Shown one piece after another: positions 1-64,000 of a stretch of 64,000 bases of DNA (positions within the stretch are counted from its first letter, which is position 1; each line of letters starts with the position of its first letter). Made by a program: the position numbers and the translations under genes. Location of the stretch: NCBI GenBank assembly GCA_000146465.1, contig CP001946.1; one strand, 5' to 3'. Below the pieces are notes generated by a model. That model was not told the origin of the DNA. It made no database searches and saw nothing but the letters and a program-made list of their open reading frames with translations.

Positions 1-8976: not shown

Positions 8977-10182
8977 TTAACTTCTTTTAATAGAGAGCTT
9001 AAGCCGCTCCTTATGTATAAGGTGATTACACTTGATTAGCTTGTTCATCACATCATCAACGCTGTCATTCCACTTTCTCTTCCTAAATTCGATAATCCCT
9101 GTCTTTTGATTGATCTTACATTTTGTAAACTTGTTGTTGACCATGAAGGATATCTTTCGGATGACGTTTTCTGAGGAGCTTTGCATCACCATTGAGATCT
9201 CTTGGATGCTGATAGACGAGTAAAACCTTTCAACAATTCTGAAGTTGTGCTCATCGATTACAGAGCCAAGATCATTCAAGTAGATTGAGACATCTAGGAC
9301 AGAGGAAAAGGCCTGTTGTATCTCATTGATCATTGACCTGTCTATAATGATACGTGACAAGAACCTATTTACAATGGATCTGGAAACCTCATCGTTGTTT
9401 TTGTCCAGGCTGAGCTTTCTCAACATTTCTATCCTTCTGTCAACCACATCTTCCATTTCTGTTTCGCATGTTGTTAGGATACAAAAGAACGAGCTCAGTA
9501 CAACATAGCAGGTAGAGTTTTCTCCAAGCTTACTGAGGGAGTAGTAAACGTCGGATGCATTGAAATATCTCCTCTGCCCAAGATGGAGCAATACGATAAG
9601 CTCATAGAACTTGATCTTCTCAGCAACAGTATCGTTCTCTTCAAAGTACTTTCTCCTGATCTTCTTCATGCTTATGTCTGCCCTTATCCAATCTTGGTTC
9701 TGCACACACAGCCTTAGTTGCTCAAGCTGGTAGTTGACCACAACACTTTCCTTAACCATTGTAAATGTTTCCACCGGAACATTTATAACCACATCCAGTG
9801 CACTCTTGATGTCTCCAGACAACTCGTATCTTTTCTTAAGCTCTTCTGTGATGTATATCCTTTCCTCTTCAAGAAAAATCCTCCCTTCAATCACTTCTCT
9901 CAAGATAGAGCTGAAAAACACAACAAACCCTTTCTCTTGCTTCTTCCTTTCAAATAGCTGCCCAATCATCCATTTGATTGCCATTCGGTTCTGGCCTCTC
10001 TTTATTGTAAGGACCCGGGCGAGCCCAACAAGTTCCTCGTCAGACTTACAAAGATTCATCAGGTCTTCAAATGTCTTTAAAAGTGTCTCGTAGTCATTTT
10101 TTACCCTGGCCTTTCTTTCCTTTTCTAAAAGTTCCTCCATTCCCAAGGGCTGCCCAAGATCACAAAAATCCATTTCAAACAA
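8977..10182 (-). CDS. PCI-domain 26S proteasome lid subunit (Rpn5/PSMD12-like)
   Basis: A helical TPR-like N-terminus is followed by a PCI/winged-helix C-terminus ending in KINQKTGIIEF, which is analogous to the conserved ...ID...GIV.F PCI motif. Assignment among Rpn5, Rpn6 and Rpn7 is not certain. Confidence 0.6.
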   Translation of the reverse strand: MFEMDFCDLGQPLGMEELLEKERKARVKNDYETLLKTFEDLMNLCKSDEELVGLARVLTIKRGQNRMAIKWMIGQLFERKKQEKGFVVFFSSILREVIEGRIFLEEERIYITEELKKRYELSGDIKSALDVVINVPVETFTMVKESVVVNYQLEQLRLCVQNQDWIRADISMKKIRRKYFEENDTVAEKIKFYELIVLLHLGQRRYFNASDVYYSLSKLGENSTCYVVLSSFFCILTTCETEMEDVVDRRIEMLRKLSLDKNNDEVSRSIVNRFLSRIIIDRSMINEIQQAFSSVLDVSIYLNDLGSVIDEHNFRIVERFYSSISIQEISMVMQSSSENVIRKISFMVNNKFTKCKINQKTGIIEFRKRKWNDSVDDVMNKLIKCNHLIHKERLKLSIKRS

Positions 10183-10198
10183 TAGCTCAACAAAGACT

Positions 10199-10705
10199 TT
10201 AATTCCTGATGTTTTTCCTTGGCTTCCAGAAAATGTTTTCTGGACGGCAGTATGTTTTCATTATAAATGTAAGGAGTATTCCAAAGCTATTGAAGGCCAC
10301 AAACTGCACAGTGAAGTCGGGAATCACAATCCAGTCTACAACCCTGTTCCCCCACACGGCCTTACCTTCGATGACTCCGACGGCTTTGATCACAACGCCT
10401 TCATCAATATAGGGCGAGCACTCCCACACTCTACATAGATTCTTTTCCCAGAGAATGTCAAGCACTCTCTTTCCCTTCAGGCAGAAGATAACAATGGTTG
10501 AAGATTTCTTCTCTACTATTCTATATACAGGCATGGATATAAGGTGTGGTATGACATTTGAAGGATACTCAATGGCCAAGAAGTGTGTGGTTGGATGTGT
10601 GGTTGTGTATCTTATGATGCTCTTGGAACAGTCTGTAGAAATTATCTCGCATGAGAAACACAATACTGACGAGGCCATAACTAACCATCCAAACAGAATA
10701 AACAT
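10199..10705 (-). CDS. Hypothetical membrane protein with an N-terminal signal anchor and a C-terminal TM segment
   Basis: 168 aa. Hydrophobic N-terminus MFILFGWLVMASSVLCF and C-terminal FNSFGILLTFIM. It is possibly a signal-peptidase or translocon accessory subunit but this is not established. Confidence 0.35.
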   Translation of the reverse strand: MFILFGWLVMASSVLCFSCEIISTDCSKSIIRYTTTHPTTHFLAIEYPSNVIPHLISMPVYRIVEKKSSTIVIFCLKGKRVLDILWEKNLCRVWECSPYIDEGVVIKAVGVIEGKAVWGNRVVDWIVIPDFTVQFVAFNSFGILLTFIMKTYCRPENIFWKPRKNIRN

Positions 10706-10768
10706 CTAGGGATCCCCTTGGGTGCTTCGCAACTTTCATTTATGAAAAAGGAATGGATGGGGCCCTAG

Positions 10769-13700
10769 ATGAATCCGTTTGCAGAGGACATACAGTTTGA
10801 CCCCAGGCTCTATGAGGTAGTTTCTAGAGCCGGGAAAAAGAATGACAAGACAAAGCTTAAGGGACTTCGAGAGCTAAATGACATGCTGGACGGTGTTGAT
10901 TTAGAAGCAAACATCGATACATTGTTAGAGGTGGTAGAGGATGCAATGAAGTCTCAAGACCTCCAGATAAAGAACCTATCGATCGATATTCTCTACAGGC
11001 TTCTCTCTTCGGTAAAGGATAGGCTGAAGTTCAAGAGGGTGCTCTCTATTTGGCTTTATGGATTTATAGAAAACCCTGTATATTCCACCTCAAAAAAGAT
11101 CTTCACTGAGTTTGTGAGGATTGAAGAATTGGAAGACGAATTCGTGCAGATATTAAACTTTAAGGAAAACCCTGTGCTTGGATTGTCCTGCTTGCAGCTC
11201 CTGGTAAAGAAAGGAAGAAAGGACTACTCAGGAGTGATTTCAGAAAACATCAAGTACCTAGATTTAAACTCTGCAAGGGAGTTGAGGGAAATTTACAAGC
11301 TATGCAAGATGCAAGGGAAGATTGAAGGTCTTTACAAAAAGGTTGTCGAAGTTAGGGGGCCTAATCTTGCAAATCTCAAATGGAAGATTCTCTTAGATAT
11401 ATTTGGTTCGGTCCCAGAGTGTATTAAGAGCGATGGAAAGTATCTTGACTCTGAAACGCTTTCAAGGGCTGTGGAGAAGTTGGATGTATGTGATGATATA
11501 CCGGTGAGGACCATTGATGCACTTCGTATAGTTTTCCCTAAGATTAAGGACAAGAGACATTACATGAAAGGATATCTAAAAAACGGATCTATAGAGGAAA
11601 TATGTATTCTTGAGTTCCTTAACGACTTCCACTTTCTGAACGAGAATGCAGGTTTTGAGACGGTTAACAAACTGATTGAGAATGTGATGAACATCCATTT
11701 TCAAAGCGACAGAGATGTAGAGAAGTCAATCAGCAAAATGAACATAGAGGTTCATTCAGAAAGTTGTCCTTCTCCAAACGAGAAGCTTAGGGAAAGCCAT
11801 GAACACATATGCTCCTTGGACGAATCGGATTTCAGAGGAAGTATTCTTAGAATGCTTTTATCTTCGCTAGATGGGCTCCATGGAAAGAAGAAGATAATCC
11901 GAGCAGATATCTTGGGGATAGAACTTAATCCAGATGAGTTTTCAAAGGAAGAGATAGAGGAAGTGTTTCAACATTCGGTTAATGTGTTTCCAAAGGACTA
12001 TATTCTGAACTCATCTTTTAGCTGCAATCTTCTTCCTTTGGTGCTAAAGTATCCTGAAGATGTAGGAGAAGAAAAAATAAGGAAAACAATATGCAAGGAT
12101 AACCTCTTTCTATTTATTCCTGTGTGCAAGGATCTAGATTTTCTAAGGTCACTTGTATTTTCATATGATAACAGGTCTATAAACGAGATCTATCTATCTT
12201 CGGATATCCCTTCTGAGCTAGATCTGGATTTTTACTACAGACTCGGAGATAAAATAGATAAGCCTAGGATTGTGGACTACAAAAGAGTTCTAGAACAATA
12301 TCTGGACCGTGAGTTCATAAGTGGTATGATTGAGAGTGAAATAATGGACAGAAATGTATTGTACACTACAGTGGTTGAGCAGTTGAGTTTGACAGATGTT
12401 CCCATTAGTACCAGCTATACAAGTGCGTTTTATGATTGGGACGAATGCTTTTATAGAGATATTAAGATTCGAGAGCAATCGCAAATGGTTCTGGGGCTTA
12501 GAGATGTATATATATGTATACACAAGGGGGCTTTGGAGGCATTTCTTCTACTTGTTCTAGATGCCATGTGTGATGATGAGGATGAGTCCTTAGACGAGAA
12601 GCTGAAAAGTATGGGAGTACCTGGTGGAAAAAAAGCATTAGCAGAAAGTGTTCTTGGAAGCCAGTCTGCAATAGAGAAATGGAAAAACACCGATTTGGGA
12701 ACAAATCAGCACTTTGTTGAAAAGGTGTTTTTCGATCTAGGTCTTCCATCGAGAAGATGTGGTGATAAAAAACTTGAGCAACTTCTGGAGGAAGGAGGGC
12801 CACGAGCGATTGATTATGTTTTTAGGAAGCACATCATTCCTCCACGATTTGTTGCATCGGTGGACTTTAGTTATCTCAGTAACAAGGCGCTTATGTATGT
12901 AATCGGTATCCTGGAACGGGGATCTAGGAATGGCTTCCCAATAAGATTTGAGGAATTCCCAGTGGAAGATCTGGAAAGTTGTTTCTGCGTGGATAGAAAG
13001 GCTATAGATACCCATCTTTTAGAGTCTCTCGGGCTGGTAAGGACTCTTGAAGATCTCGGTATAGAAGAAGTTGTCCAGATGATAGAAAAGGATCAGCAGC
13101 TGCAAAGAAAGGAACTTTATAAGAAAAGATACTCCATTTATTCTCCATTGCTAAGGACCATTTATATCCATGTAGCAAATTCCATACTCAACATGTACAG
13201 TATATCGAGGTTGGACATAAACTCTGTCGATGACGAGGTCTATTCTCTCTTAAGGGGATGTCTCTTTGAATCGGAGATTTTGTTCTGGAACCTCCTCCTC
13301 AATTCTCTTCTAACCATCAGAAACATTAGGGTCAATGCCTTCCTAGAGAAGATGGTTGGGAAAAACGAGAAATGGAAGGAATTTCTTCAAGATGCAGATC
13401 TCGAGCAAAGGTCTCTATTTGCATTTGTATTTCCAAATTTGTTTGCCACAGCACCCAAGATGGAGATATTTTTGGACCCGTTTATACTAAAGGAGACGTC
13501 CATAGGAGTAATAGATGTTTCTGCTAAGACCCAGAAGCTTACCAACGGATTCGACATCAGAATTACCTATGAAGCAGGAGGCACTCAATTTACAGCTCTT
13601 ATATCGATTCCATCAGACTATCCATACAAAAAGCCTATATTTACCTCCGAGATGGGAAAGAAAAGTCTTCTTAATCTCAAAATCAACGAGATGATCAAGA

Positions 13701-13954
13701 GATGTTCAAAGTTCATGGAACTTGTGGGGTTGTGGAAGATCAACATTGACGAGAAGCTTTCTGGCCATGGAGAATGTCCCATATGTTATCTCGTCATAGA
13801 CATACATGACTCGTCATTTCCAAATGCCCAGTGTGAAACGTGCAAAAATAAGTTCCATTCACGATGCATTGTAAAATGGGTTGCTGCAGGAACAAGAAAC
13901 AACTGCCCGATGTGCAGGAGACCTATAGAAGTGATTCCAGGAAAGGGTACGTAG
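10769..13954 (+). CDS. LTN1: E3 ubiquitin ligase listerin (Ltn1-like), HEAT-repeat body with RWD and C-terminal RING
   Basis: C-terminal CPICY...CETCKNKFHSRCIVKW...CPMCRRPI is the listerin-type RING-CH, preceded by an RWD-like ITYEAGGTQFTALISIPSDYPYKKP. The long alpha-helical repeat body is present. At 1061 aa it is reduced. Confidence 0.75.
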   Translation: MNPFAEDIQFDPRLYEVVSRAGKKNDKTKLKGLRELNDMLDGVDLEANIDTLLEVVEDAMKSQDLQIKNLSIDILYRLLSSVKDRLKFKRVLSIWLYGFIENPVYSTSKKIFTEFVRIEELEDEFVQILNFKENPVLGLSCLQLLVKKGRKDYSGVISENIKYLDLNSARELREIYKLCKMQGKIEGLYKKVVEVRGPNLANLKWKILLDIFGSVPECIKSDGKYLDSETLSRAVEKLDVCDDIPVRTIDALRIVFPKIKDKRHYMKGYLKNGSIEEICILEFLNDFHFLNENAGFETVNKLIENVMNIHFQSDRDVEKSISKMNIEVHSESCPSPNEKLRESHEHICSLDESDFRGSILRMLLSSLDGLHGKKKIIRADILGIELNPDEFSKEEIEEVFQHSVNVFPKDYILNSSFSCNLLPLVLKYPEDVGEEKIRKTICKDNLFLFIPVCKDLDFLRSLVFSYDNRSINEIYLSSDIPSELDLDFYYRLGDKIDKPRIVDYKRVLEQYLDREFISGMIESEIMDRNVLYTTVVEQLSLTDVPISTSYTSAFYDWDECFYRDIKIREQSQMVLGLRDVYICIHKGALEAFLLLVLDAMCDDEDESLDEKLKSMGVPGGKKALAESVLGSQSAIEKWKNTDLGTNQHFVEKVFFDLGLPSRRCGDKKLEQLLEEGGPRAIDYVFRKHIIPPRFVASVDFSYLSNKALMYVIGILERGSRNGFPIRFEEFPVEDLESCFCVDRKAIDTHLLESLGLVRTLEDLGIEEVVQMIEKDQQLQRKELYKKRYSIYSPLLRTIYIHVANSILNMYSISRLDINSVDDEVYSLLRGCLFESEILFWNLLLNSLLTIRNIRVNAFLEKMVGKNEKWKEFLQDADLEQRSLFAFVFPNLFATAPKMEIFLDPFILKETSIGVIDVSAKTQKLTNGFDIRITYEAGGTQFTALISIPSDYPYKKPIFTSEMGKKSLLNLKINEMIKRCSKFMELVGLWKINIDEKLSGHGECPICYLVIDIHDSSFPNAQCETCKNKFHSRCIVKWVAAGTRNNCPMCRRPIEVIPGKGT

Positions 13955-14012
13955 GCCAGTTCTTTGGTTTCTATCAACAATTTAATTGAATTTTATATCA
14001 AGATCACTGCAG

Positions 14013-15704
14013 CTACTTCCTTGTTCTAATAAACTCTTTTAGTGTTTCTGGATCTAGGCACAACGAATTGTTCCTAAGGAACTTGAATAGCATTTGGAAG
14101 GTCGATGATCTTCTGAATGTTCTGGAATCCCCAATCACCACCAGCCCTTTTTTACACCGGGTTAGAGCAACATTGAGTCTTTTCTCGTTGTCCAGAAACC
14201 CAAATTCGTCTCGGTCGTTGCATCTCACCAGTGTTATTATTATATAGTCTCTCTCCTGCCCTTGAAAGCCATCTACGGTAGAGACCTCTACATCCACCAT
14301 ATCCCGAAGAAGTAATACCTGGGAAGTATAGGGCGCTATGATTCCAACCTCCTCTCCTTGGAGAGTCTCAACAATGCTTTTTACTATCTCAGCTTCCCCT
14401 ATATTGGATTTTGAGACCCCGTCGCTTTCATAAAGCTCGAAGTACTGAGTGTCGACAAACAGAATTAAGCTCTTTCCAAACACCGATGTGTGCTCCTCGG
14501 TGATGCTTTTGACTCGTCCATTATAAAATACTTCGTTACTGAACTTCAAAAGGCCTGAGGGCATTCTGTACTGCTCATTCAAAAGCATAGTTGGAAGATT
14601 AAGGGATTCATATAGAGAGGATGTTTCCGGGCATAGCTGCATGGGGTCACCAACAAGGATGAATGTGCTTCCTTTAGAAACAGCAAGAAAAGACTCGGCC
14701 TCACATGCCTGGCATGCCTCATCAATCAGAACCCAATCGAACTTAGTCTTCTCCTTAAGAGAAGAAAATAACGTGGCAAACACAACAGAGGAGTTTGCTT
14801 GCTTCTCTTCAATGAATTTTTTTTGCTTCTCTCTTTTGTCTTTATAGAAGTTCTTGTCATTTCTCTCTTTCTTCATAAACTTAGTGTGCAACTCTGCCTG
14901 CGAATCCAGGTTCAGGTGGCTAAAACCTTTTTCAGAGCTTCCGAGGCGATAGAAGGAGGGTTGGTTACATGCGAAGTATTTACTCTTCAAAAACCTTTCT
15001 ATAATGTTGTCGACAGACACATTGCTGGGCCCACATACAAGAACCCTTTTGTTGTTGACCAAAAGTTGAGATATTATTTCTACCACTGTTCTTGTCTTTC
15101 CAGTCCCCGGAGGCCCGAGTATTTTGTATGGATTGTTGTATTTTAACATCTCCACTGCTTTCCTTTGGCTTTCGTTCAGAGAGGAGTCATATAGATTGAG
15201 ACTCCAACTCTCAGCTATTTTGCTGTTTCTTATATCCAGAATATCTTTTTTTAGGTTGTGTGCTTCTTTTGCCCCTCTCCATGATTCTACTATGAAATCA
15301 TTGAAAGGTTTCCCCAACTTAACAAATCTCTCAAGATTGTCTAGAAGGACTCTGTTAGTATACTTGAGGTCAAGGACAGCTTCAAAGTCATATCCTTTGA
15401 GCTTTCTATTCCCAACGGCCCTAACTATATCCCCTTCAATTCCCACAACAGTACATCTCACTGGGCCGCTAGGAGTTTGCACGAATAGTTTTTCTTCCTC
15501 CTTCAACACTCTAGATATCTTAGTTCTTCTCGACATTGACACCACCCTCAGGGAATACAAATAAGCTCCTCCTCTATTTTCCATTGAAGCAAGTTTACAC
15601 TTGAACTTGGTTGTTGGGCTCTCCTTTTCCTGGGCTTCCAGAATTCCTTGTAGATCCTTGCACAAGTGATCCAGATATTCCTTTCTTCGGGAATCTATCT
15701 CCAT
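14013..15704 (-). CDS. Superfamily-1 Upf1-like DNA/RNA helicase (Hcs1/IGHMBP2/Sen1-type)
   Basis: Walker A GPPGTGKT, a DEAC motif (LIDEACQA), and the C-terminal AAA_12 motifs VDGFQGQERDYIII and LNVALTRCKKGLVVIG. Confidence 0.8.
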   Translation of the reverse strand: MEIDSRRKEYLDHLCKDLQGILEAQEKESPTTKFKCKLASMENRGGAYLYSLRVVSMSRRTKISRVLKEEEKLFVQTPSGPVRCTVVGIEGDIVRAVGNRKLKGYDFEAVLDLKYTNRVLLDNLERFVKLGKPFNDFIVESWRGAKEAHNLKKDILDIRNSKIAESWSLNLYDSSLNESQRKAVEMLKYNNPYKILGPPGTGKTRTVVEIISQLLVNNKRVLVCGPSNVSVDNIIERFLKSKYFACNQPSFYRLGSSEKGFSHLNLDSQAELHTKFMKKERNDKNFYKDKREKQKKFIEEKQANSSVVFATLFSSLKEKTKFDWVLIDEACQACEAESFLAVSKGSTFILVGDPMQLCPETSSLYESLNLPTMLLNEQYRMPSGLLKFSNEVFYNGRVKSITEEHTSVFGKSLILFVDTQYFELYESDGVSKSNIGEAEIVKSIVETLQGEEVGIIAPYTSQVLLLRDMVDVEVSTVDGFQGQERDYIIITLVRCNDRDEFGFLDNEKRLNVALTRCKKGLVVIGDSRTFRRSSTFQMLFKFLRNNSLCLDPETLKEFIRTRK

Positions 15705-15749
15705 TGACCCCTACATCAGATCAAATTCTATACTACGAAGCCCATTGGA

Positions 15750-16763
15750 ATGAGTGTCGAGCAAAAGCTTCATTTGATTACAAGAAACCTCCAGGAGGTT
15801 CTAGGACTGGAAGAACTGAAAAAAATTGTTTCTGAGAGAAATCTAAATGTTTATTGGGGAACAGCCATAACGGGAAGACCACATATAGCCTATTTAGTTC
15901 CTCTTATGAAGGTGAAAGATTTTCTAGATGCAGGATGTAATGTAAAGGTTCTTCTTGCAGACATCCATGGGTTTCTCGACAATCTCAAGGCGCCCATCGA
16001 AAAGGTTCAGGACAGATGCATATATTACGAAAAGTTGATAAAGTCCTGTTTGAAGATGTTGGGAGTAGACCTTGGAAGAATCCAGTTTATCAAGGGAAGT
16101 GAGTTTCAGAAATCTAACGAGTATACAATGGACTTGTACAAGATCTTGTCCATAACATCTGAGCACGATGCAAAAAAGGCAGGGGCACAGGTTGTCAAGC
16201 AGGTCAAAAATCCGATGGTGAGCTCTCTAATATATCCGGCTATGCAGGCTCTTGACGAAGTGCATCTATCAGTAGACGCACAGTTTGGAGGAGTCGACCA
16301 GAGGAAGATATTCACATATGCCAGGAAATACCTTCCTCTTCTCAACTACGAGAAAAGAATACATCTGATGAGTCCGATGCTCCCAGGATTGAACTCCGAG
16401 AAGATGAGTAGTTCGGACGACCTTTCAAAGATCGATCTTATGGACTCAAAAGAAACCATCTTCAAGAAGATAAAAAAGTGTTTTTGCGAGGAAGGAAACA
16501 AGGAAAATGGGTTAATGAAGATTTTCTCGCATATAATATTTCCTATCTTTCAACACAAGGGAGAGAACGTTAAGATTACGGATAAAGATGGAAGGGAAAT
16601 GGAGTTTGAAAAGTACCAGGAATTCGAAAGCGAATTTGTCAGCAAATCCATCCATCCCGGAGATCTCAAGAGCAACGCAGCAAGGCTCATTGATGGCATC
16701 ATAAGACCTATCCGAGAGGAGATGGAAGAAGATTTGTCTATGGTCAGGCGAGCTTACAATTAA
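15750..16763 (+). CDS. Tyrosyl-tRNA synthetase (class Ic, cytoplasmic type)
   Basis: YWGTAITGRPHIAY (HIGH region), a KMSKS-like EKMSSSD, and the Tyr-binding region LLADIHGFLD. Confidence 0.85.
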   Translation: MSVEQKLHLITRNLQEVLGLEELKKIVSERNLNVYWGTAITGRPHIAYLVPLMKVKDFLDAGCNVKVLLADIHGFLDNLKAPIEKVQDRCIYYEKLIKSCLKMLGVDLGRIQFIKGSEFQKSNEYTMDLYKILSITSEHDAKKAGAQVVKQVKNPMVSSLIYPAMQALDEVHLSVDAQFGGVDQRKIFTYARKYLPLLNYEKRIHLMSPMLPGLNSEKMSSSDDLSKIDLMDSKETIFKKIKKCFCEEGNKENGLMKIFSHIIFPIFQHKGENVKITDKDGREMEFEKYQEFESEFVSKSIHPGDLKSNAARLIDGIIRPIREEMEEDLSMVRRAYN

Positions 16764-16815
16764 AGACAGGGCTGATGTTTTACTTGCTTGTTAAAAACAA
16801 ATCTCACATTACCCT

Positions 16816-17940
16816 GTGATGGAAATACGCCTCTGGCCAAACCAGGAGTTCCGAATCGAGGTTAGTGAAACACAAAAGCTGAAAGTGATGGTTGTGTCTG
16901 GCTTAGCAGAAATCAAGGGCCAGGAGCTTCTCAATGAAAAGTGGTACGCATTCAAGGACATAAAGACATTTATATTCACGTTTTCTGGATGCAAGCTCAA
17001 AGTGGAGGGAGCATGTGATCTACAATATGTGTCTGGCACGACGAATGTCCCTTCGATATTTGGGATCGTCAATTTTTTCTCGAAGAATGGGTTTGACTAT
17101 AGCAAGCTTAGGACATTCATGGTGGTAGGAAATGGAAGATCAACCCTGTGCTTCACACTGATCAACTTCTTTGTGCGAATGGGAAAGAAGGTACTATTCA
17201 CAGAGATAGATCCATCGAGGGGAAACATATTTCCTGGAGCGCTAAGCACCATGCACGTAGACACCTTAATCGACTGTATTGAAGGTCTCCGTCTGAAGAA
17301 CCCGTTATCCTTCTTCTACGGATCCACAGAGATAACAAACATGGAGTTGTATGATCTCCAAACAACGAAGCTCCAGGAGGCTATAAAATCCAAAAACATC
17401 GATGATCTTCATCTGATACTTTGTCCGGAGGGTGCATCTGCGTTTTATAACACGTTAATAAAGAGATTTGAGGTCGATAGAGTTATTGTTGTAGGGAATG
17501 AAAGGTTATACCACACTCTGGACGTGATAGTGGAAAAGTTGATGATCAGTAGAAGCGGTTTTGTTGAAGAAAAGGAAATAGGAAAGAGCATATCCAGATA
17601 CTTCAAAGGGGTGAATAATGAATATACACCATTTACATTCAATGTGAAATACAAGTGGAGGGTTGTGAGAATAGGAGAAATGTATGTTGCACCTGCTAGT
17701 GCTTTGCCACTGGGGAGTGCAAGGAAAGTAGGGTGTGTGGAGGCCTCTGAAGTGGAGATTTCGGAGAATTCTGTCTTAGGGATTTCAGAAGCTAGAGAGA
17801 TAGAAGATGTTGCAGGATCTCCGGTTCTTGGATATGTGGTTGTGATTGATACAGGGACATTCAAAATATTATGTACCCAGCCAAGGCTTCCTAAGTATGT
17901 TTTTTTGATCCAGGGAGACCTCAAGCATATCGAGTACTAG
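16816..17940 (+). CDS. CLP1: mRNA cleavage/polyadenylation factor Clp1 (P-loop polynucleotide kinase fold)
   Basis: The N-terminal EIRLWPNQEFRIEV...AEIKGQEL matches the Clp1 N-domain. P-loop VVGNGRSTLCFTLINF. Three-domain length. Confidence 0.7.
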   Translation: MMEIRLWPNQEFRIEVSETQKLKVMVVSGLAEIKGQELLNEKWYAFKDIKTFIFTFSGCKLKVEGACDLQYVSGTTNVPSIFGIVNFFSKNGFDYSKLRTFMVVGNGRSTLCFTLINFFVRMGKKVLFTEIDPSRGNIFPGALSTMHVDTLIDCIEGLRLKNPLSFFYGSTEITNMELYDLQTTKLQEAIKSKNIDDLHLILCPEGASAFYNTLIKRFEVDRVIVVGNERLYHTLDVIVEKLMISRSGFVEEKEIGKSISRYFKGVNNEYTPFTFNVKYKWRVVRIGEMYVAPASALPLGSARKVGCVEASEVEISENSVLGISEAREIEDVAGSPVLGYVVVIDTGTFKILCTQPRLPKYVFLIQGDLKHIEY

Positions 17941-18000
17941 CTTTCTTAATAAAACATTACAGTTCTCCGACTTTATCCAAACGGAAATTTTGTAAATTCG

Positions 18001-19533
18001 ATGATCCCTTGGATGAACAGAAAGAATCCAGTAAGAGATGCAGGCTCTATTCTCAGAGATAAATACATTACCTCTCATCTGAACGAGAGTTTGAAGATTG
18101 ATCATGAATATCCTCCTCTCCAGAAGGTGGGAGGGATAAAATATCTACTACCAAAGATAACAGAGCTTGTATACAACCCACTGTTTGCTAGGGCGAAGTA
18201 TGACGAGATTGGGATCCATCCGCCCAGTACTCTCCTGCTGCATGGTGTTTCTGGGGTTGGGAAGACGTTTCTTGTAAACTGCATAAGCCAGGAGTACAAG
18301 CTTCCGATTGTCAAGGCGTGTGTAGACTCCGATAAGGAGCTTCGTGAGTCATTCAGGAAGTCATCCTTACTCGAGAAGTCGATTGTGCTCATTGAAGACA
18401 TCGACACTTTAGGAGAGGATGATAAGAAGGTGATATCCCAGCTTTCCGAGTATCTTGAGAACTACAAAGGAAAGTCGATTGTGATTGCTACTGCTCGAAA
18501 CCCCGCATTTATTCATGAAAGTCTCAACAAGTTTGAAAATTCGCTACTGGTGAAAATACCAACGACATCGGAGAGGAGAGAGATCTTGGCCAGTATTACC
18601 GACAGAATGAAATGCCAGGATATTGACTGGCTGGAACTTGCAAAACTTATGCCAGGATTTGTTGGAAGAGACTTGAAGAGAGCCCTTAAGATTGCTTCTA
18701 CAAAAGCCGTGACTGACGGATCACATGTTATCCGGATGGTGGACTTTGAGATGGCGCTAAAGGAGATAAGGTGGAAGGGCACAGACATCACCTTTGATAG
18801 TATTGGATCTCTTGAGGAAGTCAAAGACGAGCTCAACATGAGCATCATCTTTCCGTCCCGATTTCCAGAGAAATTCCACAAGCTTGGGATCACAAGGCCT
18901 TCTGGAATACTTCTTTATGGACCTCCTGGATGTGGAAAAACATTACTTGTTCGGGCTGTGTCGAACATGAGCCATTGCAACTTCTTGAGCATCAAAGGCC
19001 CAGAGCTCATAAGTAAATATGTTGGGGATTCAGAGAAGGAGATAAGGAAGCTGTTTGATAAAGCTAAGCAGCTACAGCCATGCGTGTTGTTTTTTGATGA
19101 GATAGATTCCCTTTGTGGAGAGAGGAATGGAAACGAATTCACCAGTCGCATAGTCAATCAGATATTGACGCTCTTGGACGGGCTTGATGATAGAGGAGAT
19201 GTGTATGTAATTGGAGCCACCAACAGAATCGAGAGCATTGATAAGGCCATATTACGTCCTGGAAGATTCGACAAGATTCTTAAAGTCCCCCTACCATCTA
19301 GAGAAGGATGCGTGGATATATTTAGAAAGTGCACCAAGGGAATACCCATCGAGCCCTTTGATTTTGAAGGATTAGATTTGGAAGGGTTTAGTGGAGCAGA
19401 AATAGCAGGTTTAATTAGAGATGCAGCAATGTTATGCCTGAAACGCAACTTCAATGCAGATTCTTTTTTAATATCCAAAGTGGACATCTTGGAAGCGTTG
19501 AAGGCCGCAAGAGTTACCAAGGACTTCCGGTAG
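18001..19533 (+). CDS. Type-II AAA+ ATPase with two AAA modules (Afg2/Rix7/Cdc48-family)
   Basis: Two Walker A motifs (HGVSGVGKTFLV; GPPGCGKTLLV). The D2 module has Walker B VLFFDEIDSL and an SRH region (GATNRIESIDKAILRPGRFD). Confidence 0.8.
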   Translation: MIPWMNRKNPVRDAGSILRDKYITSHLNESLKIDHEYPPLQKVGGIKYLLPKITELVYNPLFARAKYDEIGIHPPSTLLLHGVSGVGKTFLVNCISQEYKLPIVKACVDSDKELRESFRKSSLLEKSIVLIEDIDTLGEDDKKVISQLSEYLENYKGKSIVIATARNPAFIHESLNKFENSLLVKIPTTSERREILASITDRMKCQDIDWLELAKLMPGFVGRDLKRALKIASTKAVTDGSHVIRMVDFEMALKEIRWKGTDITFDSIGSLEEVKDELNMSIIFPSRFPEKFHKLGITRPSGILLYGPPGCGKTLLVRAVSNMSHCNFLSIKGPELISKYVGDSEKEIRKLFDKAKQLQPCVLFFDEIDSLCGERNGNEFTSRIVNQILTLLDGLDDRGDVYVIGATNRIESIDKAILRPGRFDKILKVPLPSREGCVDIFRKCTKGIPIEPFDFEGLDLEGFSGAEIAGLIRDAAMLCLKRNFNADSFLISKVDILEALKAARVTKDFR

Positions 19534-19614
19534 GCACTTTAAGCTGATGCCTTCTAAGTTCTCCAAAACCCAATGCAGATAGAGCTACCTAAGATGGAAA
19601 TGGCTCGTTTATTT

Positions 19615-22524
19615 TTAATAAAAGGTATTGAGCCTATCCAACGCCATAATTATTTTGTTTCTATCATATTTTCCAGCTTCAATAAAGTCTTCCAAATCTG
19701 CGCTGTTCATGTTGTTTATCACATCGACGTTTATGATTCTGGTTGTCTTTTCCTGGAAAAATGGTGCCAGTCTACCAGCATGTCTTTCCAGTTCCGTAAG
19801 GAGCCCAAGTTCCTCGTTACCCAGAGTAAGGCTCCCTAATATTCCAATCCCTCCGTTTCTTGTTGTGAAATAGACAGAGTCAGACCGGGGTAATGACAGA
19901 GACCCTGGACACATGCTTGTTATTCTGTCTCCAATAGAAAGCGTCTCCATATTATAATTTCTGTCCAACATCAGAACCTTCCCATCTGTGGTTGTAAGAA
20001 TAAGACTTTCTAGGGCGAAAACCATGGATTCTATCTGTTCTTTACCATTTGAAAGGAAATCTAGGGATAGATGGTTGGTTTCCTCGTTAAATGTAAAGAC
20101 CCCAAAAGATCTGTAGATACATGAACAGGCAATCTTGCTTCCATGCATTGCTATTCTATACGGTATAAAACCTATTTTCATTACACACAGCTCTACAAGG
20201 ATTCGTGCTTGTCTTTTGTATACATATACATTGTGGTTTCTATGTGTTGCCAAGTAATCCCCGTCGGAATCCAATGCATGCACAACACCCTCCCCTGTGC
20301 TTTCGTAGACAAGCTTGATACAATTCCCTCTTGTAGAAAACATAGCAAGCCTTGAAAAGCTGCCCTCTCTCGAAAGGTTACTTACAACAACAAAGTAATG
20401 TCTTGACAGAAACCTTCCATCCATTACTATCTCATCTTGGAGGAAGAGATTGTGTACATGCCTTTTCACTTTCAAAGAGAGATAGGAATTGATTATCGGA
20501 TCATTGTCGATGTTGAGGATTGGGCTTACGAGCCCTGTAACTTCCTTTTCATCATTCATGGCAGAGAACTTCAGCACATATCCATTCCTCGGATCCGTTT
20601 CTTGTAGCTTATCTTCAATAGAAATCTTAATTTTGGGAATGGATCCAAGATGGCATCTGTAAATGGACTTCCCTACAGAAACATACAGATGATCGGCAAC
20701 TAAGGCATAAGATATGCCTTCTAGGGAGCATTTATAGCACGAAAAGTCCTGGAGGTCTATAAATATGCTGGATACCCCAATTCCCATTATGTGCCTTCCA
20801 ACGGGAATCATGGTTTCAATCATTGTATCAGAAAAGAATGAAGGCTTAAGAAATAGAAGCTCCCATTTGTTCTCTTCTTCTGTCTCTTTTAATATTGATA
20901 AGATGCTTCTGGAACTTGTTTCGGGCTCTTGCCCAAAAGTAACTTCATATCCCACCCCATGCATGTCTCCAAAAAAGAGTCTCCCGCCTGCAATGCATAC
21001 CGATTTCAAGATTTCATGTTTTCTTCTATGAACCACTTGGAGGTGTTTGTTCATAATAATAAACTCGTCGTAGTATGTTGATATAAACAGGTAGCTATGG
21101 AGATAGAGAAGGCTAACTTCGTAAGGGCATTCTACACACTCAATGCATTCCATTGTCTCAAGGCATATTGCCTTAAGATTCCTGTCTCCAGTAAACACAA
21201 TACATAAGCCTTGATGGTAGGAAGAGAGTACTATGTCCTTTATCTCCAAACTTGAAATATCCCTTCCTTTCAGACGATACATGTGGTTTTTTGTATTGAA
21301 ATAGCAGTAGCCATCTATATGTATGTTAAGGATTTCTCCAAAGTCCTGTTCTTCACTCATACCTTCTCTTAATACTTTCCCTTGGTTTGGATGTGACACA
21401 ATCAAGACTCCATCTGCTATCCCGAATCTTCGGATAACTCCAGAAAGATTATATCTTGGTTCTACCGAAAGATCAACTGAATATGTGATCTTCTTAATCG
21501 AATTTCTTGAAATATATCTAAATGAAGTCCCAAGGTACGATAGAGACATTGGACAGGCACCACCTTCAAATGTTTTCAGAACCCTTAACTCTTTTCCTAT
21601 TTCGAGATGGTAAGAATTTCCACAAGGTGATCCTCCATAGTACAGCTTGTCTTCAAGATGAAGCAGAACACTAAACCAGGACCCAAGGTTTCCCAAAACC
21701 TCGGTTTTTAGAGATAAACCTTTGTAAGATGCAATTTCATTTTCACAGGTTTTGTTACTAGTTGGAATATTTCCTTCCAGGGATATGCGTATAATCTCTC
21801 CGTCCTCCATTGAGAGCAAAATACTTCCGTCTGCCGCCAGAGTGTTCTTGATCCCGGGATTTGCAAATTCGCTCTCAAGTACAAACTTGCCTCTCACATA
21901 GTAATATAACTTCCCTTCGCCTATAAGGAGCAACCCATCCCCTATGGCCCTTGCAGATACAAGCCCCTTTCTAAGGAGCATCTTTTCTTTTAGAATCATT
22001 TTAGGTTTGGAAGGCGCCATTTGATATCTCGAATAAAAGACGTCTCCAGAAATGTCTTCTAGCAAAAACCCGACATCACCCTTATTGGAAAATCCGTCAA
22101 GAATCTTATAGTATCCAAAGTCATTTACATCATCTCCAAAAACAAGTCCTTCGTGGCCCATACTTGCAACAGTAACTGTATCATTTTCCGCAATAAATAT
22201 AAAATTCTTCGAAGTTCGGATGCATTTGATATAGGATAGAGGAGCTGGCATCCTTCCGCACACAACTGGCTTGTCTCTACCCATAATGGCATAATCTCCC
22301 CTATTGGAAACCAACAGAAATCTTTTTGAACTCCTAAATACCACTGGCACAATAAGTGTTACATATCCATTGGGATATATCACATCCACAGGCCTCAGGT
22401 CCAGATTGTATATCTCGACTATCATTCCTCTAGTTACCGCGATACACGGTTCCCTCTCATATTCAATCCTTGCTCCGGAAACCGCAGAGTCAGGGTCGTT
22501 GATGGTTCTCATTGCATAGTGCAT
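19615..22524 (-). CDS. CPSF_A/triple beta-propeller family protein (SF3b3/Rse1, DDB1 or CPSF160-like)
   Basis: 969 aa. The N-terminal ARIEYEREPCIAVTRGMIVEIYNLD resembles the SF3b3/DDB1 start. Beta-propeller blades run throughout. Which paralog it is remains uncertain. Confidence 0.6.
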   Translation of the reverse strand: MHYAMRTINDPDSAVSGARIEYEREPCIAVTRGMIVEIYNLDLRPVDVIYPNGYVTLIVPVVFRSSKRFLLVSNRGDYAIMGRDKPVVCGRMPAPLSYIKCIRTSKNFIFIAENDTVTVASMGHEGLVFGDDVNDFGYYKILDGFSNKGDVGFLLEDISGDVFYSRYQMAPSKPKMILKEKMLLRKGLVSARAIGDGLLLIGEGKLYYYVRGKFVLESEFANPGIKNTLAADGSILLSMEDGEIIRISLEGNIPTSNKTCENEIASYKGLSLKTEVLGNLGSWFSVLLHLEDKLYYGGSPCGNSYHLEIGKELRVLKTFEGGACPMSLSYLGTSFRYISRNSIKKITYSVDLSVEPRYNLSGVIRRFGIADGVLIVSHPNQGKVLREGMSEEQDFGEILNIHIDGYCYFNTKNHMYRLKGRDISSLEIKDIVLSSYHQGLCIVFTGDRNLKAICLETMECIECVECPYEVSLLYLHSYLFISTYYDEFIIMNKHLQVVHRRKHEILKSVCIAGGRLFFGDMHGVGYEVTFGQEPETSSRSILSILKETEEENKWELLFLKPSFFSDTMIETMIPVGRHIMGIGVSSIFIDLQDFSCYKCSLEGISYALVADHLYVSVGKSIYRCHLGSIPKIKISIEDKLQETDPRNGYVLKFSAMNDEKEVTGLVSPILNIDNDPIINSYLSLKVKRHVHNLFLQDEIVMDGRFLSRHYFVVVSNLSREGSFSRLAMFSTRGNCIKLVYESTGEGVVHALDSDGDYLATHRNHNVYVYKRQARILVELCVMKIGFIPYRIAMHGSKIACSCIYRSFGVFTFNEETNHLSLDFLSNGKEQIESMVFALESLILTTTDGKVLMLDRNYNMETLSIGDRITSMCPGSLSLPRSDSVYFTTRNGGIGILGSLTLGNEELGLLTELERHAGRLAPFFQEKTTRIINVDVINNMNSADLEDFIEAGKYDRNKIIMALDRLNTFY

Positions 22525-22600
22525 TGATACAATTTCTGGGTTCCACTGGAATAAGTTACAACTATTTCATTAAAAATTTTGTTGAGTAAACAAAGGTTGG

Positions 22601-23068
22601 ATGAAGGTTACATATGACTTTGCCGAAACAAAGGACACCGCAATAGTGTTTGTATATAAACCCTCTGCAGAAAACATGCATATAGACCCTGTGCTTGAGG
22701 GCCCTAGAAGACTCAGACTATCCGAGAATATCTCTATAGACCTTTATGGAGATGTTTATCCCGAAATCAAAATTAACGAGTCGAAGTTAAGAATGGAAAT
22801 TCACCTAAGAAAGGTAGAGGCAATAAGATGGGGAGGTATCAGAGGAAGGCCGATCGAAGAGCCTCAAGACAGCAATAAAGAAAGTGTAATAGAAGATTCC
22901 GAGGACGAAGAGAATACTTCTGTAATGGACCTGTTCAGAAAGATTTATCAACGATCTGGAGAGGATGTCCGAAGAGCGATGGAGAAGTCTTTCTATGAGT
23001 CTGAAGGAACTGTTTTGAGTACAGATTGGGACCAAGTCAAATCAAAGAAGATTACCCGGGAAGATTAA
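22601..23068 (+). CDS. SGT1: Sgt1-like co-chaperone (CS domain + SGS domain)
   Basis: The C-terminal MDLFRKIYQRSGEDVRRAMEKSFYESEGTVLSTDWDQV matches the SGS consensus L...IY......RAM.KSF.ES.GTVLSTNW. An N-terminal CS-like beta-sandwich is present. Confidence 0.8.
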   Translation: MKVTYDFAETKDTAIVFVYKPSAENMHIDPVLEGPRRLRLSENISIDLYGDVYPEIKINESKLRMEIHLRKVEAIRWGGIRGRPIEEPQDSNKESVIEDSEDEENTSVMDLFRKIYQRSGEDVRRAMEKSFYESEGTVLSTDWDQVKSKKITRED

Positions 23069-23205
23069 ATCCTTATTTCTAGAATCTACGCATTAGACTA
23101 TCATTGGCACTTTCAAGACATTAATAGACAAGAAAGAATTAAGAAGCCATTGTACAAAGTTAAAATCTTTTGCTAGCGAGCCATTCAAGAGATCCCGAGA
23201 TCACC

Positions 23206-23541
23206 CTATTGGTTTATTTCGTTCTGGTGGTATGCTTTCTTCAACTTCTCGGCTAGGGCATATATATCCCCTTCCGAGCTCTTGAGGGCCACTTTTTCCA
23301 TGGAATTTCTGAACATTTTTAGATGGTTTTCTCTTTCTGCCTCTCTGTCTCTTATCTTCGAAAAGTACTCCCAATTTCCTATCGAGTCAATTATCGCCTG
23401 GTCTGTCAAAAGAGAATGATCAAGCCCCAGATCTCTTCTTATGTCCTCTTGGAAATACTCTATTTCCTCAATAAGCTCCTTCATGAGGGCACATCCATTA
23501 TTCCAAATGTCATCTATGTTAATTGTAGTCACACAATACAA
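23206..23541 (-). CDS. Hypothetical protein (111 aa)
   Basis: ORF in a compact gene array with charged helical composition. No recognisable motif. Confidence 0.3.
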   Translation of the reverse strand: MYCVTTINIDDIWNNGCALMKELIEEIEYFQEDIRRDLGLDHSLLTDQAIIDSIGNWEYFSKIRDREAERENHLKMFRNSMEKVALKSSEGDIYALAEKLKKAYHQNEINQ

Positions 23542-23640
23542 AAATATATTGAGATCAAATTTAATTGCCTGTCAACCATTACACCCACCAAAATTAAATC
23601 CGCAAGATACTTTTTGGGAGAGTAAACAATACTCTGATTC

Positions 23641-24339
23641 CTACGATGTAACAATACCTAGCAGATGGAACTGTATACAAAACTCTAAGTAAGGGATTAC
23701 CCAACTATTATATTTTCCGTTAAATATTTCAGATACACCCTTCATTAATTCAAGAGGAACTCCTTTCGGCACCGAAAAAAACACTTGCTGAACAAGATAT
23801 TTAACCTCGCTTGAAGCCCTTATGTCGTCTCTTATCCTCTCCAAAATCTCAAAAATACTCTTGTCTTCATTGGTAACAGCATTTTTCCGGATGTCCATTG
23901 CGAGTTGCTGGAACTTTTCCCAAATGTATCGAGAATTTTTCTTTTCTGGATTGTGGATTAGAAAAGAGTAGTAGGGATCGATTTTGGATCCAAGATTCTG
24001 GAACTCCTTAAAATCCTCGGGACTTATACGATAACAAACTTCAAGTCCTGTACTTATTTCCCATGATCTAACATCCAACAAGAGCCTATCAATATTAGAT
24101 TCCGTTTCTTTTATTGTTCGCTTAATCTTATTGCCAAAAAGATCCTCTCTTGAAAGATATAGCTTTATATCTTCTGAAAAAGAGAATTGAACCATATTTC
24201 CATCCGACATGTTCTCCAAAAGATTTCTGATCGTTACCAAAATAGAATATACAACAAAGAGCAAGGAGTTCTTACGTGAAGCCATTTCGTTTCCTATATC
24301 ATCGAGAGCACGAATAATTTCTGCAGTTTGTCCATCCAT
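23641..24339 (-). CDS. Hypothetical protein (232 aa)
   Basis: Long ORF of coding-like composition. No recognisable motif. Confidence 0.4.
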   Translation of the reverse strand: MDGQTAEIIRALDDIGNEMASRKNSLLFVVYSILVTIRNLLENMSDGNMVQFSFSEDIKLYLSREDLFGNKIKRTIKETESNIDRLLLDVRSWEISTGLEVCYRISPEDFKEFQNLGSKIDPYYSFLIHNPEKKNSRYIWEKFQQLAMDIRKNAVTNEDKSIFEILERIRDDIRASSEVKYLVQQVFFSVPKGVPLELMKGVSEIFNGKYNSWVIPYLEFCIQFHLLGIVTS

Positions 24340-24454
24340 GGGCTATGATGAATAGTTTTATCAAATATAGAAAATGATTAATCCATTTATTTCTTGATCA
24401 AACTCCGTTTCGATTGATATGGAAAGACGGATGCTTAGAAGTAGAGCCTTAAAT

Positions 24455-25414
24455 TTAGACTGTCTCTCTAAGGACTTTAGATATGGTCTGTTGAAAATCC
24501 GAAGGTCCATCGATGGCTTGTAATATGCGAGACGAAACATTAATAATATTGCAATCCTTTGTGATTAATTCTCCATTCCAGCCTATCTCCTTTGCCTTAA
24601 CAACATTACTATTGGAGTCATCGAAGAAGTAAACATTTCTAGGTACTTCTATTCCCAGAGCCTTTGTCACAAATTCATAGGATTTATAGTGCGGCTTGCA
24701 GCAGAAGGTTGTGTCATACTTTCCTATACATATCACAACCTCAAAACAATCTAAAATTCCTATCTTTGCAAGAATATTTTCTGCTCTGTCTCTAGGCCCA
24801 TTTGTAAAGCAGCACCTTCTGACATTCTTCATGGAAAGGAGAAACTCCCTCAAGCTTGGATCTGGAGAAAGATATTGAAGATAATCAAATTCCGAAAGCA
24901 TCTTCCAGTACTCCTCAAGGGAAATTCCCACATACTTGTAAAAAAGAAATGAATACAGTAATGATATGGCTAGGTGCTCTTCAAACATCTCCTCGGTTCC
25001 TCCTTCCTTCAGGGAAATATACTTCTCCATAAGAAATTTCTTCTCCATTTCCTGGAGGTTATTTGATGGATGATAAAGAGTGTCATCTATGTCGTACAAG
25101 AACAGAGTATCGCTTCCTATCTTTTTGAGCTTGATATCCAAAAGAGATAGATCCTGCCCCATCTCAATGAAAACAGGACTTTGAAAAGGTTTCTCATCCC
25201 GAAAGTCCTTGGAACTTGGTAGGCTATCTTCTAAGTGTTGTTTCTCCTCTTCCATAGGAAACGACATTTTCTCAGACTTCTTTGCAAGTTTGGTCGGGAT
25301 CTTTCCTTTATCACAAGAACTGGACATTAACCTTTTGGCCTTGCTCTCAGCTTTCTTTATCCCGCTAGAAAAAACCTTGAAAATAGCCTTGACCACATTC
25401 CCAATTCCTCTCAT
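24455..25414 (-). CDS. HAD-superfamily pyrimidine 5'-nucleotidase (Sdt1-like)
   Basis: HAD motif I LYDIDDTLYH, the Sdt1-like core CFTNGPRDRAENILAKIGILDCFE...CKPH, and motif IV FFDDS. Confidence 0.75.
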   Translation of the reverse strand: MRGIGNVVKAIFKVFSSGIKKAESKAKRLMSSSCDKGKIPTKLAKKSEKMSFPMEEEKQHLEDSLPSSKDFRDEKPFQSPVFIEMGQDLSLLDIKLKKIGSDTLFLYDIDDTLYHPSNNLQEMEKKFLMEKYISLKEGGTEEMFEEHLAISLLYSFLFYKYVGISLEEYWKMLSEFDYLQYLSPDPSLREFLLSMKNVRRCCFTNGPRDRAENILAKIGILDCFEVVICIGKYDTTFCCKPHYKSYEFVTKALGIEVPRNVYFFDDSNSNVVKAKEIGWNGELITKDCNIINVSSRILQAIDGPSDFQQTISKVLRETV

Positions 25415-25494
25415 CGGGGTAAGTAAAGTTGTTTTAGCTGTACTAAAATTTTTCTTAGAAACATATAAAAATAACTCACAAGGGAGATCTTTAT

Positions 25495-26085
25495 TTACTC
25501 CTGGCCGTGGTCGACAGGCTTGGTCGGCATCTTGGAGGAGAGACTAGACTCATTCTTTTCTCCATTTACAACTGTAGAGTCAATGGTAGAGAACCCCGAG
25601 TCCGAAACATCTTCCATATGGGAGTTGTTGGGGGACATCTTAGAGATGCCTTCTTCGTTCTTTATCCCGAGGATTTCCTCTTCCATCTCTTCAGTCCCAC
25701 GCCCTCGGTAGTTTTTTTGAGCCTTTTCGTAGTACTCGTTGAAATACCTGAATATTGCAGACCTTGTTCTCTCAACTATTTCCTCGAGATCTCCTTGGTA
25801 CTTCTCCATAAACCCACGAATATAGAACTTGTAAACAAACACTGCGCCAGTACAGGCAGGTATGGATATCCATGCAACCACTATAAGCTTGAACAGCTGG
25901 TAGAAAGGTATGAAGTCAAGCACGAATGAAAACAAATTGTCTAGAACAAGAAACACGGCAATAACCATGAAATACTTATTGTATCTCTTATAAACCCTTT
26001 TATCTTCTCTGCATGCTCTGAATGACTGAAGAACATTGTAAAGAACCAACATTGCCACAAAAGCATTAACAAGAAAGCTTATCAT
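25495..26085 (-). CDS. Yop1/REEP (TB2/DP1/HVA22) ER-shaping reticulon-like protein
   Basis: The hairpin TM pattern and FIPFYQLFKLIVVAWISIPACTGAVFVYKFYI match the TB2_DP1_HVA22 core. Confidence 0.75.
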   Translation of the reverse strand: MISFLVNAFVAMLVLYNVLQSFRACREDKRVYKRYNKYFMVIAVFLVLDNLFSFVLDFIPFYQLFKLIVVAWISIPACTGAVFVYKFYIRGFMEKYQGDLEEIVERTRSAIFRYFNEYYEKAQKNYRGRGTEEMEEEILGIKNEEGISKMSPNNSHMEDVSDSGFSTIDSTVVNGEKNESSLSSKMPTKPVDHGQE

Positions 26086-26499
26086 TTCAGGGTTCCTTCC
26101 TTTCTATTTTAAAAACAAAGAACCACAGAAAGAAAAGTTCCCTTTCAGGGAGCTAAAGAGGTCTTTTTAAGCCTGATTGGCAGTATTGCCCGGATTCTCT
26201 GATTGGTTTAAGCCAAATCAAACATCACACAGATTCTTCCGCCAAAGAATTCAATAGGGCCATTCACAAAGACAAAAACAAGATCACCTAGGAACTATAC
26301 CTGATAGATGAACAACAGAAAGAAATTTGAGGAAATAAAGCAGCAGCTTGAGTCCTTTCTTACTCCAAAACATCTTAGGAACGAGTTTCCCCAAGAGAAG
26401 GGATGGATGATGCCCGAAAACTCCCCATACAAGAACGAGTACAGAAAAGAAGGCTGAGCACAGTAGTCTTTTAGTAAACATATTGTAAGTGATCTTTAA

Positions 26500-28275
26500 T
26501 CAGATGTTCAATCCTTTCTTATACTCAAGGATGCTTCCATAGAACCTCTTGATGTTTCTATTTTCGCAAACATATATTTCCTTAAAGACCGAGTCAATGA
26601 AGCTTAAGTCATGACTGACACAAACAACAGCTCCTTCAAACCTTCGGAGTGCTTCTGCCAGTGCATCTATGGATTCCATGTCAAGGTGGTTTGTGGGCTC
26701 GTCCAGAACTAGAAGGTTTGGCCTTAGCCCATTGATGATTGCAAACCCTAGCCTACTCTTTTGTCCTCCCGAGAGCGTTCCAATACATTGGTTGTCAACA
26801 TTTAATCCGAAAGAGGCAAGGACCCGTCTACTCTCTTCTTGGCCATAAGACTTCATCATAAAGTCTAGCACGTTTTCATTGATCTTTAGTTGATCTACAT
26901 GGTGCTGAGCAAAGTATCCAACTCTCAAAGAAGGACTTCTTATAAGATTCCCCTCTGTGGCCTCTATCTTTCCAGCTAAGAGCTTGAGAAATGTACTTTT
27001 CCCTTGTCCATTGGCTCCAACCACCACTATTCTGGAGTTGGACATGATTCTTATGTCAAGACCCTGAAGAGTCTTTCCAAGACCATAAGAAAATCCAACC
27101 CCAGACATCTCAAGCAATATGCCCTGGGATGGAGTAGAAGAAAACGAAAACTTGATGATGGGATCTTGCTTAGGAGGAACAAGTGTTGGCATTTTTGCAA
27201 GTGCCTTTATCTTACTCTGCACAAGAGATGCCCTTTTAGCATTGTATCTAAACCTATCAATGAAAGTCTGCATGTGTTCCCTAACTGTAAGCTGGTTTTC
27301 ATACTCTCTTTTGGCTGCTGTCATCCTCTCCTTTCTTTGCCTCACGAAGTTCTCATAGTTCCCCTTGTACATATCAATCTTCAAGTCGTTAAGATGAAGT
27401 ATCATCTCTGTGGTACTGTTAAGAAAATTCCTGTCATGGGACACAATAATAACCGTCTTCAATTCTTTCACCTTTTTTTCTAGCCAGCTTAAAGCATTGA
27501 TGTCAAGGTAATTGGTAGGCTCATCAAGTAACAGCAAATCCGGGTTCATATTTATCGCCTTCGCCAGATGTGCACGCATTCTCCATCCCCCACTCAAATC
27601 ATTCATCTTCTTCCCAACCATATCTTTTGTAAATCCTAATCCATTTAGTGTTCGCCCGGCCTCAGCCCCAACAAATTCTTCCACTGTTCCTTCAGAGAGC
27701 AGATCTTGCCTTATCATATAAATCTTCATTCCTCTTGGAATCCCAAACTTTCTTTTTCTAATTGCCTTCAAAAGTGTTGTCTTTCCTATTCCATTCCTCC
27801 CTACAAGACCGTACTTCCTTCCTTTGATAATGGTAAGAGGCGTCTCCCGGACAATCTCCTTCCCTCGTACAAAGAGGTCAATATTCAAATGGAGATCTCC
27901 TTCAAACTCCTCGGAGTCTGTGTCTTCCCCTGATGAGGATGACTCCAATAGATATTCCTCTTCTGCTATTGTGTCAGGTATTGCCTCTTCCTTTCTGCTT
28001 TCTATCGATCTCATCGAAAATGGTGTTTCCAATGGAATGGGATTCCTTCCATAATCCACAGTGTAGGATTCCACCCCCACTGCAATGGCCTCTTCTTTCG
28101 ACTCAAACGGGAATTTCTCAAGCTTTCCTAAGTACTTGGATTTCAGAGAAGAGATCTTTCTGTCCATCCGACCGTAGCGTGGGTCATAAGGCCAGAAGAA
28201 TTCAAGTCTTCTTCCTGAATAAAGACCGGGGTGGGTCGAAAACGCCTGAGTAAATAATAGAAAGAGATTTACCAA
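26500..28275 (-). CDS. ABCF-family soluble ABC ATPase (Arb1/ABCF2 or Gcn20-like), two tandem NBDs and no TMD
   Basis: Two Walker A motifs (GRNGIGKTTLL; GANGQGKSTFL), two LSGG signature motifs (LSGGWRMR; LSGGQKSR) and two Walker B motifs (LLLDEPTN; LVLDEPTN). Confidence 0.85.
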   Translation of the reverse strand: MVNLFLLFTQAFSTHPGLYSGRRLEFFWPYDPRYGRMDRKISSLKSKYLGKLEKFPFESKEEAIAVGVESYTVDYGRNPIPLETPFSMRSIESRKEEAIPDTIAEEEYLLESSSSGEDTDSEEFEGDLHLNIDLFVRGKEIVRETPLTIIKGRKYGLVGRNGIGKTTLLKAIRKRKFGIPRGMKIYMIRQDLLSEGTVEEFVGAEAGRTLNGLGFTKDMVGKKMNDLSGGWRMRAHLAKAINMNPDLLLLDEPTNYLDINALSWLEKKVKELKTVIIVSHDRNFLNSTTEMILHLNDLKIDMYKGNYENFVRQRKERMTAAKREYENQLTVREHMQTFIDRFRYNAKRASLVQSKIKALAKMPTLVPPKQDPIIKFSFSSTPSQGILLEMSGVGFSYGLGKTLQGLDIRIMSNSRIVVVGANGQGKSTFLKLLAGKIEATEGNLIRSPSLRVGYFAQHHVDQLKINENVLDFMMKSYGQEESRRVLASFGLNVDNQCIGTLSGGQKSRLGFAIINGLRPNLLVLDEPTNHLDMESIDALAEALRRFEGAVVCVSHDLSFIDSVFKEIYVCENRNIKRFYGSILEYKKGLNI

Positions 28276-28284
28276 ATACCACTA

Positions 28285-28980
28285 TTAACTAACAAGACGC
28301 TCCATCAGATTGCAACAGTGGGGTAGAATCCAGAAGTCAAAGAGATGGCCTTTGTCTTCTCCCTCAATCAGAATTCTTCTAATGGCCTTCTTTTTCTTTT
28401 CAAATTTCTGGCCTGTATAAACAATTTTGTTGTTGTTCACAAACTTAACATACTCCGAGGCAAGAAATTCTTCTTTGAATTTTTCTGTCCATTCTGTGAT
28501 ATTTTGATTTTGATTTGTCTTTGTTGAATTGCAGGCATCAAGAATAGAGAGAAGCTTTGCCCACCAAGCTTTCTTATCGCTATTAAAAGGACTGCTGATA
28601 TCATATAGTTGGGAAAAAATTTCTTTGAACTCTTGTCCAATATACAAGTTAAATTCCCTCAGGCTTGCTTTTCCTATCTCCTTCTCGATCAGCTTGTGTG
28701 CATCGATATACCATAAGCACACCTGCATCTCAAGCCCCTCAAGATCGTTCCGTATCTTGGATAGAATTTCTGTCATTTCCTGAGCAAACTCAGGTGTGTC
28801 TTCTCCCTTAATGTTCTCTAGGATGTTGTTGTTCAAGATGAAAAAAGAAAACTCGTTCGAATGTACTAAGGCCGATGCCTTCCAGGCCATCTCCAACAAA
28901 TTCACAAGAATGAGAATCTTGGGCTCTTTGGTATAAGCAACACATCGGAGAATAAGATTAAGGCGTGATTTTTCACTCAT
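28285..28980 (-). CDS. Hypothetical protein (231 aa)
   Basis: ORF whose ATG overlaps the stop of the upstream PRI2 gene (ATGA). No recognisable domain. Confidence 0.4.
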   Translation of the reverse strand: MSEKSRLNLILRCVAYTKEPKILILVNLLEMAWKASALVHSNEFSFFILNNNILENIKGEDTPEFAQEMTEILSKIRNDLEGLEMQVCLWYIDAHKLIEKEIGKASLREFNLYIGQEFKEIFSQLYDISSPFNSDKKAWWAKLLSILDACNSTKTNQNQNITEWTEKFKEEFLASEYVKFVNNNKIVYTGQKFEKKKKAIRRILIEGEDKGHLFDFWILPHCCNLMERLVS

Positions 28981-30218
28981 TTGTTAGGGCTTTTTACAAT
29001 ATCTCTTGAATCTCTCGGGCTGTCTTCCCCATCATTTCTATCAATACTTCTACATTCAATATAATATCTAATAGGAGTTACAACCAACTTGTCTTGTTTC
29101 CGTTGGACCAACTTTTCAAGAAACCTTGTGCATCTCCCGCTAAAAGTTCCCACACCCATTATATCTTCAATATCAACCTCTAATCCTTCAATCTGACTCC
29201 GAAGATACTCCCCGTCCTCAACAAAAGGACAATTGCTTTTTCTCTCCTCATTCGTTGTGTTTGCTATCTTCGAGCAGGTGAAGCAGGTGTAGTTCGCCCT
29301 TTTTCCTTCAAGACCATAGTTGTGCCTAATTGAATATAGATATTCTTTATCAAAGACTTCTTTTCCTGCCTTGAACGATCTTCGAAAAAAATCTATTCCA
29401 TCTTCAACACTCATGCCACAGTCCTTTAGGAAGAGACATAATGTTTGTCTGTCGTTGTATTTAAGATGTCTATTCTTTCTCAGCCTTTGCATTATGGCCT
29501 TAATACATAGCGGAAAGTATTTCTCGGCGTCCTCTAATGAAAACACAGTGTTCTTCTCACATGTTGTAGGATTCAGAAGTAATTTTGTGGCAAGGCTTTT
29601 CATCCTTTCGTCTGGATTTCTTAAAAACATCTCCACCAGCTCATTCATCTTTCCTTCCAAGTACCTTCTGAACTCATTACCAAGTAGTGATCGGATCCCC
29701 TCGTCATTCAGCTTGAGATATCCTCCCTCAGGTATAACTATTCTTCTTCCAACCATATCAATCACCTTTGTAAAGTGGACGAGAACCTCAGAGCTCATCA
29801 TCCCAATTGCACAATCTGGATTGTATTTTGCTTTCATTCCAAGCACCAAGACCCCATTCCGAATCTCGGCTCCATCCATGTAAGGCAACACCTCTGTAAG
29901 GAAAAACTCCTTTGCACCCTCCGGATTTTTGGCCATTCTTAACCGCAGTAAATTCACTTCTGCATTTACAAACCAAGTAGCTGCCCACGGATCTTGAGAA
30001 CACACCATTCTACAGAAAAAGTGGGAGAGAGTATCATCTTCCGTGTCCATCTCAAAGCATCTGGAAACCGAAGGATTTACTTCTTCGCGCTTCAGAATTT
30101 CTATTCTTCTTTCTGCACACTTCCTGAACGTTTCGTAGTCTACTGAACTCTTGGAAAGCATAGTATAAAATTTAATTCCAGGCAATTCGTCTCCCTTTGC
30201 AGCCTTTATTCTCTTCAT
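28977..30218 (-). CDS. PRI2: DNA primase large subunit
   Basis: RHLKYNDRQTLCLFLKDCGMSVEDGIDFFRRSF...YSIRHNYGLEGKRANYTCFTCSKI matches the PriL signature HL.H..R.QL.LFLK..G....F......YNIRH.YG.EG...Y...C, including the Fe-S cysteines. Confidence 0.85.
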   Translation of the reverse strand: MKRIKAAKGDELPGIKFYTMLSKSSVDYETFRKCAERRIEILKREEVNPSVSRCFEMDTEDDTLSHFFCRMVCSQDPWAATWFVNAEVNLLRLRMAKNPEGAKEFFLTEVLPYMDGAEIRNGVLVLGMKAKYNPDCAIGMMSSEVLVHFTKVIDMVGRRIVIPEGGYLKLNDEGIRSLLGNEFRRYLEGKMNELVEMFLRNPDERMKSLATKLLLNPTTCEKNTVFSLEDAEKYFPLCIKAIMQRLRKNRHLKYNDRQTLCLFLKDCGMSVEDGIDFFRRSFKAGKEVFDKEYLYSIRHNYGLEGKRANYTCFTCSKIANTTNEERKSNCPFVEDGEYLRSQIEGLEVDIEDIMGVGTFSGRCTRFLEKLVQRKQDKLVVTPIRYYIECRSIDRNDGEDSPRDSRDIVKSPNK

Positions 30219-30266
30219 CCTTCCTAACCCTAGGAAACCGGGAAATATTTCCTATTCCGAAGATCT

Positions 30267-30968
30267 CTATTTTCTCCGTGCTACCTTTAGAATAGACATA
30301 AGAACAAGTACAACAGAAAGAAGTAACATAAAATACATAATCTTGTCCTTCATCCGGCGATGAGAGGCGGGTATCTTCTCCAGCTCGCAGTTGGCTCCCT
30401 CAAGGTAAAAGTTTACCGACTCGAGATAGAAGTCTAATCTATCTATTTGAAGTGTTTGTTGCCCAACGGCCATTTTCATGTCTAAGAGAACGGAGGTGAG
30501 ATCATAAATCGACTTCCTTAAATCCTTTACATTTTCAAGGAGCATTCTACTTCCCTCGTTCTCCTCATCTTCCTCCTCTATCTCTTCATAGATGTCTATG
30601 TTTTTTAGGAATTTCTGTTGTAGCCCTCTATAGTCATGGACTATCGACTTCAGCTGTCCAACAAAATAACCATACATGCACTCTGTCAGAGTTTTCGAAG
30701 GAGAGATTTCTCGGATCCCCTCGATGTTTTTCTCTGCATTATGGATATGTTCGACTATACATCTCTTGATATCCTCGATCTCTTCTTTCTTTTTCCTTTT
30801 TGGCGAAAACGAAGGCATACAATGTTTTTCCTGCACGATACCTAGTCTGCAGATACTTTTCCTTACGTCTTCCAAAAACACTCGAAGCCCGGATGTCGAA
30901 AGCGGATTAAACCTGACATCCTTTCTTTTTGTAAATTTTTTATATTCCAGGGTTCTATTCACAAGCAT
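30267..30968 (-). CDS. Syntaxin-like Qa-SNARE, tail-anchored
   Basis: SNARE heptad region VGQQTLQIDRLDFYLESVNFYLEGANCELEKI containing the central Gln, followed directly by the C-terminal TM IMYFMLLLSVVLVLMSIL. Confidence 0.65.
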   Translation of the reverse strand: MLVNRTLEYKKFTKRKDVRFNPLSTSGLRVFLEDVRKSICRLGIVQEKHCMPSFSPKRKKKEEIEDIKRCIVEHIHNAEKNIEGIREISPSKTLTECMYGYFVGQLKSIVHDYRGLQQKFLKNIDIYEEIEEEDEENEGSRMLLENVKDLRKSIYDLTSVLLDMKMAVGQQTLQIDRLDFYLESVNFYLEGANCELEKIPASHRRMKDKIMYFMLLLSVVLVLMSILKVARRK

Positions 30969-31069
30969 CTGTGCTCTTTATTTGTCTTAGAGAGGAAGGT
31001 GTTATCACTCTTATGAAACAGTGTTTTATTTGATTACTTCCTTGGAGCATACAGAAATAAAATCCATTT

Positions 31070-31492
31070 TCAGTATCCAGAACATCCTCTACATCCACAG
31101 TTGTCGCATCTTATAGCCCTCGCAACGTCGATACTTCTCTCGGGAACTCTGCATATGCATACATTTCCATGCTTGCTGTCAATGGGCTGGATGCATCGGA
31201 GGCAGCATAGGTCTTCATATCCCTCTTTTTTCCAATAACAAACTAATTCATGGTCCACAAATCGGTTTAGTGAAAGATATTTGTATAGCTCATTACTTAT
31301 CTCGCCTTTTTTATCTAAATTATATATGTATCTAGATCTCTGGTGATGGAGCTGGAAAATCGGCCAATAGTTTTCGGGAGGATTTGTAGCAAGAGGAGCA
31401 TTCTCCGCTTTTCTCATTTCTGTCTCTATTTTCTCTAGGAAAGCCTTTACTTTCTCAAACTCCTCTGGTGGATTGATTGGAATTCTTGTCAT
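31070..31492 (-). CDS. BUD31: Bud31/G10 splicing factor
   Basis: LVCYWKKEGYEDLCCLRCIQ...CICRVP...CDNCGCRGCS matches the G10 family Cys pattern almost residue for residue. Confidence 0.9.
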   Translation of the reverse strand: MTRIPINPPEEFEKVKAFLEKIETEMRKAENAPLATNPPENYWPIFQLHHQRSRYIYNLDKKGEISNELYKYLSLNRFVDHELVCYWKKEGYEDLCCLRCIQPIDSKHGNVCICRVPERSIDVARAIRCDNCGCRGCSGY

Positions 31493-31593
31493 TCAACCCA
31501 ATCCGGGGCTCCACACAATAAATAAAATTGTGCTGCATCCATGTGCTTGTCGTCACAGATCTTGTCTTCTTGTTTCAGATTTTTTTGAATAAA

Positions 31594-33327
31594 ATGGATA
31601 TTTTATTCTTTAAAACAATGCAAGGAAAACTTACAGGGCTATTGACTTTGCTGTTAGGATCGATAGGAGCTTCAATAGTTAAGGAAAATACCCTTGGAAG
31701 CCCAGACCTTAGAACTTCAGAAGTATTATACTCCAATGGAGCCTGCAGCACAGAAGTTCCACTGTGCTCGAGGCTTGGAGTCAAAAAACTCATGGAGGGT
31801 GGAAATGCAATCGATGCAGCAATCGCATCTGCCATATGTATTGGAATAATAAACTCTTTCTCGTCGGGAATTGGAGGTGGTGGGTTTGTCCTAATCAAAG
31901 GCCCAGATGGAAGCAATATGTTTGATATGATAGACTTTAGGGAGGTAGCCCCTAAAAGCCTTTCTTCAGACAAACTTGAGGGAATGGGAAGGACAAAGGT
32001 AGGAGGTCTGAGTGTTGGAGTTCCTGGAGAAGTCCTTGGGCTGTACGAGGCACATCAAAAGTACGGAAAACTTCCATGGAAGAACTTATTTCCCGAGAAC
32101 ATAGCAATCGCTAAAGGGTTTCCTGCTAGTAACCAGCTTATAAAGAGAATCAATAAGTTCAGCAGCTATGTGAGGAGTGATCCGGGACTAAAAGAAGTTT
32201 ATACAAGAAATGGAGTTCTCCTTAAAGAGGGGGATATAGTTGTGCGTAAAAACTATGCTAAGACATTGGAGACTATAATGAACAATCCAAAAAGCTTCTA
32301 CACAGGCGAACTTGCAGACTCGATTGTCAAAGCTGTAAGGGAAAAAGGAGGACTGATGGAAAAGAAAGACCTTGAGAAGTATCGGATTATCCATAGAGAT
32401 GTTCTGGAAGGAAGATATCACGACTATAAGGTTTATACCACGAACCTTCCAACAAGCGGGGCATTGATATTGAGAGCCCTTAACATACTTGAGAAGTATG
32501 ATCTAAAGAAGCTAAAGGAAGATAGTATAAAAAACGGGAACTTTAAATATATCCACTTACTAATCGAGGTCTTCAAGTTTGCCATGGCAAGGAGGGGAGA
32601 GCTTGGAGATCCTGCATTTCTCCCGGGATGGGAGAGGATAGTAGAGGAAATAGTCTCGAAAAAGGCAGCAGAAGAGGCTTATAAGAAGATAAACATGGAA
32701 AAGATTTTGGACGTAAAAGAGTATGGAATAAAAGCAAGAGGAGTTGAAGATCATGGAACAACACACATAAATGTTATAGATAAGGAAGGAATGGCAGTGC
32801 TTCTTACAAGTACAGTGAATCTTGAATTTGGGGCTCAGTTCATGGATCGTAAAACAGGAATAGTGTTCAACAATACCATAGACGACTTCTATGTCTCGTC
32901 TTTAGACAACTCCCATGAAAAGCATCCCAATGAAGTAGAAGGAGGCAAAAGACCGTTCTCCTCTATATCTCCTGTTATTCTACTTAAGGATGACGAGATT
33001 CTTACCCTGGGTGCAGCAGGGGGAATAAGGATTCCTACATCCATTATCTCTACAATATTCTATCTTTCGACGGGAGAGAATCTGCGAGAAGCCATAATGG
33101 AAACAAGGATTCATAACCATCTATCTCCGGACACGACGTTTGTAGAATACAACAGTCCAAGGAAACTCTGGAAATATCTTAGCGGGGTTGGACATAGAAT
33201 AGAGAAGTCGCTTCAAAACACTGTTTTCACTTCTGTCCAGGGAATTTTCCTGAAAAAGATTGGTGGAAATAGAGTTATCCAAGCTGTATCGGATCCTCGG
33301 AAAGGAGGAGAAGCCTTTGGGTATTAA
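31594..33327 (+). CDS. Gamma-glutamyltranspeptidase with N-terminal signal peptide
   Basis: GGIGGGGFVLIK, the autoprocessing/catalytic HGTTHINVIDKEG, GAAGG, and a C-terminal AVSDPRKGGEAFGY that matches the GGT C-terminal consensus. The alternative start at 31528 is less likely. Confidence 0.85.
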   Translation: MDILFFKTMQGKLTGLLTLLLGSIGASIVKENTLGSPDLRTSEVLYSNGACSTEVPLCSRLGVKKLMEGGNAIDAAIASAICIGIINSFSSGIGGGGFVLIKGPDGSNMFDMIDFREVAPKSLSSDKLEGMGRTKVGGLSVGVPGEVLGLYEAHQKYGKLPWKNLFPENIAIAKGFPASNQLIKRINKFSSYVRSDPGLKEVYTRNGVLLKEGDIVVRKNYAKTLETIMNNPKSFYTGELADSIVKAVREKGGLMEKKDLEKYRIIHRDVLEGRYHDYKVYTTNLPTSGALILRALNILEKYDLKKLKEDSIKNGNFKYIHLLIEVFKFAMARRGELGDPAFLPGWERIVEEIVSKKAAEEAYKKINMEKILDVKEYGIKARGVEDHGTTHINVIDKEGMAVLLTSTVNLEFGAQFMDRKTGIVFNNTIDDFYVSSLDNSHEKHPNEVEGGKRPFSSISPVILLKDDEILTLGAAGGIRIPTSIISTIFYLSTGENLREAIMETRIHNHLSPDTTFVEYNSPRKLWKYLSGVGHRIEKSLQNTVFTSVQGIFLKKIGGNRVIQAVSDPRKGGEAFGY

Positions 33328-33344
33328 ATATAAATTTTAAGACT

Positions 33345-34547
33345 CTACTTTCCTCGGAGGAGATAATAAGCAAGGTACAGGCCTTCAGTGGATACCTTTT
33401 CATAGGGAATCACCTCTACCCTTTCGTCATCCATCCTATACCACTTGCCTCCAAATATGGCATAGGAAAGATAATGGCCATAAGTAATGGATCCACGATG
33501 GCTTATAAACCCTAAAACATCATAGATCCTTTCTCCCACGGCTAATGTATTTGATAAGGCTACATGGGAATCGATTTTTCTGGACACTCCTTCATAGGAG
33601 AATCTCTTTAGATGAAGAGATAAGACCCTTGGATATCTTTTGACTTCCAACCTTTTTGTGCATAACCCTTCTTCCTGGCAAGCTTCACACATTACCTCAT
33701 CCTTCAAGTCCTCGGTTCCAAGGAAGATGTCCAACGATGACTGGATAGAAGGAAGGCATTCAAGAGGAATTGTTGCAAATGCTTCTTCTTTTGTTTTCTT
33801 AAGATTACAGTTTCTACACAGCATTGTCGAGGAAAACATCCCGAAGAATGTTCGATGAGATAAGCATTTACAGGTGATCTCGTCTGTAGACTGGAAGTCA
33901 TATGCCTCGTGAATCTTTTGGAGAAGGCATACAAAGAATTCATGCACATCCTGCTGCATAGATCCTACAAAGTGAGGAACCAGAAGCCACATTGTGTGTA
34001 TGAACTTGTGCGTAAGCACACACTCAGAGCCATATGAATAGTCAATTAGAGACTTCATGGCACACATTATACACCTGCTGTCTCTACACTTGAACCTTGT
34101 ATGTGTATTTGACAAAAGTTCGTCTCTTATTGGACATAGATTGATCATTATACTAAGAACTGCGTTTATATAGCACGTATTTCCAAGGTTTGAAAACCCT
34201 TTGAGGGGGATGTATGGAAAAACTTCATACAGTGATGAAGAGATACTAACTATGACTGTGTCTTCTATTCTGTTGGTGAGGCTTCTCAAGAAATACCTCC
34301 TAGCACATACAGCACAAGAGATAACAGAAGAAGTAGGATCAAGAAATACTTCATGGCTATGCAATCCCTTGTCTGTGCTACAAAGGAGACAGTAGCATTG
34401 TAGGCATATTTGTAGGTCTATTGAAGTCTTGCCGGCATTGCACCGGGTACTCAATCCCTTCTTTTTGAGATGGCCCAGTTTTAAAGTAATCGCCTTGAGG
34501 ATCTTTTCAACATTCTTTAGTGATTCAACATGTATACATAAATTCAT
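33345..34547 (-). CDS. Ubiquitin-specific protease with N-terminal ZnF-UBP (Ubp8/USP22-like)
   Basis: Cys box GFSNLGNTCYINAVL and His box GSITYGHYLSYAIFGGKWYRMDD. The N-terminal C/H-rich ZnF-UBP is CLQCYCLLCS...HSHEV...CAVC. Confidence 0.8.
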   Translation of the reverse strand: MNLCIHVESLKNVEKILKAITLKLGHLKKKGLSTRCNAGKTSIDLQICLQCYCLLCSTDKGLHSHEVFLDPTSSVISCAVCARRYFLRSLTNRIEDTVIVSISSSLYEVFPYIPLKGFSNLGNTCYINAVLSIMINLCPIRDELLSNTHTRFKCRDSRCIMCAMKSLIDYSYGSECVLTHKFIHTMWLLVPHFVGSMQQDVHEFFVCLLQKIHEAYDFQSTDEITCKCLSHRTFFGMFSSTMLCRNCNLKKTKEEAFATIPLECLPSIQSSLDIFLGTEDLKDEVMCEACQEEGLCTKRLEVKRYPRVLSLHLKRFSYEGVSRKIDSHVALSNTLAVGERIYDVLGFISHRGSITYGHYLSYAIFGGKWYRMDDERVEVIPYEKVSTEGLYLAYYLLRGK

Positions 34548-34578
34548 TTATGGGTGCAGTTTTTATTTCATCTGAAGA

Positions 34579-35832
34579 ATGACACTTTTAAAGATACAAA
34601 GCCAAATAAACAAATTAATCGTCTTGTGTCCTCCATTTGATATGATCGGGCAGAAGAGAGCCTCAAAAGAAGACCTGAGTATATGCGGTTGTTCAAGAAC
34701 CTTTAGAAGAAGGGAAGAGAGTGACACAAGTGAAAAAACACATTACGAAGTCGTGCAAAATAAGGTAACAACAATAACCAAAACTAACTTCTTCAAAAGA
34801 TTGATATGGTCTATTCTTATGATCTCGGGTTTCTTTTGGATTTGTGTAAACAATAAGATATACTCTTTCATCTTGATCATCTTTTTAACAATATCTATCA
34901 TAAGAGAAATGATTGGAATCACAAAAAAATCTGAAGGAAGGCCTTTTCATCTTCGAGTATCAATCCTTTTCGGGTTTTCTGTGCCGATATATCTTTACTT
35001 GGTCTTTCCTTCGATAATGGGTGTCTATTTTCCTGGACTTCCGAAGTACTTTTTTCGGAGATTATCTTTCATATGCTTTTACAGCTATGTAGTTGTATTT
35101 ATGTCTTTTGTTGCTTCACTTAGAAAGGGAAAGCTAAAGTCACAGCTGGGACTGTTTGCCTTGGTCCACCTATCTACGTATATAATGGCGATAGTAGCAA
35201 AATGTGCAATCTTCAACCTTAATAAGGGGAGGTTCTGGTTTATGTTTCCTGCTCTGCTTGTTATATCAAATGACATCTCGGCATACGTTGTAGGGAAGAG
35301 CATTGGGAAGAGGCCTCTTTACCGCCTTAGTCCAAAGAAGACACTTGAGGGATTCATAGGGGCCTTTGTTTTTACGGCAATTGTAGGATTTGTACTGGGA
35401 TATCTTCATGTGAACAGTGGATTTTTGAGGGATGGGGACTCTGAACAATTCCAGAAGCTTATAAAGTTCAAAGCCCTTGGAATGAGTCTGAAAATACAAA
35501 GTATATATATACATATCATTCCATTTGTTCTCGTAACGTCATTTGTGGCACCGTTCACAGGGTTTCTTGCAAGTGCACTAAAGAGAGCCTATAAGAAGAA
35601 GGACTTTGGAGAGACGATTTCTGGACATGGAGGAATAGCAGACAGAATGGATTGCCAGATATTAGTTGGGATTTTTACATCCACATATATAAACTCGTTC
35701 ATCTACACAGAAGATAAGTCAATAGGATCAGTATTCGGTTTTATATGTAGAAACTTCAGTTCCGAAGAAATAATGATTCTCATCGAGATGCTGAACCGAA
35801 GAATAGAAGGCATAAGAGGCAGGGAGCATTAG
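34579..35832 (+). CDS. CDS1: CDP-diacylglycerol synthase (phosphatidate cytidylyltransferase)
   Basis: CTP_transf_1 signature SALKRAYKKKDFGETISGHGGIADRMDCQ. Multipass TM protein. Confidence 0.85.
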   Translation: MTLLKIQSQINKLIVLCPPFDMIGQKRASKEDLSICGCSRTFRRREESDTSEKTHYEVVQNKVTTITKTNFFKRLIWSILMISGFFWICVNNKIYSFILIIFLTISIIREMIGITKKSEGRPFHLRVSILFGFSVPIYLYLVFPSIMGVYFPGLPKYFFRRLSFICFYSYVVVFMSFVASLRKGKLKSQLGLFALVHLSTYIMAIVAKCAIFNLNKGRFWFMFPALLVISNDISAYVVGKSIGKRPLYRLSPKKTLEGFIGAFVFTAIVGFVLGYLHVNSGFLRDGDSEQFQKLIKFKALGMSLKIQSIYIHIIPFVLVTSFVAPFTGFLASALKRAYKKKDFGETISGHGGIADRMDCQILVGIFTSTYINSFIYTEDKSIGSVFGFICRNFSSEEIMILIEMLNRRIEGIRGREH

Positions 35833-35910
35833 ATCTTGCATATTTACGATTTAAGGTCCAATGTGTCTATCTTCACTACATCGGATAAAAACAGAAAAAA
35901 AATCTTTCCC

Positions 35911-36942
35911 ATGGAAACCTTTAAGATGATTGAGGCCATGAGGCAGAAGAATAGGTTTTCTTCCGGGGATTACACGGGTTATAAGAACTATCTTAAAGTT
36001 GAGATGAGGGGACGGGGGCAAGGAGAAGATAGAGATTTGTATAAACTTGAGTCAAACCTGTCGAAGTTCTTTATTTTCAACTCGACGAGGTTTCTGAAGA
36101 GTAATTTGAGAATACTTAGAAGGAATAGGTCTGAGTTTGGAGTTATGTATAGTACCCTTATGAGAGGTATGGTTGGGGGTCTTATGGAAAAACCCATTGA
36201 AATTGGAGATCTCTTGGAGCTCCGGAAACGGCTTTTACCATATAAGACATTTGTAGGCCAGATCGATGCATTGCTTGAATCGGCACCATATAGCTTTGAC
36301 ACCTCATCCTTAAAGACCAGGTACATGTGGAATGACATAGCGATTGGATTCAGAAACGACTTTGAAAGAGACCAATTTCTAGAGGGAAAAGCTCCACAGG
36401 ACGGGGGATATGATGCAGACATTGCCACCTTTATACTGAAGGTGGAAAACAAAAAGAAGCGACTACTGTCTCTCATTAAATCCAAGCCTACTAAGATTGT
36501 CTGTATTAGTAAGAAAGTAGAAAAGCTTTTGGAGACACTTGATAGGCTAAAGGTTGTTTTGAATGAAAATCTGGTTGAATCAGCCTATGTTGAGAAGATG
36601 ATCAATGACACAGAAGAACTGAAAGCATACTACTTGAATATCGCCGAATTTAAGAGGTGTCTGAAATGGGACGATTCTATAGACGGGTTCAAGGTTCCTT
36701 TGTCATTTAAAGAGGTAGAACCCCAGATTCTGGAAGTAAGAGATGATTTATCGTATGTCTCAAGGAAATGCTTGAGAGGTGCGCTTTCCAAGTATCTAGA
36801 GAAATCCCTCCAGCCAACCAAACCGGCTATAAAGGTTCCGTTTATACCGGTGCTGTTTGATGTGGCTAGGGATTACATATCGTATCCTGCAGAAGATAAA
36901 AACATGGAGGATCTATTCAAGAAGCTTCACATGTTCAAATGA
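35911..36942 (+). CDS. Hypothetical protein, weakly reminiscent of the SRP68 RNA-binding domain
   Basis: ORF starting at METFKM; the ATG at 35836 abuts the CDS1 stop. MIEAMRQKNRFSSGDYTGYKNYL has the pattern of the SRP68 N-terminal L.II...Q.GLR.GDF.RYR.YC. The similarity is weak. Confidence 0.35.
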   Translation: METFKMIEAMRQKNRFSSGDYTGYKNYLKVEMRGRGQGEDRDLYKLESNLSKFFIFNSTRFLKSNLRILRRNRSEFGVMYSTLMRGMVGGLMEKPIEIGDLLELRKRLLPYKTFVGQIDALLESAPYSFDTSSLKTRYMWNDIAIGFRNDFERDQFLEGKAPQDGGYDADIATFILKVENKKKRLLSLIKSKPTKIVCISKKVEKLLETLDRLKVVLNENLVESAYVEKMINDTEELKAYYLNIAEFKRCLKWDDSIDGFKVPLSFKEVEPQILEVRDDLSYVSRKCLRGALSKYLEKSLQPTKPAIKVPFIPVLFDVARDYISYPAEDKNMEDLFKKLHMFK

Positions 36943-36985
36943 TTAAATAAGGCCTTCTTTCTAATTTACTCCTTGTTCATCCCCA

Positions 36986-38224
36986 ATGAGGAGCCCTGCG
37001 ATTCTTAGAAGCTTGAAGAACAAGATTCTTGCCAAGTTGAACAGAAAAAAGAAAAGTATATGCAACAGAAGCACCTCGGAATCGAATTCTCTTGGCGACG
37101 AAGTTTTGGCCAATAATTCAGAAGAGCTTCTAATGGAATGGCCTTTACCGTTTAACAAGGATCTCCTACCTCCATATCCTACAGATGTTCAAAAGACTGT
37201 AATCCCATACATCCTGGCAAAAAAGAGTATCAATGTTGTTTCTGAGACAGGAAGTGGAAAGACTCTCTCCTATGTACTTCCATATACTCATATCCTTGAA
37301 AATGAAGATAAGAGATTACTGGTTATTGTTCCCACAAGAGAGTTGGTTTCGCAGGTAAGTAAAGTGTTCCAGAAGTTTTCGGAGGGTCTTCTTGAAGTTT
37401 TAGAGATAACAGGAGAGGGAAGCATAGATTCACAGCGCTTAGAGGCTTCCAAGCCCTTTGATGTAGTAATTTCCACACCTGGAAGACTGAAGGAACTTAT
37501 GGAACTAAAGAGTATTGGAAGCTTTGAATATGTTGTTGTTGATGAAGCAGATAGATTGATGCAACACGATATTAGAAGGGATGTAGCATTTATATTGAGA
37601 GAAGCGAGGCCTGAGGTTACTAGCTTTTTTTCTGCAACATCTTTTGAATGGTATGGGGGAATAAAGATTTCAATTGGTGGGGTTTCTGTTAGTAGAAATG
37701 TAGAGGAATTTTTCTTGTATGCTGAGAACAACGAAAAGCAACAGGTTCTTGGAGAGATTTTGAATTCTTGTGAGGATTGGTTTGGAAGAACCATGAATGT
37801 CAGAAGGGATGAATTAGAGATCAAGAAGATCTTTATATTTTGTAACACTATCAAGATGTGCGAAGACCTTCATGAGAGATTCAGGGAGTCCCTGGTGCTT
37901 CATTCAAAAAAGTCCATGGATGAAAGGAAAACAGTTATGAAAGCATTAGAAGGAGAAAATGTGGTCTTGATTTCCACAGATCTTGGAGGAAGAGGGGTTG
38001 ACATAAGGGACGTAGACTTGGTGATCAACTACGATCTTCCCAAGACGATTGAAGCCTATGTACATCGATGCGGTAGGGCTGGAAGGCAAAAGAAAGGAGT
38101 TTCTCTGTCTATGGTGTGCCGGGAAGACAAGGAGATACTTCCCAAGCTTAGAAGGCTTATTGAAAGAAAGGGAGGGGTTGTACCAAGATTTATGAATAGA
38201 AAAGAAGACATAATACTAGACTGA
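36986..38224 (+). CDS. DEAD-box ATP-dependent RNA helicase
   Basis: Motif I SETGSGKT, motif Ia PTRELV, motif II VVDEAD, motif III SAT, motif VI HRCGRAGR. Confidence 0.85.
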   Translation: MRSPAILRSLKNKILAKLNRKKKSICNRSTSESNSLGDEVLANNSEELLMEWPLPFNKDLLPPYPTDVQKTVIPYILAKKSINVVSETGSGKTLSYVLPYTHILENEDKRLLVIVPTRELVSQVSKVFQKFSEGLLEVLEITGEGSIDSQRLEASKPFDVVISTPGRLKELMELKSIGSFEYVVVDEADRLMQHDIRRDVAFILREARPEVTSFFSATSFEWYGGIKISIGGVSVSRNVEEFFLYAENNEKQQVLGEILNSCEDWFGRTMNVRRDELEIKKIFIFCNTIKMCEDLHERFRESLVLHSKKSMDERKTVMKALEGENVVLISTDLGGRGVDIRDVDLVINYDLPKTIEAYVHRCGRAGRQKKGVSLSMVCREDKEILPKLRRLIERKGGVVPRFMNRKEDIILD

Positions 38225-38446
38225 TATGGTGAATGGATTAAGGTGTTTAGTAGCCCCTTGGGGAATGTATTTTGAGTATGATAAGGCTATAATGCAAAAG
38301 ATAATCAAGAAGCTTAAGGAGGAAAGCGATGAAGATCAAGGAATCGAAGATCATAACAAAGGGAATGGAGAGGAATAATATAATAGATGAGGACATCTGT
38401 TTTTGAGTTATGGTAATAAATTTTTGGCTTGTTTATTCACCCAGGA

Positions 38447-40150
38447 ATGAAAATCTTAATAACATCTGATAACCATCTTGGATACAAGGAGTCTGACCCT
38501 GTTCTGTTTGATGATAGCTACAATGCTTTTGAGGAGGTCTTGAAGACGGCGCAAAGGGAAAAAGTTGACCTGATTTTGCAGGGCGGAGATTTATTCCATG
38601 AGAATAGGCCATCTAGAAACTGTCTCAACAGAACTATAGGACTTCTGAGAAGATACTGTGTTGGAGATAGGAGATCCTCCCTCAAATCAAACCATAGCTT
38701 AAACATTCATGACCAGAATATTGGAATCTCGATTCCTGTGGTGGCCATCCATGGAAACCACGATGACCCGAGTGGAATAAATATGATTTCTCCGCTTGAC
38801 ATTTTGCATAGTAGTGGGCTTGTGAACTACATAGGAAAGTATAATCTGATGGACAGGATAGACGTTTTTCCCTTGCTATTAGAAGGAGACTATCGAATTG
38901 CAATCTACGGTCTAGGACACATTAAGGATCGAAGGTTATACAAGATGTTTTGTGAAGGAAGAATAATGTTCCACAGACCTCCGGACTGCGATTCGTGGTA
39001 TAACATCCTTGTATTGCACCAGAACAGGGTTCCCAGAGAAAAGGAACACCCCTCAGAGGACTTTATAGACGACTTCTTTGATCTTGTGGTTTATGGGCAC
39101 GAGCATGAAAGCAAAGTTATCAAGAAAGAACGTCTAGTACTCCAGTCGGGCTCCACGGTTAGGACATCGCTGTGTGAGGGAGAAAGGTATGATAAGTATA
39201 TATATATTCTAAGGATAGGAAAGGAATGCATTCTAGAGCACATTAAGCTAAGAAATGTAAGGCCGTTTGTCCTGGATGTCCTTCGGATTGAGGGAAAAGA
39301 CAATGCTGAAGAGGTTGTTGGAAATAAAATACGGGACATGATAGAAGCAGGGAAAAGAAAAGAAGTCTGTTTCAATAAAGAAATCACAGCCGTAGATGTT
39401 GATACACAGAGATTTAAATGCAAGGAAAAGAAAGAAGAAGAGAATGAAGAAGACACTATTTGTAAGAACTTTGCACATGAAGAAAAAGAATATACTCCAC
39501 TGATTAGATTGAAGATTGAGAATTGTGGAAATAATGTGTTTGATAGGCACAGGTTTGGCATCCAATTTAAAGGACTTGTGGCAAATTCAGGAGATATGCT
39601 GACCATATCTAGAAGACCACGAAGAAAAGAAGAAATTGAGATAGAGGCGGTAGAGGAAAAGGTTGAGATAGCACGGGTATTAAGAAGAATTCTTAGGGAT
39701 GTGGAGTTTGGGGTCTTAAGTAGGACAGGATTCTCGGAAAGTTTAGAGGAATTTGTAAAAGGAGATAGCAATGCTTTTATGGGGATGATCAGAAAGAACA
39801 TCGAAAAGATTACGAAGGTGATTGACTATTCCTCAATTGTGGAAGAAGACGTAATAAAGACCATGAAAAGAATTAGCAATGAAGAAGATTTCTACGATGG
39901 CGAAGATCGCTTGGAAGACAAAGGAGATAAAGGGGCTTCTAATGAGAAAAGAGTGGAAGAGAGTTTTACCAAAGATCTGGAGGATGAATATTCATATCAT
40001 TCAGAAGACAACGAAAAGAACAAGGCTGGGGTCAAGAAGAACTTCAATGTGGAAGATCTATTGGGAAAGAAGTATCTGAGCAAAAAGCCAAGGAAAAATA
40101 AGGAAGATTCAAGCACTGATGTTTCTTTTACACTTTCGAAGTACTTATGA
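38447..40150 (+). CDS. MRE11: Mre11 double-strand-break repair nuclease
   Basis: Phosphoesterase motifs ILITSDNHLGY, LQGGDLFHEN, AIHGNHDDP, GHEHE. The C-terminal acidic/Lys-rich tail is present. The likely start is the Met at 38447. Confidence 0.9.
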   Translation: MKILITSDNHLGYKESDPVLFDDSYNAFEEVLKTAQREKVDLILQGGDLFHENRPSRNCLNRTIGLLRRYCVGDRRSSLKSNHSLNIHDQNIGISIPVVAIHGNHDDPSGINMISPLDILHSSGLVNYIGKYNLMDRIDVFPLLLEGDYRIAIYGLGHIKDRRLYKMFCEGRIMFHRPPDCDSWYNILVLHQNRVPREKEHPSEDFIDDFFDLVVYGHEHESKVIKKERLVLQSGSTVRTSLCEGERYDKYIYILRIGKECILEHIKLRNVRPFVLDVLRIEGKDNAEEVVGNKIRDMIEAGKRKEVCFNKEITAVDVDTQRFKCKEKKEEENEEDTICKNFAHEEKEYTPLIRLKIENCGNNVFDRHRFGIQFKGLVANSGDMLTISRRPRRKEEIEIEAVEEKVEIARVLRRILRDVEFGVLSRTGFSESLEEFVKGDSNAFMGMIRKNIEKITKVIDYSSIVEEDVIKTMKRISNEEDFYDGEDRLEDKGDKGASNEKRVEESFTKDLEDEYSYHSEDNEKNKAGVKKNFNVEDLLGKKYLSKKPRKNKEDSSTDVSFTLSKYL

Positions 40151-40173
40151 TCGTTTGTAGATTCAATCAAATC

Positions 40174-40683
40174 CTACAAGTTTTTTGACAAGTGAAGTCT
40201 ACTAAATATACTTTCCACAGGCTTCTTCTTTTCTAAACTGCTAAACTTATCCTCTAGATAGTCTTCTGTAGAGTTTTTTTGAGGTTCTACCTTTAGATCT
40301 GGAAGGGATGGTGATGCTTCTAGATCGATATCCGAAGAAAAGTCTCTTTCCTCAATACTTGTGGAATCATCAACAACTATAATATAGCTTTTGGTAGGAC
40401 TAGCAGAGAACTTTTCAATAAGCCAGACTGCGGAATTTATCACGTCTCTACTCCATAGGATAGTTTTGGAATGAACCTTTTTGGCCTCTTCCAAGGCATT
40501 CATAGGCACAAAGTTCCCATCCACCACAAGTATGTCGCAAGGGGAAATTGCCTTTACATTGTTTGTAAAATGGATATGAGTGTACGAAAGCTTCATTTGG
40601 GTGTTCTGAAGCAGAGTATTTCCGATAAACATTGTAGGAGGAAAGCTCATAGGAGAACTATATGTTACTATTCTTACTGCCAT
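40174..40683 (-). CDS. Hypothetical protein (169 aa)
   Basis: ORF convergent with MRE11. No recognisable motif. Confidence 0.35.
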   Translation of the reverse strand: MAVRIVTYSSPMSFPPTMFIGNTLLQNTQMKLSYTHIHFTNNVKAISPCDILVVDGNFVPMNALEEAKKVHSKTILWSRDVINSAVWLIEKFSASPTKSYIIVVDDSTSIEERDFSSDIDLEASPSLPDLKVEPQKNSTEDYLEDKFSSLEKKKPVESIFSRLHLSKNL

Positions 40684-40765
40684 GGATTAATTGTTTATGG
40701 GTATCATTTATCTTCAAAATCTGGAACCTGATGGAAAGTATAGTGGGAGGAAAGAATGCCCCCAA

Positions 40766-43642
40766 ATGCTTGGGTTTGTGGCTGGCTTTATAGTAGGACT
40801 TCTGTCTTTTCCGATGATCTATTGCCTGTTCCCGAGAGCTGTTGTTGAAGTTAACAAGAAAAAGATGGTAAGGATAAGCAACAAGAGTAAAGGAATTGAG
40901 ATTAGTGATGAACAAATGAAAACAGTGATTAGAAGTATGCACAGATGCAGAGACACCCACTGGATCAATGCTGTTATTCAAAGACTTTATATGGAGGTTT
41001 CGAAGTCGTATGCTATTGAAGCCAAGATCAAGTCTATTATATTGAAAAGATTTGAGATGTCGGGAATTAGGAAATACTTCAAATCCATTGATGTCATTGA
41101 AGTGGTTTTAGGTGAGGAGGCACCATACATAGAAAACATCCAAGTTGTTTCCGACGACGACATACACAAAATGATCTTCTTAGAAGGACGGAAGTATGAA
41201 GATTGCGAAGAAGAGAAGTTATTCCATCTTGAAGAAGAGATCAAAAAGAGTTTGGAGATCGAAGGTATAATACCTGAAGAAAGGTGCGAATGCCCGATCG
41301 ACTCAGATGAAAGTGTTCCACTTGAGGAAGTGGAAAATAGTGGTGTGGAAACAAAGACAGACAACAGGAAGAAGTGTGTATCAGAATTATCTACAAAGCT
41401 TGTTGAGGATTGCCTCACTTCTCAAGACAGAGAAACAAGTAGGATGGTGTTTTCACAGAAAGTTTTTGAGAATCTCCAGGTTCTTCTGGGAATCAGATAC
41501 AAGGGAGGAGCTCAGATCTCCCTCAGTTTAGAGCTTCCTAAGAGAATAAATCTCAAGACAACGATATTTATCAAAGGAATGAAAGGAGATGTTCTTGTTC
41601 GAGTGCCTTCAAAAGACTACGATACAAGATATGAGTACTGCTTTTTGTTCAACCCGACTCTTTCAGTGGCTGTAGAATCGGGAATATCTGGAGAGATAGG
41701 AAAGCTTTACTTCCGGAAGTCGATTTCAAACTTCATAGAAAGATATATAAGGCATCTCATAGCGAGGACGATGGTCTATCCATCATGGAACGGGCAATAT
41801 CTTCCCTTTGTTGTTCCTCCGATCAAGGATGTAGTGCATAGAATAGAAAAGGTGACCTTAGAAAACCATGCCATACATCTTCCACAGATAGTGGAGAATA
41901 TTCTTCTCTACTCGTCAATGGATTACAAGATTGTAGAGGTTGATGGGGAAGTAGTATATAGAAGGACAGGATATTTTATCAATGAAAAGGAAAGGATATT
42001 TTGCACACACTTTCCTATTCCTAAGACATCACTTAAGATATCTCATTTTGTAGGAAAGAACAGACTTTTCAAGGGCCTAACACTGCAGGAAAGCAAAATC
42101 ATGAGCCAACTATATAGCTGGGGTGCCTTTACCAATGTGATTTCTAGGTTTCAGGAGTTGAAGATGAAGACCATCCTCACGCCTACCTCTTCTTTGGTTG
42201 AGCTTGAGTTTGAAAACATAAGATATGAATTCATAAGAGTAATTGTGAAAAACACTTTAGTTTTCCAGAGAAACGATCCAAAGAGCCCGGAATTCATTGT
42301 ATTTAAAATAGCCGATGAGGTTCTTTACATTTACCAATATGTGACCACAAAGCATTTCATGATGACCAAGAGAAGAATATGGAAGCTGAGGAAGAAGCTA
42401 GATTCTAAGCCGTTCACTGTTCTCGGATCTGTTTCTCTCTACAAGCTAATCAAGTTCTCCAAAAGAATGATGCTTGATCATCTTCGAAAGCCTTTGAGCG
42501 AAGTTGTTGAGGAATCTACAGATTCTCTTTCTGTTGAGAAAAACTCGGATACAAAAACAGAATTGATTGAGATATTTGAGGACATAAAAGAGACCTTTTC
42601 CGATGAAAAGTATCACCAGAAGAAAATGTGTTCAAAAGCATCTTCCGAGTCGATCTACAGGGTCCTCTCTTTGGACGAAGTTCGAACCAAGCTATTCTCC
42701 GAGAACTGTGGAATATACACGGTCATCAACGAGGCAGACAACATTCGCAGCATTGTCATCGAGAGTAGACTGCAAAGTGGAAGTAGTGAGTTTTCTTCTC
42801 AAGGAAACACACAACCGGATATCACTATGGAGATAGAAGAGGATTTTATAATTCATTCTTATTTTGGAGAAGATATGATTATCGATTTGAGGTTTGGAAG
42901 GGAAAAGGAGATTCTGATATATAGAATAAGAAGGATGGAAGAAAACTCATATGGATACAGCTCAAAAGTAGTTCTTTATTATAGCAAATCTATGAACCTT
43001 AACTTTCCGAATTACTTTATAGAGGCTTTCCAACTGAGAATAAGACAGGATGAATATTTGATGATTGCAGCCCAGCATTTGTACTCCACATCCTTCCTGG
43101 AAAAGGAATTCCGGAAGGTGGTGGAGATTGGTAAGGGAGCTCTCTATATCGAGTTCTATACCGATGTTCCCGACGATTATTCCTTCACAGTTTATGGGGC
43201 CTCTGGAGATTCTGTGTATAGTATATACAAGGTAATTACGTCCCGGAAGGCGAGAATAATCCTCCCCACCGTAAAAGAAAAAGAGGTGTTTACTATTGTC
43301 CTTACTCCGAAGTTTAATAGAAACAGGAAAATCCACTACAAGATTGTATCTCTTCCCGAGGAGTTTTCTACCGAGGTTCTGGTTGACTGCAATGTCGGGC
43401 TATCCAAAAACATGAAGTTTTATTGTCCTGTGTTTGGGAGAACAGATTCGGTAATATTCTGGGAAAAAGGAGACGACAACGAGATCAAGGGATACATAGA
43501 GAATAGTGACACAAAAATAATGATATCAAGGAGTGGAACCATGAGGACAGAGAACAGGGAATATAATATCTACTATAAAAACAAAGGAGAGAAAAAGAGA
43601 GATATAAAGATATTCCTTGGAATAAGTCTGAGAAGAACATAG
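40766..43642 (+). CDS. Large membrane-anchored SMP-domain lipid-transfer protein (tricalbin/Tex2/Nvj2-like)
   Basis: The N-terminal TM LGFVAGFIVGLLSFPMIYCLF is followed by RCRDTHWINAVIQRLYMEV, which resembles the SMP-domain start E...WLN..L...W. A long, poorly conserved C-terminal region follows. The alternative start at 40691 would leave a 7-bp divergent spacer. Confidence 0.5.
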   Translation: MLGFVAGFIVGLLSFPMIYCLFPRAVVEVNKKKMVRISNKSKGIEISDEQMKTVIRSMHRCRDTHWINAVIQRLYMEVSKSYAIEAKIKSIILKRFEMSGIRKYFKSIDVIEVVLGEEAPYIENIQVVSDDDIHKMIFLEGRKYEDCEEEKLFHLEEEIKKSLEIEGIIPEERCECPIDSDESVPLEEVENSGVETKTDNRKKCVSELSTKLVEDCLTSQDRETSRMVFSQKVFENLQVLLGIRYKGGAQISLSLELPKRINLKTTIFIKGMKGDVLVRVPSKDYDTRYEYCFLFNPTLSVAVESGISGEIGKLYFRKSISNFIERYIRHLIARTMVYPSWNGQYLPFVVPPIKDVVHRIEKVTLENHAIHLPQIVENILLYSSMDYKIVEVDGEVVYRRTGYFINEKERIFCTHFPIPKTSLKISHFVGKNRLFKGLTLQESKIMSQLYSWGAFTNVISRFQELKMKTILTPTSSLVELEFENIRYEFIRVIVKNTLVFQRNDPKSPEFIVFKIADEVLYIYQYVTTKHFMMTKRRIWKLRKKLDSKPFTVLGSVSLYKLIKFSKRMMLDHLRKPLSEVVEESTDSLSVEKNSDTKTELIEIFEDIKETFSDEKYHQKKMCSKASSESIYRVLSLDEVRTKLFSENCGIYTVINEADNIRSIVIESRLQSGSSEFSSQGNTQPDITMEIEEDFIIHSYFGEDMIIDLRFGREKEILIYRIRRMEENSYGYSSKVVLYYSKSMNLNFPNYFIEAFQLRIRQDEYLMIAAQHLYSTSFLEKEFRKVVEIGKGALYIEFYTDVPDDYSFTVYGASGDSVYSIYKVITSRKARIILPTVKEKEVFTIVLTPKFNRNRKIHYKIVSLPEEFSTEVLVDCNVGLSKNMKFYCPVFGRTDSVIFWEKGDDNEIKGYIENSDTKIMISRSGTMRTENREYNIYYKNKGEKKRDIKIFLGISLRRT

Positions 43643-43693
43643 AATTGGTAAAAGCCATAGCTTTATTATATTTTCCATATTCTTGGATTGAAA

Positions 43694-44119
43694 TCAACCG
43701 ACCTGGGTTTGGGCTTGCAGGGCTTGGATCTCTTCTCTAAGATCCCAGAAGTTGACTTGTGTCAGTTCTTCTGCTATTTCTGGAGATTTGAGCCCTATCA
43801 TTGTAATGTTTTCCCCTCTCACTATAAATAACTCGTGTTTCCTTTCTCCGTATTTTCCATCATGGAATATCCTCTCTATAACTTTGTCGAGTGTTATGCT
43901 ATTAAATTGATCAAAGGACTTCATTACGCCGTAAAGGTATCTCCCATCTCGGAGCATGACAACAACTTCCTGTTCCAAATACTTCTCGTAGTCCCTTGTA
44001 TTGTCAAAATCTTCATCCAGCATCTCAAGGCCAAGAAGGAAGAAGAAATTAAAACTCCAAAACCGTCCTGAAGCATTAAATCGTTTTATTGATGGATATA
44101 TAGGTTTTCTTAGGAGCAT
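43694..44119 (-). CDS. LSM1: Sm-like protein Lsm1
   Basis: Sm1/Sm2 motifs VVVMLRDGRYLYGVMKSFDQFNSITLDKVIERIFHDGKYGERKHELFIVRGENITMIG match Lsm1 (ERIHVGKKYGDIPRGIFVVRGENVVLLG). Confidence 0.8.
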   Translation of the reverse strand: MLLRKPIYPSIKRFNASGRFWSFNFFFLLGLEMLDEDFDNTRDYEKYLEQEVVVMLRDGRYLYGVMKSFDQFNSITLDKVIERIFHDGKYGERKHELFIVRGENITMIGLKSPEIAEELTQVNFWDLREEIQALQAQTQVG

Positions 44120-44680
44120 TCAAACATAGTTGAAGTCGTCGGCCACTCCGTTGAACTCGTCGATCTTCTTCTTGATCTTGGACTCGTCGACCCAAGACAC
44201 AAAGTCCTCCATGGCTTTACTTATAATTGTTGAGGGATCGTAAACAACCTTCGACCCAAGCCTAACATGGCCATGCTCAACAAATCTCGTGGCGTCCTTG
44301 AAATTGGGGACCATTCTGATTCTCTTCATAACCATCGGCAACCGTCTCTCACAGAATGAAGAAACAGTTACTTTAGTACAGTCCACAAGCTTTCTATTTT
44401 TGATGATTCCAATACTGTATAGCTTCCCTACAAGCTTCTTGGTTACATTTGCCCTAATGAGATCGTTTTCGGGAAGTTTTGCTAATTTCTCGGCCAGCTT
44501 CCGTATCTTCCCTACTATTCTGTTATATCTCACATACTCCTCTCTGTCCCGCAGACAGTACTTTACAATAGCAAGGTGTTCAAGCGATGTGTTTGTGTTC
44601 TTCCACTCGAGGAAGTTGACTTTCTTCAGAAGCTTCTTTTCATGGAATTTCAGCTCTCTCATGGGCTTTCCATCCTTCAA
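44120..44680 (-). CDS. IMP3: U3 snoRNP protein Imp3 (ribosomal S4/S9 fold)
   Basis: LKFHEKKLLKKVNFLEWK...SSFCERRLPMVMKRIRM...VEHGHVRLG...SKAMEDFVSWVDESKIKKKIDEFN...DDF aligns along the whole length with Imp3. Confidence 0.9.
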   Translation of the reverse strand: MKDGKPMRELKFHEKKLLKKVNFLEWKNTNTSLEHLAIVKYCLRDREEYVRYNRIVGKIRKLAEKLAKLPENDLIRANVTKKLVGKLYSIGIIKNRKLVDCTKVTVSSFCERRLPMVMKRIRMVPNFKDATRFVEHGHVRLGSKVVYDPSTIISKAMEDFVSWVDESKIKKKIDEFNGVADDFNYV

Positions 44681-44740
44681 AGTAAAACTATTCTAAAGTC
44701 AAGAAACAGAGTAGCATTATTTAGACAGAAACAGAATTTA

Positions 44741-45277
44741 TTATTTATCAAATACTTCGGCAATAAAATGGTCAAACAACACTACTTCCTGTTCCCGGCA
44801 GTCCTCCGTACTAATCGGAGAAAAGTGGAGTGTTTGGCTATACTTCTCATTGCCATTCGAGCAAACACCAGGATGGTTTCTACCGCTGGAGGCTGGAGTC
44901 ATCCTGAACGTTGGGGACTGGGGAGTGTACTCTTCGGATACACTTGCACTTTCAAAGGCAGAAGTGGATATAAATGCATCAAGCTTCTTATAGTTTGAGT
45001 TGTCTTTTGCAAACTCCCTGTGCTCAAACTCTTTTATGTGTTCTTCATAATTGCTGAACCTGGTGTAGCAAATTTCACAAAAGCCTTCCCGAGTATGGCG
45101 GCGTTTGTTTGATTGTTTGTACTTCTTGGTGGCCTGGAAAGGACAGCATAGAGTTGGGCTGTCCAGGTGAAGTTTTGGGGCATCTGAGTTAACGTATTCC
45201 TTGTAGAACGGTTGGAACTTGTTCTTAAAGTCCTCTATAAGAACATAAGGCTTCTTGAATACTTTGTAGCTCTTCAT
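44741..45277 (-). CDS. Minimal Dbf4-type zinc-finger protein (Cdc7 regulatory subunit motif C only)
   Basis: REGFCEICYTRFSNYEEHIKEFEHREFAKDNSNYKKLDAF matches the zf-DBF (Dbf4 motif C) CCHH consensus GYCE.C...Y..L..H..S..H..FA....NY..LD. Confidence 0.65.
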   Translation of the reverse strand: MKSYKVFKKPYVLIEDFKNKFQPFYKEYVNSDAPKLHLDSPTLCCPFQATKKYKQSNKRRHTREGFCEICYTRFSNYEEHIKEFEHREFAKDNSNYKKLDAFISTSAFESASVSEEYTPQSPTFRMTPASSGRNHPGVCSNGNEKYSQTLHFSPISTEDCREQEVVLFDHFIAEVFDK

Positions 45278-45410
45278 TTCTTGACACTCTTCATACTTTT
45301 CTTTATTATTTTTCTCTTTTTGGCGGGAATCTCAGAAATTCACATTCCATTGACTTAAATACCAAAACAAATCTCAAAAAGGCAAAAATCAAAGAAAAAA
45401 GTTCTTTTTA

Positions 45411-46109
45411 CTATTTAGCATGGACTTCTTCAAGACATCTTAGGACCTCTTCCTGCGCAAGGAATCTCTTACAGTCTTTAGAAAAGTGCAGGATCTCCAT
45501 CCTATCCCCTTCTTTTGGCCCCAGCTCTCGAATCCTTCCAAGAAGCTTTAATATTTCAATTGTTGCTGTATTCATATCCATCTCTTCCTCCGGCAAATCG
45601 TTCTTAAGCCCTCCGTTAACAGCTTCTTCGTTCTCTCCATAACACATTCCTTTCCATCTGTTTAATGTCCCACTTGGATCTGTGGAAAACAGGGTATACT
45701 CTCCGTTTACTATTCCTGCGTACAGGAAGGACACTCCAAAGGGCCGTGTCCCAGCATATTGAGTGAATGCTTGTTTTCTTTGCCCAATTGCCTTGCATAA
45801 GGTTGTAAGAGGACATTGTACTCCAAGCTTTTCTAGAACTTCCTGAGCTTTCAGCTGTGCATATCTCTTGAGTCTCATTGCATCTCCAAACAACCCAGAT
45901 AGTGCACAATAAATATCATCACTCAGCTGGTAAATCTTTTCCATCGGCCCATTTGTAGGCTCTTTATTTATTCCTATGAGAACAATACCATCTGTACACA
46001 CATACCCAATTATTGTTCCTGCCTTAGACACATTCTTGATTGCAAACTCCACCTGGGGCAGCCTGCCTTCGTCCGTAAATGTGTTGGACTTGGGTTTGTT
46101 GTCCTCCAT
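45411..46109 (-). CDS. 20S proteasome alpha-type subunit
   Basis: The N-terminal FTDEGRLPQVEFAIKNV...GTIIGY is the alpha-subunit signature (Y..EGRL.QVEYA). Confidence 0.85.
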   Translation of the reverse strand: MEDNKPKSNTFTDEGRLPQVEFAIKNVSKAGTIIGYVCTDGIVLIGINKEPTNGPMEKIYQLSDDIYCALSGLFGDAMRLKRYAQLKAQEVLEKLGVQCPLTTLCKAIGQRKQAFTQYAGTRPFGVSFLYAGIVNGEYTLFSTDPSGTLNRWKGMCYGENEEAVNGGLKNDLPEEEMDMNTATIEILKLLGRIRELGPKEGDRMEILHFSKDCKRFLAQEEVLRCLEEVHAK

Positions 46110-46258
46110 GTTCAGGGTCTTATTTTAGGGATGATTTCTTCAATCGATGGAATGGACTCTCACAAGATTGTTGTTTCACTTTTAATGGGGAGTTTGGATG
46201 GCATAAGGCTTGGAGTTTTTGCTAAAACCCAGAGGTATACAGGCTTACCCATCTATAT

Positions 46259-46768
46259 ATGAAAAACCTATTTGACAAGCTGGAAATAAGCTCTTCGTGC
46301 TGTCTCGGAAAGAAAGACAAAAAAGATATAAACAGGCAGCTAGGCCGAGAGATATTGGGCAAGACCGAAGGATATATGCTTCATAAGTGTAGAAATAGAG
46401 CATCTGTGATATCTCGGGAGGGATTGGCAATTTTGTTCTGTTTCAACAAGAAGTACTTTCCAACAATACAATATCTTGAAAAACACAGCAACGAAGAGTT
46501 TCATGAAGTATTTTTAGACGATGGGGCGCTTGGGCCTTTAAGTAGAGGAGCAGATGTCATGATCCCGGGTATACTTAAATACAAAGATCTGGTGAAAGGA
46601 GACTTTGAAGAAGGAGATAGTGTTGTTATACGGATTCTTGGGAAGTCTATTGTGGGTATTGGAGAGGCGGTTGTAAGCTTTAAAGACATGGCCAAGAAGG
46701 GTAACGGAATAGGGATTGAAGTATATCACCGAATTGGAGATGAGCTATACAACGAGAAATGTCTCTAG
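46259..46768 (+). CDS. MCTS1/Tma20 translation reinitiation factor (DUF1947 + PUA)
   Basis: The C-terminal KKGNGIGIEVYHRIGDELY matches MCT-1 (NKGIGIENIHYLNDGLW). The PUA-like LSRGADVMIPGI is present. Confidence 0.75.
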   Translation: MKNLFDKLEISSSCCLGKKDKKDINRQLGREILGKTEGYMLHKCRNRASVISREGLAILFCFNKKYFPTIQYLEKHSNEEFHEVFLDDGALGPLSRGADVMIPGILKYKDLVKGDFEEGDSVVIRILGKSIVGIGEAVVSFKDMAKKGNGIGIEVYHRIGDELYNEKCL

Positions 46769-46834
46769 GAAATCAATAAATGTTTCTCTTGAGGATGAAG
46801 AGAAAGGATATATACTTGACTTGTGAAGCGAACA

Positions 46835-46950
46835 GTTGCGGCCATATCCACGGAAAAGCACCGGAACTCGTCAGATCTCCGCAGTTAAGCCTGTGCGAGC
46901 CCGGATAGTACTGAGGCGGGAGACCACTCGGGAATCCCGGGTGCTGCAAC
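46835..46950 (+). rRNA. 5S ribosomal RNA
   Basis: GTTGCGGCCATATCCACGGAAAAGCACCG...CAGTTAAGC...GGGAGACC...GGGTGCTGCAAC is near-identical in its conserved blocks to eukaryotic 5S (compare yeast GGTTGCGGCCATATCTACCAGAAAGCACCG...GGTGCTGCAAT). The terminal helix I pairs GTTGCGG with CTGCAAC. The sequence is about 116 nt. Confidence 0.93.
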
Positions 46951-46955
46951 TTTTT
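46951..46955 (+). terminator. Oligo-T Pol III terminator directly after 5S rRNA
   Basis: TTTTT immediately after the 3' end of the 5S helix I. Confidence 0.8.
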
Positions 46956-47026
46956 GCAGAAATTCTTTTTATGGAAAACTCAGCCTGGCCTGGCAAGAGA
47001 AGGGTCCGGTACTAAAAATTGTCTTT

Positions 47027-48151
47027 TTATTTACTGAAGGATCGAGTATCTGCATTAACAACCTCTGTAAATGTGTATCCAGGAGACACCTTGCAGTTTA
47101 TAAGCACACTCCCAGGAAGGATTGTGGCTCCCATTCCAATTATAGAGCCTTCAATGTGTGATCCATGTCCAATCGAGACACTGGACATTACAATTGATGA
47201 TATTATTTTTGACTCTTCCCCGATATCACAATCCCTTCCAATTATCGAGTCAAGAAGAAGCACATTTCCTGTCTTTGTGTTGTTGTCAATCACATTACTT
47301 AGGTCCTTGAGGTTATACTTCTTCACATAGTCTTTTATGAATTTGGCATTTGATTCGCTTGTTTTAAGTTTCTTATCGGTACTAATTGAATGTCTTTTGA
47401 GCAGAGCGTTTACGCTTAAATAATTACTTATGCTTCTTATCTGATAGATGTAACTCTTCCCAGGCCTATGAATTCCAACAGGATTTGTCAAGGCCAGGTT
47501 CTTCACAACATTTGGAAGAAGATCATGCTTAAAGCTGAAATAATCCGGCTTGAACATCTTGAACAGCGAAGTCTTGAGCATGTAGAACTGGAGGATGTCA
47601 AGATCTTTCGTAAGAGTTAGACCCTTCTTCAATAGATGGAAGGGAATCTCTTCGTTACAGTCGTTTGAATAAAACATCAAGTCGTCCCCTTTGTATCCTA
47701 GAATAGATGTTTCTGATACAGCATTTCCTAGAATCACCATGAGTGCTTTCTTACTGTCGAAGTAGTGAAATGCCATTGCCTGAATGTCCATGTTGGTTAC
47801 AATATCTCCTTTGCACACAAGAACATCATTAGATGTTATCCTTGGATATAAACTTAAGAGAGACGCAACTGTTCCATCGTATGTGTCGATCCCCACATAT
47901 TCTACCGGTACATCGATATCTTCTCCCAAAGCACTCATGAGATCTTCCTTTTCCTCATTCAGCCCAACCACAAAAAACCTTTTTGAGACGCTCTTTAGGC
48001 ACTCCATTGTATGTAGAATCATTGGGCTATTCATGATTGGGAGGCATGCCTTTGAAAACTTCTCATTCACTATTGGAAACAGCTCTGTCCCAGGACCTAT
48101 CAAGATTATTATCTCAAACATATGAGAATAGGGGATGGAAAATGAATCCAA
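47027..48151 (-). CDS. Nucleotidyltransferase + left-handed beta-helix protein (mannose-1-phosphate guanylyltransferase / eIF2B-gamma family)
   Basis: The N-terminal IILIGPGTELFPI...KACLPIMNSPMILHTMECL resembles the GMPP ILVGG.GTRL.PLT...KPLV.F.N.PMILHQIEAL, with a degenerate G-rich loop. The C-terminal hexapeptide repeats are IGRDCDIGEESKI...IGHGSHIEGSIIGMGATI. Confidence 0.6.
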   Translation of the reverse strand: MDSFSIPYSHMFEIIILIGPGTELFPIVNEKFSKACLPIMNSPMILHTMECLKSVSKRFFVVGLNEEKEDLMSALGEDIDVPVEYVGIDTYDGTVASLLSLYPRITSNDVLVCKGDIVTNMDIQAMAFHYFDSKKALMVILGNAVSETSILGYKGDDLMFYSNDCNEEIPFHLLKKGLTLTKDLDILQFYMLKTSLFKMFKPDYFSFKHDLLPNVVKNLALTNPVGIHRPGKSYIYQIRSISNYLSVNALLKRHSISTDKKLKTSESNAKFIKDYVKKYNLKDLSNVIDNNTKTGNVLLLDSIIGRDCDIGEESKIISSIVMSSVSIGHGSHIEGSIIGMGATILPGSVLINCKVSPGYTFTEVVNADTRSFSK

Positions 48152-48197
48152 TTGGTCTCTCCATGGCTAAGTCAAGGAAGGAATTCTCGGTTCTATA

Positions 48198-49424
48198 ATG
48201 TGTAGGAAGACTAAGGGAGTGTTCCTTTTGTTCTTTTCTGTAAGACTTGGCATAATGCTTTGGGAGGTTAGATTTCAGCACCTCTATTCCTCATATCTGG
48301 AAAGAGGACTGCCATGGTTTAAGCCAGATACTTTGACAGGAAAGATGGCTACTGATGGAAGATTGTTTGGCGATGCACAGCTCAAAGCTTCAAACCTTAG
48401 GCTCAAAAGCCTGTATAAAGAGATGAAAGCTCTTGTGCTGTACATGGGAGTTGTATTCTTGATATTCAACAACAAGATCCGAAGCAAAGCAATCAGGTTG
48501 TTGGGATTTCTTTGGATACCCAATTCAGAAGTAATGTTCCTATTACTTCTGATTTCCACAATTACCTTTATAGAGAAACTCTGTGGTGTAGGGCTCACAC
48601 TAGTAGAAGGCACGTGCAGTGTGAGATATATAGAGTATCCGTTTAATATGGTAGTTTTATTTCTTGTAGAGCTCCCACTCACAATATGCCTCATAATAAA
48701 GCTTTTTGAGCTCCTGAGGAAAAAGACTATGGCGACATTCTATGCTGCCTTTGTAATAAGCAACTTATTCAACACCTTTTGGAATGCAAGGATAGATAAG
48801 AACAGGCTAACCAAGGTTCCTCTTGAGAAGTTTCCGTCGAAACTACAAGCGATGCTTAAGTCCGAGGGACTGGAAGAATCGATCTACAAAGTTAAAGGCA
48901 CCCAAGAGAAAAAAAATGCATCTCTGATTGGATTTAGCAGCTTTAAAAGAATTGAAATAACCGGAGACTTTGACAAAGATCCAAAAAAACTATATCCTGT
49001 CCTGTTCCATGAAATAGGCCATTCGATTGATAACATTATACTAAAGAAAAAGATTATTATACACATAATAGTGGGATGCGAGGCGTTAGCATTTTGGTTG
49101 ATTTATGTAAAAGGAAGCAAGGCTTTTGGATTTTCAGACATAACGTCCGAGTCATTTGTCTTGATCATTCTTGCCATGTATCTGGTTCTTGGAAGGACTT
49201 TGATCCTTATCCCTTTAAATATGTATGTGCAGCGTTCGGAGTTATTTGCCGATGAAATTGCATTGGCAAACGGACATGGAAAAGAGCTTTCTCAAACACT
49301 GTTTGACATGGCTTTAGAGCACAGCACAGTTATTGATACGACATATCTTTTCAATGCGATAGCATCGTTACATCCTATTGTTAGAGAAAGAATCGATAGA
49401 TGTGGAAGTCTCCTGCAGAAATAG
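48198..49424 (+). CDS. Ste24-like M48 zinc metalloprotease (CAAX prenyl protease 1 family), paralog A
   Basis: Multi-TM protein. NASLIGFSSFKRIEI matches the Ste24 SNAYF.G....KRIVL. HExxH is LFHEIGHS, the downstream SRSELFADE corresponds to Ste24 EFQAD, and the C-terminal SLHPIVRERI corresponds to Ste24 SHPPL.ERI. Confidence 0.75.
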   Translation: MCRKTKGVFLLFFSVRLGIMLWEVRFQHLYSSYLERGLPWFKPDTLTGKMATDGRLFGDAQLKASNLRLKSLYKEMKALVLYMGVVFLIFNNKIRSKAIRLLGFLWIPNSEVMFLLLLISTITFIEKLCGVGLTLVEGTCSVRYIEYPFNMVVLFLVELPLTICLIIKLFELLRKKTMATFYAAFVISNLFNTFWNARIDKNRLTKVPLEKFPSKLQAMLKSEGLEESIYKVKGTQEKKNASLIGFSSFKRIEITGDFDKDPKKLYPVLFHEIGHSIDNIILKKKIIIHIIVGCEALAFWLIYVKGSKAFGFSDITSESFVLIILAMYLVLGRTLILIPLNMYVQRSELFADEIALANGHGKELSQTLFDMALEHSTVIDTTYLFNAIASLHPIVRERIDRCGSLLQK

Positions 49425-49449
49425 TAACTAAAATATCCCATATTTAGGA

Positions 49450-50040
49450 ATGAATGGAATTGAAGACAGCAATCCATTTGAAGAGCTTAAAGAATATGAA
49501 GTGGTTGTGGCATACGACGATGAAAACAAGAAGCTTTCCAACGTAATGAAGGATAGAGGGCTTGATTATGTCGAGGTGAATCTGGCGGTTTCTGAGAAGC
49601 TCAGGACAGAATTTATGAAACATTTTAGAGTTTCTGAACTCCCTGTGCTCTTGATTGAAGGAATACCTGCTCTTGACGATCCAAGTGAAAGGATTAAGGA
49701 GTATATTGAGAGAAAAGAGAAAAAATCCTTAGAGAAAATTCAGAGTGTGATTGATCCTAACAAGATTACTCTTTTCATTAAGGGATCCCCCGAACATCCA
49801 AGATGTGGATTCACCAAGTCCCTTATAGAAATTTTGTATGGCTTAGGAGTAACAAGGGATAAAATAGAATACCTTGATGTTCTTTCAGATGAGGATATTA
49901 GGGAGAGACTAAAAGAAATAAACAGATGGCCCACTTTTCCACAGGTATACATTAGGGGCCGATTCATAGGGGGGTTGGATATTGTCCGAAAGATGTCTGA
50001 AAAAGGAAAGCTTAAAGATGAACTCTCAGGAATAATCTGA
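49450..50040 (+). CDS. Monothiol glutaredoxin (Trx-like N-domain + CGFS-type Grx domain, Grx3/4/PICOT-like)
   Basis: LFIKGSPEHPRCGFTKSLIEIL...WPTFPQVYIRGRFIGGLDIV matches the monothiol Grx consensus (MKG.P..P.CGFS.......WPT.PQL...GE..GG.DI). Confidence 0.8.
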   Translation: MNGIEDSNPFEELKEYEVVVAYDDENKKLSNVMKDRGLDYVEVNLAVSEKLRTEFMKHFRVSELPVLLIEGIPALDDPSERIKEYIERKEKKSLEKIQSVIDPNKITLFIKGSPEHPRCGFTKSLIEILYGLGVTRDKIEYLDVLSDEDIRERLKEINRWPTFPQVYIRGRFIGGLDIVRKMSEKGKLKDELSGII

Positions 50041-50100
50041 AAATAAAACCTGTTGTTTGTATTCTTGATACATATTAAAAGAATTCCAACAAACAAAAAG

Positions 50101-51315
50101 ATGAAGTACCTTTCTCGAGGGATGTTCTATTTGTTCTTCATGCTTACGTATCTTGCCCAGATGATAGAGGTCTTGAATGTATTGATCACCAAAAGTCATC
50201 TGGACTCTGGACAAACAGGAATTGAAGAAGGACTAGCAACAAACGAAATGGCAAAGAAAGATCAGGACTATGCCCCCAAAGCCAAGAAAGCAATAGGAAA
50301 AAGAAACAAGGAGCTACTTGAGGATATAGTGGCACACACTATCCATTTTACCGCCAACATCTTGTTCTTTACTGGGATTGGAAAATCGTTTAGCATGAGA
50401 ATACTTGGCAAGATCTTTGGGGAGATATTTGACCTTGAGATTGTGTTCCTTACAGCCGTAATTTCGATGATTTCCCTTGATGGTTTTATAGAGTATATTG
50501 TCTGCTTGGTATATAAGAATCCGTCGCTAGAAATGATTTTCTTGTGGTGTTTCTTTGCAATTGTATTTGTTATCCCAACATGTATCCTCATTTCTATAAA
50601 GCTCTTGAGGATCTTTGGATCCAGTTTCGTAATTTCCTGTTATCTCTCCTACTTCATTCTGGAGATATCTGATATCTTATCTGTATCCAATGTGGATTTT
50701 AGTAAGATGGAGAAGGTGCCATCAAATATATTTTCGGAGAATGTCCAGGTTCTTATGAAGGACAGAGGGCTTTCGGATTCTATCTATAGAGAAATAAATC
50801 CGGGAAAGAACGTCAATGCAGCTCTTATAGGGATTGGCGGTGCTGAGAGGATTGAAATCTACGGAAAAGTCGAGAATATGAACGATGGACAGCTGGAATC
50901 TATATTGATTCATGAAGTAGGACATTCCTATGATGGAAGTTTGGTCAAGAAGATATCGGTCTTTTTGATTCTTCTGGGTTTTGAAATGATGCTTTTAGTA
51001 TTCTTGTACGATAACATAGCAAAAGAATTCATATGGAACAATATTTCGAAGGAGGGGTCATTTGTAGTGCTTGTATGCCTTTATTTTGCATCAATCCGTC
51101 CATGGTTGTTTATTCTGTATAACCTTACGTCTCAAAGTGCAGAGATGTACGCAGACCTTTTAACAAAACAATATAACTACAATGGAAAGCTGGCAGATAC
51201 TCTATACAAGATATCTGTGGACTCCTTTGATTTCCTGGCACCATCCTGGCTGTACAACAGCTTAAACTCGTTACATCCCAGTATAATGAACAGGATTGAA
51301 TATCTAAGCAACTAA
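50101..51315 (+). CDS. Ste24-like M48 zinc metalloprotease, paralog B (tandem duplicate of 48198-49424)
   Basis: Same architecture as paralog A: NAALIGIGGAERIEIYG, HExxH LIHEVGHS, SQSAEMYAD, C-terminal SLHPSIMNRIEYL. The preferred start is the Met at 50101. Confidence 0.75.
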   Translation: MKYLSRGMFYLFFMLTYLAQMIEVLNVLITKSHLDSGQTGIEEGLATNEMAKKDQDYAPKAKKAIGKRNKELLEDIVAHTIHFTANILFFTGIGKSFSMRILGKIFGEIFDLEIVFLTAVISMISLDGFIEYIVCLVYKNPSLEMIFLWCFFAIVFVIPTCILISIKLLRIFGSSFVISCYLSYFILEISDILSVSNVDFSKMEKVPSNIFSENVQVLMKDRGLSDSIYREINPGKNVNAALIGIGGAERIEIYGKVENMNDGQLESILIHEVGHSYDGSLVKKISVFLILLGFEMMLLVFLYDNIAKEFIWNNISKEGSFVVLVCLYFASIRPWLFILYNLTSQSAEMYADLLTKQYNYNGKLADTLYKISVDSFDFLAPSWLYNSLNSLHPSIMNRIEYLSN

Positions 51316-51399
51316 TAAATCTTTAGAACATTTCGAGTGGGTCTTGAGGCTTTGGACGGAGTTTCTTTAGTGGGATTTGAAATCTGATGAGTCCTGTAA

Positions 51400-52113
51400 A
51401 TGCGCATCCCCAGGATGGAAGATTTTAAACAAAGTGTAAACACCTACAGCTCAGAAGGAAGAATACATCAGATTGAGTATGCAATGAAGGCGATGAATCT
51501 TGGAACAACAACAATAGGAATAAGAACCAAGGATTTTGCAATATTGTGCTCTGAGAAGAAAATATTATCTACTTTGCAGAATCCTAGAACAGTAGTGAAA
51601 CATTATGAGATCTACGACCACATTGTGCTTGGCTTTTCGGGGATAAGCGGAGACACAAAGACTATTGTAAAGAAATCTCGAGATTTTTGCATTTCTCATA
51701 TGCATATGTATGGAGAAAATGCTAGTGTAGAGAGGCTTCTGAAGTATCTTTCCAGCCTGAGTCTAAGGTTTGGAGAGGAGGACGAGGCTAAAATGATATT
51801 TCGAAGGCCTTTTGGAGTCTCACTAATTGTGGCAGGGTTTGATAGCGAGCCCAGGTTATATTCTTTGGATCCTTCCGGATCATATGTTAGCTACAAAGCA
51901 AAGGCTATAGGATCCGGACATGAAGTGGTTGAGGGTATTCTCGAGAACGAATATGAAGAATACAAGGAGCTTGACCAGTCCTTGAAAAAGGCTCTTTACA
52001 CCCTGTCAAAAGTGATGAAGGACAAGATCAATAAGGAGAATGTAGAGGTTGTGACGGTTACAAAAGAGGGAAACAAGTTTCTGACTCCAGAAGAAATATC
52101 GGTATATCTATGA
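51400..52113 (+). CDS. 20S proteasome alpha-type subunit (second alpha paralog in the window)
   Basis: YSSEGRIHQIEYAMKAM..GTTTIGIRTKDF alpha signature. Confidence 0.85.
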   Translation: MRIPRMEDFKQSVNTYSSEGRIHQIEYAMKAMNLGTTTIGIRTKDFAILCSEKKILSTLQNPRTVVKHYEIYDHIVLGFSGISGDTKTIVKKSRDFCISHMHMYGENASVERLLKYLSSLSLRFGEEDEAKMIFRRPFGVSLIVAGFDSEPRLYSLDPSGSYVSYKAKAIGSGHEVVEGILENEYEEYKELDQSLKKALYTLSKVMKDKINKENVEVVTVTKEGNKFLTPEEISVYL

Positions 52114-52141
52114 ATGAATTTCTAGGAATCTGTTTTTATGT

Positions 52142-53050
52142 TTATGTTTCATCAGGTATGTCATACGTACTTAGATATCTATTTTTCTTCCTTACTCCTA
52201 TCTTCGTGCAGTATTCAGACTCAAAACTTACTTCACTGTCGGTATAGTCTTTTTTATAGTGCTTTTTGAGTTCAACAATAGCTCTGGTTAGAGAGTCTCT
52301 CTCTTTTAGTAGGCTAAACAAGGAAGGACTATAGACTCTATTCAAGATAGACTTAAGTTCTTCGTCTGTTGGAAGACATTTTCTTGCAAACTCTTTGAAG
52401 TAGAACTCGTCGACTTTTGGATTTCTATGAACTATGAGTCTTAATGCCTCAAGGAGACCTAGTTCATGGTATATGTACTTCAAAGACTCCAAGGAAAGTT
52501 GTTCCATATATTTTCTGTTGCAATGCTTTTTAAACAAGGCAATCTTTGAATTTCCGCACAGCTTATCCTTACATCCGTTGTTGTTATTGCAAAAATCCTC
52601 AAGAATCTTAGTGAAGTAGCTAAAGACATCGATGCTGAAATGAGTAAATAAGTATTTCAATATTCTGCCGATTATCTTGTTGTATGTATCCGATCCACAG
52701 CAAACCTTTTCGTTTTGTGTCTTCTCATGTATGAATATTTGTAATAGTAGCCGTTCTATTGTTTCATCACGGAAGTTTAAGGATGCAATCCTCTGCATTG
52801 CACCATCATAGTCCTCAAAATAGATATAGTTGTATAGTATTTCATGATTATATATAACCTTTTGGTTCCCGACTAGCTTGTGCTGAAGAGCTTGAATAGC
52901 CTTGTTTTTTTGGTTAGTTCTTCTGTAGATGCTTGCTAAGACCGAAGGATTTCTCCTCAAAATCTTCTTTGTTATACTTTTGTCCAACAGGCCTGTGTCA
53001 CAGTTGGGTGTCCCAAAAATAACCAAGTCCTTTTTTCTTATCAAGCTCAT
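52142..53050 (-). CDS. Hypothetical protein (302 aa)
   Basis: Long ORF with coding-like composition and several Cys pairs (CCGSDT; CKDKLCGNS). No recognisable family. Confidence 0.4.
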   Translation of the reverse strand: MSLIRKKDLVIFGTPNCDTGLLDKSITKKILRRNPSVLASIYRRTNQKNKAIQALQHKLVGNQKVIYNHEILYNYIYFEDYDGAMQRIASLNFRDETIERLLLQIFIHEKTQNEKVCCGSDTYNKIIGRILKYLFTHFSIDVFSYFTKILEDFCNNNNGCKDKLCGNSKIALFKKHCNRKYMEQLSLESLKYIYHELGLLEALRLIVHRNPKVDEFYFKEFARKCLPTDEELKSILNRVYSPSLFSLLKERDSLTRAIVELKKHYKKDYTDSEVSFESEYCTKIGVRKKNRYLSTYDIPDET

Positions 53051-53183
53051 GGATATTGATCTTAGGGTTTTGTATAAAATTCACATAATTGGTTGGTATG
53101 ATGTTCTGGAGAAATCGGCTTGTGATTGGACATTCAGTATAAGTGGGATTGGACGAGTATTGGATATAAGAAAGAGGAAAGCA

Positions 53184-54149
53184 ATGGGGATGGACACCAA
53201 GATTAAGATAGATCTAGACAAGGAGATGTATCCCGGGGGGTCTGAAGTAAGAGGAGCCGTTGACATAAAGATGAGGAGTCCTCTTCGGATAAGTAAGATA
53301 AATCTGGTGTTCTCTAAGACAACAAGACTAAAGATACAGGAGATTGAGAGAAAGGAAAATACAGAGAACAACGAAGTCGAGAAGATATATGATGGATACA
53401 GACATGAATTTGAGATATACTCAAGTGATGACCCATTAGAAGAGGTATCTAGTGGGCACCATCGATTCCCATTCCGATTCATGCTCCGGAGAGAAGACGA
53501 AGGATCTCTTGAAATAAAAGGAGTCTACTTTGATATCCTGTGCAATATAAGAAGTATATACGACTTATATGCAGAGATTTATATCCTTGGAGTTCACAAT
53601 CCGGCATATACTGTCCGAAGAGAGATACAAATAGTAGATCCCATCATGGAGCCCAGGAACTTTAATACAGCCATTGATGTGCTATCACCCATCTGCTTTC
53701 TAAGTAGGAGATATAACATCCGTCTTGAAGTTGACAAGGAATTCTATTACTCGGGAGACTGTCTAGTTACTGAAGCTTCTATACCATCTAAGAAGCCCAA
53801 GATTAAGAGAATGGAGTGCTTTATATATGAAATTCTCAGCGTTTCTGTGGAAGGAAAAGAGATTCTTAGGACAAAATACATTGGAGGGGGAGAGGCCGAA
53901 CATTATGATGGTGGAAGAGTCCTTCGGGCATCCCTGAAGATACCTTCAACAACACCATCCACTGTCATGGGCAGTAACTTCAGCATAAGAGTTGTTTTGT
54001 TCATAAACCTTGAGCTGTATAGAGGAACACCTGTCCGAATCAAGAAATACATTCATGTCATCAAGAAAAATATAATTCATCCAGAAATTGATTGTATGGA
54101 TGTTCTTGAGGGAGAAATATATCCGGAAAGAATACTTGTATTACCATAG
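53184..54149 (+). CDS. Arrestin-fold protein (arrestin-related / Vps26-like beta-sandwich)
   Basis: From the Met at 53184, IKIDLDKEMYPGGSEVRGAVDIKMRSPLRISKINLVFSKT is the typical arrestin N-domain pattern. The first 85 codons of the track ORF overlap the upstream convergent gene and are unlikely to be coding. Confidence 0.5.
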   Translation: MGMDTKIKIDLDKEMYPGGSEVRGAVDIKMRSPLRISKINLVFSKTTRLKIQEIERKENTENNEVEKIYDGYRHEFEIYSSDDPLEEVSSGHHRFPFRFMLRREDEGSLEIKGVYFDILCNIRSIYDLYAEIYILGVHNPAYTVRREIQIVDPIMEPRNFNTAIDVLSPICFLSRRYNIRLEVDKEFYYSGDCLVTEASIPSKKPKIKRMECFIYEILSVSVEGKEILRTKYIGGGEAEHYDGGRVLRASLKIPSTTPSTVMGSNFSIRVVLFINLELYRGTPVRIKKYIHVIKKNIIHPEIDCMDVLEGEIYPERILVLP

Positions 54150-54215
54150 AGTTTTTATAAGTTGGATGATTTGAAGATTCCTGATGGAGGAGGCCCCCAG
54201 AGTATGTAGTGTTTA

Positions 54216-54884
54216 CTAGTCTTTCTTCCTATTCTTGCATGCCTTGACCTTTCTAGACCATTTCCGTTGTCTTAGCATGTGGGAGAACAAGAAGATGAAT
54301 CCGGGAATATACACCACACCAGCCAATACTACAAAGTAAGAGAGTATTTTTCCTAGGGAGTAATACAGAGTTTTCAGGCAGTACATCTCAAGTGCAAATC
54401 CTATCGGAGATGTTAGGAGAAACAAGTTGTATCGAATGACTCTAATTGTGTCAACACGAAACATATAGAAAACATATCTTATCGAGTCCGAAAGATACCA
54501 GCATGTTGTTATAATGGGGAAAGTCCAGTCGATAATTCCATAGTACCAGAAAACAACCCAAATGATGAACATCCGGGATACTAGCTGCATCACTGTGGGA
54601 ACATATCTAGCATTGCTTTTTTTTGCACATATATTTGCTACTTCCATCAGAAAAAATGTTTGGCAGAGCCCAGCCTCTCTTAGGTATTTTGGATCCATTG
54701 TCTTGTAGAACATTAGGCTGGTTGAAAGAGCTACTATACAGATAATAAAGCCAACAGTATTGTATATTCTTATATAACTTAGGTACACCATTATCAGGGG
54801 GTGTATTTTGGAAATTGTCTCTGTTCTATTATCGATTTTGGCGGATGGACATTTAGGCACTTTATTGAGGAAAAGGGATGCCAA
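54216..54884 (-). CDS. PHS1: Very-long-chain 3-hydroxyacyl-CoA dehydratase (Phs1/HACD, PTPLA family)
   Basis: Multi-TM protein. ITTCWYLSDSIRYVFYMF matches the PTPLA T.WS.TE.IRY.FY motif containing the catalytic Tyr. Confidence 0.7.
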   Translation of the reverse strand: MASLFLNKVPKCPSAKIDNRTETISKIHPLIMVYLSYIRIYNTVGFIICIVALSTSLMFYKTMDPKYLREAGLCQTFFLMEVANICAKKSNARYVPTVMQLVSRMFIIWVVFWYYGIIDWTFPIITTCWYLSDSIRYVFYMFRVDTIRVIRYNLFLLTSPIGFALEMYCLKTLYYSLGKILSYFVVLAGVVYIPGFIFLFSHMLRQRKWSRKVKACKNRKKD

Positions 54885-54970
54885 GGGATTGAGTTTAGGA
54901 ACGTGTGTGTGTATGGTCTGTATTCCAGATTATTATGCTTTAAGCATGAGTAAGCGGGAGTTTTGTTCTC

Positions 54971-55906
54971 TTGAATAAAATATTTCAAGTTGCAGACCCC
55001 ATGCAAATATTCATAGGAAAGATCCCAAGTCACGTTAGCGAGGAACAAATCAAGGAGTATTTTGGACAGTTTGGAGAGGTCACGGATTTGAGCTTGAAGG
55101 GAACATACGGATTCCTTAATTTCGATTCCGAAAGCAGTATAACAAGGGTTCTTAACCAGAGATCCCACGCCATTGATGGCTTGCCCATATCTGTGGAAAG
55201 AGCCAATGGACGAAAAAGACCTCTTGATGGAGAATACCATGATAGATACATGGACATGGGACGAGGAGGATACTCCCCCCATCGGGACTATCGAGGATTT
55301 CGAAACGCACCCTATCCCCCCTCTATGAGATACGATGGTAGATCTCCAGGAAGATATGACCCGAGGTTTCCCGATCGATACGGAGGTAGGTCACCGGAAT
55401 ACCGTGGAGATGGCTTTCGAGGAGACCCTCAAAGGAGCAGAGACTTCTGTGAGTATTGTAACTCATGTCCCATCCATGGCATAAGGGATGTGGTGGATTC
55501 AAGAAAAAGACTACATACCACAAGGGATCATCCTAACAATCATCTGAAGGTAGTTTTTGAGAACATTGCTCCGAATACAACTGTTGAAGACTTCAAGAAC
55601 TTTGTGCATGATCATGGTTTTGAGCCTTCCTATGCAAGGCTTGGATATAGTGGAAATCATGCTGTTCTTGAATTCAAAAACATTGAGGACAAGGATAATG
55701 TCATGAAGAAGCTCGATGGAGTAGAATTCAATGGCCATGTTCTCAAGACCAGATCCTATCTTTCCAAGGATGAGTACAAGAGCAGAGAAAGGGAAAGTTA
55801 TACGAGAAATGAACTCCAGCCAACTGATACAAACTCATCAGAGCCACAAGGTACGACTGGTGATATTTATGAAGGGATTGAGGACGGAAAGGCTGAAAAT
55901 GATTAA
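54971..55906 (+). CDS. SR-like RNA-binding protein (RRM + pseudo-RRM with an Arg/Gly/Pro/Asp/Tyr-rich linker)
   Basis: RRM1 IFIGKIPSHVSEEQIKEYFGQFGEV...GFLNFDSE. The linker is GRSPGRYDPRFPDRYGGRSPEYRGDGFRGD. The second RRM-like domain is LKVVFENIAPNTTVEDFKNF...AVLEFKNIEDKDNVMKKLDGVEF. Confidence 0.7.
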   Translation: MNKIFQVADPMQIFIGKIPSHVSEEQIKEYFGQFGEVTDLSLKGTYGFLNFDSESSITRVLNQRSHAIDGLPISVERANGRKRPLDGEYHDRYMDMGRGGYSPHRDYRGFRNAPYPPSMRYDGRSPGRYDPRFPDRYGGRSPEYRGDGFRGDPQRSRDFCEYCNSCPIHGIRDVVDSRKRLHTTRDHPNNHLKVVFENIAPNTTVEDFKNFVHDHGFEPSYARLGYSGNHAVLEFKNIEDKDNVMKKLDGVEFNGHVLKTRSYLSKDEYKSRERESYTRNELQPTDTNSSEPQGTTGDIYEGIEDGKAEND

Positions 55907-55940
55907 AAACCTTGGATCACTTTACTAGACATTTTTGGGG

Positions 55941-56285
55941 TCATGGTTTTACTCCTTGGGCAGTTCCATCATTCCTGAGCAGTAATTTTCCGATCAGTGC
56001 AGTGTTTGTTCTATAGTTTTTCTTGAATGTCACAATGTAATTTGTGTTTCTAAGCAATATAGAGCTCGTGTTCTCTTTCAGAAATATTTTACTGCCGGCT
56101 CCGAAATCTATTGGGTCGATGAAATAAACAACCTTGTATCCAGACTCGTTCTGAACCAGTGCCTTATGCATGCCCTCTGTATGTTCTGTTCCTGCTTTTA
56201 AAGAAAGTAGAGGTTTGGATATGCACAATATTTCAATAACTTTATATCCGCCTTTGTCCAGTGAGATTGGATCTTTACGCATCAA
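55941..56285 (-). CDS. Hypothetical small protein (114 aa), possibly an OB/beta-barrel fold
   Basis: ORF in a tight convergent spacer. Beta-rich composition. Cannot be assigned to a family. Confidence 0.3.
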   Translation of the reverse strand: MMRKDPISLDKGGYKVIEILCISKPLLSLKAGTEHTEGMHKALVQNESGYKVVYFIDPIDFGAGSKIFLKENTSSILLRNTNYIVTFKKNYRTNTALIGKLLLRNDGTAQGVKP

Positions 56286-56338
56286 AGGGCCTTGAAGATG
56301 GAAGTTGTTTTGAACAAAGGAAGTAGGAGAAACGTATT

Positions 56339-57553
56339 TTAATGAGTGTTTTTATCTTTCTCTGGTCTAAGAAAGAGCTTCAGAATCATTTGGACTGCTA
56401 GGCTGAAGACAAGAAACACATGACCTGCAAAATACACACCTTTCCATACATGTATAAGATCGGAGATGCTCAGAAGAAAGAAGGAGGTGGTGAAATATGT
56501 TGTAAGAAGAAGCATCTGGATTCTAGACAGTATCCAGAACAGGGATGGACAAAAGCGTTGAAGCAACTTGTTGTTTTCCTTTACAATTGGTATGGAGGAT
56601 GAGAAGGAAAGAAACATTATCAAATAGCATGGATTTATGCCATGCCAGAGTGCGGAAACACCAGATGTTGCTATGCTTGCCCAAAATATGGACTTTTCTT
56701 TCATCGGGAGGAAAAAGCAATTTTTCAGCCAAATCCCAGTACATATATTCCAGTAGGTACTTAGGTCCTTTACACTTGTTGCTAACTCTACTTTCATGAA
56801 GTCAGCATTTAGAAGGTCTGGGAAGTTCTGGAACGCAAAGCATCCATGAGAGAAGTGCCAAGCAAAGTAGAACTTTATCCTATTTCCCACTGTGAAGAGG
56901 TACAAATAAATAAGCCTTGATAGTAACGAAGTGTTCTCTTCCAAAAGATGGCTCCTTGGAACACTTATTCTTAAGGCTTGGAAGAGAATCAGAAATGCAA
57001 AAGATTTTAGAAAAGTTCCATAGGGAGGTCTTTTTGGCTCTTCGTACTTATTTTGGATGAAATCTTTAAATGTTGGGGTTGGACCTAGCATAAGGCCTGG
57101 TGTAAACAACATGTACGAAAGGGCATCCTTTATGGAGTTCGTCTTCCTGTCATATTCCTTTCCAAGATAGCACATTTTTATGGTCATCAACATTAAAACT
57201 CCGGAGATGTCGAATGATCCTGAAATTCTTTCTTCAAATAAAGGTCCGAAGATTTTGTAAATGTAAAGGATTAGAATGTTGAACAGAGTAAACGAATACT
57301 CTGACATCGGGATGTACTTGAGAAGGAGGGAATTTAGGAAGATCGATCCAAGTATATATGCAGTGTGCTTGTAATCAAAGGCAATGTACAGAATCAACAT
57401 TGCGGATAGTAGATGATGGGCTCTTGCCCTATTTCTCATAGTATAACTTGTGAATAATGTTAGAAAAAGGGAAGCCAGGAATCTGCGCTCCAAATGGCTT
57501 ACCTCTGAGATTTTCCTTATCATTAAGAGCAGAAAATTTCCAGCTATTTTCAA
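56339..57553 (-). CDS. MBOAT-family membrane-bound O-acyltransferase (lysophospholipid acyltransferase, Ale1-like)
   Basis: Multi-TM protein. WNICTGIWLKNCFF...IATSGVSALWHGINPCYLIMF matches the MBOAT core WN..T..WL..YVY.......SA.WHG...GY, with the conserved His in WHG. Confidence 0.75.
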   Translation of the reverse strand: MKIAGNFLLLMIRKISEVSHLERRFLASLFLTLFTSYTMRNRARAHHLLSAMLILYIAFDYKHTAYILGSIFLNSLLLKYIPMSEYSFTLFNILILYIYKIFGPLFEERISGSFDISGVLMLMTIKMCYLGKEYDRKTNSIKDALSYMLFTPGLMLGPTPTFKDFIQNKYEEPKRPPYGTFLKSFAFLILFQALRISVPRSHLLEENTSLLSRLIYLYLFTVGNRIKFYFAWHFSHGCFAFQNFPDLLNADFMKVELATSVKDLSTYWNICTGIWLKNCFFLPMKEKSIFWASIATSGVSALWHGINPCYLIMFLSFSSSIPIVKENNKLLQRFCPSLFWILSRIQMLLLTTYFTTSFFLLSISDLIHVWKGVYFAGHVFLVFSLAVQMILKLFLRPEKDKNTH

Positions 57554-57614
57554 AAGATATTTCGTGAATTTGATTGATAGAGACCAAGACAGTTTTGGAG
57601 ATATGAAATAAATG

Positions 57615-58301
57615 TCATCCAGTCAATTTATTGAGATATTGTTGTAATCTTTCCTTCTTTTTCTGGGGAATGAAAGTAGAATTCACACGCTGAGTAAGAT
57701 CTCCAATATTTACCTCATCTAGATGCATCTCTTCCCAAGATTTCAAAAAGATTTCCATATTGCCTCCCTCATCGCAAGCCAATAGACAGTGAAGGGCTAC
57801 TTCTGCTGGATCACCCGTAAAGTTCCTGAGAGCCCATTCCTTCACTATCTCGGGATAAATATCCATTTTAATGCCAAAATCGCTACATTCCTTAACGCTA
57901 CTAATATAGCATGCTACATCTGCCATGTCCTTGTAATTGATCTTTGCATATCCACCGCTCAGTTTCAGCAACTTCAACTCCTTTTCTACGAGCTCTATCT
58001 GGGAGTCTCCCAAGTAAAAGCAGCCTTGAACATCTACGGGCGGCAACAGATTCCATATGGAGCTAGATGGAATAGAGTCATGAATTTTCTCAAGATCTAA
58101 TGGATTTTCAACGAGTTCGAGTACATGCTTGATCTCTGTATACCTATTGCCCCTTTTTACTATAAAAGTGTTAGATGAAGACACTTTTTTTACTGTGTAT
58201 CCTTTGTCTGGAGACAGGACTTGTGCTTGTGATGTCCCTGTCAGGACTGACATTTCCCTGCTTCCCGATACAAGCAAAAGTGTTTTTTCTCCGATGCCCA
58301 T
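57615..58301 (-). CDS. Hypothetical protein (228 aa)
   Basis: Long ORF. Its ATG overlaps a plus-strand ATG head to head (CCCATGG). No family assignment. Confidence 0.4.
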   Translation of the reverse strand: MGIGEKTLLLVSGSREMSVLTGTSQAQVLSPDKGYTVKKVSSSNTFIVKRGNRYTEIKHVLELVENPLDLEKIHDSIPSSSIWNLLPPVDVQGCFYLGDSQIELVEKELKLLKLSGGYAKINYKDMADVACYISSVKECSDFGIKMDIYPEIVKEWALRNFTGDPAEVALHCLLACDEGGNMEIFLKSWEEMHLDEVNIGDLTQRVNSTFIPQKKKERLQQYLNKLTG

Positions 58302-58791
58302 GGAAGAGAAATTTTACTCGGAGGATATTAAGTCTGTTAGCTGTGATTTGGATGAGGCCAGATCTTCTATCCAGAACGAGGTTCTTGATGTAAAAAGTGA
58401 CTTGCTATCGGTGTATCTTATGAATCTTGTTCTTTACAAGGAGATGGATTCGGAAGATAGAAAAGGAAGCCCAGTAGAAGAAATGTTGAGCAAGACAAGT
58501 ATTCTTCTTGAGAAAATATGTGCTATTGAGCGTAGAGCTGGGAGTCTCGGGGAGGTGCCCCAAAGCGAAGAAAACAAGGGCAGTGTGGAAGAGGAAGATC
58601 CTGCAGAAGAGGGAAAGAGAACAATAACAGACAAAATGAAAAAAAATAAGTTCGTTAAGAAGAGAAAGGCAGAAGATCGAATACCAAGGCTTAAATATAA
58701 AAACAAGGCCAGAAAGCTTGCAGAAATGGCAGAGATAAAGCATGATGGAAATATAGACACCAAGAAGCCAAGCTTTAATAAATTTGACTAG
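58294..58791 (+). CDS. Hypothetical Lys/Glu-rich protein (possible nucleolar or ribosome-biogenesis factor)
   Basis: An ORF from the internal Met (MPMEEKF...) with a KKNKFVKKRKAEDRIPRLKYKNKARK basic tail. Upstream in-frame codons overlap the divergent gene. Confidence 0.4.
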   Translation: MPMEEKFYSEDIKSVSCDLDEARSSIQNEVLDVKSDLLSVYLMNLVLYKEMDSEDRKGSPVEEMLSKTSILLEKICAIERRAGSLGEVPQSEENKGSVEEEDPAEEGKRTITDKMKKNKFVKKRKAEDRIPRLKYKNKARKLAEMAEIKHDGNIDTKKPSFNKFD

Positions 58792-58884
58792 AGACTTTAG
58801 AATGGAGTTTCTGGGAAATGCTTATGTTTTTTCTTCTTGGGACTATTAGGTTTAATTCCAAAAAAAAATTTGCCCTGAATAGAG

Positions 58885-59211
58885 ATGAGTGGAAAGAGCA
58901 GCAAGGGTGACAACGTTACATCTGCACTTCTGTTAGCGATGAAGACTGGAGAATGTATTGTTGGATTTAAGAGGGCCATAAAGTCTATCATTATGAAGAG
59001 GGCAAAATGCCTTGTTATTTCATCAAATTACCCATCCACAAAGAGGAAGCAGCTTGAGTATTACAGTGTCCTTGCAGGGGGACTTCCTATTATTTTCCAC
59101 AATGCTAACAACGAGGAGCTAGGAAACATCACCGAGAGAGGGCATAGACTGGGATGCATTTCGATCATTGATCAAGGTGAGGCAGATCTAATACCTGCAA
59201 AGGGAGAATAA
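58885..59211 (+). CDS. RPL30: 60S ribosomal protein eL30
   Basis: LLLAMKTGECIVGFKRAIKSIIMKRAKCLVISSNYPSTKRKQLEYYSVLAGGLPIIFHNANNEELG...IIDQGEADLI aligns with eL30 (LVMKSGKY.LGYK.TLK.IR.GKAKLVILA.NCP.LRKSEIEYYAML...NIELGTACGK...IIDPGDSDII). Confidence 0.9.
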   Translation: MSGKSSKGDNVTSALLLAMKTGECIVGFKRAIKSIIMKRAKCLVISSNYPSTKRKQLEYYSVLAGGLPIIFHNANNEELGNITERGHRLGCISIIDQGEADLIPAKGE

Positions 59212-59282
59212 AAGTTATTTAATTGATTTCTTGTGTATATTGGTCTAGTAGAATTTCCTGCCCTTACAAAATAAAACTTTAA

Positions 59283-59510
59283 ATGCATCTTATAAGGCTG
59301 AGGTGTACCGATAGGATGTCGGTGTCTGTTTTGATTACCATAGGAGTGGATAATACAATCAAAGAACTGAAGGAGGAAATATGCCGGCATATAGGAAAAG
59401 ACAGGGAGCAAATTACTCTTAAGAGGGAAAATAGGGAACTAGCAGACAGCATTGAAATTGATGCATACGAGCTTAAAGATGGGGAGTGTATAGAGATTGA
59501 GTACAGATGA
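59283..59510 (+). CDS. HUB1: Hub1/UBL5 ubiquitin-like modifier (splicing-associated)
   Basis: LIRLRCTDRMSVSVLITIGVDNTIKELKEEI...LKDGECIEIEYR aligns with Hub1 ([30 protein letters not shown]...HDGMNLELYYQ). It ends without a di-Gly, as Hub1 does. Confidence 0.75.
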   Translation: MHLIRLRCTDRMSVSVLITIGVDNTIKELKEEICRHIGKDREQITLKRENRELADSIEIDAYELKDGECIEIEYR

Positions 59511-59595
59511 GCAAGTTCTCATGATTAGGGTGGTCTTTACCCGCGAGAAATAGTCTCTGATGTTATACTAAAAGTGAAGATATTATAGACCCAGG

Positions 59596-60897
59596 ATGTC
59601 CAAAAAGATAATAAGAGAAAAAATAAAGAGTGGAAAGAAAATAGCAGAGGAGGCACTGAAGGATGTGGTGAACTACGATATACTTAGGACAGAGTCTTGT
59701 GGATACATTGAAGTAGATTCAGACGAAAAAACTTATGATGTGACACAAGGGAAGATTCGAAAGTATGTTAGTATCAAAGCATCTGAGCAGGCGTACGATC
59801 TGAAACTAGAAAACGGCCCTGTGCATGCCAAATATTCGAGAAATGGAAACCACATTCTTCTAAGAAATGATAAAGGATATTTGGCATCGTTTAATAGCAA
59901 ATCGATGGATCTTCATTTTGAGATGGATGTGAATGAAACAATACACGATGCAATATATCTCCACAACGAACGGTTTATTGCAGTTGCTCAAAAGAACAAT
60001 GTTTTCATATACGACGGGAATGGAGTTGAACAGCATTGCGTAAGAGAAAACAGCCATGTATTTAAAATGGAATATCTCCCATACCACTACCTTCTGGCAA
60101 GTGCATCGCACCAAGGGTTCTTAAGGTACCAAGATATATCTACAGGAAAGATTGTTAGCGAAATTTTTATAAAAGAGCGAAGAGTTACTTCTATGAAACA
60201 GAATCCGGCAAATGCCATCATACATACCGGCAGCATCAAAGGTGTTGTTAGCCTGTGGTCTCCTAACTGTAAAGAATATCTTATGAAAATACTATGTCAT
60301 AGAAATACCATTTCAAGCATTGAGATTGAGAGAAGTGGAAGGTACATGATCACAGCAGGGATGGACAATAGAATTAACGTGTGGGACCTGAGGAATACGT
60401 ATACGCAACTCAACAGCCTGAAAGGAAAGACCAGCTTGTCTGCAACATCCTTGAGCCAGAAGAACATGCTGGCCCTATCCTATGGGAACAACGTCTATAT
60501 ATGGAAAAACTTCATTGATTTGAATTCTGACGAGGCGCTATATATGAAGCACAAGACGGGAACACTTGTATCAAGCATTGACTTCTGCAACTATGAGGAC
60601 ATACTATGTGTTGGAAGCTTGAATGGAATATCAACGATCATCGTTCCAGGATGTGGAGATCCGGTATATGACTCCTACGAGGATTCTCCATTTATTTCTA
60701 AGAAAGCAAGAAGTGAAAAGGAGGTTAGAAGTTTGATAGAAAAGATACCTTACGAGCTTATATCCATAGACTCCAAAGTTGGAAGTATTTTCAAAGAACC
60801 TAGAATGGATAGACCTAAGGAGGAGTTGCCTAGGTATTTTGAAGATAAGCCTGTTAGAAGGGGAGCCTTGAGTAGGTTCTATGATAGAGGAGATTGA
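59596..60897 (+). CDS. UTP7: U3 snoRNP / SSU processome WD40 protein Utp7 (WDR46/BING4)
   Basis: YSRNGNHILLRNDKGYLASFN...ETIHDAIYLHNERFIAVAQKNNVFIYDGNGVEQHC...LEYLPYHYLLASASHQGFLRYQDISTGKIV...QNPANAIIHTGSIKGVVSLWSPN matches Utp7 conserved blocks (YTRNGRHLLLGG.KGH.A..DW; FLHNE.FFAVAQKKY.YIYD; LEFLPYHFLLAT; QNP.NAVI..GH.NGTV..WSPN). Confidence 0.85.
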   Translation: MSKKIIREKIKSGKKIAEEALKDVVNYDILRTESCGYIEVDSDEKTYDVTQGKIRKYVSIKASEQAYDLKLENGPVHAKYSRNGNHILLRNDKGYLASFNSKSMDLHFEMDVNETIHDAIYLHNERFIAVAQKNNVFIYDGNGVEQHCVRENSHVFKMEYLPYHYLLASASHQGFLRYQDISTGKIVSEIFIKERRVTSMKQNPANAIIHTGSIKGVVSLWSPNCKEYLMKILCHRNTISSIEIERSGRYMITAGMDNRINVWDLRNTYTQLNSLKGKTSLSATSLSQKNMLALSYGNNVYIWKNFIDLNSDEALYMKHKTGTLVSSIDFCNYEDILCVGSLNGISTIIVPGCGDPVYDSYEDSPFISKKARSEKEVRSLIEKIPYELISIDSKVGSIFKEPRMDRPKEELPRYFEDKPVRRGALSRFYDRGD

Positions 60898-60989
60898 ACA
60901 AATGGTCTTGGTATTCCGAGTGAGTAAAACAGATGGTTTTCTTTAAGAAATTTTAATTTTTCGATGTTCTGGGAAACATGTAAAGTTAA

Positions 60990-62000
60990 CTACTTCGATT
61001 CAAAAAACGGATGCTTCAGACATTCTTCTGCAGTAGGCCTACTTTGGTGATCATAAACCAATATCCTCTCCAACAGGTCTATTGCATTGGCATATAAGGC
61101 AGCCGATCCAGGAGGTGAAAAGGAGGAAAGTAACACTCTTTCTCCCGTACCCTCGTGTTTTGGGCTGAGTGGGTCCATCTTGTATTTCTCAATGTACTTT
61201 CTTAGGTCAGTGTATCCTAAAACTCTAGCTATCTTAACAAGTTGATCACTATTACTTTCTCCATGGAAAAAAGGTCTTCTCCTAAATACTAACTCTGCAA
61301 GTACACATCCAAAGGACCAAATGTCAAGAGAATAGTCGTAGTATGGATAATCAACCAGTAGTTCCGGGCTTTTGTAGTATCGGCTTGCAACTCTTACACT
61401 ATATTCTTTTCTTGGGTGATAAAACTCAGCAAGTCCCCAGTCGATTATCTTCAACTCTCTTTTTTCCTGATTGATTACCATATTCTGCGGCTTGATGTCT
61501 CTATGAATTATCCCCATGCCGTGGCAGTAGCTAAGTGCAGAAAGAATCTGTCTGGAATACTCGACAACATCCTTGTAACTTAATTTTTCAAATATTTTTG
61601 CATAGTCTTCGTGCTCTACATATTCGAAGATCAAAGAGTATATTTGAGACTCAGAATCTACAACAACATCCATCAAGTTTATGATGTTTTTATGAGAAAG
61701 ATTCTTCAGTATTAGAACCTCTCTGCATATCTTTGCCTTCCGTACGGGCTTTAAAGTTTTTATTACTATCTTCTCTCTATCCTTCCGCCCTTCAAAGACC
61801 TCGGAGTACTTTCCTCGGCCCATTCGCTGGTATATTTGGTATCTTTCTATGCATCCAGTAGGTATGCTATAGTATTCATAATTCCAATACTTCTCATCCT
61901 TCTTCTCATTAACATACACGTTTGATTTCGCTATAGTTGGAATAACCATTGTGTAGGGATTCTTAGGAAGGCCAGGAAAGTAAAATCCTGATAAAACCAT
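60990..62000 (-). CDS. CKA1: Casein kinase II catalytic subunit alpha
   Basis: YQIYQRMGRGKYSEVFEG, HRDIKPQNMVINQEKRELKIIDWGLAEFYHP, VRVASRYYKSPELLVDYPYYDYSLDIWSFGC and RPFFHGESNSDQLVKIARVLGT match CK2 alpha almost block for block. Confidence 0.92.
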   Translation of the reverse strand: MVLSGFYFPGLPKNPYTMVIPTIAKSNVYVNEKKDEKYWNYEYYSIPTGCIERYQIYQRMGRGKYSEVFEGRKDREKIVIKTLKPVRKAKICREVLILKNLSHKNIINLMDVVVDSESQIYSLIFEYVEHEDYAKIFEKLSYKDVVEYSRQILSALSYCHGMGIIHRDIKPQNMVINQEKRELKIIDWGLAEFYHPRKEYSVRVASRYYKSPELLVDYPYYDYSLDIWSFGCVLAELVFRRRPFFHGESNSDQLVKIARVLGYTDLRKYIEKYKMDPLSPKHEGTGERVLLSSFSPPGSAALYANAIDLLERILVYDHQSRPTAEECLKHPFFESK

Positions 62001-62042
62001 TTAATGTTATTGACCAGGATTGAAGTAGACAAATCTACCAAC

Positions 62043-62915
62043 TCATTGCCTTGAGTAAGAGGACTTAACTCTGAACACACCCTGTTGCCCTGTCAAACAT
62101 ATCAGGGTTCCATCTTGGTGTATAAGCTGTCCTTCGCAAATAGCTTTTGAATTCCTTATTCCTTTACACTTTACAATATAATACAAATAGCAATCATCAA
62201 TATTTTTTTCAAGATTCACAAAGTTCACTACATGGTTCAAAGAAGTCAATAGAGATAGATCCTTGGAGAATAGAGACAGATTCGACGTTATGAGAGCAGT
62301 TTCCATTAGTAGTATATCGGTAATTAAGGTGATAAGGGAAGCCTTCTCGACCATACTCTCAGGTTTTTCTTTTATTCTAATACGGATTTGTCTCATGTCC
62401 TTATTCTCTTTCCCTACATCCACATCCAACACCTTGAACAGCATCAACATGTTTTCATATAGAACCTGGAACTTGACGGCTATCTCTGCCTGGTTTGTCG
62501 AGGTGTTGGCAAGGGACCTTGATATATATTCCGAAAACGGGATAAATTCATCATCATAAGCTGTATACGGGGGACTTTCGTAGTCATGGGAATTGTTATC
62601 CGGCCTGCTAAAGCTGATATGAGAACTAGATATCAAAACATCGTCCTGATAGCAATCTACCTGCCTCATGTCCATGATACTACCATTTCTTAGATTTTTA
62701 ACCGAATACCTAACCTTTTTGTCAGATTTACATCGATTAATAAACAGAATGTTCATTGTAACCGGGACTGAATCCGAGCTGACGGTTGAAAATGCAGACG
62801 CAAGGGATTGTGCTGCCAACTGTCCTCCGAATGCAGGGTATCCCGGCAAAGGAGACCAAAGGTTACTTCCTTCAAAGGTCCAGCTGTCAAGCCTTGCTAT
62901 TTTGAGAAATTCCAT
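62043..62915 (-). CDS. Acyl-CoA thioesterase II (TesB/Tes1-type double hotdog)
   Basis: The N-terminal PGYPAFGGQLAAQSLASAFSTV matches the thioesterase-II motif (VFGGQ..AQAL.AA..TV). The 290 aa length fits the two-hotdog architecture. Confidence 0.6.
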   Translation of the reverse strand: MEFLKIARLDSWTFEGSNLWSPLPGYPAFGGQLAAQSLASAFSTVSSDSVPVTMNILFINRCKSDKKVRYSVKNLRNGSIMDMRQVDCYQDDVLISSSHISFSRPDNNSHDYESPPYTAYDDEFIPFSEYISRSLANTSTNQAEIAVKFQVLYENMLMLFKVLDVDVGKENKDMRQIRIRIKEKPESMVEKASLITLITDILLMETALITSNLSLFSKDLSLLTSLNHVVNFVNLEKNIDDCYLYYIVKCKGIRNSKAICEGQLIHQDGTLICLTGQQGVFRVKSSYSRQ

Positions 62916-63003
62916 GGGGGATTCCCTCAGTAAGGTTTTTTATAGGAATGAGAAGATTGAAATGTTATGGCTGATGAAAAGGAATTTTTTTCTACCTTGC
63001 AAA

Positions 63004-64000
63004 ATGTCTCTGGAGAGAGAACCGTTGAAAGGAAAAGTATTTGTGTTTACAGGGGACATGAAGATGAGCAGAGACGATGCGAAGGCAAGAGTAATGGTTC
63101 TCGGTGGGAGATGCACAACAGCACCATCGTCCAAGACGTCCTTTCTTGTTGTGGGAGACAATCCTGGGCCGATGAAGATACAAAAAGCAAATGAATTGAA
63201 TATAAAAATCCTAAACGAAGAGGAATTTGTTAAATTGGTTGAGAGTAACATAGATGATTTTAGCAGTACACCCGAGACAGAAAAACATCTAAAAATGGAT
63301 CCGGAAAAAGGGGGTGGGTCTGCTTTAAGTAGTGTATGGAATGAAAAGTACAGGCCCAAGAGAAAAGATGAAATTATAGGAAATCCAGGGATTATGAAGC
63401 AGTTGGAGGACTATCTTCAGGGATGTACAAAATATAAGGCAGCTTTGTTAAGTGGGCATCCGGGAATTGGAAAAACAACCATGGCCCACATTGTCTGTAG
63501 ATCTCTTGGATTTGATGTAGTCGAGTTCAATGCCAGTGATATTAGAAACAAATCGGAGATAAGTAGCAAGGTAAGGAGTTTTACCAATAGCCAATCGATT
63601 TGTTCCGGAACATCAAAGAAGAAAGCTCTCATAATGGACGAAGTCGACGGGATGTCAAGTGACAGAGGGGGAATTCCCGAGCTTGTAAGTGTGATTAAAA
63701 AGACAACAATACCAATTATATGCATATGCAACGATCGCAATAATCTGAAAATAAGAACATTGTCCAACCATTGCTTGGATCTAAGATTTAGAAAACCAGA
63801 CTCTAGGCCAGTACTCTTAAGAATAAAACATATACTGGAGAAGGAGGGAAAAAGAATACCTGATGGAGTTCTAAGTGAAATAATAGCAAAGAGCAACGGA
63901 GATATAAGATACGCCATCAGCATGGTACAAGGAATTTCACTCAGAAGAACTCTTAATTCCAGTATATCTACAAACTTCGTCAAGAAGAGCGTAATGAAGA
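63004..64000 (+). CDS. RFC1: Replication factor C large subunit (RFC1), 5' part (BRCT + AAA+ module); gene continues past the window end
   Basis: The ORF is absent from the supplied track because it has no stop within the window. BRCT: LKGKVFVFTGDMKMSRDDAKARVMVLGGRCTTAPSSKTSFLVVGDNPGPMKIQKANELNIKIL. Clamp-loader box: VWNEKYRPKRKDEIIGNPG. AAA+ Walker A LLSGHPGIGKTTMAHIV, Walker B LIMDEVDGM, sensor-1 IICICNDR. Alternative in-frame starts lie at 62962 and 62974. Confidence 0.85.
   Translation, partial: MSLEREPLKGKVFVFTGDMKMSRDDAKARVMVLGGRCTTAPSSKTSFLVVGDNPGPMKIQKANELNIKILNEEEFVKLVESNIDDFSSTPETEKHLKMDPEKGGGSALSSVWNEKYRPKRKDEIIGNPGIMKQLEDYLQGCTKYKAALLSGHPGIGKTTMAHIVCRSLGFDVVEFNASDIRNKSEISSKVRSFTNSQSICSGTSKKKALIMDEVDGMSSDRGGIPELVSVIKKTTIPIICICNDRNNLKIRTLSNHCLDLRFRKPDSRPVLLRIKHILEKEGKRIPDGVLSEIIAKSNGDIRYAISMVQGISLRRTLNSSISTNFVKKSVMK

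What the first reader, a model, noticed from the sequence alone, without database searches (positions are those of the whole stretch)
48198..51315. Tandem pair of divergent Ste24-like M48 metalloproteases bracketing a monothiol glutaredoxin
The genes at 48198-49424 and 50101-51315 are same-strand paralogs. Both keep HExxH (FHEIGHS and IHEVGHS), the downstream Glu (SRSELFADE and SQSAEMYAD), the Ste24-like KRIEI block and the C-terminal SLHP..RI. They are only moderately similar to each other, which points to an old duplication maintained under selection. A CGFS-type glutaredoxin gene sits between them on the same strand. Duplicated CAAX/prelamin-type proteases in a streamlined genome are unexpected and suggest sub-functionalisation, for example different substrates or translocon-clearing versus prenyl-protein processing.
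Basis: partly seen in the sequence, partly recalled or inferred. Interest (0 to 1): 0.55.

Follow-up and report, generated by a model that had tools for sequence, protein, structure and literature searches.

The report
Known duplicated divergent Ste24 proteases, microsporidian
The two genes are real, old, intact copies of a membrane zinc protease related to Ste24 in the parasite Encephalitozoon intestinalis, but the duplication was described in 2013, and because this parasite lacks CaaX prenylation they probably do some other job than trimming prenylated proteins.

Summary

The interpretation needs correcting in three ways.
- They are not canonical Ste24 orthologues. They belong to a highly divergent, microsporidia-wide Ste24 clade that lacks a Pfam M48_N hit. 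The canonical copy (ECU02_1380 orthologue) is reported elsewhere in the genome.
- The expansion is published. Nakjang et al. [quoted passage not shown]
- Prenyl-protein processing is unlikely. Vargová et al. 2026 report CaaX prenyltransferases only in Nematocida and Hamiltosporidium among Eumicrosporea.

- The M48-Grx-M48 triplet is syntenic in seven genomes, including Ordospora and a deeper metagenomic relative. Nosema granulosis has only B at that site.
- A evolves about twice as fast as B (dN/dS about 0.17 against 0.08), and both are under purifying selection.

Verdict: real, already known, function still untested.

The parts
48198..49424 (+). Paralog A: 408-aa divergent Ste24-like M48 zinc metalloprotease. 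It is the orthologue of E. cuniculi ECU05_1370 and is the fast-evolving copy.
   Evidence: 100% match to P0001. Pfam PF01435 at 26.8 bits. AF2 pLDDT 83, pTM 0.81. Foldseek top hits are ZMPSTE24 4aw6 and Ste24p 4il3 at E 1e-9 over about 445 alignment columns. dN/dS about 0.17.
49008..49022 (+). HEIGH zinc-binding and catalytic motif of A (aa 271-275).
   Evidence: Invariant in all A and B orthologues.
49239..49241 (+). Glu348 of A, the predicted third zinc ligand. By my own knowledge of Ste24p and ZMPSTE24 it corresponds to E390 and E415.
   Evidence: It aligns to the E of 'THEYQAD' in Ste24p.
49450..50040 (+). Class II monothiol glutaredoxin, 196 aa. The active-site motif is CGFT at nt 49804-49815. 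It has an N-terminal extension of about 90 aa.
   Evidence: Pfam PF00462 at 1.1e-19. CGFT is invariant in 7 species. Best PDB hits are GLRX5 and GLRX3.
50101..51315 (+). Paralog B: 404-aa divergent Ste24-like M48 zinc metalloprotease, Eint_051450. It is the orthologue of ECU05_1390 and is the conservative copy, closest to the single syntenic gene of Nosema granulosis.
50911..50925 (+). HEVGH motif of B (aa 271-275).
51142..51144 (+). Glu348 of B, the predicted third zinc ligand.

Best explanation
The locus is a lineage-specific tandem duplication of the microsporidia-specific, highly divergent Ste24 paralogue. It is fixed in the Encephalitozoon/Ordospora lineage, with a monothiol glutaredoxin gene lying between the copies. 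Both products are intact integral-membrane zinc metalloproteases that keep the Ste24 architecture: seven long helices enclosing a chamber, with the HExxH...E site inside. B is the conservative copy that continues the ancestral function of the divergent clade. A is a faster-evolving derivative that has probably shifted substrate range. Encephalitozoon is reported to lack CaaX prenyltransferases, so I infer that the two enzymes act in a prenylation-independent way. The most likely roles resemble the non-CAAX roles of Ste24: cleaving polypeptides stalled in, or passing through, the ER membrane and translocon, or processing secretory and membrane cargo during spore formation. What is shown: paralogy, conservation, purifying selection, catalytic residues, fold, synteny. 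What is taken from papers: expression, the third canonical copy, absence of prenylation. What is inferred: the substrates and the cellular role.
Against: There is no biochemical, localisation or substrate evidence for either protein. The role is inferred from the family and from the absence of prenyltransferases, and that absence rests on HMM searches in one paper. dS is saturated (about 1 or more), so dN/dS values are approximate. The NJ tree does not resolve where the duplication falls relative to Nosema: the node joining A, B and Nosema has 45% support. Few sites are fixed differently between A and B (6 columns), so substrate divergence is not demonstrated.
Confidence: 0.8

Rival explanations
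1. The two genes are sub-functionalised CAAX prenyl proteases, with one or both trimming -aaX from farnesylated proteins.
For: Both have the Ste24 fold and catalytic residues. Database names such as 'CAAX prenyl protease 1 like protein' are attached to relatives.
Against: [quoted passage not shown] The GGTase I beta subunit was found only in rozellids. Rho GTPases have lost their CaaX boxes. Any remaining canonical function would more naturally fall to the separate gene ECU02_1380 listed. The database names are homology transfers, not tests.
Confidence: 0.07
2. The divergent clade, and hence this pair, was acquired from bacteria by horizontal transfer and did not arise by duplication of the eukaryotic Ste24.
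For: The best hits outside Microsporidia that carry a taxon name are bacterial (Nitrospirota, Spirochaetes, Clostridiales). The best non-microsporidian bit score is 83 (P0064, organism not determined), against 35 for yeast Ste24p with the same profile.
Against: The margin is small. B scores 54-75 bits to the canonical representatives I used as the bacterial set, 52 to human and 38 to yeast, whereas those representatives and the eukaryotic proteins score 170-240 bits to each other. The clade is therefore about equally remote from all of them. Nakjang et al. tested this with a CAT model and did not support HGT. The clade is present in every microsporidian examined here, Nematocida included.
Confidence: 0.08
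3. Copy A is a decaying or non-catalytic paralogue, a pseudo-protease retained for a structural role.
For: A evolves about twice as fast as B. Its Pfam score is weak at 26.8 bits. Its model has a low-confidence loop at residues 138-147.
Against: The reading frame is intact in all 7 genomes examined. dN/dS is about 0.11-0.18. Every catalytic residue is invariant across the whole A clade, including the 30%-identical Ordospora copy. ECU05_1370 is reported as expressed and up-regulated.
Confidence: 0.05

Closest known systems
Microsporidian divergent Ste24 clade (Nakjang et al. 2013, Genome Biol Evol 5:2285; E. cuniculi ECU05_1370 and ECU05_1390; N. parisii NEPG_00127)
   Same: A and B are the direct E. 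intestinalis orthologues: 62% and 72% identity, at the same chromosomal position and with the same neighbours. They have the same features as described in the paper: HExxH, multiple TM helices, bacterial-looking top hits, and an extra copy in Encephalitozoon.
   Different: Nothing essential differs.
Yeast Ste24p / human ZMPSTE24 (MEROPS M48A; PDB 4il3, 4aw6, 5syt)
   Different: Identity is only 15-18%. There is no Pfam M48_N (PF16491) match. The proteins are about 50-70 residues shorter. The Trp after HExxH (HEIGHW, HELGHW) is replaced by Ser. The known farnesylated substrates (a-factor, prelamin A) and the prenyltransferases that make such substrates are absent from the organism. A separate canonical-type copy is reported elsewhere in the genome.
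Bacterial Ste24-like M48 peptidases (e.g. Nitrospirota and Spirochaetes MAG proteins P0019, P0022)
   Same: Similar length of about 410 aa and the same catalytic motifs. They are the best-scoring taxon-named non-microsporidian hits.
   Different: The bacterial proteins have a strong PF16491 domain and are far closer to yeast and human Ste24 (170-240 bits) than to A or B (30-75 bits).
Class II (CGFS-type) monothiol glutaredoxins Grx5 / Grx3 (PICOT) - applies to the intervening gene only
   Same: The Grx domain aligns end to end with GLRX5 and GLRX3 at E about 1e-23, with a single active-site Cys.
   Different: The motif is CGFT in all seven species. The N-terminal extension of about 90 aa gives only a sub-threshold thioredoxin-like hit.

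Membership tests
Peptidase family M48 (Pfam PF01435) | Match to the family profile above the curated gathering score | tested here: met
   A scores 26.8 bits and B 41.9 bits against a cut-off of 20.3.
Peptidase family M48 (Pfam PF01435) | HExxH zinc motif plus a downstream Glu as third ligand | tested here: met
   HEIGH and HEVGH at aa 271-275 and E348 in both. These are invariant in 16 and in 23 aligned sequences. Metal binding itself was not tested.
Ste24/ZMPSTE24 subfamily (M48A) | Seven-TM alpha-helical chamber fold enclosing the active site | tested here: met
Ste24/ZMPSTE24 subfamily (M48A) | N-terminal five-helix domain recognisable as Pfam Peptidase_M48_N (PF16491) | tested here: not met
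   No PF16491 hit at E<=1 for A or B, nor for 9 other members of the microsporidian clade. A canonical Ste24 representative (P0064, organism not determined) scores 169 bits. The helices are present structurally but the sequence is too divergent.
Ste24/ZMPSTE24 subfamily (M48A) | Auxiliary active-site residues equivalent to ZMPSTE24 N265, H459 and R465 (numbering from my own knowledge) | tested here: met
   N240-A241, H392-P393 and R398 are invariant and align to NAYF, SHP and R in Ste24p.
CAAX prenyl protease (functional class, EC 3.4.24.84) | Cleavage of farnesylated CaaX substrates, which requires a prenyltransferase and CaaX proteins in the organism | not testable with these tools
Literature reports that the FTase and GGTase I subunits are undetectable in most Eumicrosporea and that Rho proteins have lost CaaX boxes, which argues against membership of the functional class.
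Microsporidian divergent Ste24 clade (Nakjang 2013) | Orthology to ECU05_1370 and ECU05_1390, and grouping with the single Nematocida copy NEPG_00127 apart from canonical Ste24 | tested here: met
   Best hits and conserved synteny with the E. cuniculi chromosome V pair. Nematocida NEPG_00127 was recovered by the clade profile at 4e-25. The NJ tree separates the core of the clade from canonical Ste24, which forms its own group at 100% bootstrap; the most divergent members (Hamiltosporidium, Nucleospora, Astathelohania) are not resolved and fall beside the canonical group with 21% support. That tree is only a rough test.
Class II monothiol glutaredoxin (intervening gene) | Grx fold with a single active-site Cys in a CGFS-type motif | tested here: met
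   PF00462 at 1.1e-19. The motif is the variant CGFT, invariant in 7 species. GLRX5 and GLRX3 are the best PDB hits.

The most novel reading that the evidence does not exclude
Encephalitozoon is reported to have no CaaX prenylation, yet it keeps three Ste24-type chamber proteases, two of them in this tandem pair. The divergent clade may therefore be an enzyme whose essential function is entirely prenylation-independent. Candidates are clearing the Sec61 translocon or maturing microsporidia-specific secretory cargo (spore-wall or polar-tube proteins) late in infection. Copy A would have been recruited to a lineage-specific set of substrates. If so, Microsporidia would be a natural system for separating the two roles of Ste24.
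Probability: 0.3. Interest if true: 0.5.

Novelty: already known. Interest (0 to 1): 0.25.

Why it matters
The gene pair is already in the literature as an example of family expansion against the general trend of gene loss in Microsporidia. What remains open is function. Every microsporidian examined here has this divergent Ste24 clade, and Nematocida keeps only this copy (Nakjang 2013). It is reported as up-regulated when spores form. It persists in organisms reported to lack the prenylation pathway that defines the textbook role of Ste24. That makes it a reasonable target for asking what Ste24-type chamber proteases do apart from CAAX processing, and possibly a parasite-specific protease target. 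The finding as stated does not change current understanding.

Tried and rejected
1. Assembly artefact: rejected. There is no DNA repeat longer than 18 nt, protein identity is 27%, and the arrangement is found in seven independent assemblies.
2. Dead copy: rejected. See the third rival explanation.
3. Word-index homologue searches, both single-sequence and profile, found only Encephalitozoon and Ordospora relatives plus weak bacterial hits. Only the exhaustive profile search revealed the microsporidia-wide clade.
4. I looked for remnants of A or Grx in the 2.7-kb gap upstream of the Nosema granulosis B orthologue. There is no ORF resembling either. No tblastn was run, so a degraded remnant is not excluded.
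5. Apparent truncation of A in a second O. colligata assembly (called as 235 aa): over the 5' 541 bp compared, which spans the start codon used in the first assembly and the later start called in the second, the DNA is identical, so this is an annotation difference.
6. Sites fixed differently between A and B: only 6 columns, none at catalytic positions. This gives no clear signature of changed specificity.
7. HGT signal: the bit-score matrix shows the clade is about equally far from bacterial and eukaryotic Ste24. This gives no support but is not decisive.
8. The afdb50 fold library was unavailable. The supplement tables of Vargová et al. are not held.
9. I could not retrieve the E. intestinalis canonical third copy.
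10. A Kyte-Doolittle scan alone flags only about 5-6 hydrophobic segments. The seven-helix count rests on the models.
Full report
**Source and gene content.** The window is chromosome V of Encephalitozoon intestinalis ATCC 50506. The products of 48198-49424 and 50101-51315 are 100% identical to its 'putative zinc metalloprotease' and 'Eint_051450'. The region is gene-dense and intron-free. In order it holds a PUA protein, an eIF2B-gamma-like gene on the minus strand, M48 copy A (408 aa), a 196-aa glutaredoxin, M48 copy B (404 aa) and a proteasome alpha subunit. The spacers A-Grx and Grx-B are 25 and 60 bp.

**Checking the observation.**
- Both proteins pass the Pfam threshold for Peptidase_M48.
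- They align end to end at 27% identity, E 1e-42.
- At the DNA level nothing longer than 18 nt is shared, so an assembly duplication is excluded.
- The quoted motifs exist, with minor misreadings. A has QRSELFADE, not SRSELFADE, and only A has KRIEI.
- The glutaredoxin is a class II monothiol Grx. Its closest solved relatives are GLRX5 and GLRX3 at about 1e-23.
- Its active site is CGFT rather than CGFS in all seven species examined.

**Which kind of Ste24?** Neither protein hits the Pfam N-terminal Ste24 domain PF16491. An exhaustive profile search of 1.84 billion representatives found 28 proteins at E<=1e-30, with more between 1e-26 and 1e-21.
- The 12 hits I could name down to E 2.7e-21 are all microsporidian: E. 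hellem, Nosema granulosis, Hepatospora, Spraguea, Pancytospora, Nematocida parisii NEPG_00127, Astathelohania (two), Nucleospora and Hamiltosporidium. Two further metagenomic proteins (P0030, P0031) carry no taxon name but sit in loci syntenic with Encephalitozoon. Further Astathelohania and Hamiltosporidium copies came in at about 1e-14.
- All nine tested also lack PF16491. A canonical representative (P0064, from a metagenome contig and named only 'STE24 endopeptidase'; its organism was not determined) scores 169 bits.
- In a BLAST bit-score matrix, yeast and human proteins and nine canonical representatives score 170-240 bits among themselves. I treated those nine as the bacterial set; four of them carry bacterial taxon names and the other five none. 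A and B score only about 30-75 bits to any of them.

The pair therefore belongs to a very divergent, microsporidia-wide Ste24 subfamily. It does not belong to the canonical CAAX/prelamin-type lineage.

**This is published.** Nakjang et al. 2013 (PMC3879972) state that all sampled Microsporidia except Nematocida have at least two Ste24 copies, and that one clade is highly divergent with bacterial-looking top BLAST hits. Their phylogeny does not support HGT. It fits a duplication in the last common microsporidian ancestor. [quoted passage not shown] They list the three E. cuniculi genes ECU02_1380, ECU05_1370 and ECU05_1390, all up-regulated late in infection. ECU05_1370 and ECU05_1390 are at the position orthologous to A and B. 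A later transcriptome paper cites the same expansion.

- Synteny. The M48-Grx-M48 triplet, with the same flanking genes, is present in E. cuniculi, E. romaleae, E. hellem and Ordospora colligata. It is also in an unnamed relative from a sequencing run and in a deeper metagenomic relative whose B is only 39% identical to this one.
- Nosema. In Nosema granulosis the syntenic site holds only a B-type gene: PUA and eIF2B-gamma upstream, proteasome alpha and arrestin downstream. The 2.7-kb gap there has no A-like or Grx-like ORF.
- Tree. A neighbour-joining tree recovers an A clade (99%) and a B clade (100%). Each has a deeper metagenomic sister. The node joining A, B and Nosema has only 45% support. 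This places the duplication before the Encephalitozoon/Ordospora split and leaves its relation to Nosema unresolved.
- Rates. Other microsporidian members resemble B (30-39% identity) more than A (24-28%).
- A diverges faster: Eint-Ocol identity is 30% for A and 52% for B.
- Nei-Gojobori dN/dS between E. romaleae and E. hellem is 0.17 for A and 0.08 for B. Comparison genes give 0.10 (Grx), 0.07 (eIF2B-gamma-like) and 0.02 (proteasome alpha).
- dS is about 1, so these ratios are approximate, but both copies are clearly under purifying selection.
- Specificity. Only six alignment columns are fixed differently between the A and B clades, and none is catalytic.

**Likely mechanism.** The shown facts are two intact Ste24-fold zinc proteases, expressed according to the literature and conserved for a long time.
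- Vargová et al. 2026 (PMC13393502) searched Microsporidia for the prenylation machinery.
- Among Eumicrosporea they found the shared FTase/GGTase I alpha subunit and the FTase beta subunit only in Nematocida and Hamiltosporidium.
- They found the GGTase I beta subunit only in rozellids, and Rho GTPases have lost their CaaX boxes. E. cuniculi was part of their data set.

If that holds, Encephalitozoon has no farnesylated CaaX substrates. I therefore infer a prenylation-independent function for A and B. The documented non-CAAX roles of Ste24 are clearing polypeptides stuck in the Sec61 translocon and surveillance of membrane-protein topology (abstracts listed). A role in chitin synthase trafficking was raised by Nakjang et al. 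These, or processing of secretory cargo during spore formation, are the most plausible roles. B would carry the ancestral function of the clade and A a derived one. None of this is tested.

**The glutaredoxin.** I found no evidence of a functional link between the Grx and the proteases. Microsporidian gene order is unusually conserved in general (gene-order section of Nakjang et al.), and the short spacers are typical of this genome. Its position between the copies is most simply an accident of how the duplication or a later insertion happened. It has been stable since before the Encephalitozoon/Ordospora split.

**Verdict.** It mislabels the genes as canonical CAAX/prelamin proteases and overstates the surprise. 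The feature is already known, so interest is low to moderate. It rests mainly on the unanswered question of what this divergent Ste24 clade does in organisms that lack CaaX prenylation.

Noticed in passing
window 49804-49815 (Grx gene 49450-50040): The monothiol glutaredoxin has CGFT in place of the canonical CGFS in all seven Encephalitozoon, Ordospora and related sequences. It also has an N-terminal extension of about 90 aa with only a sub-threshold thioredoxin-like hit. I did not determine whether it is a Grx3/PICOT-type or a Grx5-type protein.
   Followed up: partly
window 47027-48151 (-), 51400-52113 (+), 50053-51315 (+): The mechanical ORF starts are longer than the orthologues. The eIF2B-gamma-like ORF is 374 aa from a TTG, against 364 aa in orthologues, so the likely ATG is at 48121. 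The proteasome alpha ORF is 237 aa against 232, so the likely start is 51415. The copy B ORF extends to a TTG at 50053, but the database protein starts at ATG 50101.
   Followed up: partly
L005 3308-6001 (Nosema granulosis SBJO01000009.1): A 2.7-kb stretch with no called gene and only short ORFs lies exactly where A and Grx sit in Encephalitozoon. It could be degraded sequence or a repeat. It was not searched by tblastn.
   Followed up: partly
L002 4484-5191 against L001 3971-5191 (Ordospora colligata, two assemblies): Copy A is called as 235 aa in one assembly and 406 aa in the other. Over the 5' 541 bp compared (3960-4500 in both loci), which includes both called start codons, the DNA is identical, so this is a gene-calling difference and not a truncation.
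   Followed up: yes
P0057, P0060, P0076 (Astathelohania contejeani); P0063, P0074 (Hamiltosporidium): Other microsporidian lineages carry several divergent M48 copies: at least 3 in Astathelohania and at least 2 in Hamiltosporidium. This suggests repeated independent expansions beyond those listed in 2013.
   Followed up: no
PMC5680761, mass-spectrometry table: A 'CAAX prenyl protease 1' (Q8SSD6_ENCCU, 47.3 kDa) was identified by mass spectrometry among antigens recognised by antibodies raised against E. intestinalis spores. I could not determine which of the three copies this is. From its name it is probably the canonical one.
   Followed up: no
window 52929-54149 (+) and 52142-53050 (-): The arrestin-like ORF as listed (406 aa) overlaps the upstream minus-strand gene by about 120 nt. 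Orthologues are about 319 aa, so the true start is probably downstream.
   Followed up: no

Follow-up and report, generated by a model that had tools for sequence, protein, structure and literature searches.

An RFC1 gene running off the edge of a 64,000-nucleotide window of Encephalitozoon intestinalis DNA, with two minus-strand open reading frames as its probable antisense shadows

An open plus-strand frame at the right edge of the window

The plus strand at the right end of the DNA stretch analysed here (64,000 nucleotides, referred to as the window) almost certainly encodes the N-terminal part of RFC1, the large subunit of the clamp loader. Positions 63004 to 64000 represent the first 59% of the single-exon RFC1 gene of E. 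intestinalis ATCC 50506. The gene is already known, as it is publicly annotated in E. intestinalis both as ADM11606.1 and in three newer assemblies. A housekeeping gene of this kind is to be expected as part of the machinery that loads PCNA, and the literature already includes discussion of the E. cuniculi orthologue. The locus comprises the following features:

62043..62915, minus strand: divergent acyl-CoA thioesterase-like neighbour (4HBT_3, PF13622), 290 aa
62916..63003, no strand assigned: divergent intergenic region of 88 bp between the thioesterase-like gene and RFC1
63004..64000, plus strand: 5′ part of RFC1, 997 nt (332 codons plus 1 nt) of a coding sequence of 1701 nt

Translation of the window from the ATG at 63004-63006 proceeds without a stop to nucleotide 64000, as stated in the initial annotation of this DNA, and yields 332 codons. 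According to a base-composition estimate, 332 stop-free codons are expected by chance with a probability of about 1e-10 for the composition of the whole window and of about 1e-11 for the local composition. In a search of a protein collection, the translated fragment was 100% identical to residues 1-332 of the 566-aa protein ADM11606.1 of E. intestinalis ATCC 50506. This protein carries the annotated name "DNA replication factor C subunit" and is also found under the accessions KAL7345781.1, KAL7347727.1 and KAL7349688.1. It was followed by the proteins of E. romaleae (70% identity), E. hellem (69%) and E. cuniculi (67%), and then by RFC1s across Microsporidia. The top 50 or more homologues bearing a name were all called RFC1.

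The remainder of the gene was read from the public chromosome. On CP075162.1, a chromosome record of 226,151 bp, the RFC1 coding sequence is located at 205018-206718. Comparison of window positions 53004-64000 with this record showed 0 mismatches in 10,997 nt, and 0 and 1 nt differed in two other assemblies. Past position 64000 the frame continues for 234 further codons and ends with a TAG at what would be window positions 64702-64704. Neither a stop or frameshift just beyond 64000 nor a lack of RFC1 matches, the two outcomes named beforehand as speaking against an RFC1 gene, was seen. For an extension past position 64000, the initial annotation had predicted an ORF of roughly 500-800 aa with RFC boxes IV-VIII. 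The length agrees with the 566 aa found, but the GDIR motif of box VIII already lies inside the window.

Domain architecture and relation to other clamp loader subunits

The BRCT domain and the motifs VWNEKYRPK, GHPGIGKTT, DEVDG and ICNDR, on which the initial annotation was based, were recovered in the sequence itself, by Pfam and by alignment to yeast Rfc1. The domains and motifs located within the window are:

63016..63237, plus strand: BRCT domain (RFC box I, ligase-homology region), aa 5-78; PF00533, E=1e-15, 58.1 bits against a cut-off of 21.3 bits
63334-63360, plus strand: RFC box II, VWNEKYRPK, aa 111-119; aligned to LWTVKYAPT of yeast Rfc1
63445..63789, plus strand: AAA+ ATPase core, aa 148-262; PF00004, E=4.7e-14
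63454-63480, plus strand: Walker A, GHPGIGKTT, aa 151-159; aligned to GPPGIGKTT of yeast Rfc1
63637-63651, plus strand: Walker B, DEVDG, aa 212-216; aligned to DEVDG of yeast Rfc1
63724-63738, plus strand: sensor 1, ICNDR (Asn), aa 241-245; aligned to ICNER of yeast Rfc1
63820..63948, plus strand: AAA+ lid, aa 273-315; PF25361 (AAA_lid_RFC1), E=4.8e-7, 29.6 bits, under the curated cut-off of 34.9 bits
63898-63909, plus strand: box VIII/sensor 2, GDIR, aa 299-302; aligned to GDIR of the yeast Rfc1 lid

Judged by the curated Pfam cut-offs, BRCT and AAA score above and the RFC1-like lid below the threshold; the lid region (aa 273-315) aligns to the yeast Rfc1 lid without a gap. In the part of the protein encoded beyond the window, the RFC1 C-terminal domain (PF08519) was matched at aa 387-534 over the entire profile (1-158 of 158) with E=2.8e-34 and 118.9 bits against a cut-off of 23 bits. 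The profile searches with BRCT and AAA/RFC1 models that had been proposed to check the gene thus turned out in favour of RFC1. Along the 566-aa protein, the BRCT domain (from residue 5) is followed by a linker of about 30 residues, the AAA+ core, the lid, the collar and the RFC1 C-terminal domain, and only the last two of these are encoded beyond position 64000.

In searches against solved structures, the best matches for the 332-aa fragment were chains of yeast Rfc1 (E=2e-48), with an alignment that spans box II through the lid. The full protein matched yeast Rfc1 with E=4.8e-73 (aa 66-512) and human RFC1 with E=3.6e-70 (to aa 559). RFC1 chains ranged from E=5e-73 to 2e-60, and the next best structures were an archaeal small subunit (3e-23) and Ctf18 (3e-23).

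The large subunits of alternative clamp loaders, Ctf18, Elg1/ATAD5 and Rad17/Rad24, have an AAA+ P-loop region in common with RFC1, and the gene might encode one of these instead of RFC1 proper. There is a weak match to the Pfam Rad17 P-loop model (E=4e-5, 24.0 bits against a cut-off of 23.8 bits), and Ctf18 chains give E values of about 1e-22 over the Walker A region. In the searches run, however, all three matched the E. intestinalis protein in the AAA+ region only, and they are not known to possess a BRCT domain or the RFC1 C-terminal domain. The combination of a BRCT domain with a full-length PF08519 match is the architecture of RFC1, and for RFC1 chains, in alignments covering aa 66-559, the match is better by 50 orders of magnitude than for Ctf18. 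Moreover, Rad17 and RFC1 of E. cuniculi have been placed at separate loci, ECU01_1180 and ECU05_1530, respectively (PMC9053307). We therefore regard an alternative large subunit as highly improbable and refer to the gene as RFC1.

The BRCT domain on its own is most similar to that of bacterial NAD+-dependent DNA ligases (1l7b, 1dgs, 2owo), which provide the best single-domain match (aa 5-82, E=1.8e-15 for the Thermus thermophilus ligase structure 1l7b). Further structural matches were aa 158-231 of yeast Rfc1 and human RFC1 (2k6g, E=1.7e-9). T16-G17 (the TG pair), R23 and K44 coincide with the corresponding positions in the BRCT domains of bacterial NAD+ ligase and of yeast and human RFC1. In NMR work on the human RFC1 BRCT domain, these positions are reported to have a role in phosphate binding. 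While the TG, R and K positions are shared with the ligases, the BRCT domain of E. intestinalis is fused to a clamp-loader ATPase and not to a ligase.

Conservation of the gene and its neighbourhood

The orthologues of E. cuniculi (ECU05_1530), E. romaleae and E. hellem share 67-70% identity with the E. intestinalis protein and have a length of 567-568 aa. They also agree with it in flanking genes, start position and the T-run/CC element upstream of the start. The gene order WD40 protein, CK2-like kinase, thioesterase-like protein, RFC1 and PCI-domain protein is kept in the four Encephalitozoon species. The thioesterase-like neighbour marks how far the RFC1 locus extends upstream; it is called as a gene in every assembly and also in each of the three sister species.

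Codon alignments with the three sister species were used to count differences by codon position over the first 332 codons of RFC1:

E. romaleae compared with E. intestinalis, codon positions 1/2/3: 61/51/154 differences
E. hellem compared with E. intestinalis, codon positions 1/2/3: 67/54/171 differences
E. cuniculi compared with E. intestinalis, codon positions 1/2/3: 72/54/170 differences

Differences accumulate in excess at the third position, and we therefore conclude that the plus-strand frame of RFC1 is under purifying selection. This dominance of third-position substitutions is one of the observations against a pseudogene in decay or a product of misassembly, two readings for which no supporting point was found. 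Likewise, three independent assemblies all carry the 566-codon ORF undamaged, with no more than 1 mismatch across the 11 kb that were compared; all catalytic motifs are intact, and the E. cuniculi orthologue was reported to be expressed (PMC9053307). A pseudogene or artefact is thus extremely improbable.

A survey of E. cuniculi found RFC1 (ECU05_1530), RFC2-5, Rad17 and PCNA (ECU05_1030) to be present and expressed (PMC9053307). In E. intestinalis, PCNA is encoded within the same window at 3960-4760. Whole-window scans for tRNAs, Rfam families and tandem repeats gave none at the RFC1 locus. The sole RNA gene in the window is a 5S rRNA gene located 16 kb from this locus.

Translational start and the divergent intergenic region

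The plus-strand frame is open upstream of 63004 back to a stop at 62650-62652 and contains further in-frame ATGs at 62974 (−10 codons), 62962 (−14) and 62914 (−30). Because of these ATGs, the assignment of 63004 as the start needed support, which is supplied by the orthologues. In the sister species they begin at the ATG equivalent to 63004, and the other microsporidian RFC1s examined (552-580 aa) begin 3-10 residues ahead of the BRCT core. In E. cuniculi, a 1-nt indel moves the −10 ATG out of frame, and an in-frame stop is located two codons before the conserved ATG. On the basis of these sequence comparisons, we accept ATG 63004 as the very probable start of RFC1.

A start farther upstream would lengthen the protein by 10-30 residues. 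Initiation at 62974 would add MKRNFFLPCK, and initiation even at 62962 or 62914 could be considered, given the open frame back to 62652 and the positions of these ATGs. E. romaleae and E. hellem also have the −10 ATG in frame, and the annotation of the E. hellem protein (579 aa) begins there; this 12-residue N-terminal extension is probably an over-call. Against an upstream start stand the loss of the −10 ATG from the frame and the stop in E. cuniculi, and the N-termini of all other microsporidian RFC1s, which lie just ahead of the BRCT core. In addition, the ATG at 62914 and the start codon of the divergent gene overlap. We consider an upstream start quite improbable, and all three candidate ATGs (62974, 62962 and 62914) were rejected on account of the E. 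cuniculi frame and stop and the orthologue N-termini.

The composition of the intergenic region bears on the same question. A AATTTTTTT run (62983-62991) followed by CTACC (62992-62996) is located 7-21 nt upstream of ATG 63004, and GGGGGATTCCC adjoins the start codon of the minus-strand thioesterase-like gene. In a four-species alignment, the intergenic region showed a mean column identity of 83%, with the T-run and the CC conserved. For E. cuniculi, AAATTT-like and CCC-like signals have been reported just upstream of start codons, together with 5′UTRs of less than 7 nt (PMC2803860). The AATTTTTTT run and CTACC resemble these signals, and we infer that the AATTTTTTT/CC element is a putative promoter signal. 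It sits between 62974 and 63004, which, with the short 5′UTRs known from E. cuniculi (PMC2803860), argues against initiation at 62974 and for ATG 63004.

Open reading frames on the opposite strand

Two ORFs are listed on the minus strand opposite the RFC1 gene:

62940-63359, minus strand: ORF of 139 aa with a TTG start, a shadow of RFC1 as judged from its sequence
63417-63983, minus strand: ORF of 188 aa with a TTG start, a shadow of RFC1 as judged from its sequence

A Pfam search of both ORFs gave no match, and neither is called in the public annotations of the locus. Both lie in one antisense frame; over the part of RFC1 inside the window, this frame has only two stops, at 63411 and 63417. 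A stop occurs in this frame only where a Tyr, His or Gln codon of the sense strand comes after a codon ending with T or C, and the two stops fall at DY and LQ of the sense translation. Across the four Encephalitozoon orthologues, the same antisense frame contains 8-11 stops per approximately 1.7 kb, compared with 22-41 in the remaining two.

To obtain an expectation for the length of such ORFs, the order of the 332 sense codons was randomised and the longest antisense open stretch was recorded. The mean longest open stretch in the frame concerned was 157 aa (standard deviation 54). Some antisense frame remained open for at least 188 aa in 26% and for at least 139 aa in 60% of the shuffles. The translations of both ORFs are rich in Leu, Ser, Phe and Ile, with 93 of the 188 residues of the longer one being L, S, I or F, in line with their earlier description as low-complexity and hydrophobic. 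This hydrophobic appearance arises because the RFC1 sense strand is rich in purines (62%). Approximately 26 comparable ORFs, each nested antisense and 110 aa or longer, are present elsewhere in the window; the longest (236 aa) lies inside the Mre11 gene.

Taken as real genes or expressed peptides overlapping RFC1, one or both ORFs could be defended by their length and their presence in the ORF list, and antisense and read-through transcription has been reported in Encephalitozoon (PMC2803860). Their TTG starts, the missing family matches, the L/S/F/I bias and lengths within the shuffle expectation argue against this, as do the substitution pattern, which tracks the plus-strand frame, the number of comparable nested ORFs in the window and the public annotations. 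There is accordingly very little probability that either is a gene. The ORFs 62940-63359 and 63417-63983 appear to be chance antisense shadows of RFC1, as the initial annotation had proposed.

Comparison with yeast and human RFC1

The order of BRCT, AAA+, lid, collar and A′ (C-terminal) domains is the same in the E. intestinalis protein as in Saccharomyces cerevisiae Rfc1 (7tfh, 8dqz, 1sxj) and human RFC1 (6vvo). Walker A, Walker B and sensors 1 and 2 are shared residue for residue with the yeast and human proteins. At position 2 of Walker A, E. intestinalis has a His, yeast a Pro and the sister species a Gln; as far as the sequence pattern indicates, the His-bearing motif is still compatible with GxxxxGK[ST].

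The proteins differ in size. E. intestinalis RFC1 has 566 aa compared with 861 aa (chain length) for yeast Rfc1, and human RFC1 has about 1150 aa. Yeast Rfc1 contains approximately 150 residues before the BRCT domain, whereas E. intestinalis RFC1 has no region before it. The linker between BRCT and box II is also shorter than in yeast, and two inserts of yeast Rfc1 are missing, one of 16 residues between box II and Walker A and another of 10 residues before Walker B. This compact form is common to all microsporidian RFC1s examined (552-580 aa). Microsporidian genomes are among the most reduced in eukaryotes, and proteins encoded by them are generally shortened, with which the compaction of RFC1 is consistent.

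By analogy with yeast and human RFC, which have been studied by cryo-EM and crystallography, RFC1 would assemble with RFC2-5 into a five-subunit AAA+ spiral. In its ATP-bound state this complex would open the PCNA ring and set it around a primer-template junction, and ATP hydrolysis would lead to release of the clamp in its closed form. By the same analogy, the RFC1 BRCT domain may bind the 5′-phosphorylated end at gaps, a 5′-end/gap-binding function that is dispensable for viability in yeast. It is conceivable, if rather doubtful, that microsporidian RFC1 represents a natural minimal RFC1, in which the region before the BRCT domain and several inserts were lost and the TG, R and K positions of the BRCT domain were kept. 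This would suggest strong selection on BRCT 5′-end/gap binding even where the replisome is minimal, and such a compact protein would be convenient for structural work. A weaker reading than that of a minimal RFC1 is an alternative N-terminus provided by the conserved in-frame ATG 62974.

Genes cut by the window ends

The list of ORFs compiled for the window does contain the two minus-strand ORFs and lacks RFC1, as had been noted at the outset. The initial annotation attributed this to automated gene calling on a truncated contig. That explanation does not hold: besides being publicly annotated, the gene is situated in an internal slice of the chromosome. The window corresponds approximately to chromosome positions 142015-206014 of the 226,151-bp record, which runs on for about 20 kb beyond the right edge, and a truncated contig was rejected on these grounds. 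RFC1 is absent from the list because its ORF runs off the window end, and ORFs of this kind are left out of the list. Genes cut by a window edge thus vanish from ORF lists that require both ends, and antisense shadow ORFs are left as the only listed features. The left window edge is affected likewise: the list gives the tail end of a B-family DNA polymerase as an ORF of 289 aa that begins at an internal ATG.

Genes truncated at the window edges

The edge artefact that removed RFC1 from the ORF list, in which ORFs running off the window end are omitted, is repeated at the left edge, where the window end cuts a polymerase gene:

1-918 (+): partial B-family DNA polymerase (C-terminal portion), frame open from nt 1, stop at 918

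A Pfam search with the translation matched PF00136 (profile positions 318-450 of 453, E=4e-13). Among solved structures, Pol alpha catalytic subunits matched best, at E=1.6e-10. The corresponding entry in the ORF list is a 289-aa ORF at 49-918, for which an internal ATG was taken as the start.

Throughout the window, approximately 26 ORFs with a length of 110 aa or more (maximum 236 aa) lie antisense to, and nested in, longer ORFs of the opposite strand, for example:

6403-6987 (-): nested antisense ORF
37288-37854 (-): nested antisense ORF
39091-39801 (-): nested antisense ORF

Such shadow ORFs are routine in this purine-skewed, gene-dense genome, and ORF tracks will show them again.

Replication and repair genes

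Besides the Pol alpha tail and RFC1, four further replication or repair genes were found:

3960-4760 (+): PCNA, the clamp loaded by RFC, with PCNA_N and PCNA_C
28977-30218 (-): primase large subunit
38429-40150 (+): Mre11
44741-45277 (-): Dbf4-type zinc-finger protein

The occurrence of six such genes among the approximately 55 of the window is probably a coincidence. In E. cuniculi, PCNA and RFC1 are ECU05_1030 and ECU05_1530, respectively (PMC9053307), a numbering that agrees with conserved synteny on chromosome V.

Start codon assignment

For several genes, public models differ from the longest ORF or from each other. The CK2-like kinase at 60990-62000 (-) is annotated as a 319-aa protein starting at an internal ATG at 61949 instead of 62000. 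Likewise, the arrestin-N protein at 52929-54149 (+) is modelled with 319 aa from an internal ATG at 53190 and not from 52929, by which an overlap with 52142-53050 (-) is avoided. In the annotation of the chromosome record CP075162.1, the divergent genes at 57615-58301 (-) and 58300-58791 (+), neither of which has a Pfam match, overlap head-to-head by 2 nt. The former encodes 228 aa in CP075162.1 versus 212 aa (16 codons fewer) in two other assemblies. Over the 11 kb compared, only 0 and 1 nt, respectively, separate the DNA of these assemblies from that of CP075162.1. As the models differ between near-identical assemblies, the start codon of this gene is uncertain.

The E. hellem RFC1 orthologue (L005, the locus carrying it, 3001-3030) is annotated with 579 aa, using an in-frame upstream ATG as start (MRSKFFSPCR...). 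In E. cuniculi RFC1, a stop codon lies two codons 5' of the conserved ATG. Judged against the E. cuniculi sequence, the annotated E. hellem start is probably over-extended.

Other features of the region

Two M48-type peptidase genes enclose a glutaredoxin gene:

48198-49424 (+): M48-type peptidase, paralogue 1
49450-50040: glutaredoxin gene
50053-51315 (+): M48-type peptidase, paralogue 2

The peptidases are divergent (27% identity over approximately 400 aligned aa, E=2e-42), and the arrangement looks like an old local duplication. Two very long ORFs yielded scant or no family assignment:

10769-13954 (+): 1061-aa ORF, sole family match a C-terminal RING finger
40691-43642 (+): 983-aa ORF, without Pfam match at E<=1e-5

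Scans of the whole window detected neither tRNA genes nor tandem repeats. A single 5S rRNA gene stands isolated, with protein-coding genes on either side:

46834-46952 (+): 5S rRNA gene, RF00001, 96.8 bits, full length

RFC1 is located close to the boundary between chromosome core and subtelomere. Outside the window (L001 13215-21701, our extended locus; approximately 208-217 kb of CP075162.1), the PCI-domain gene that follows RFC1 is succeeded by a gene for 216 aa without Pfam match, a phosphomannomutase gene and then DUF3654, DUF1609 and DUF2463 members. In this last region, gene models vary among assemblies: DUF3654 and DUF1609 form a single fused 580-aa product in one assembly and are split in another.
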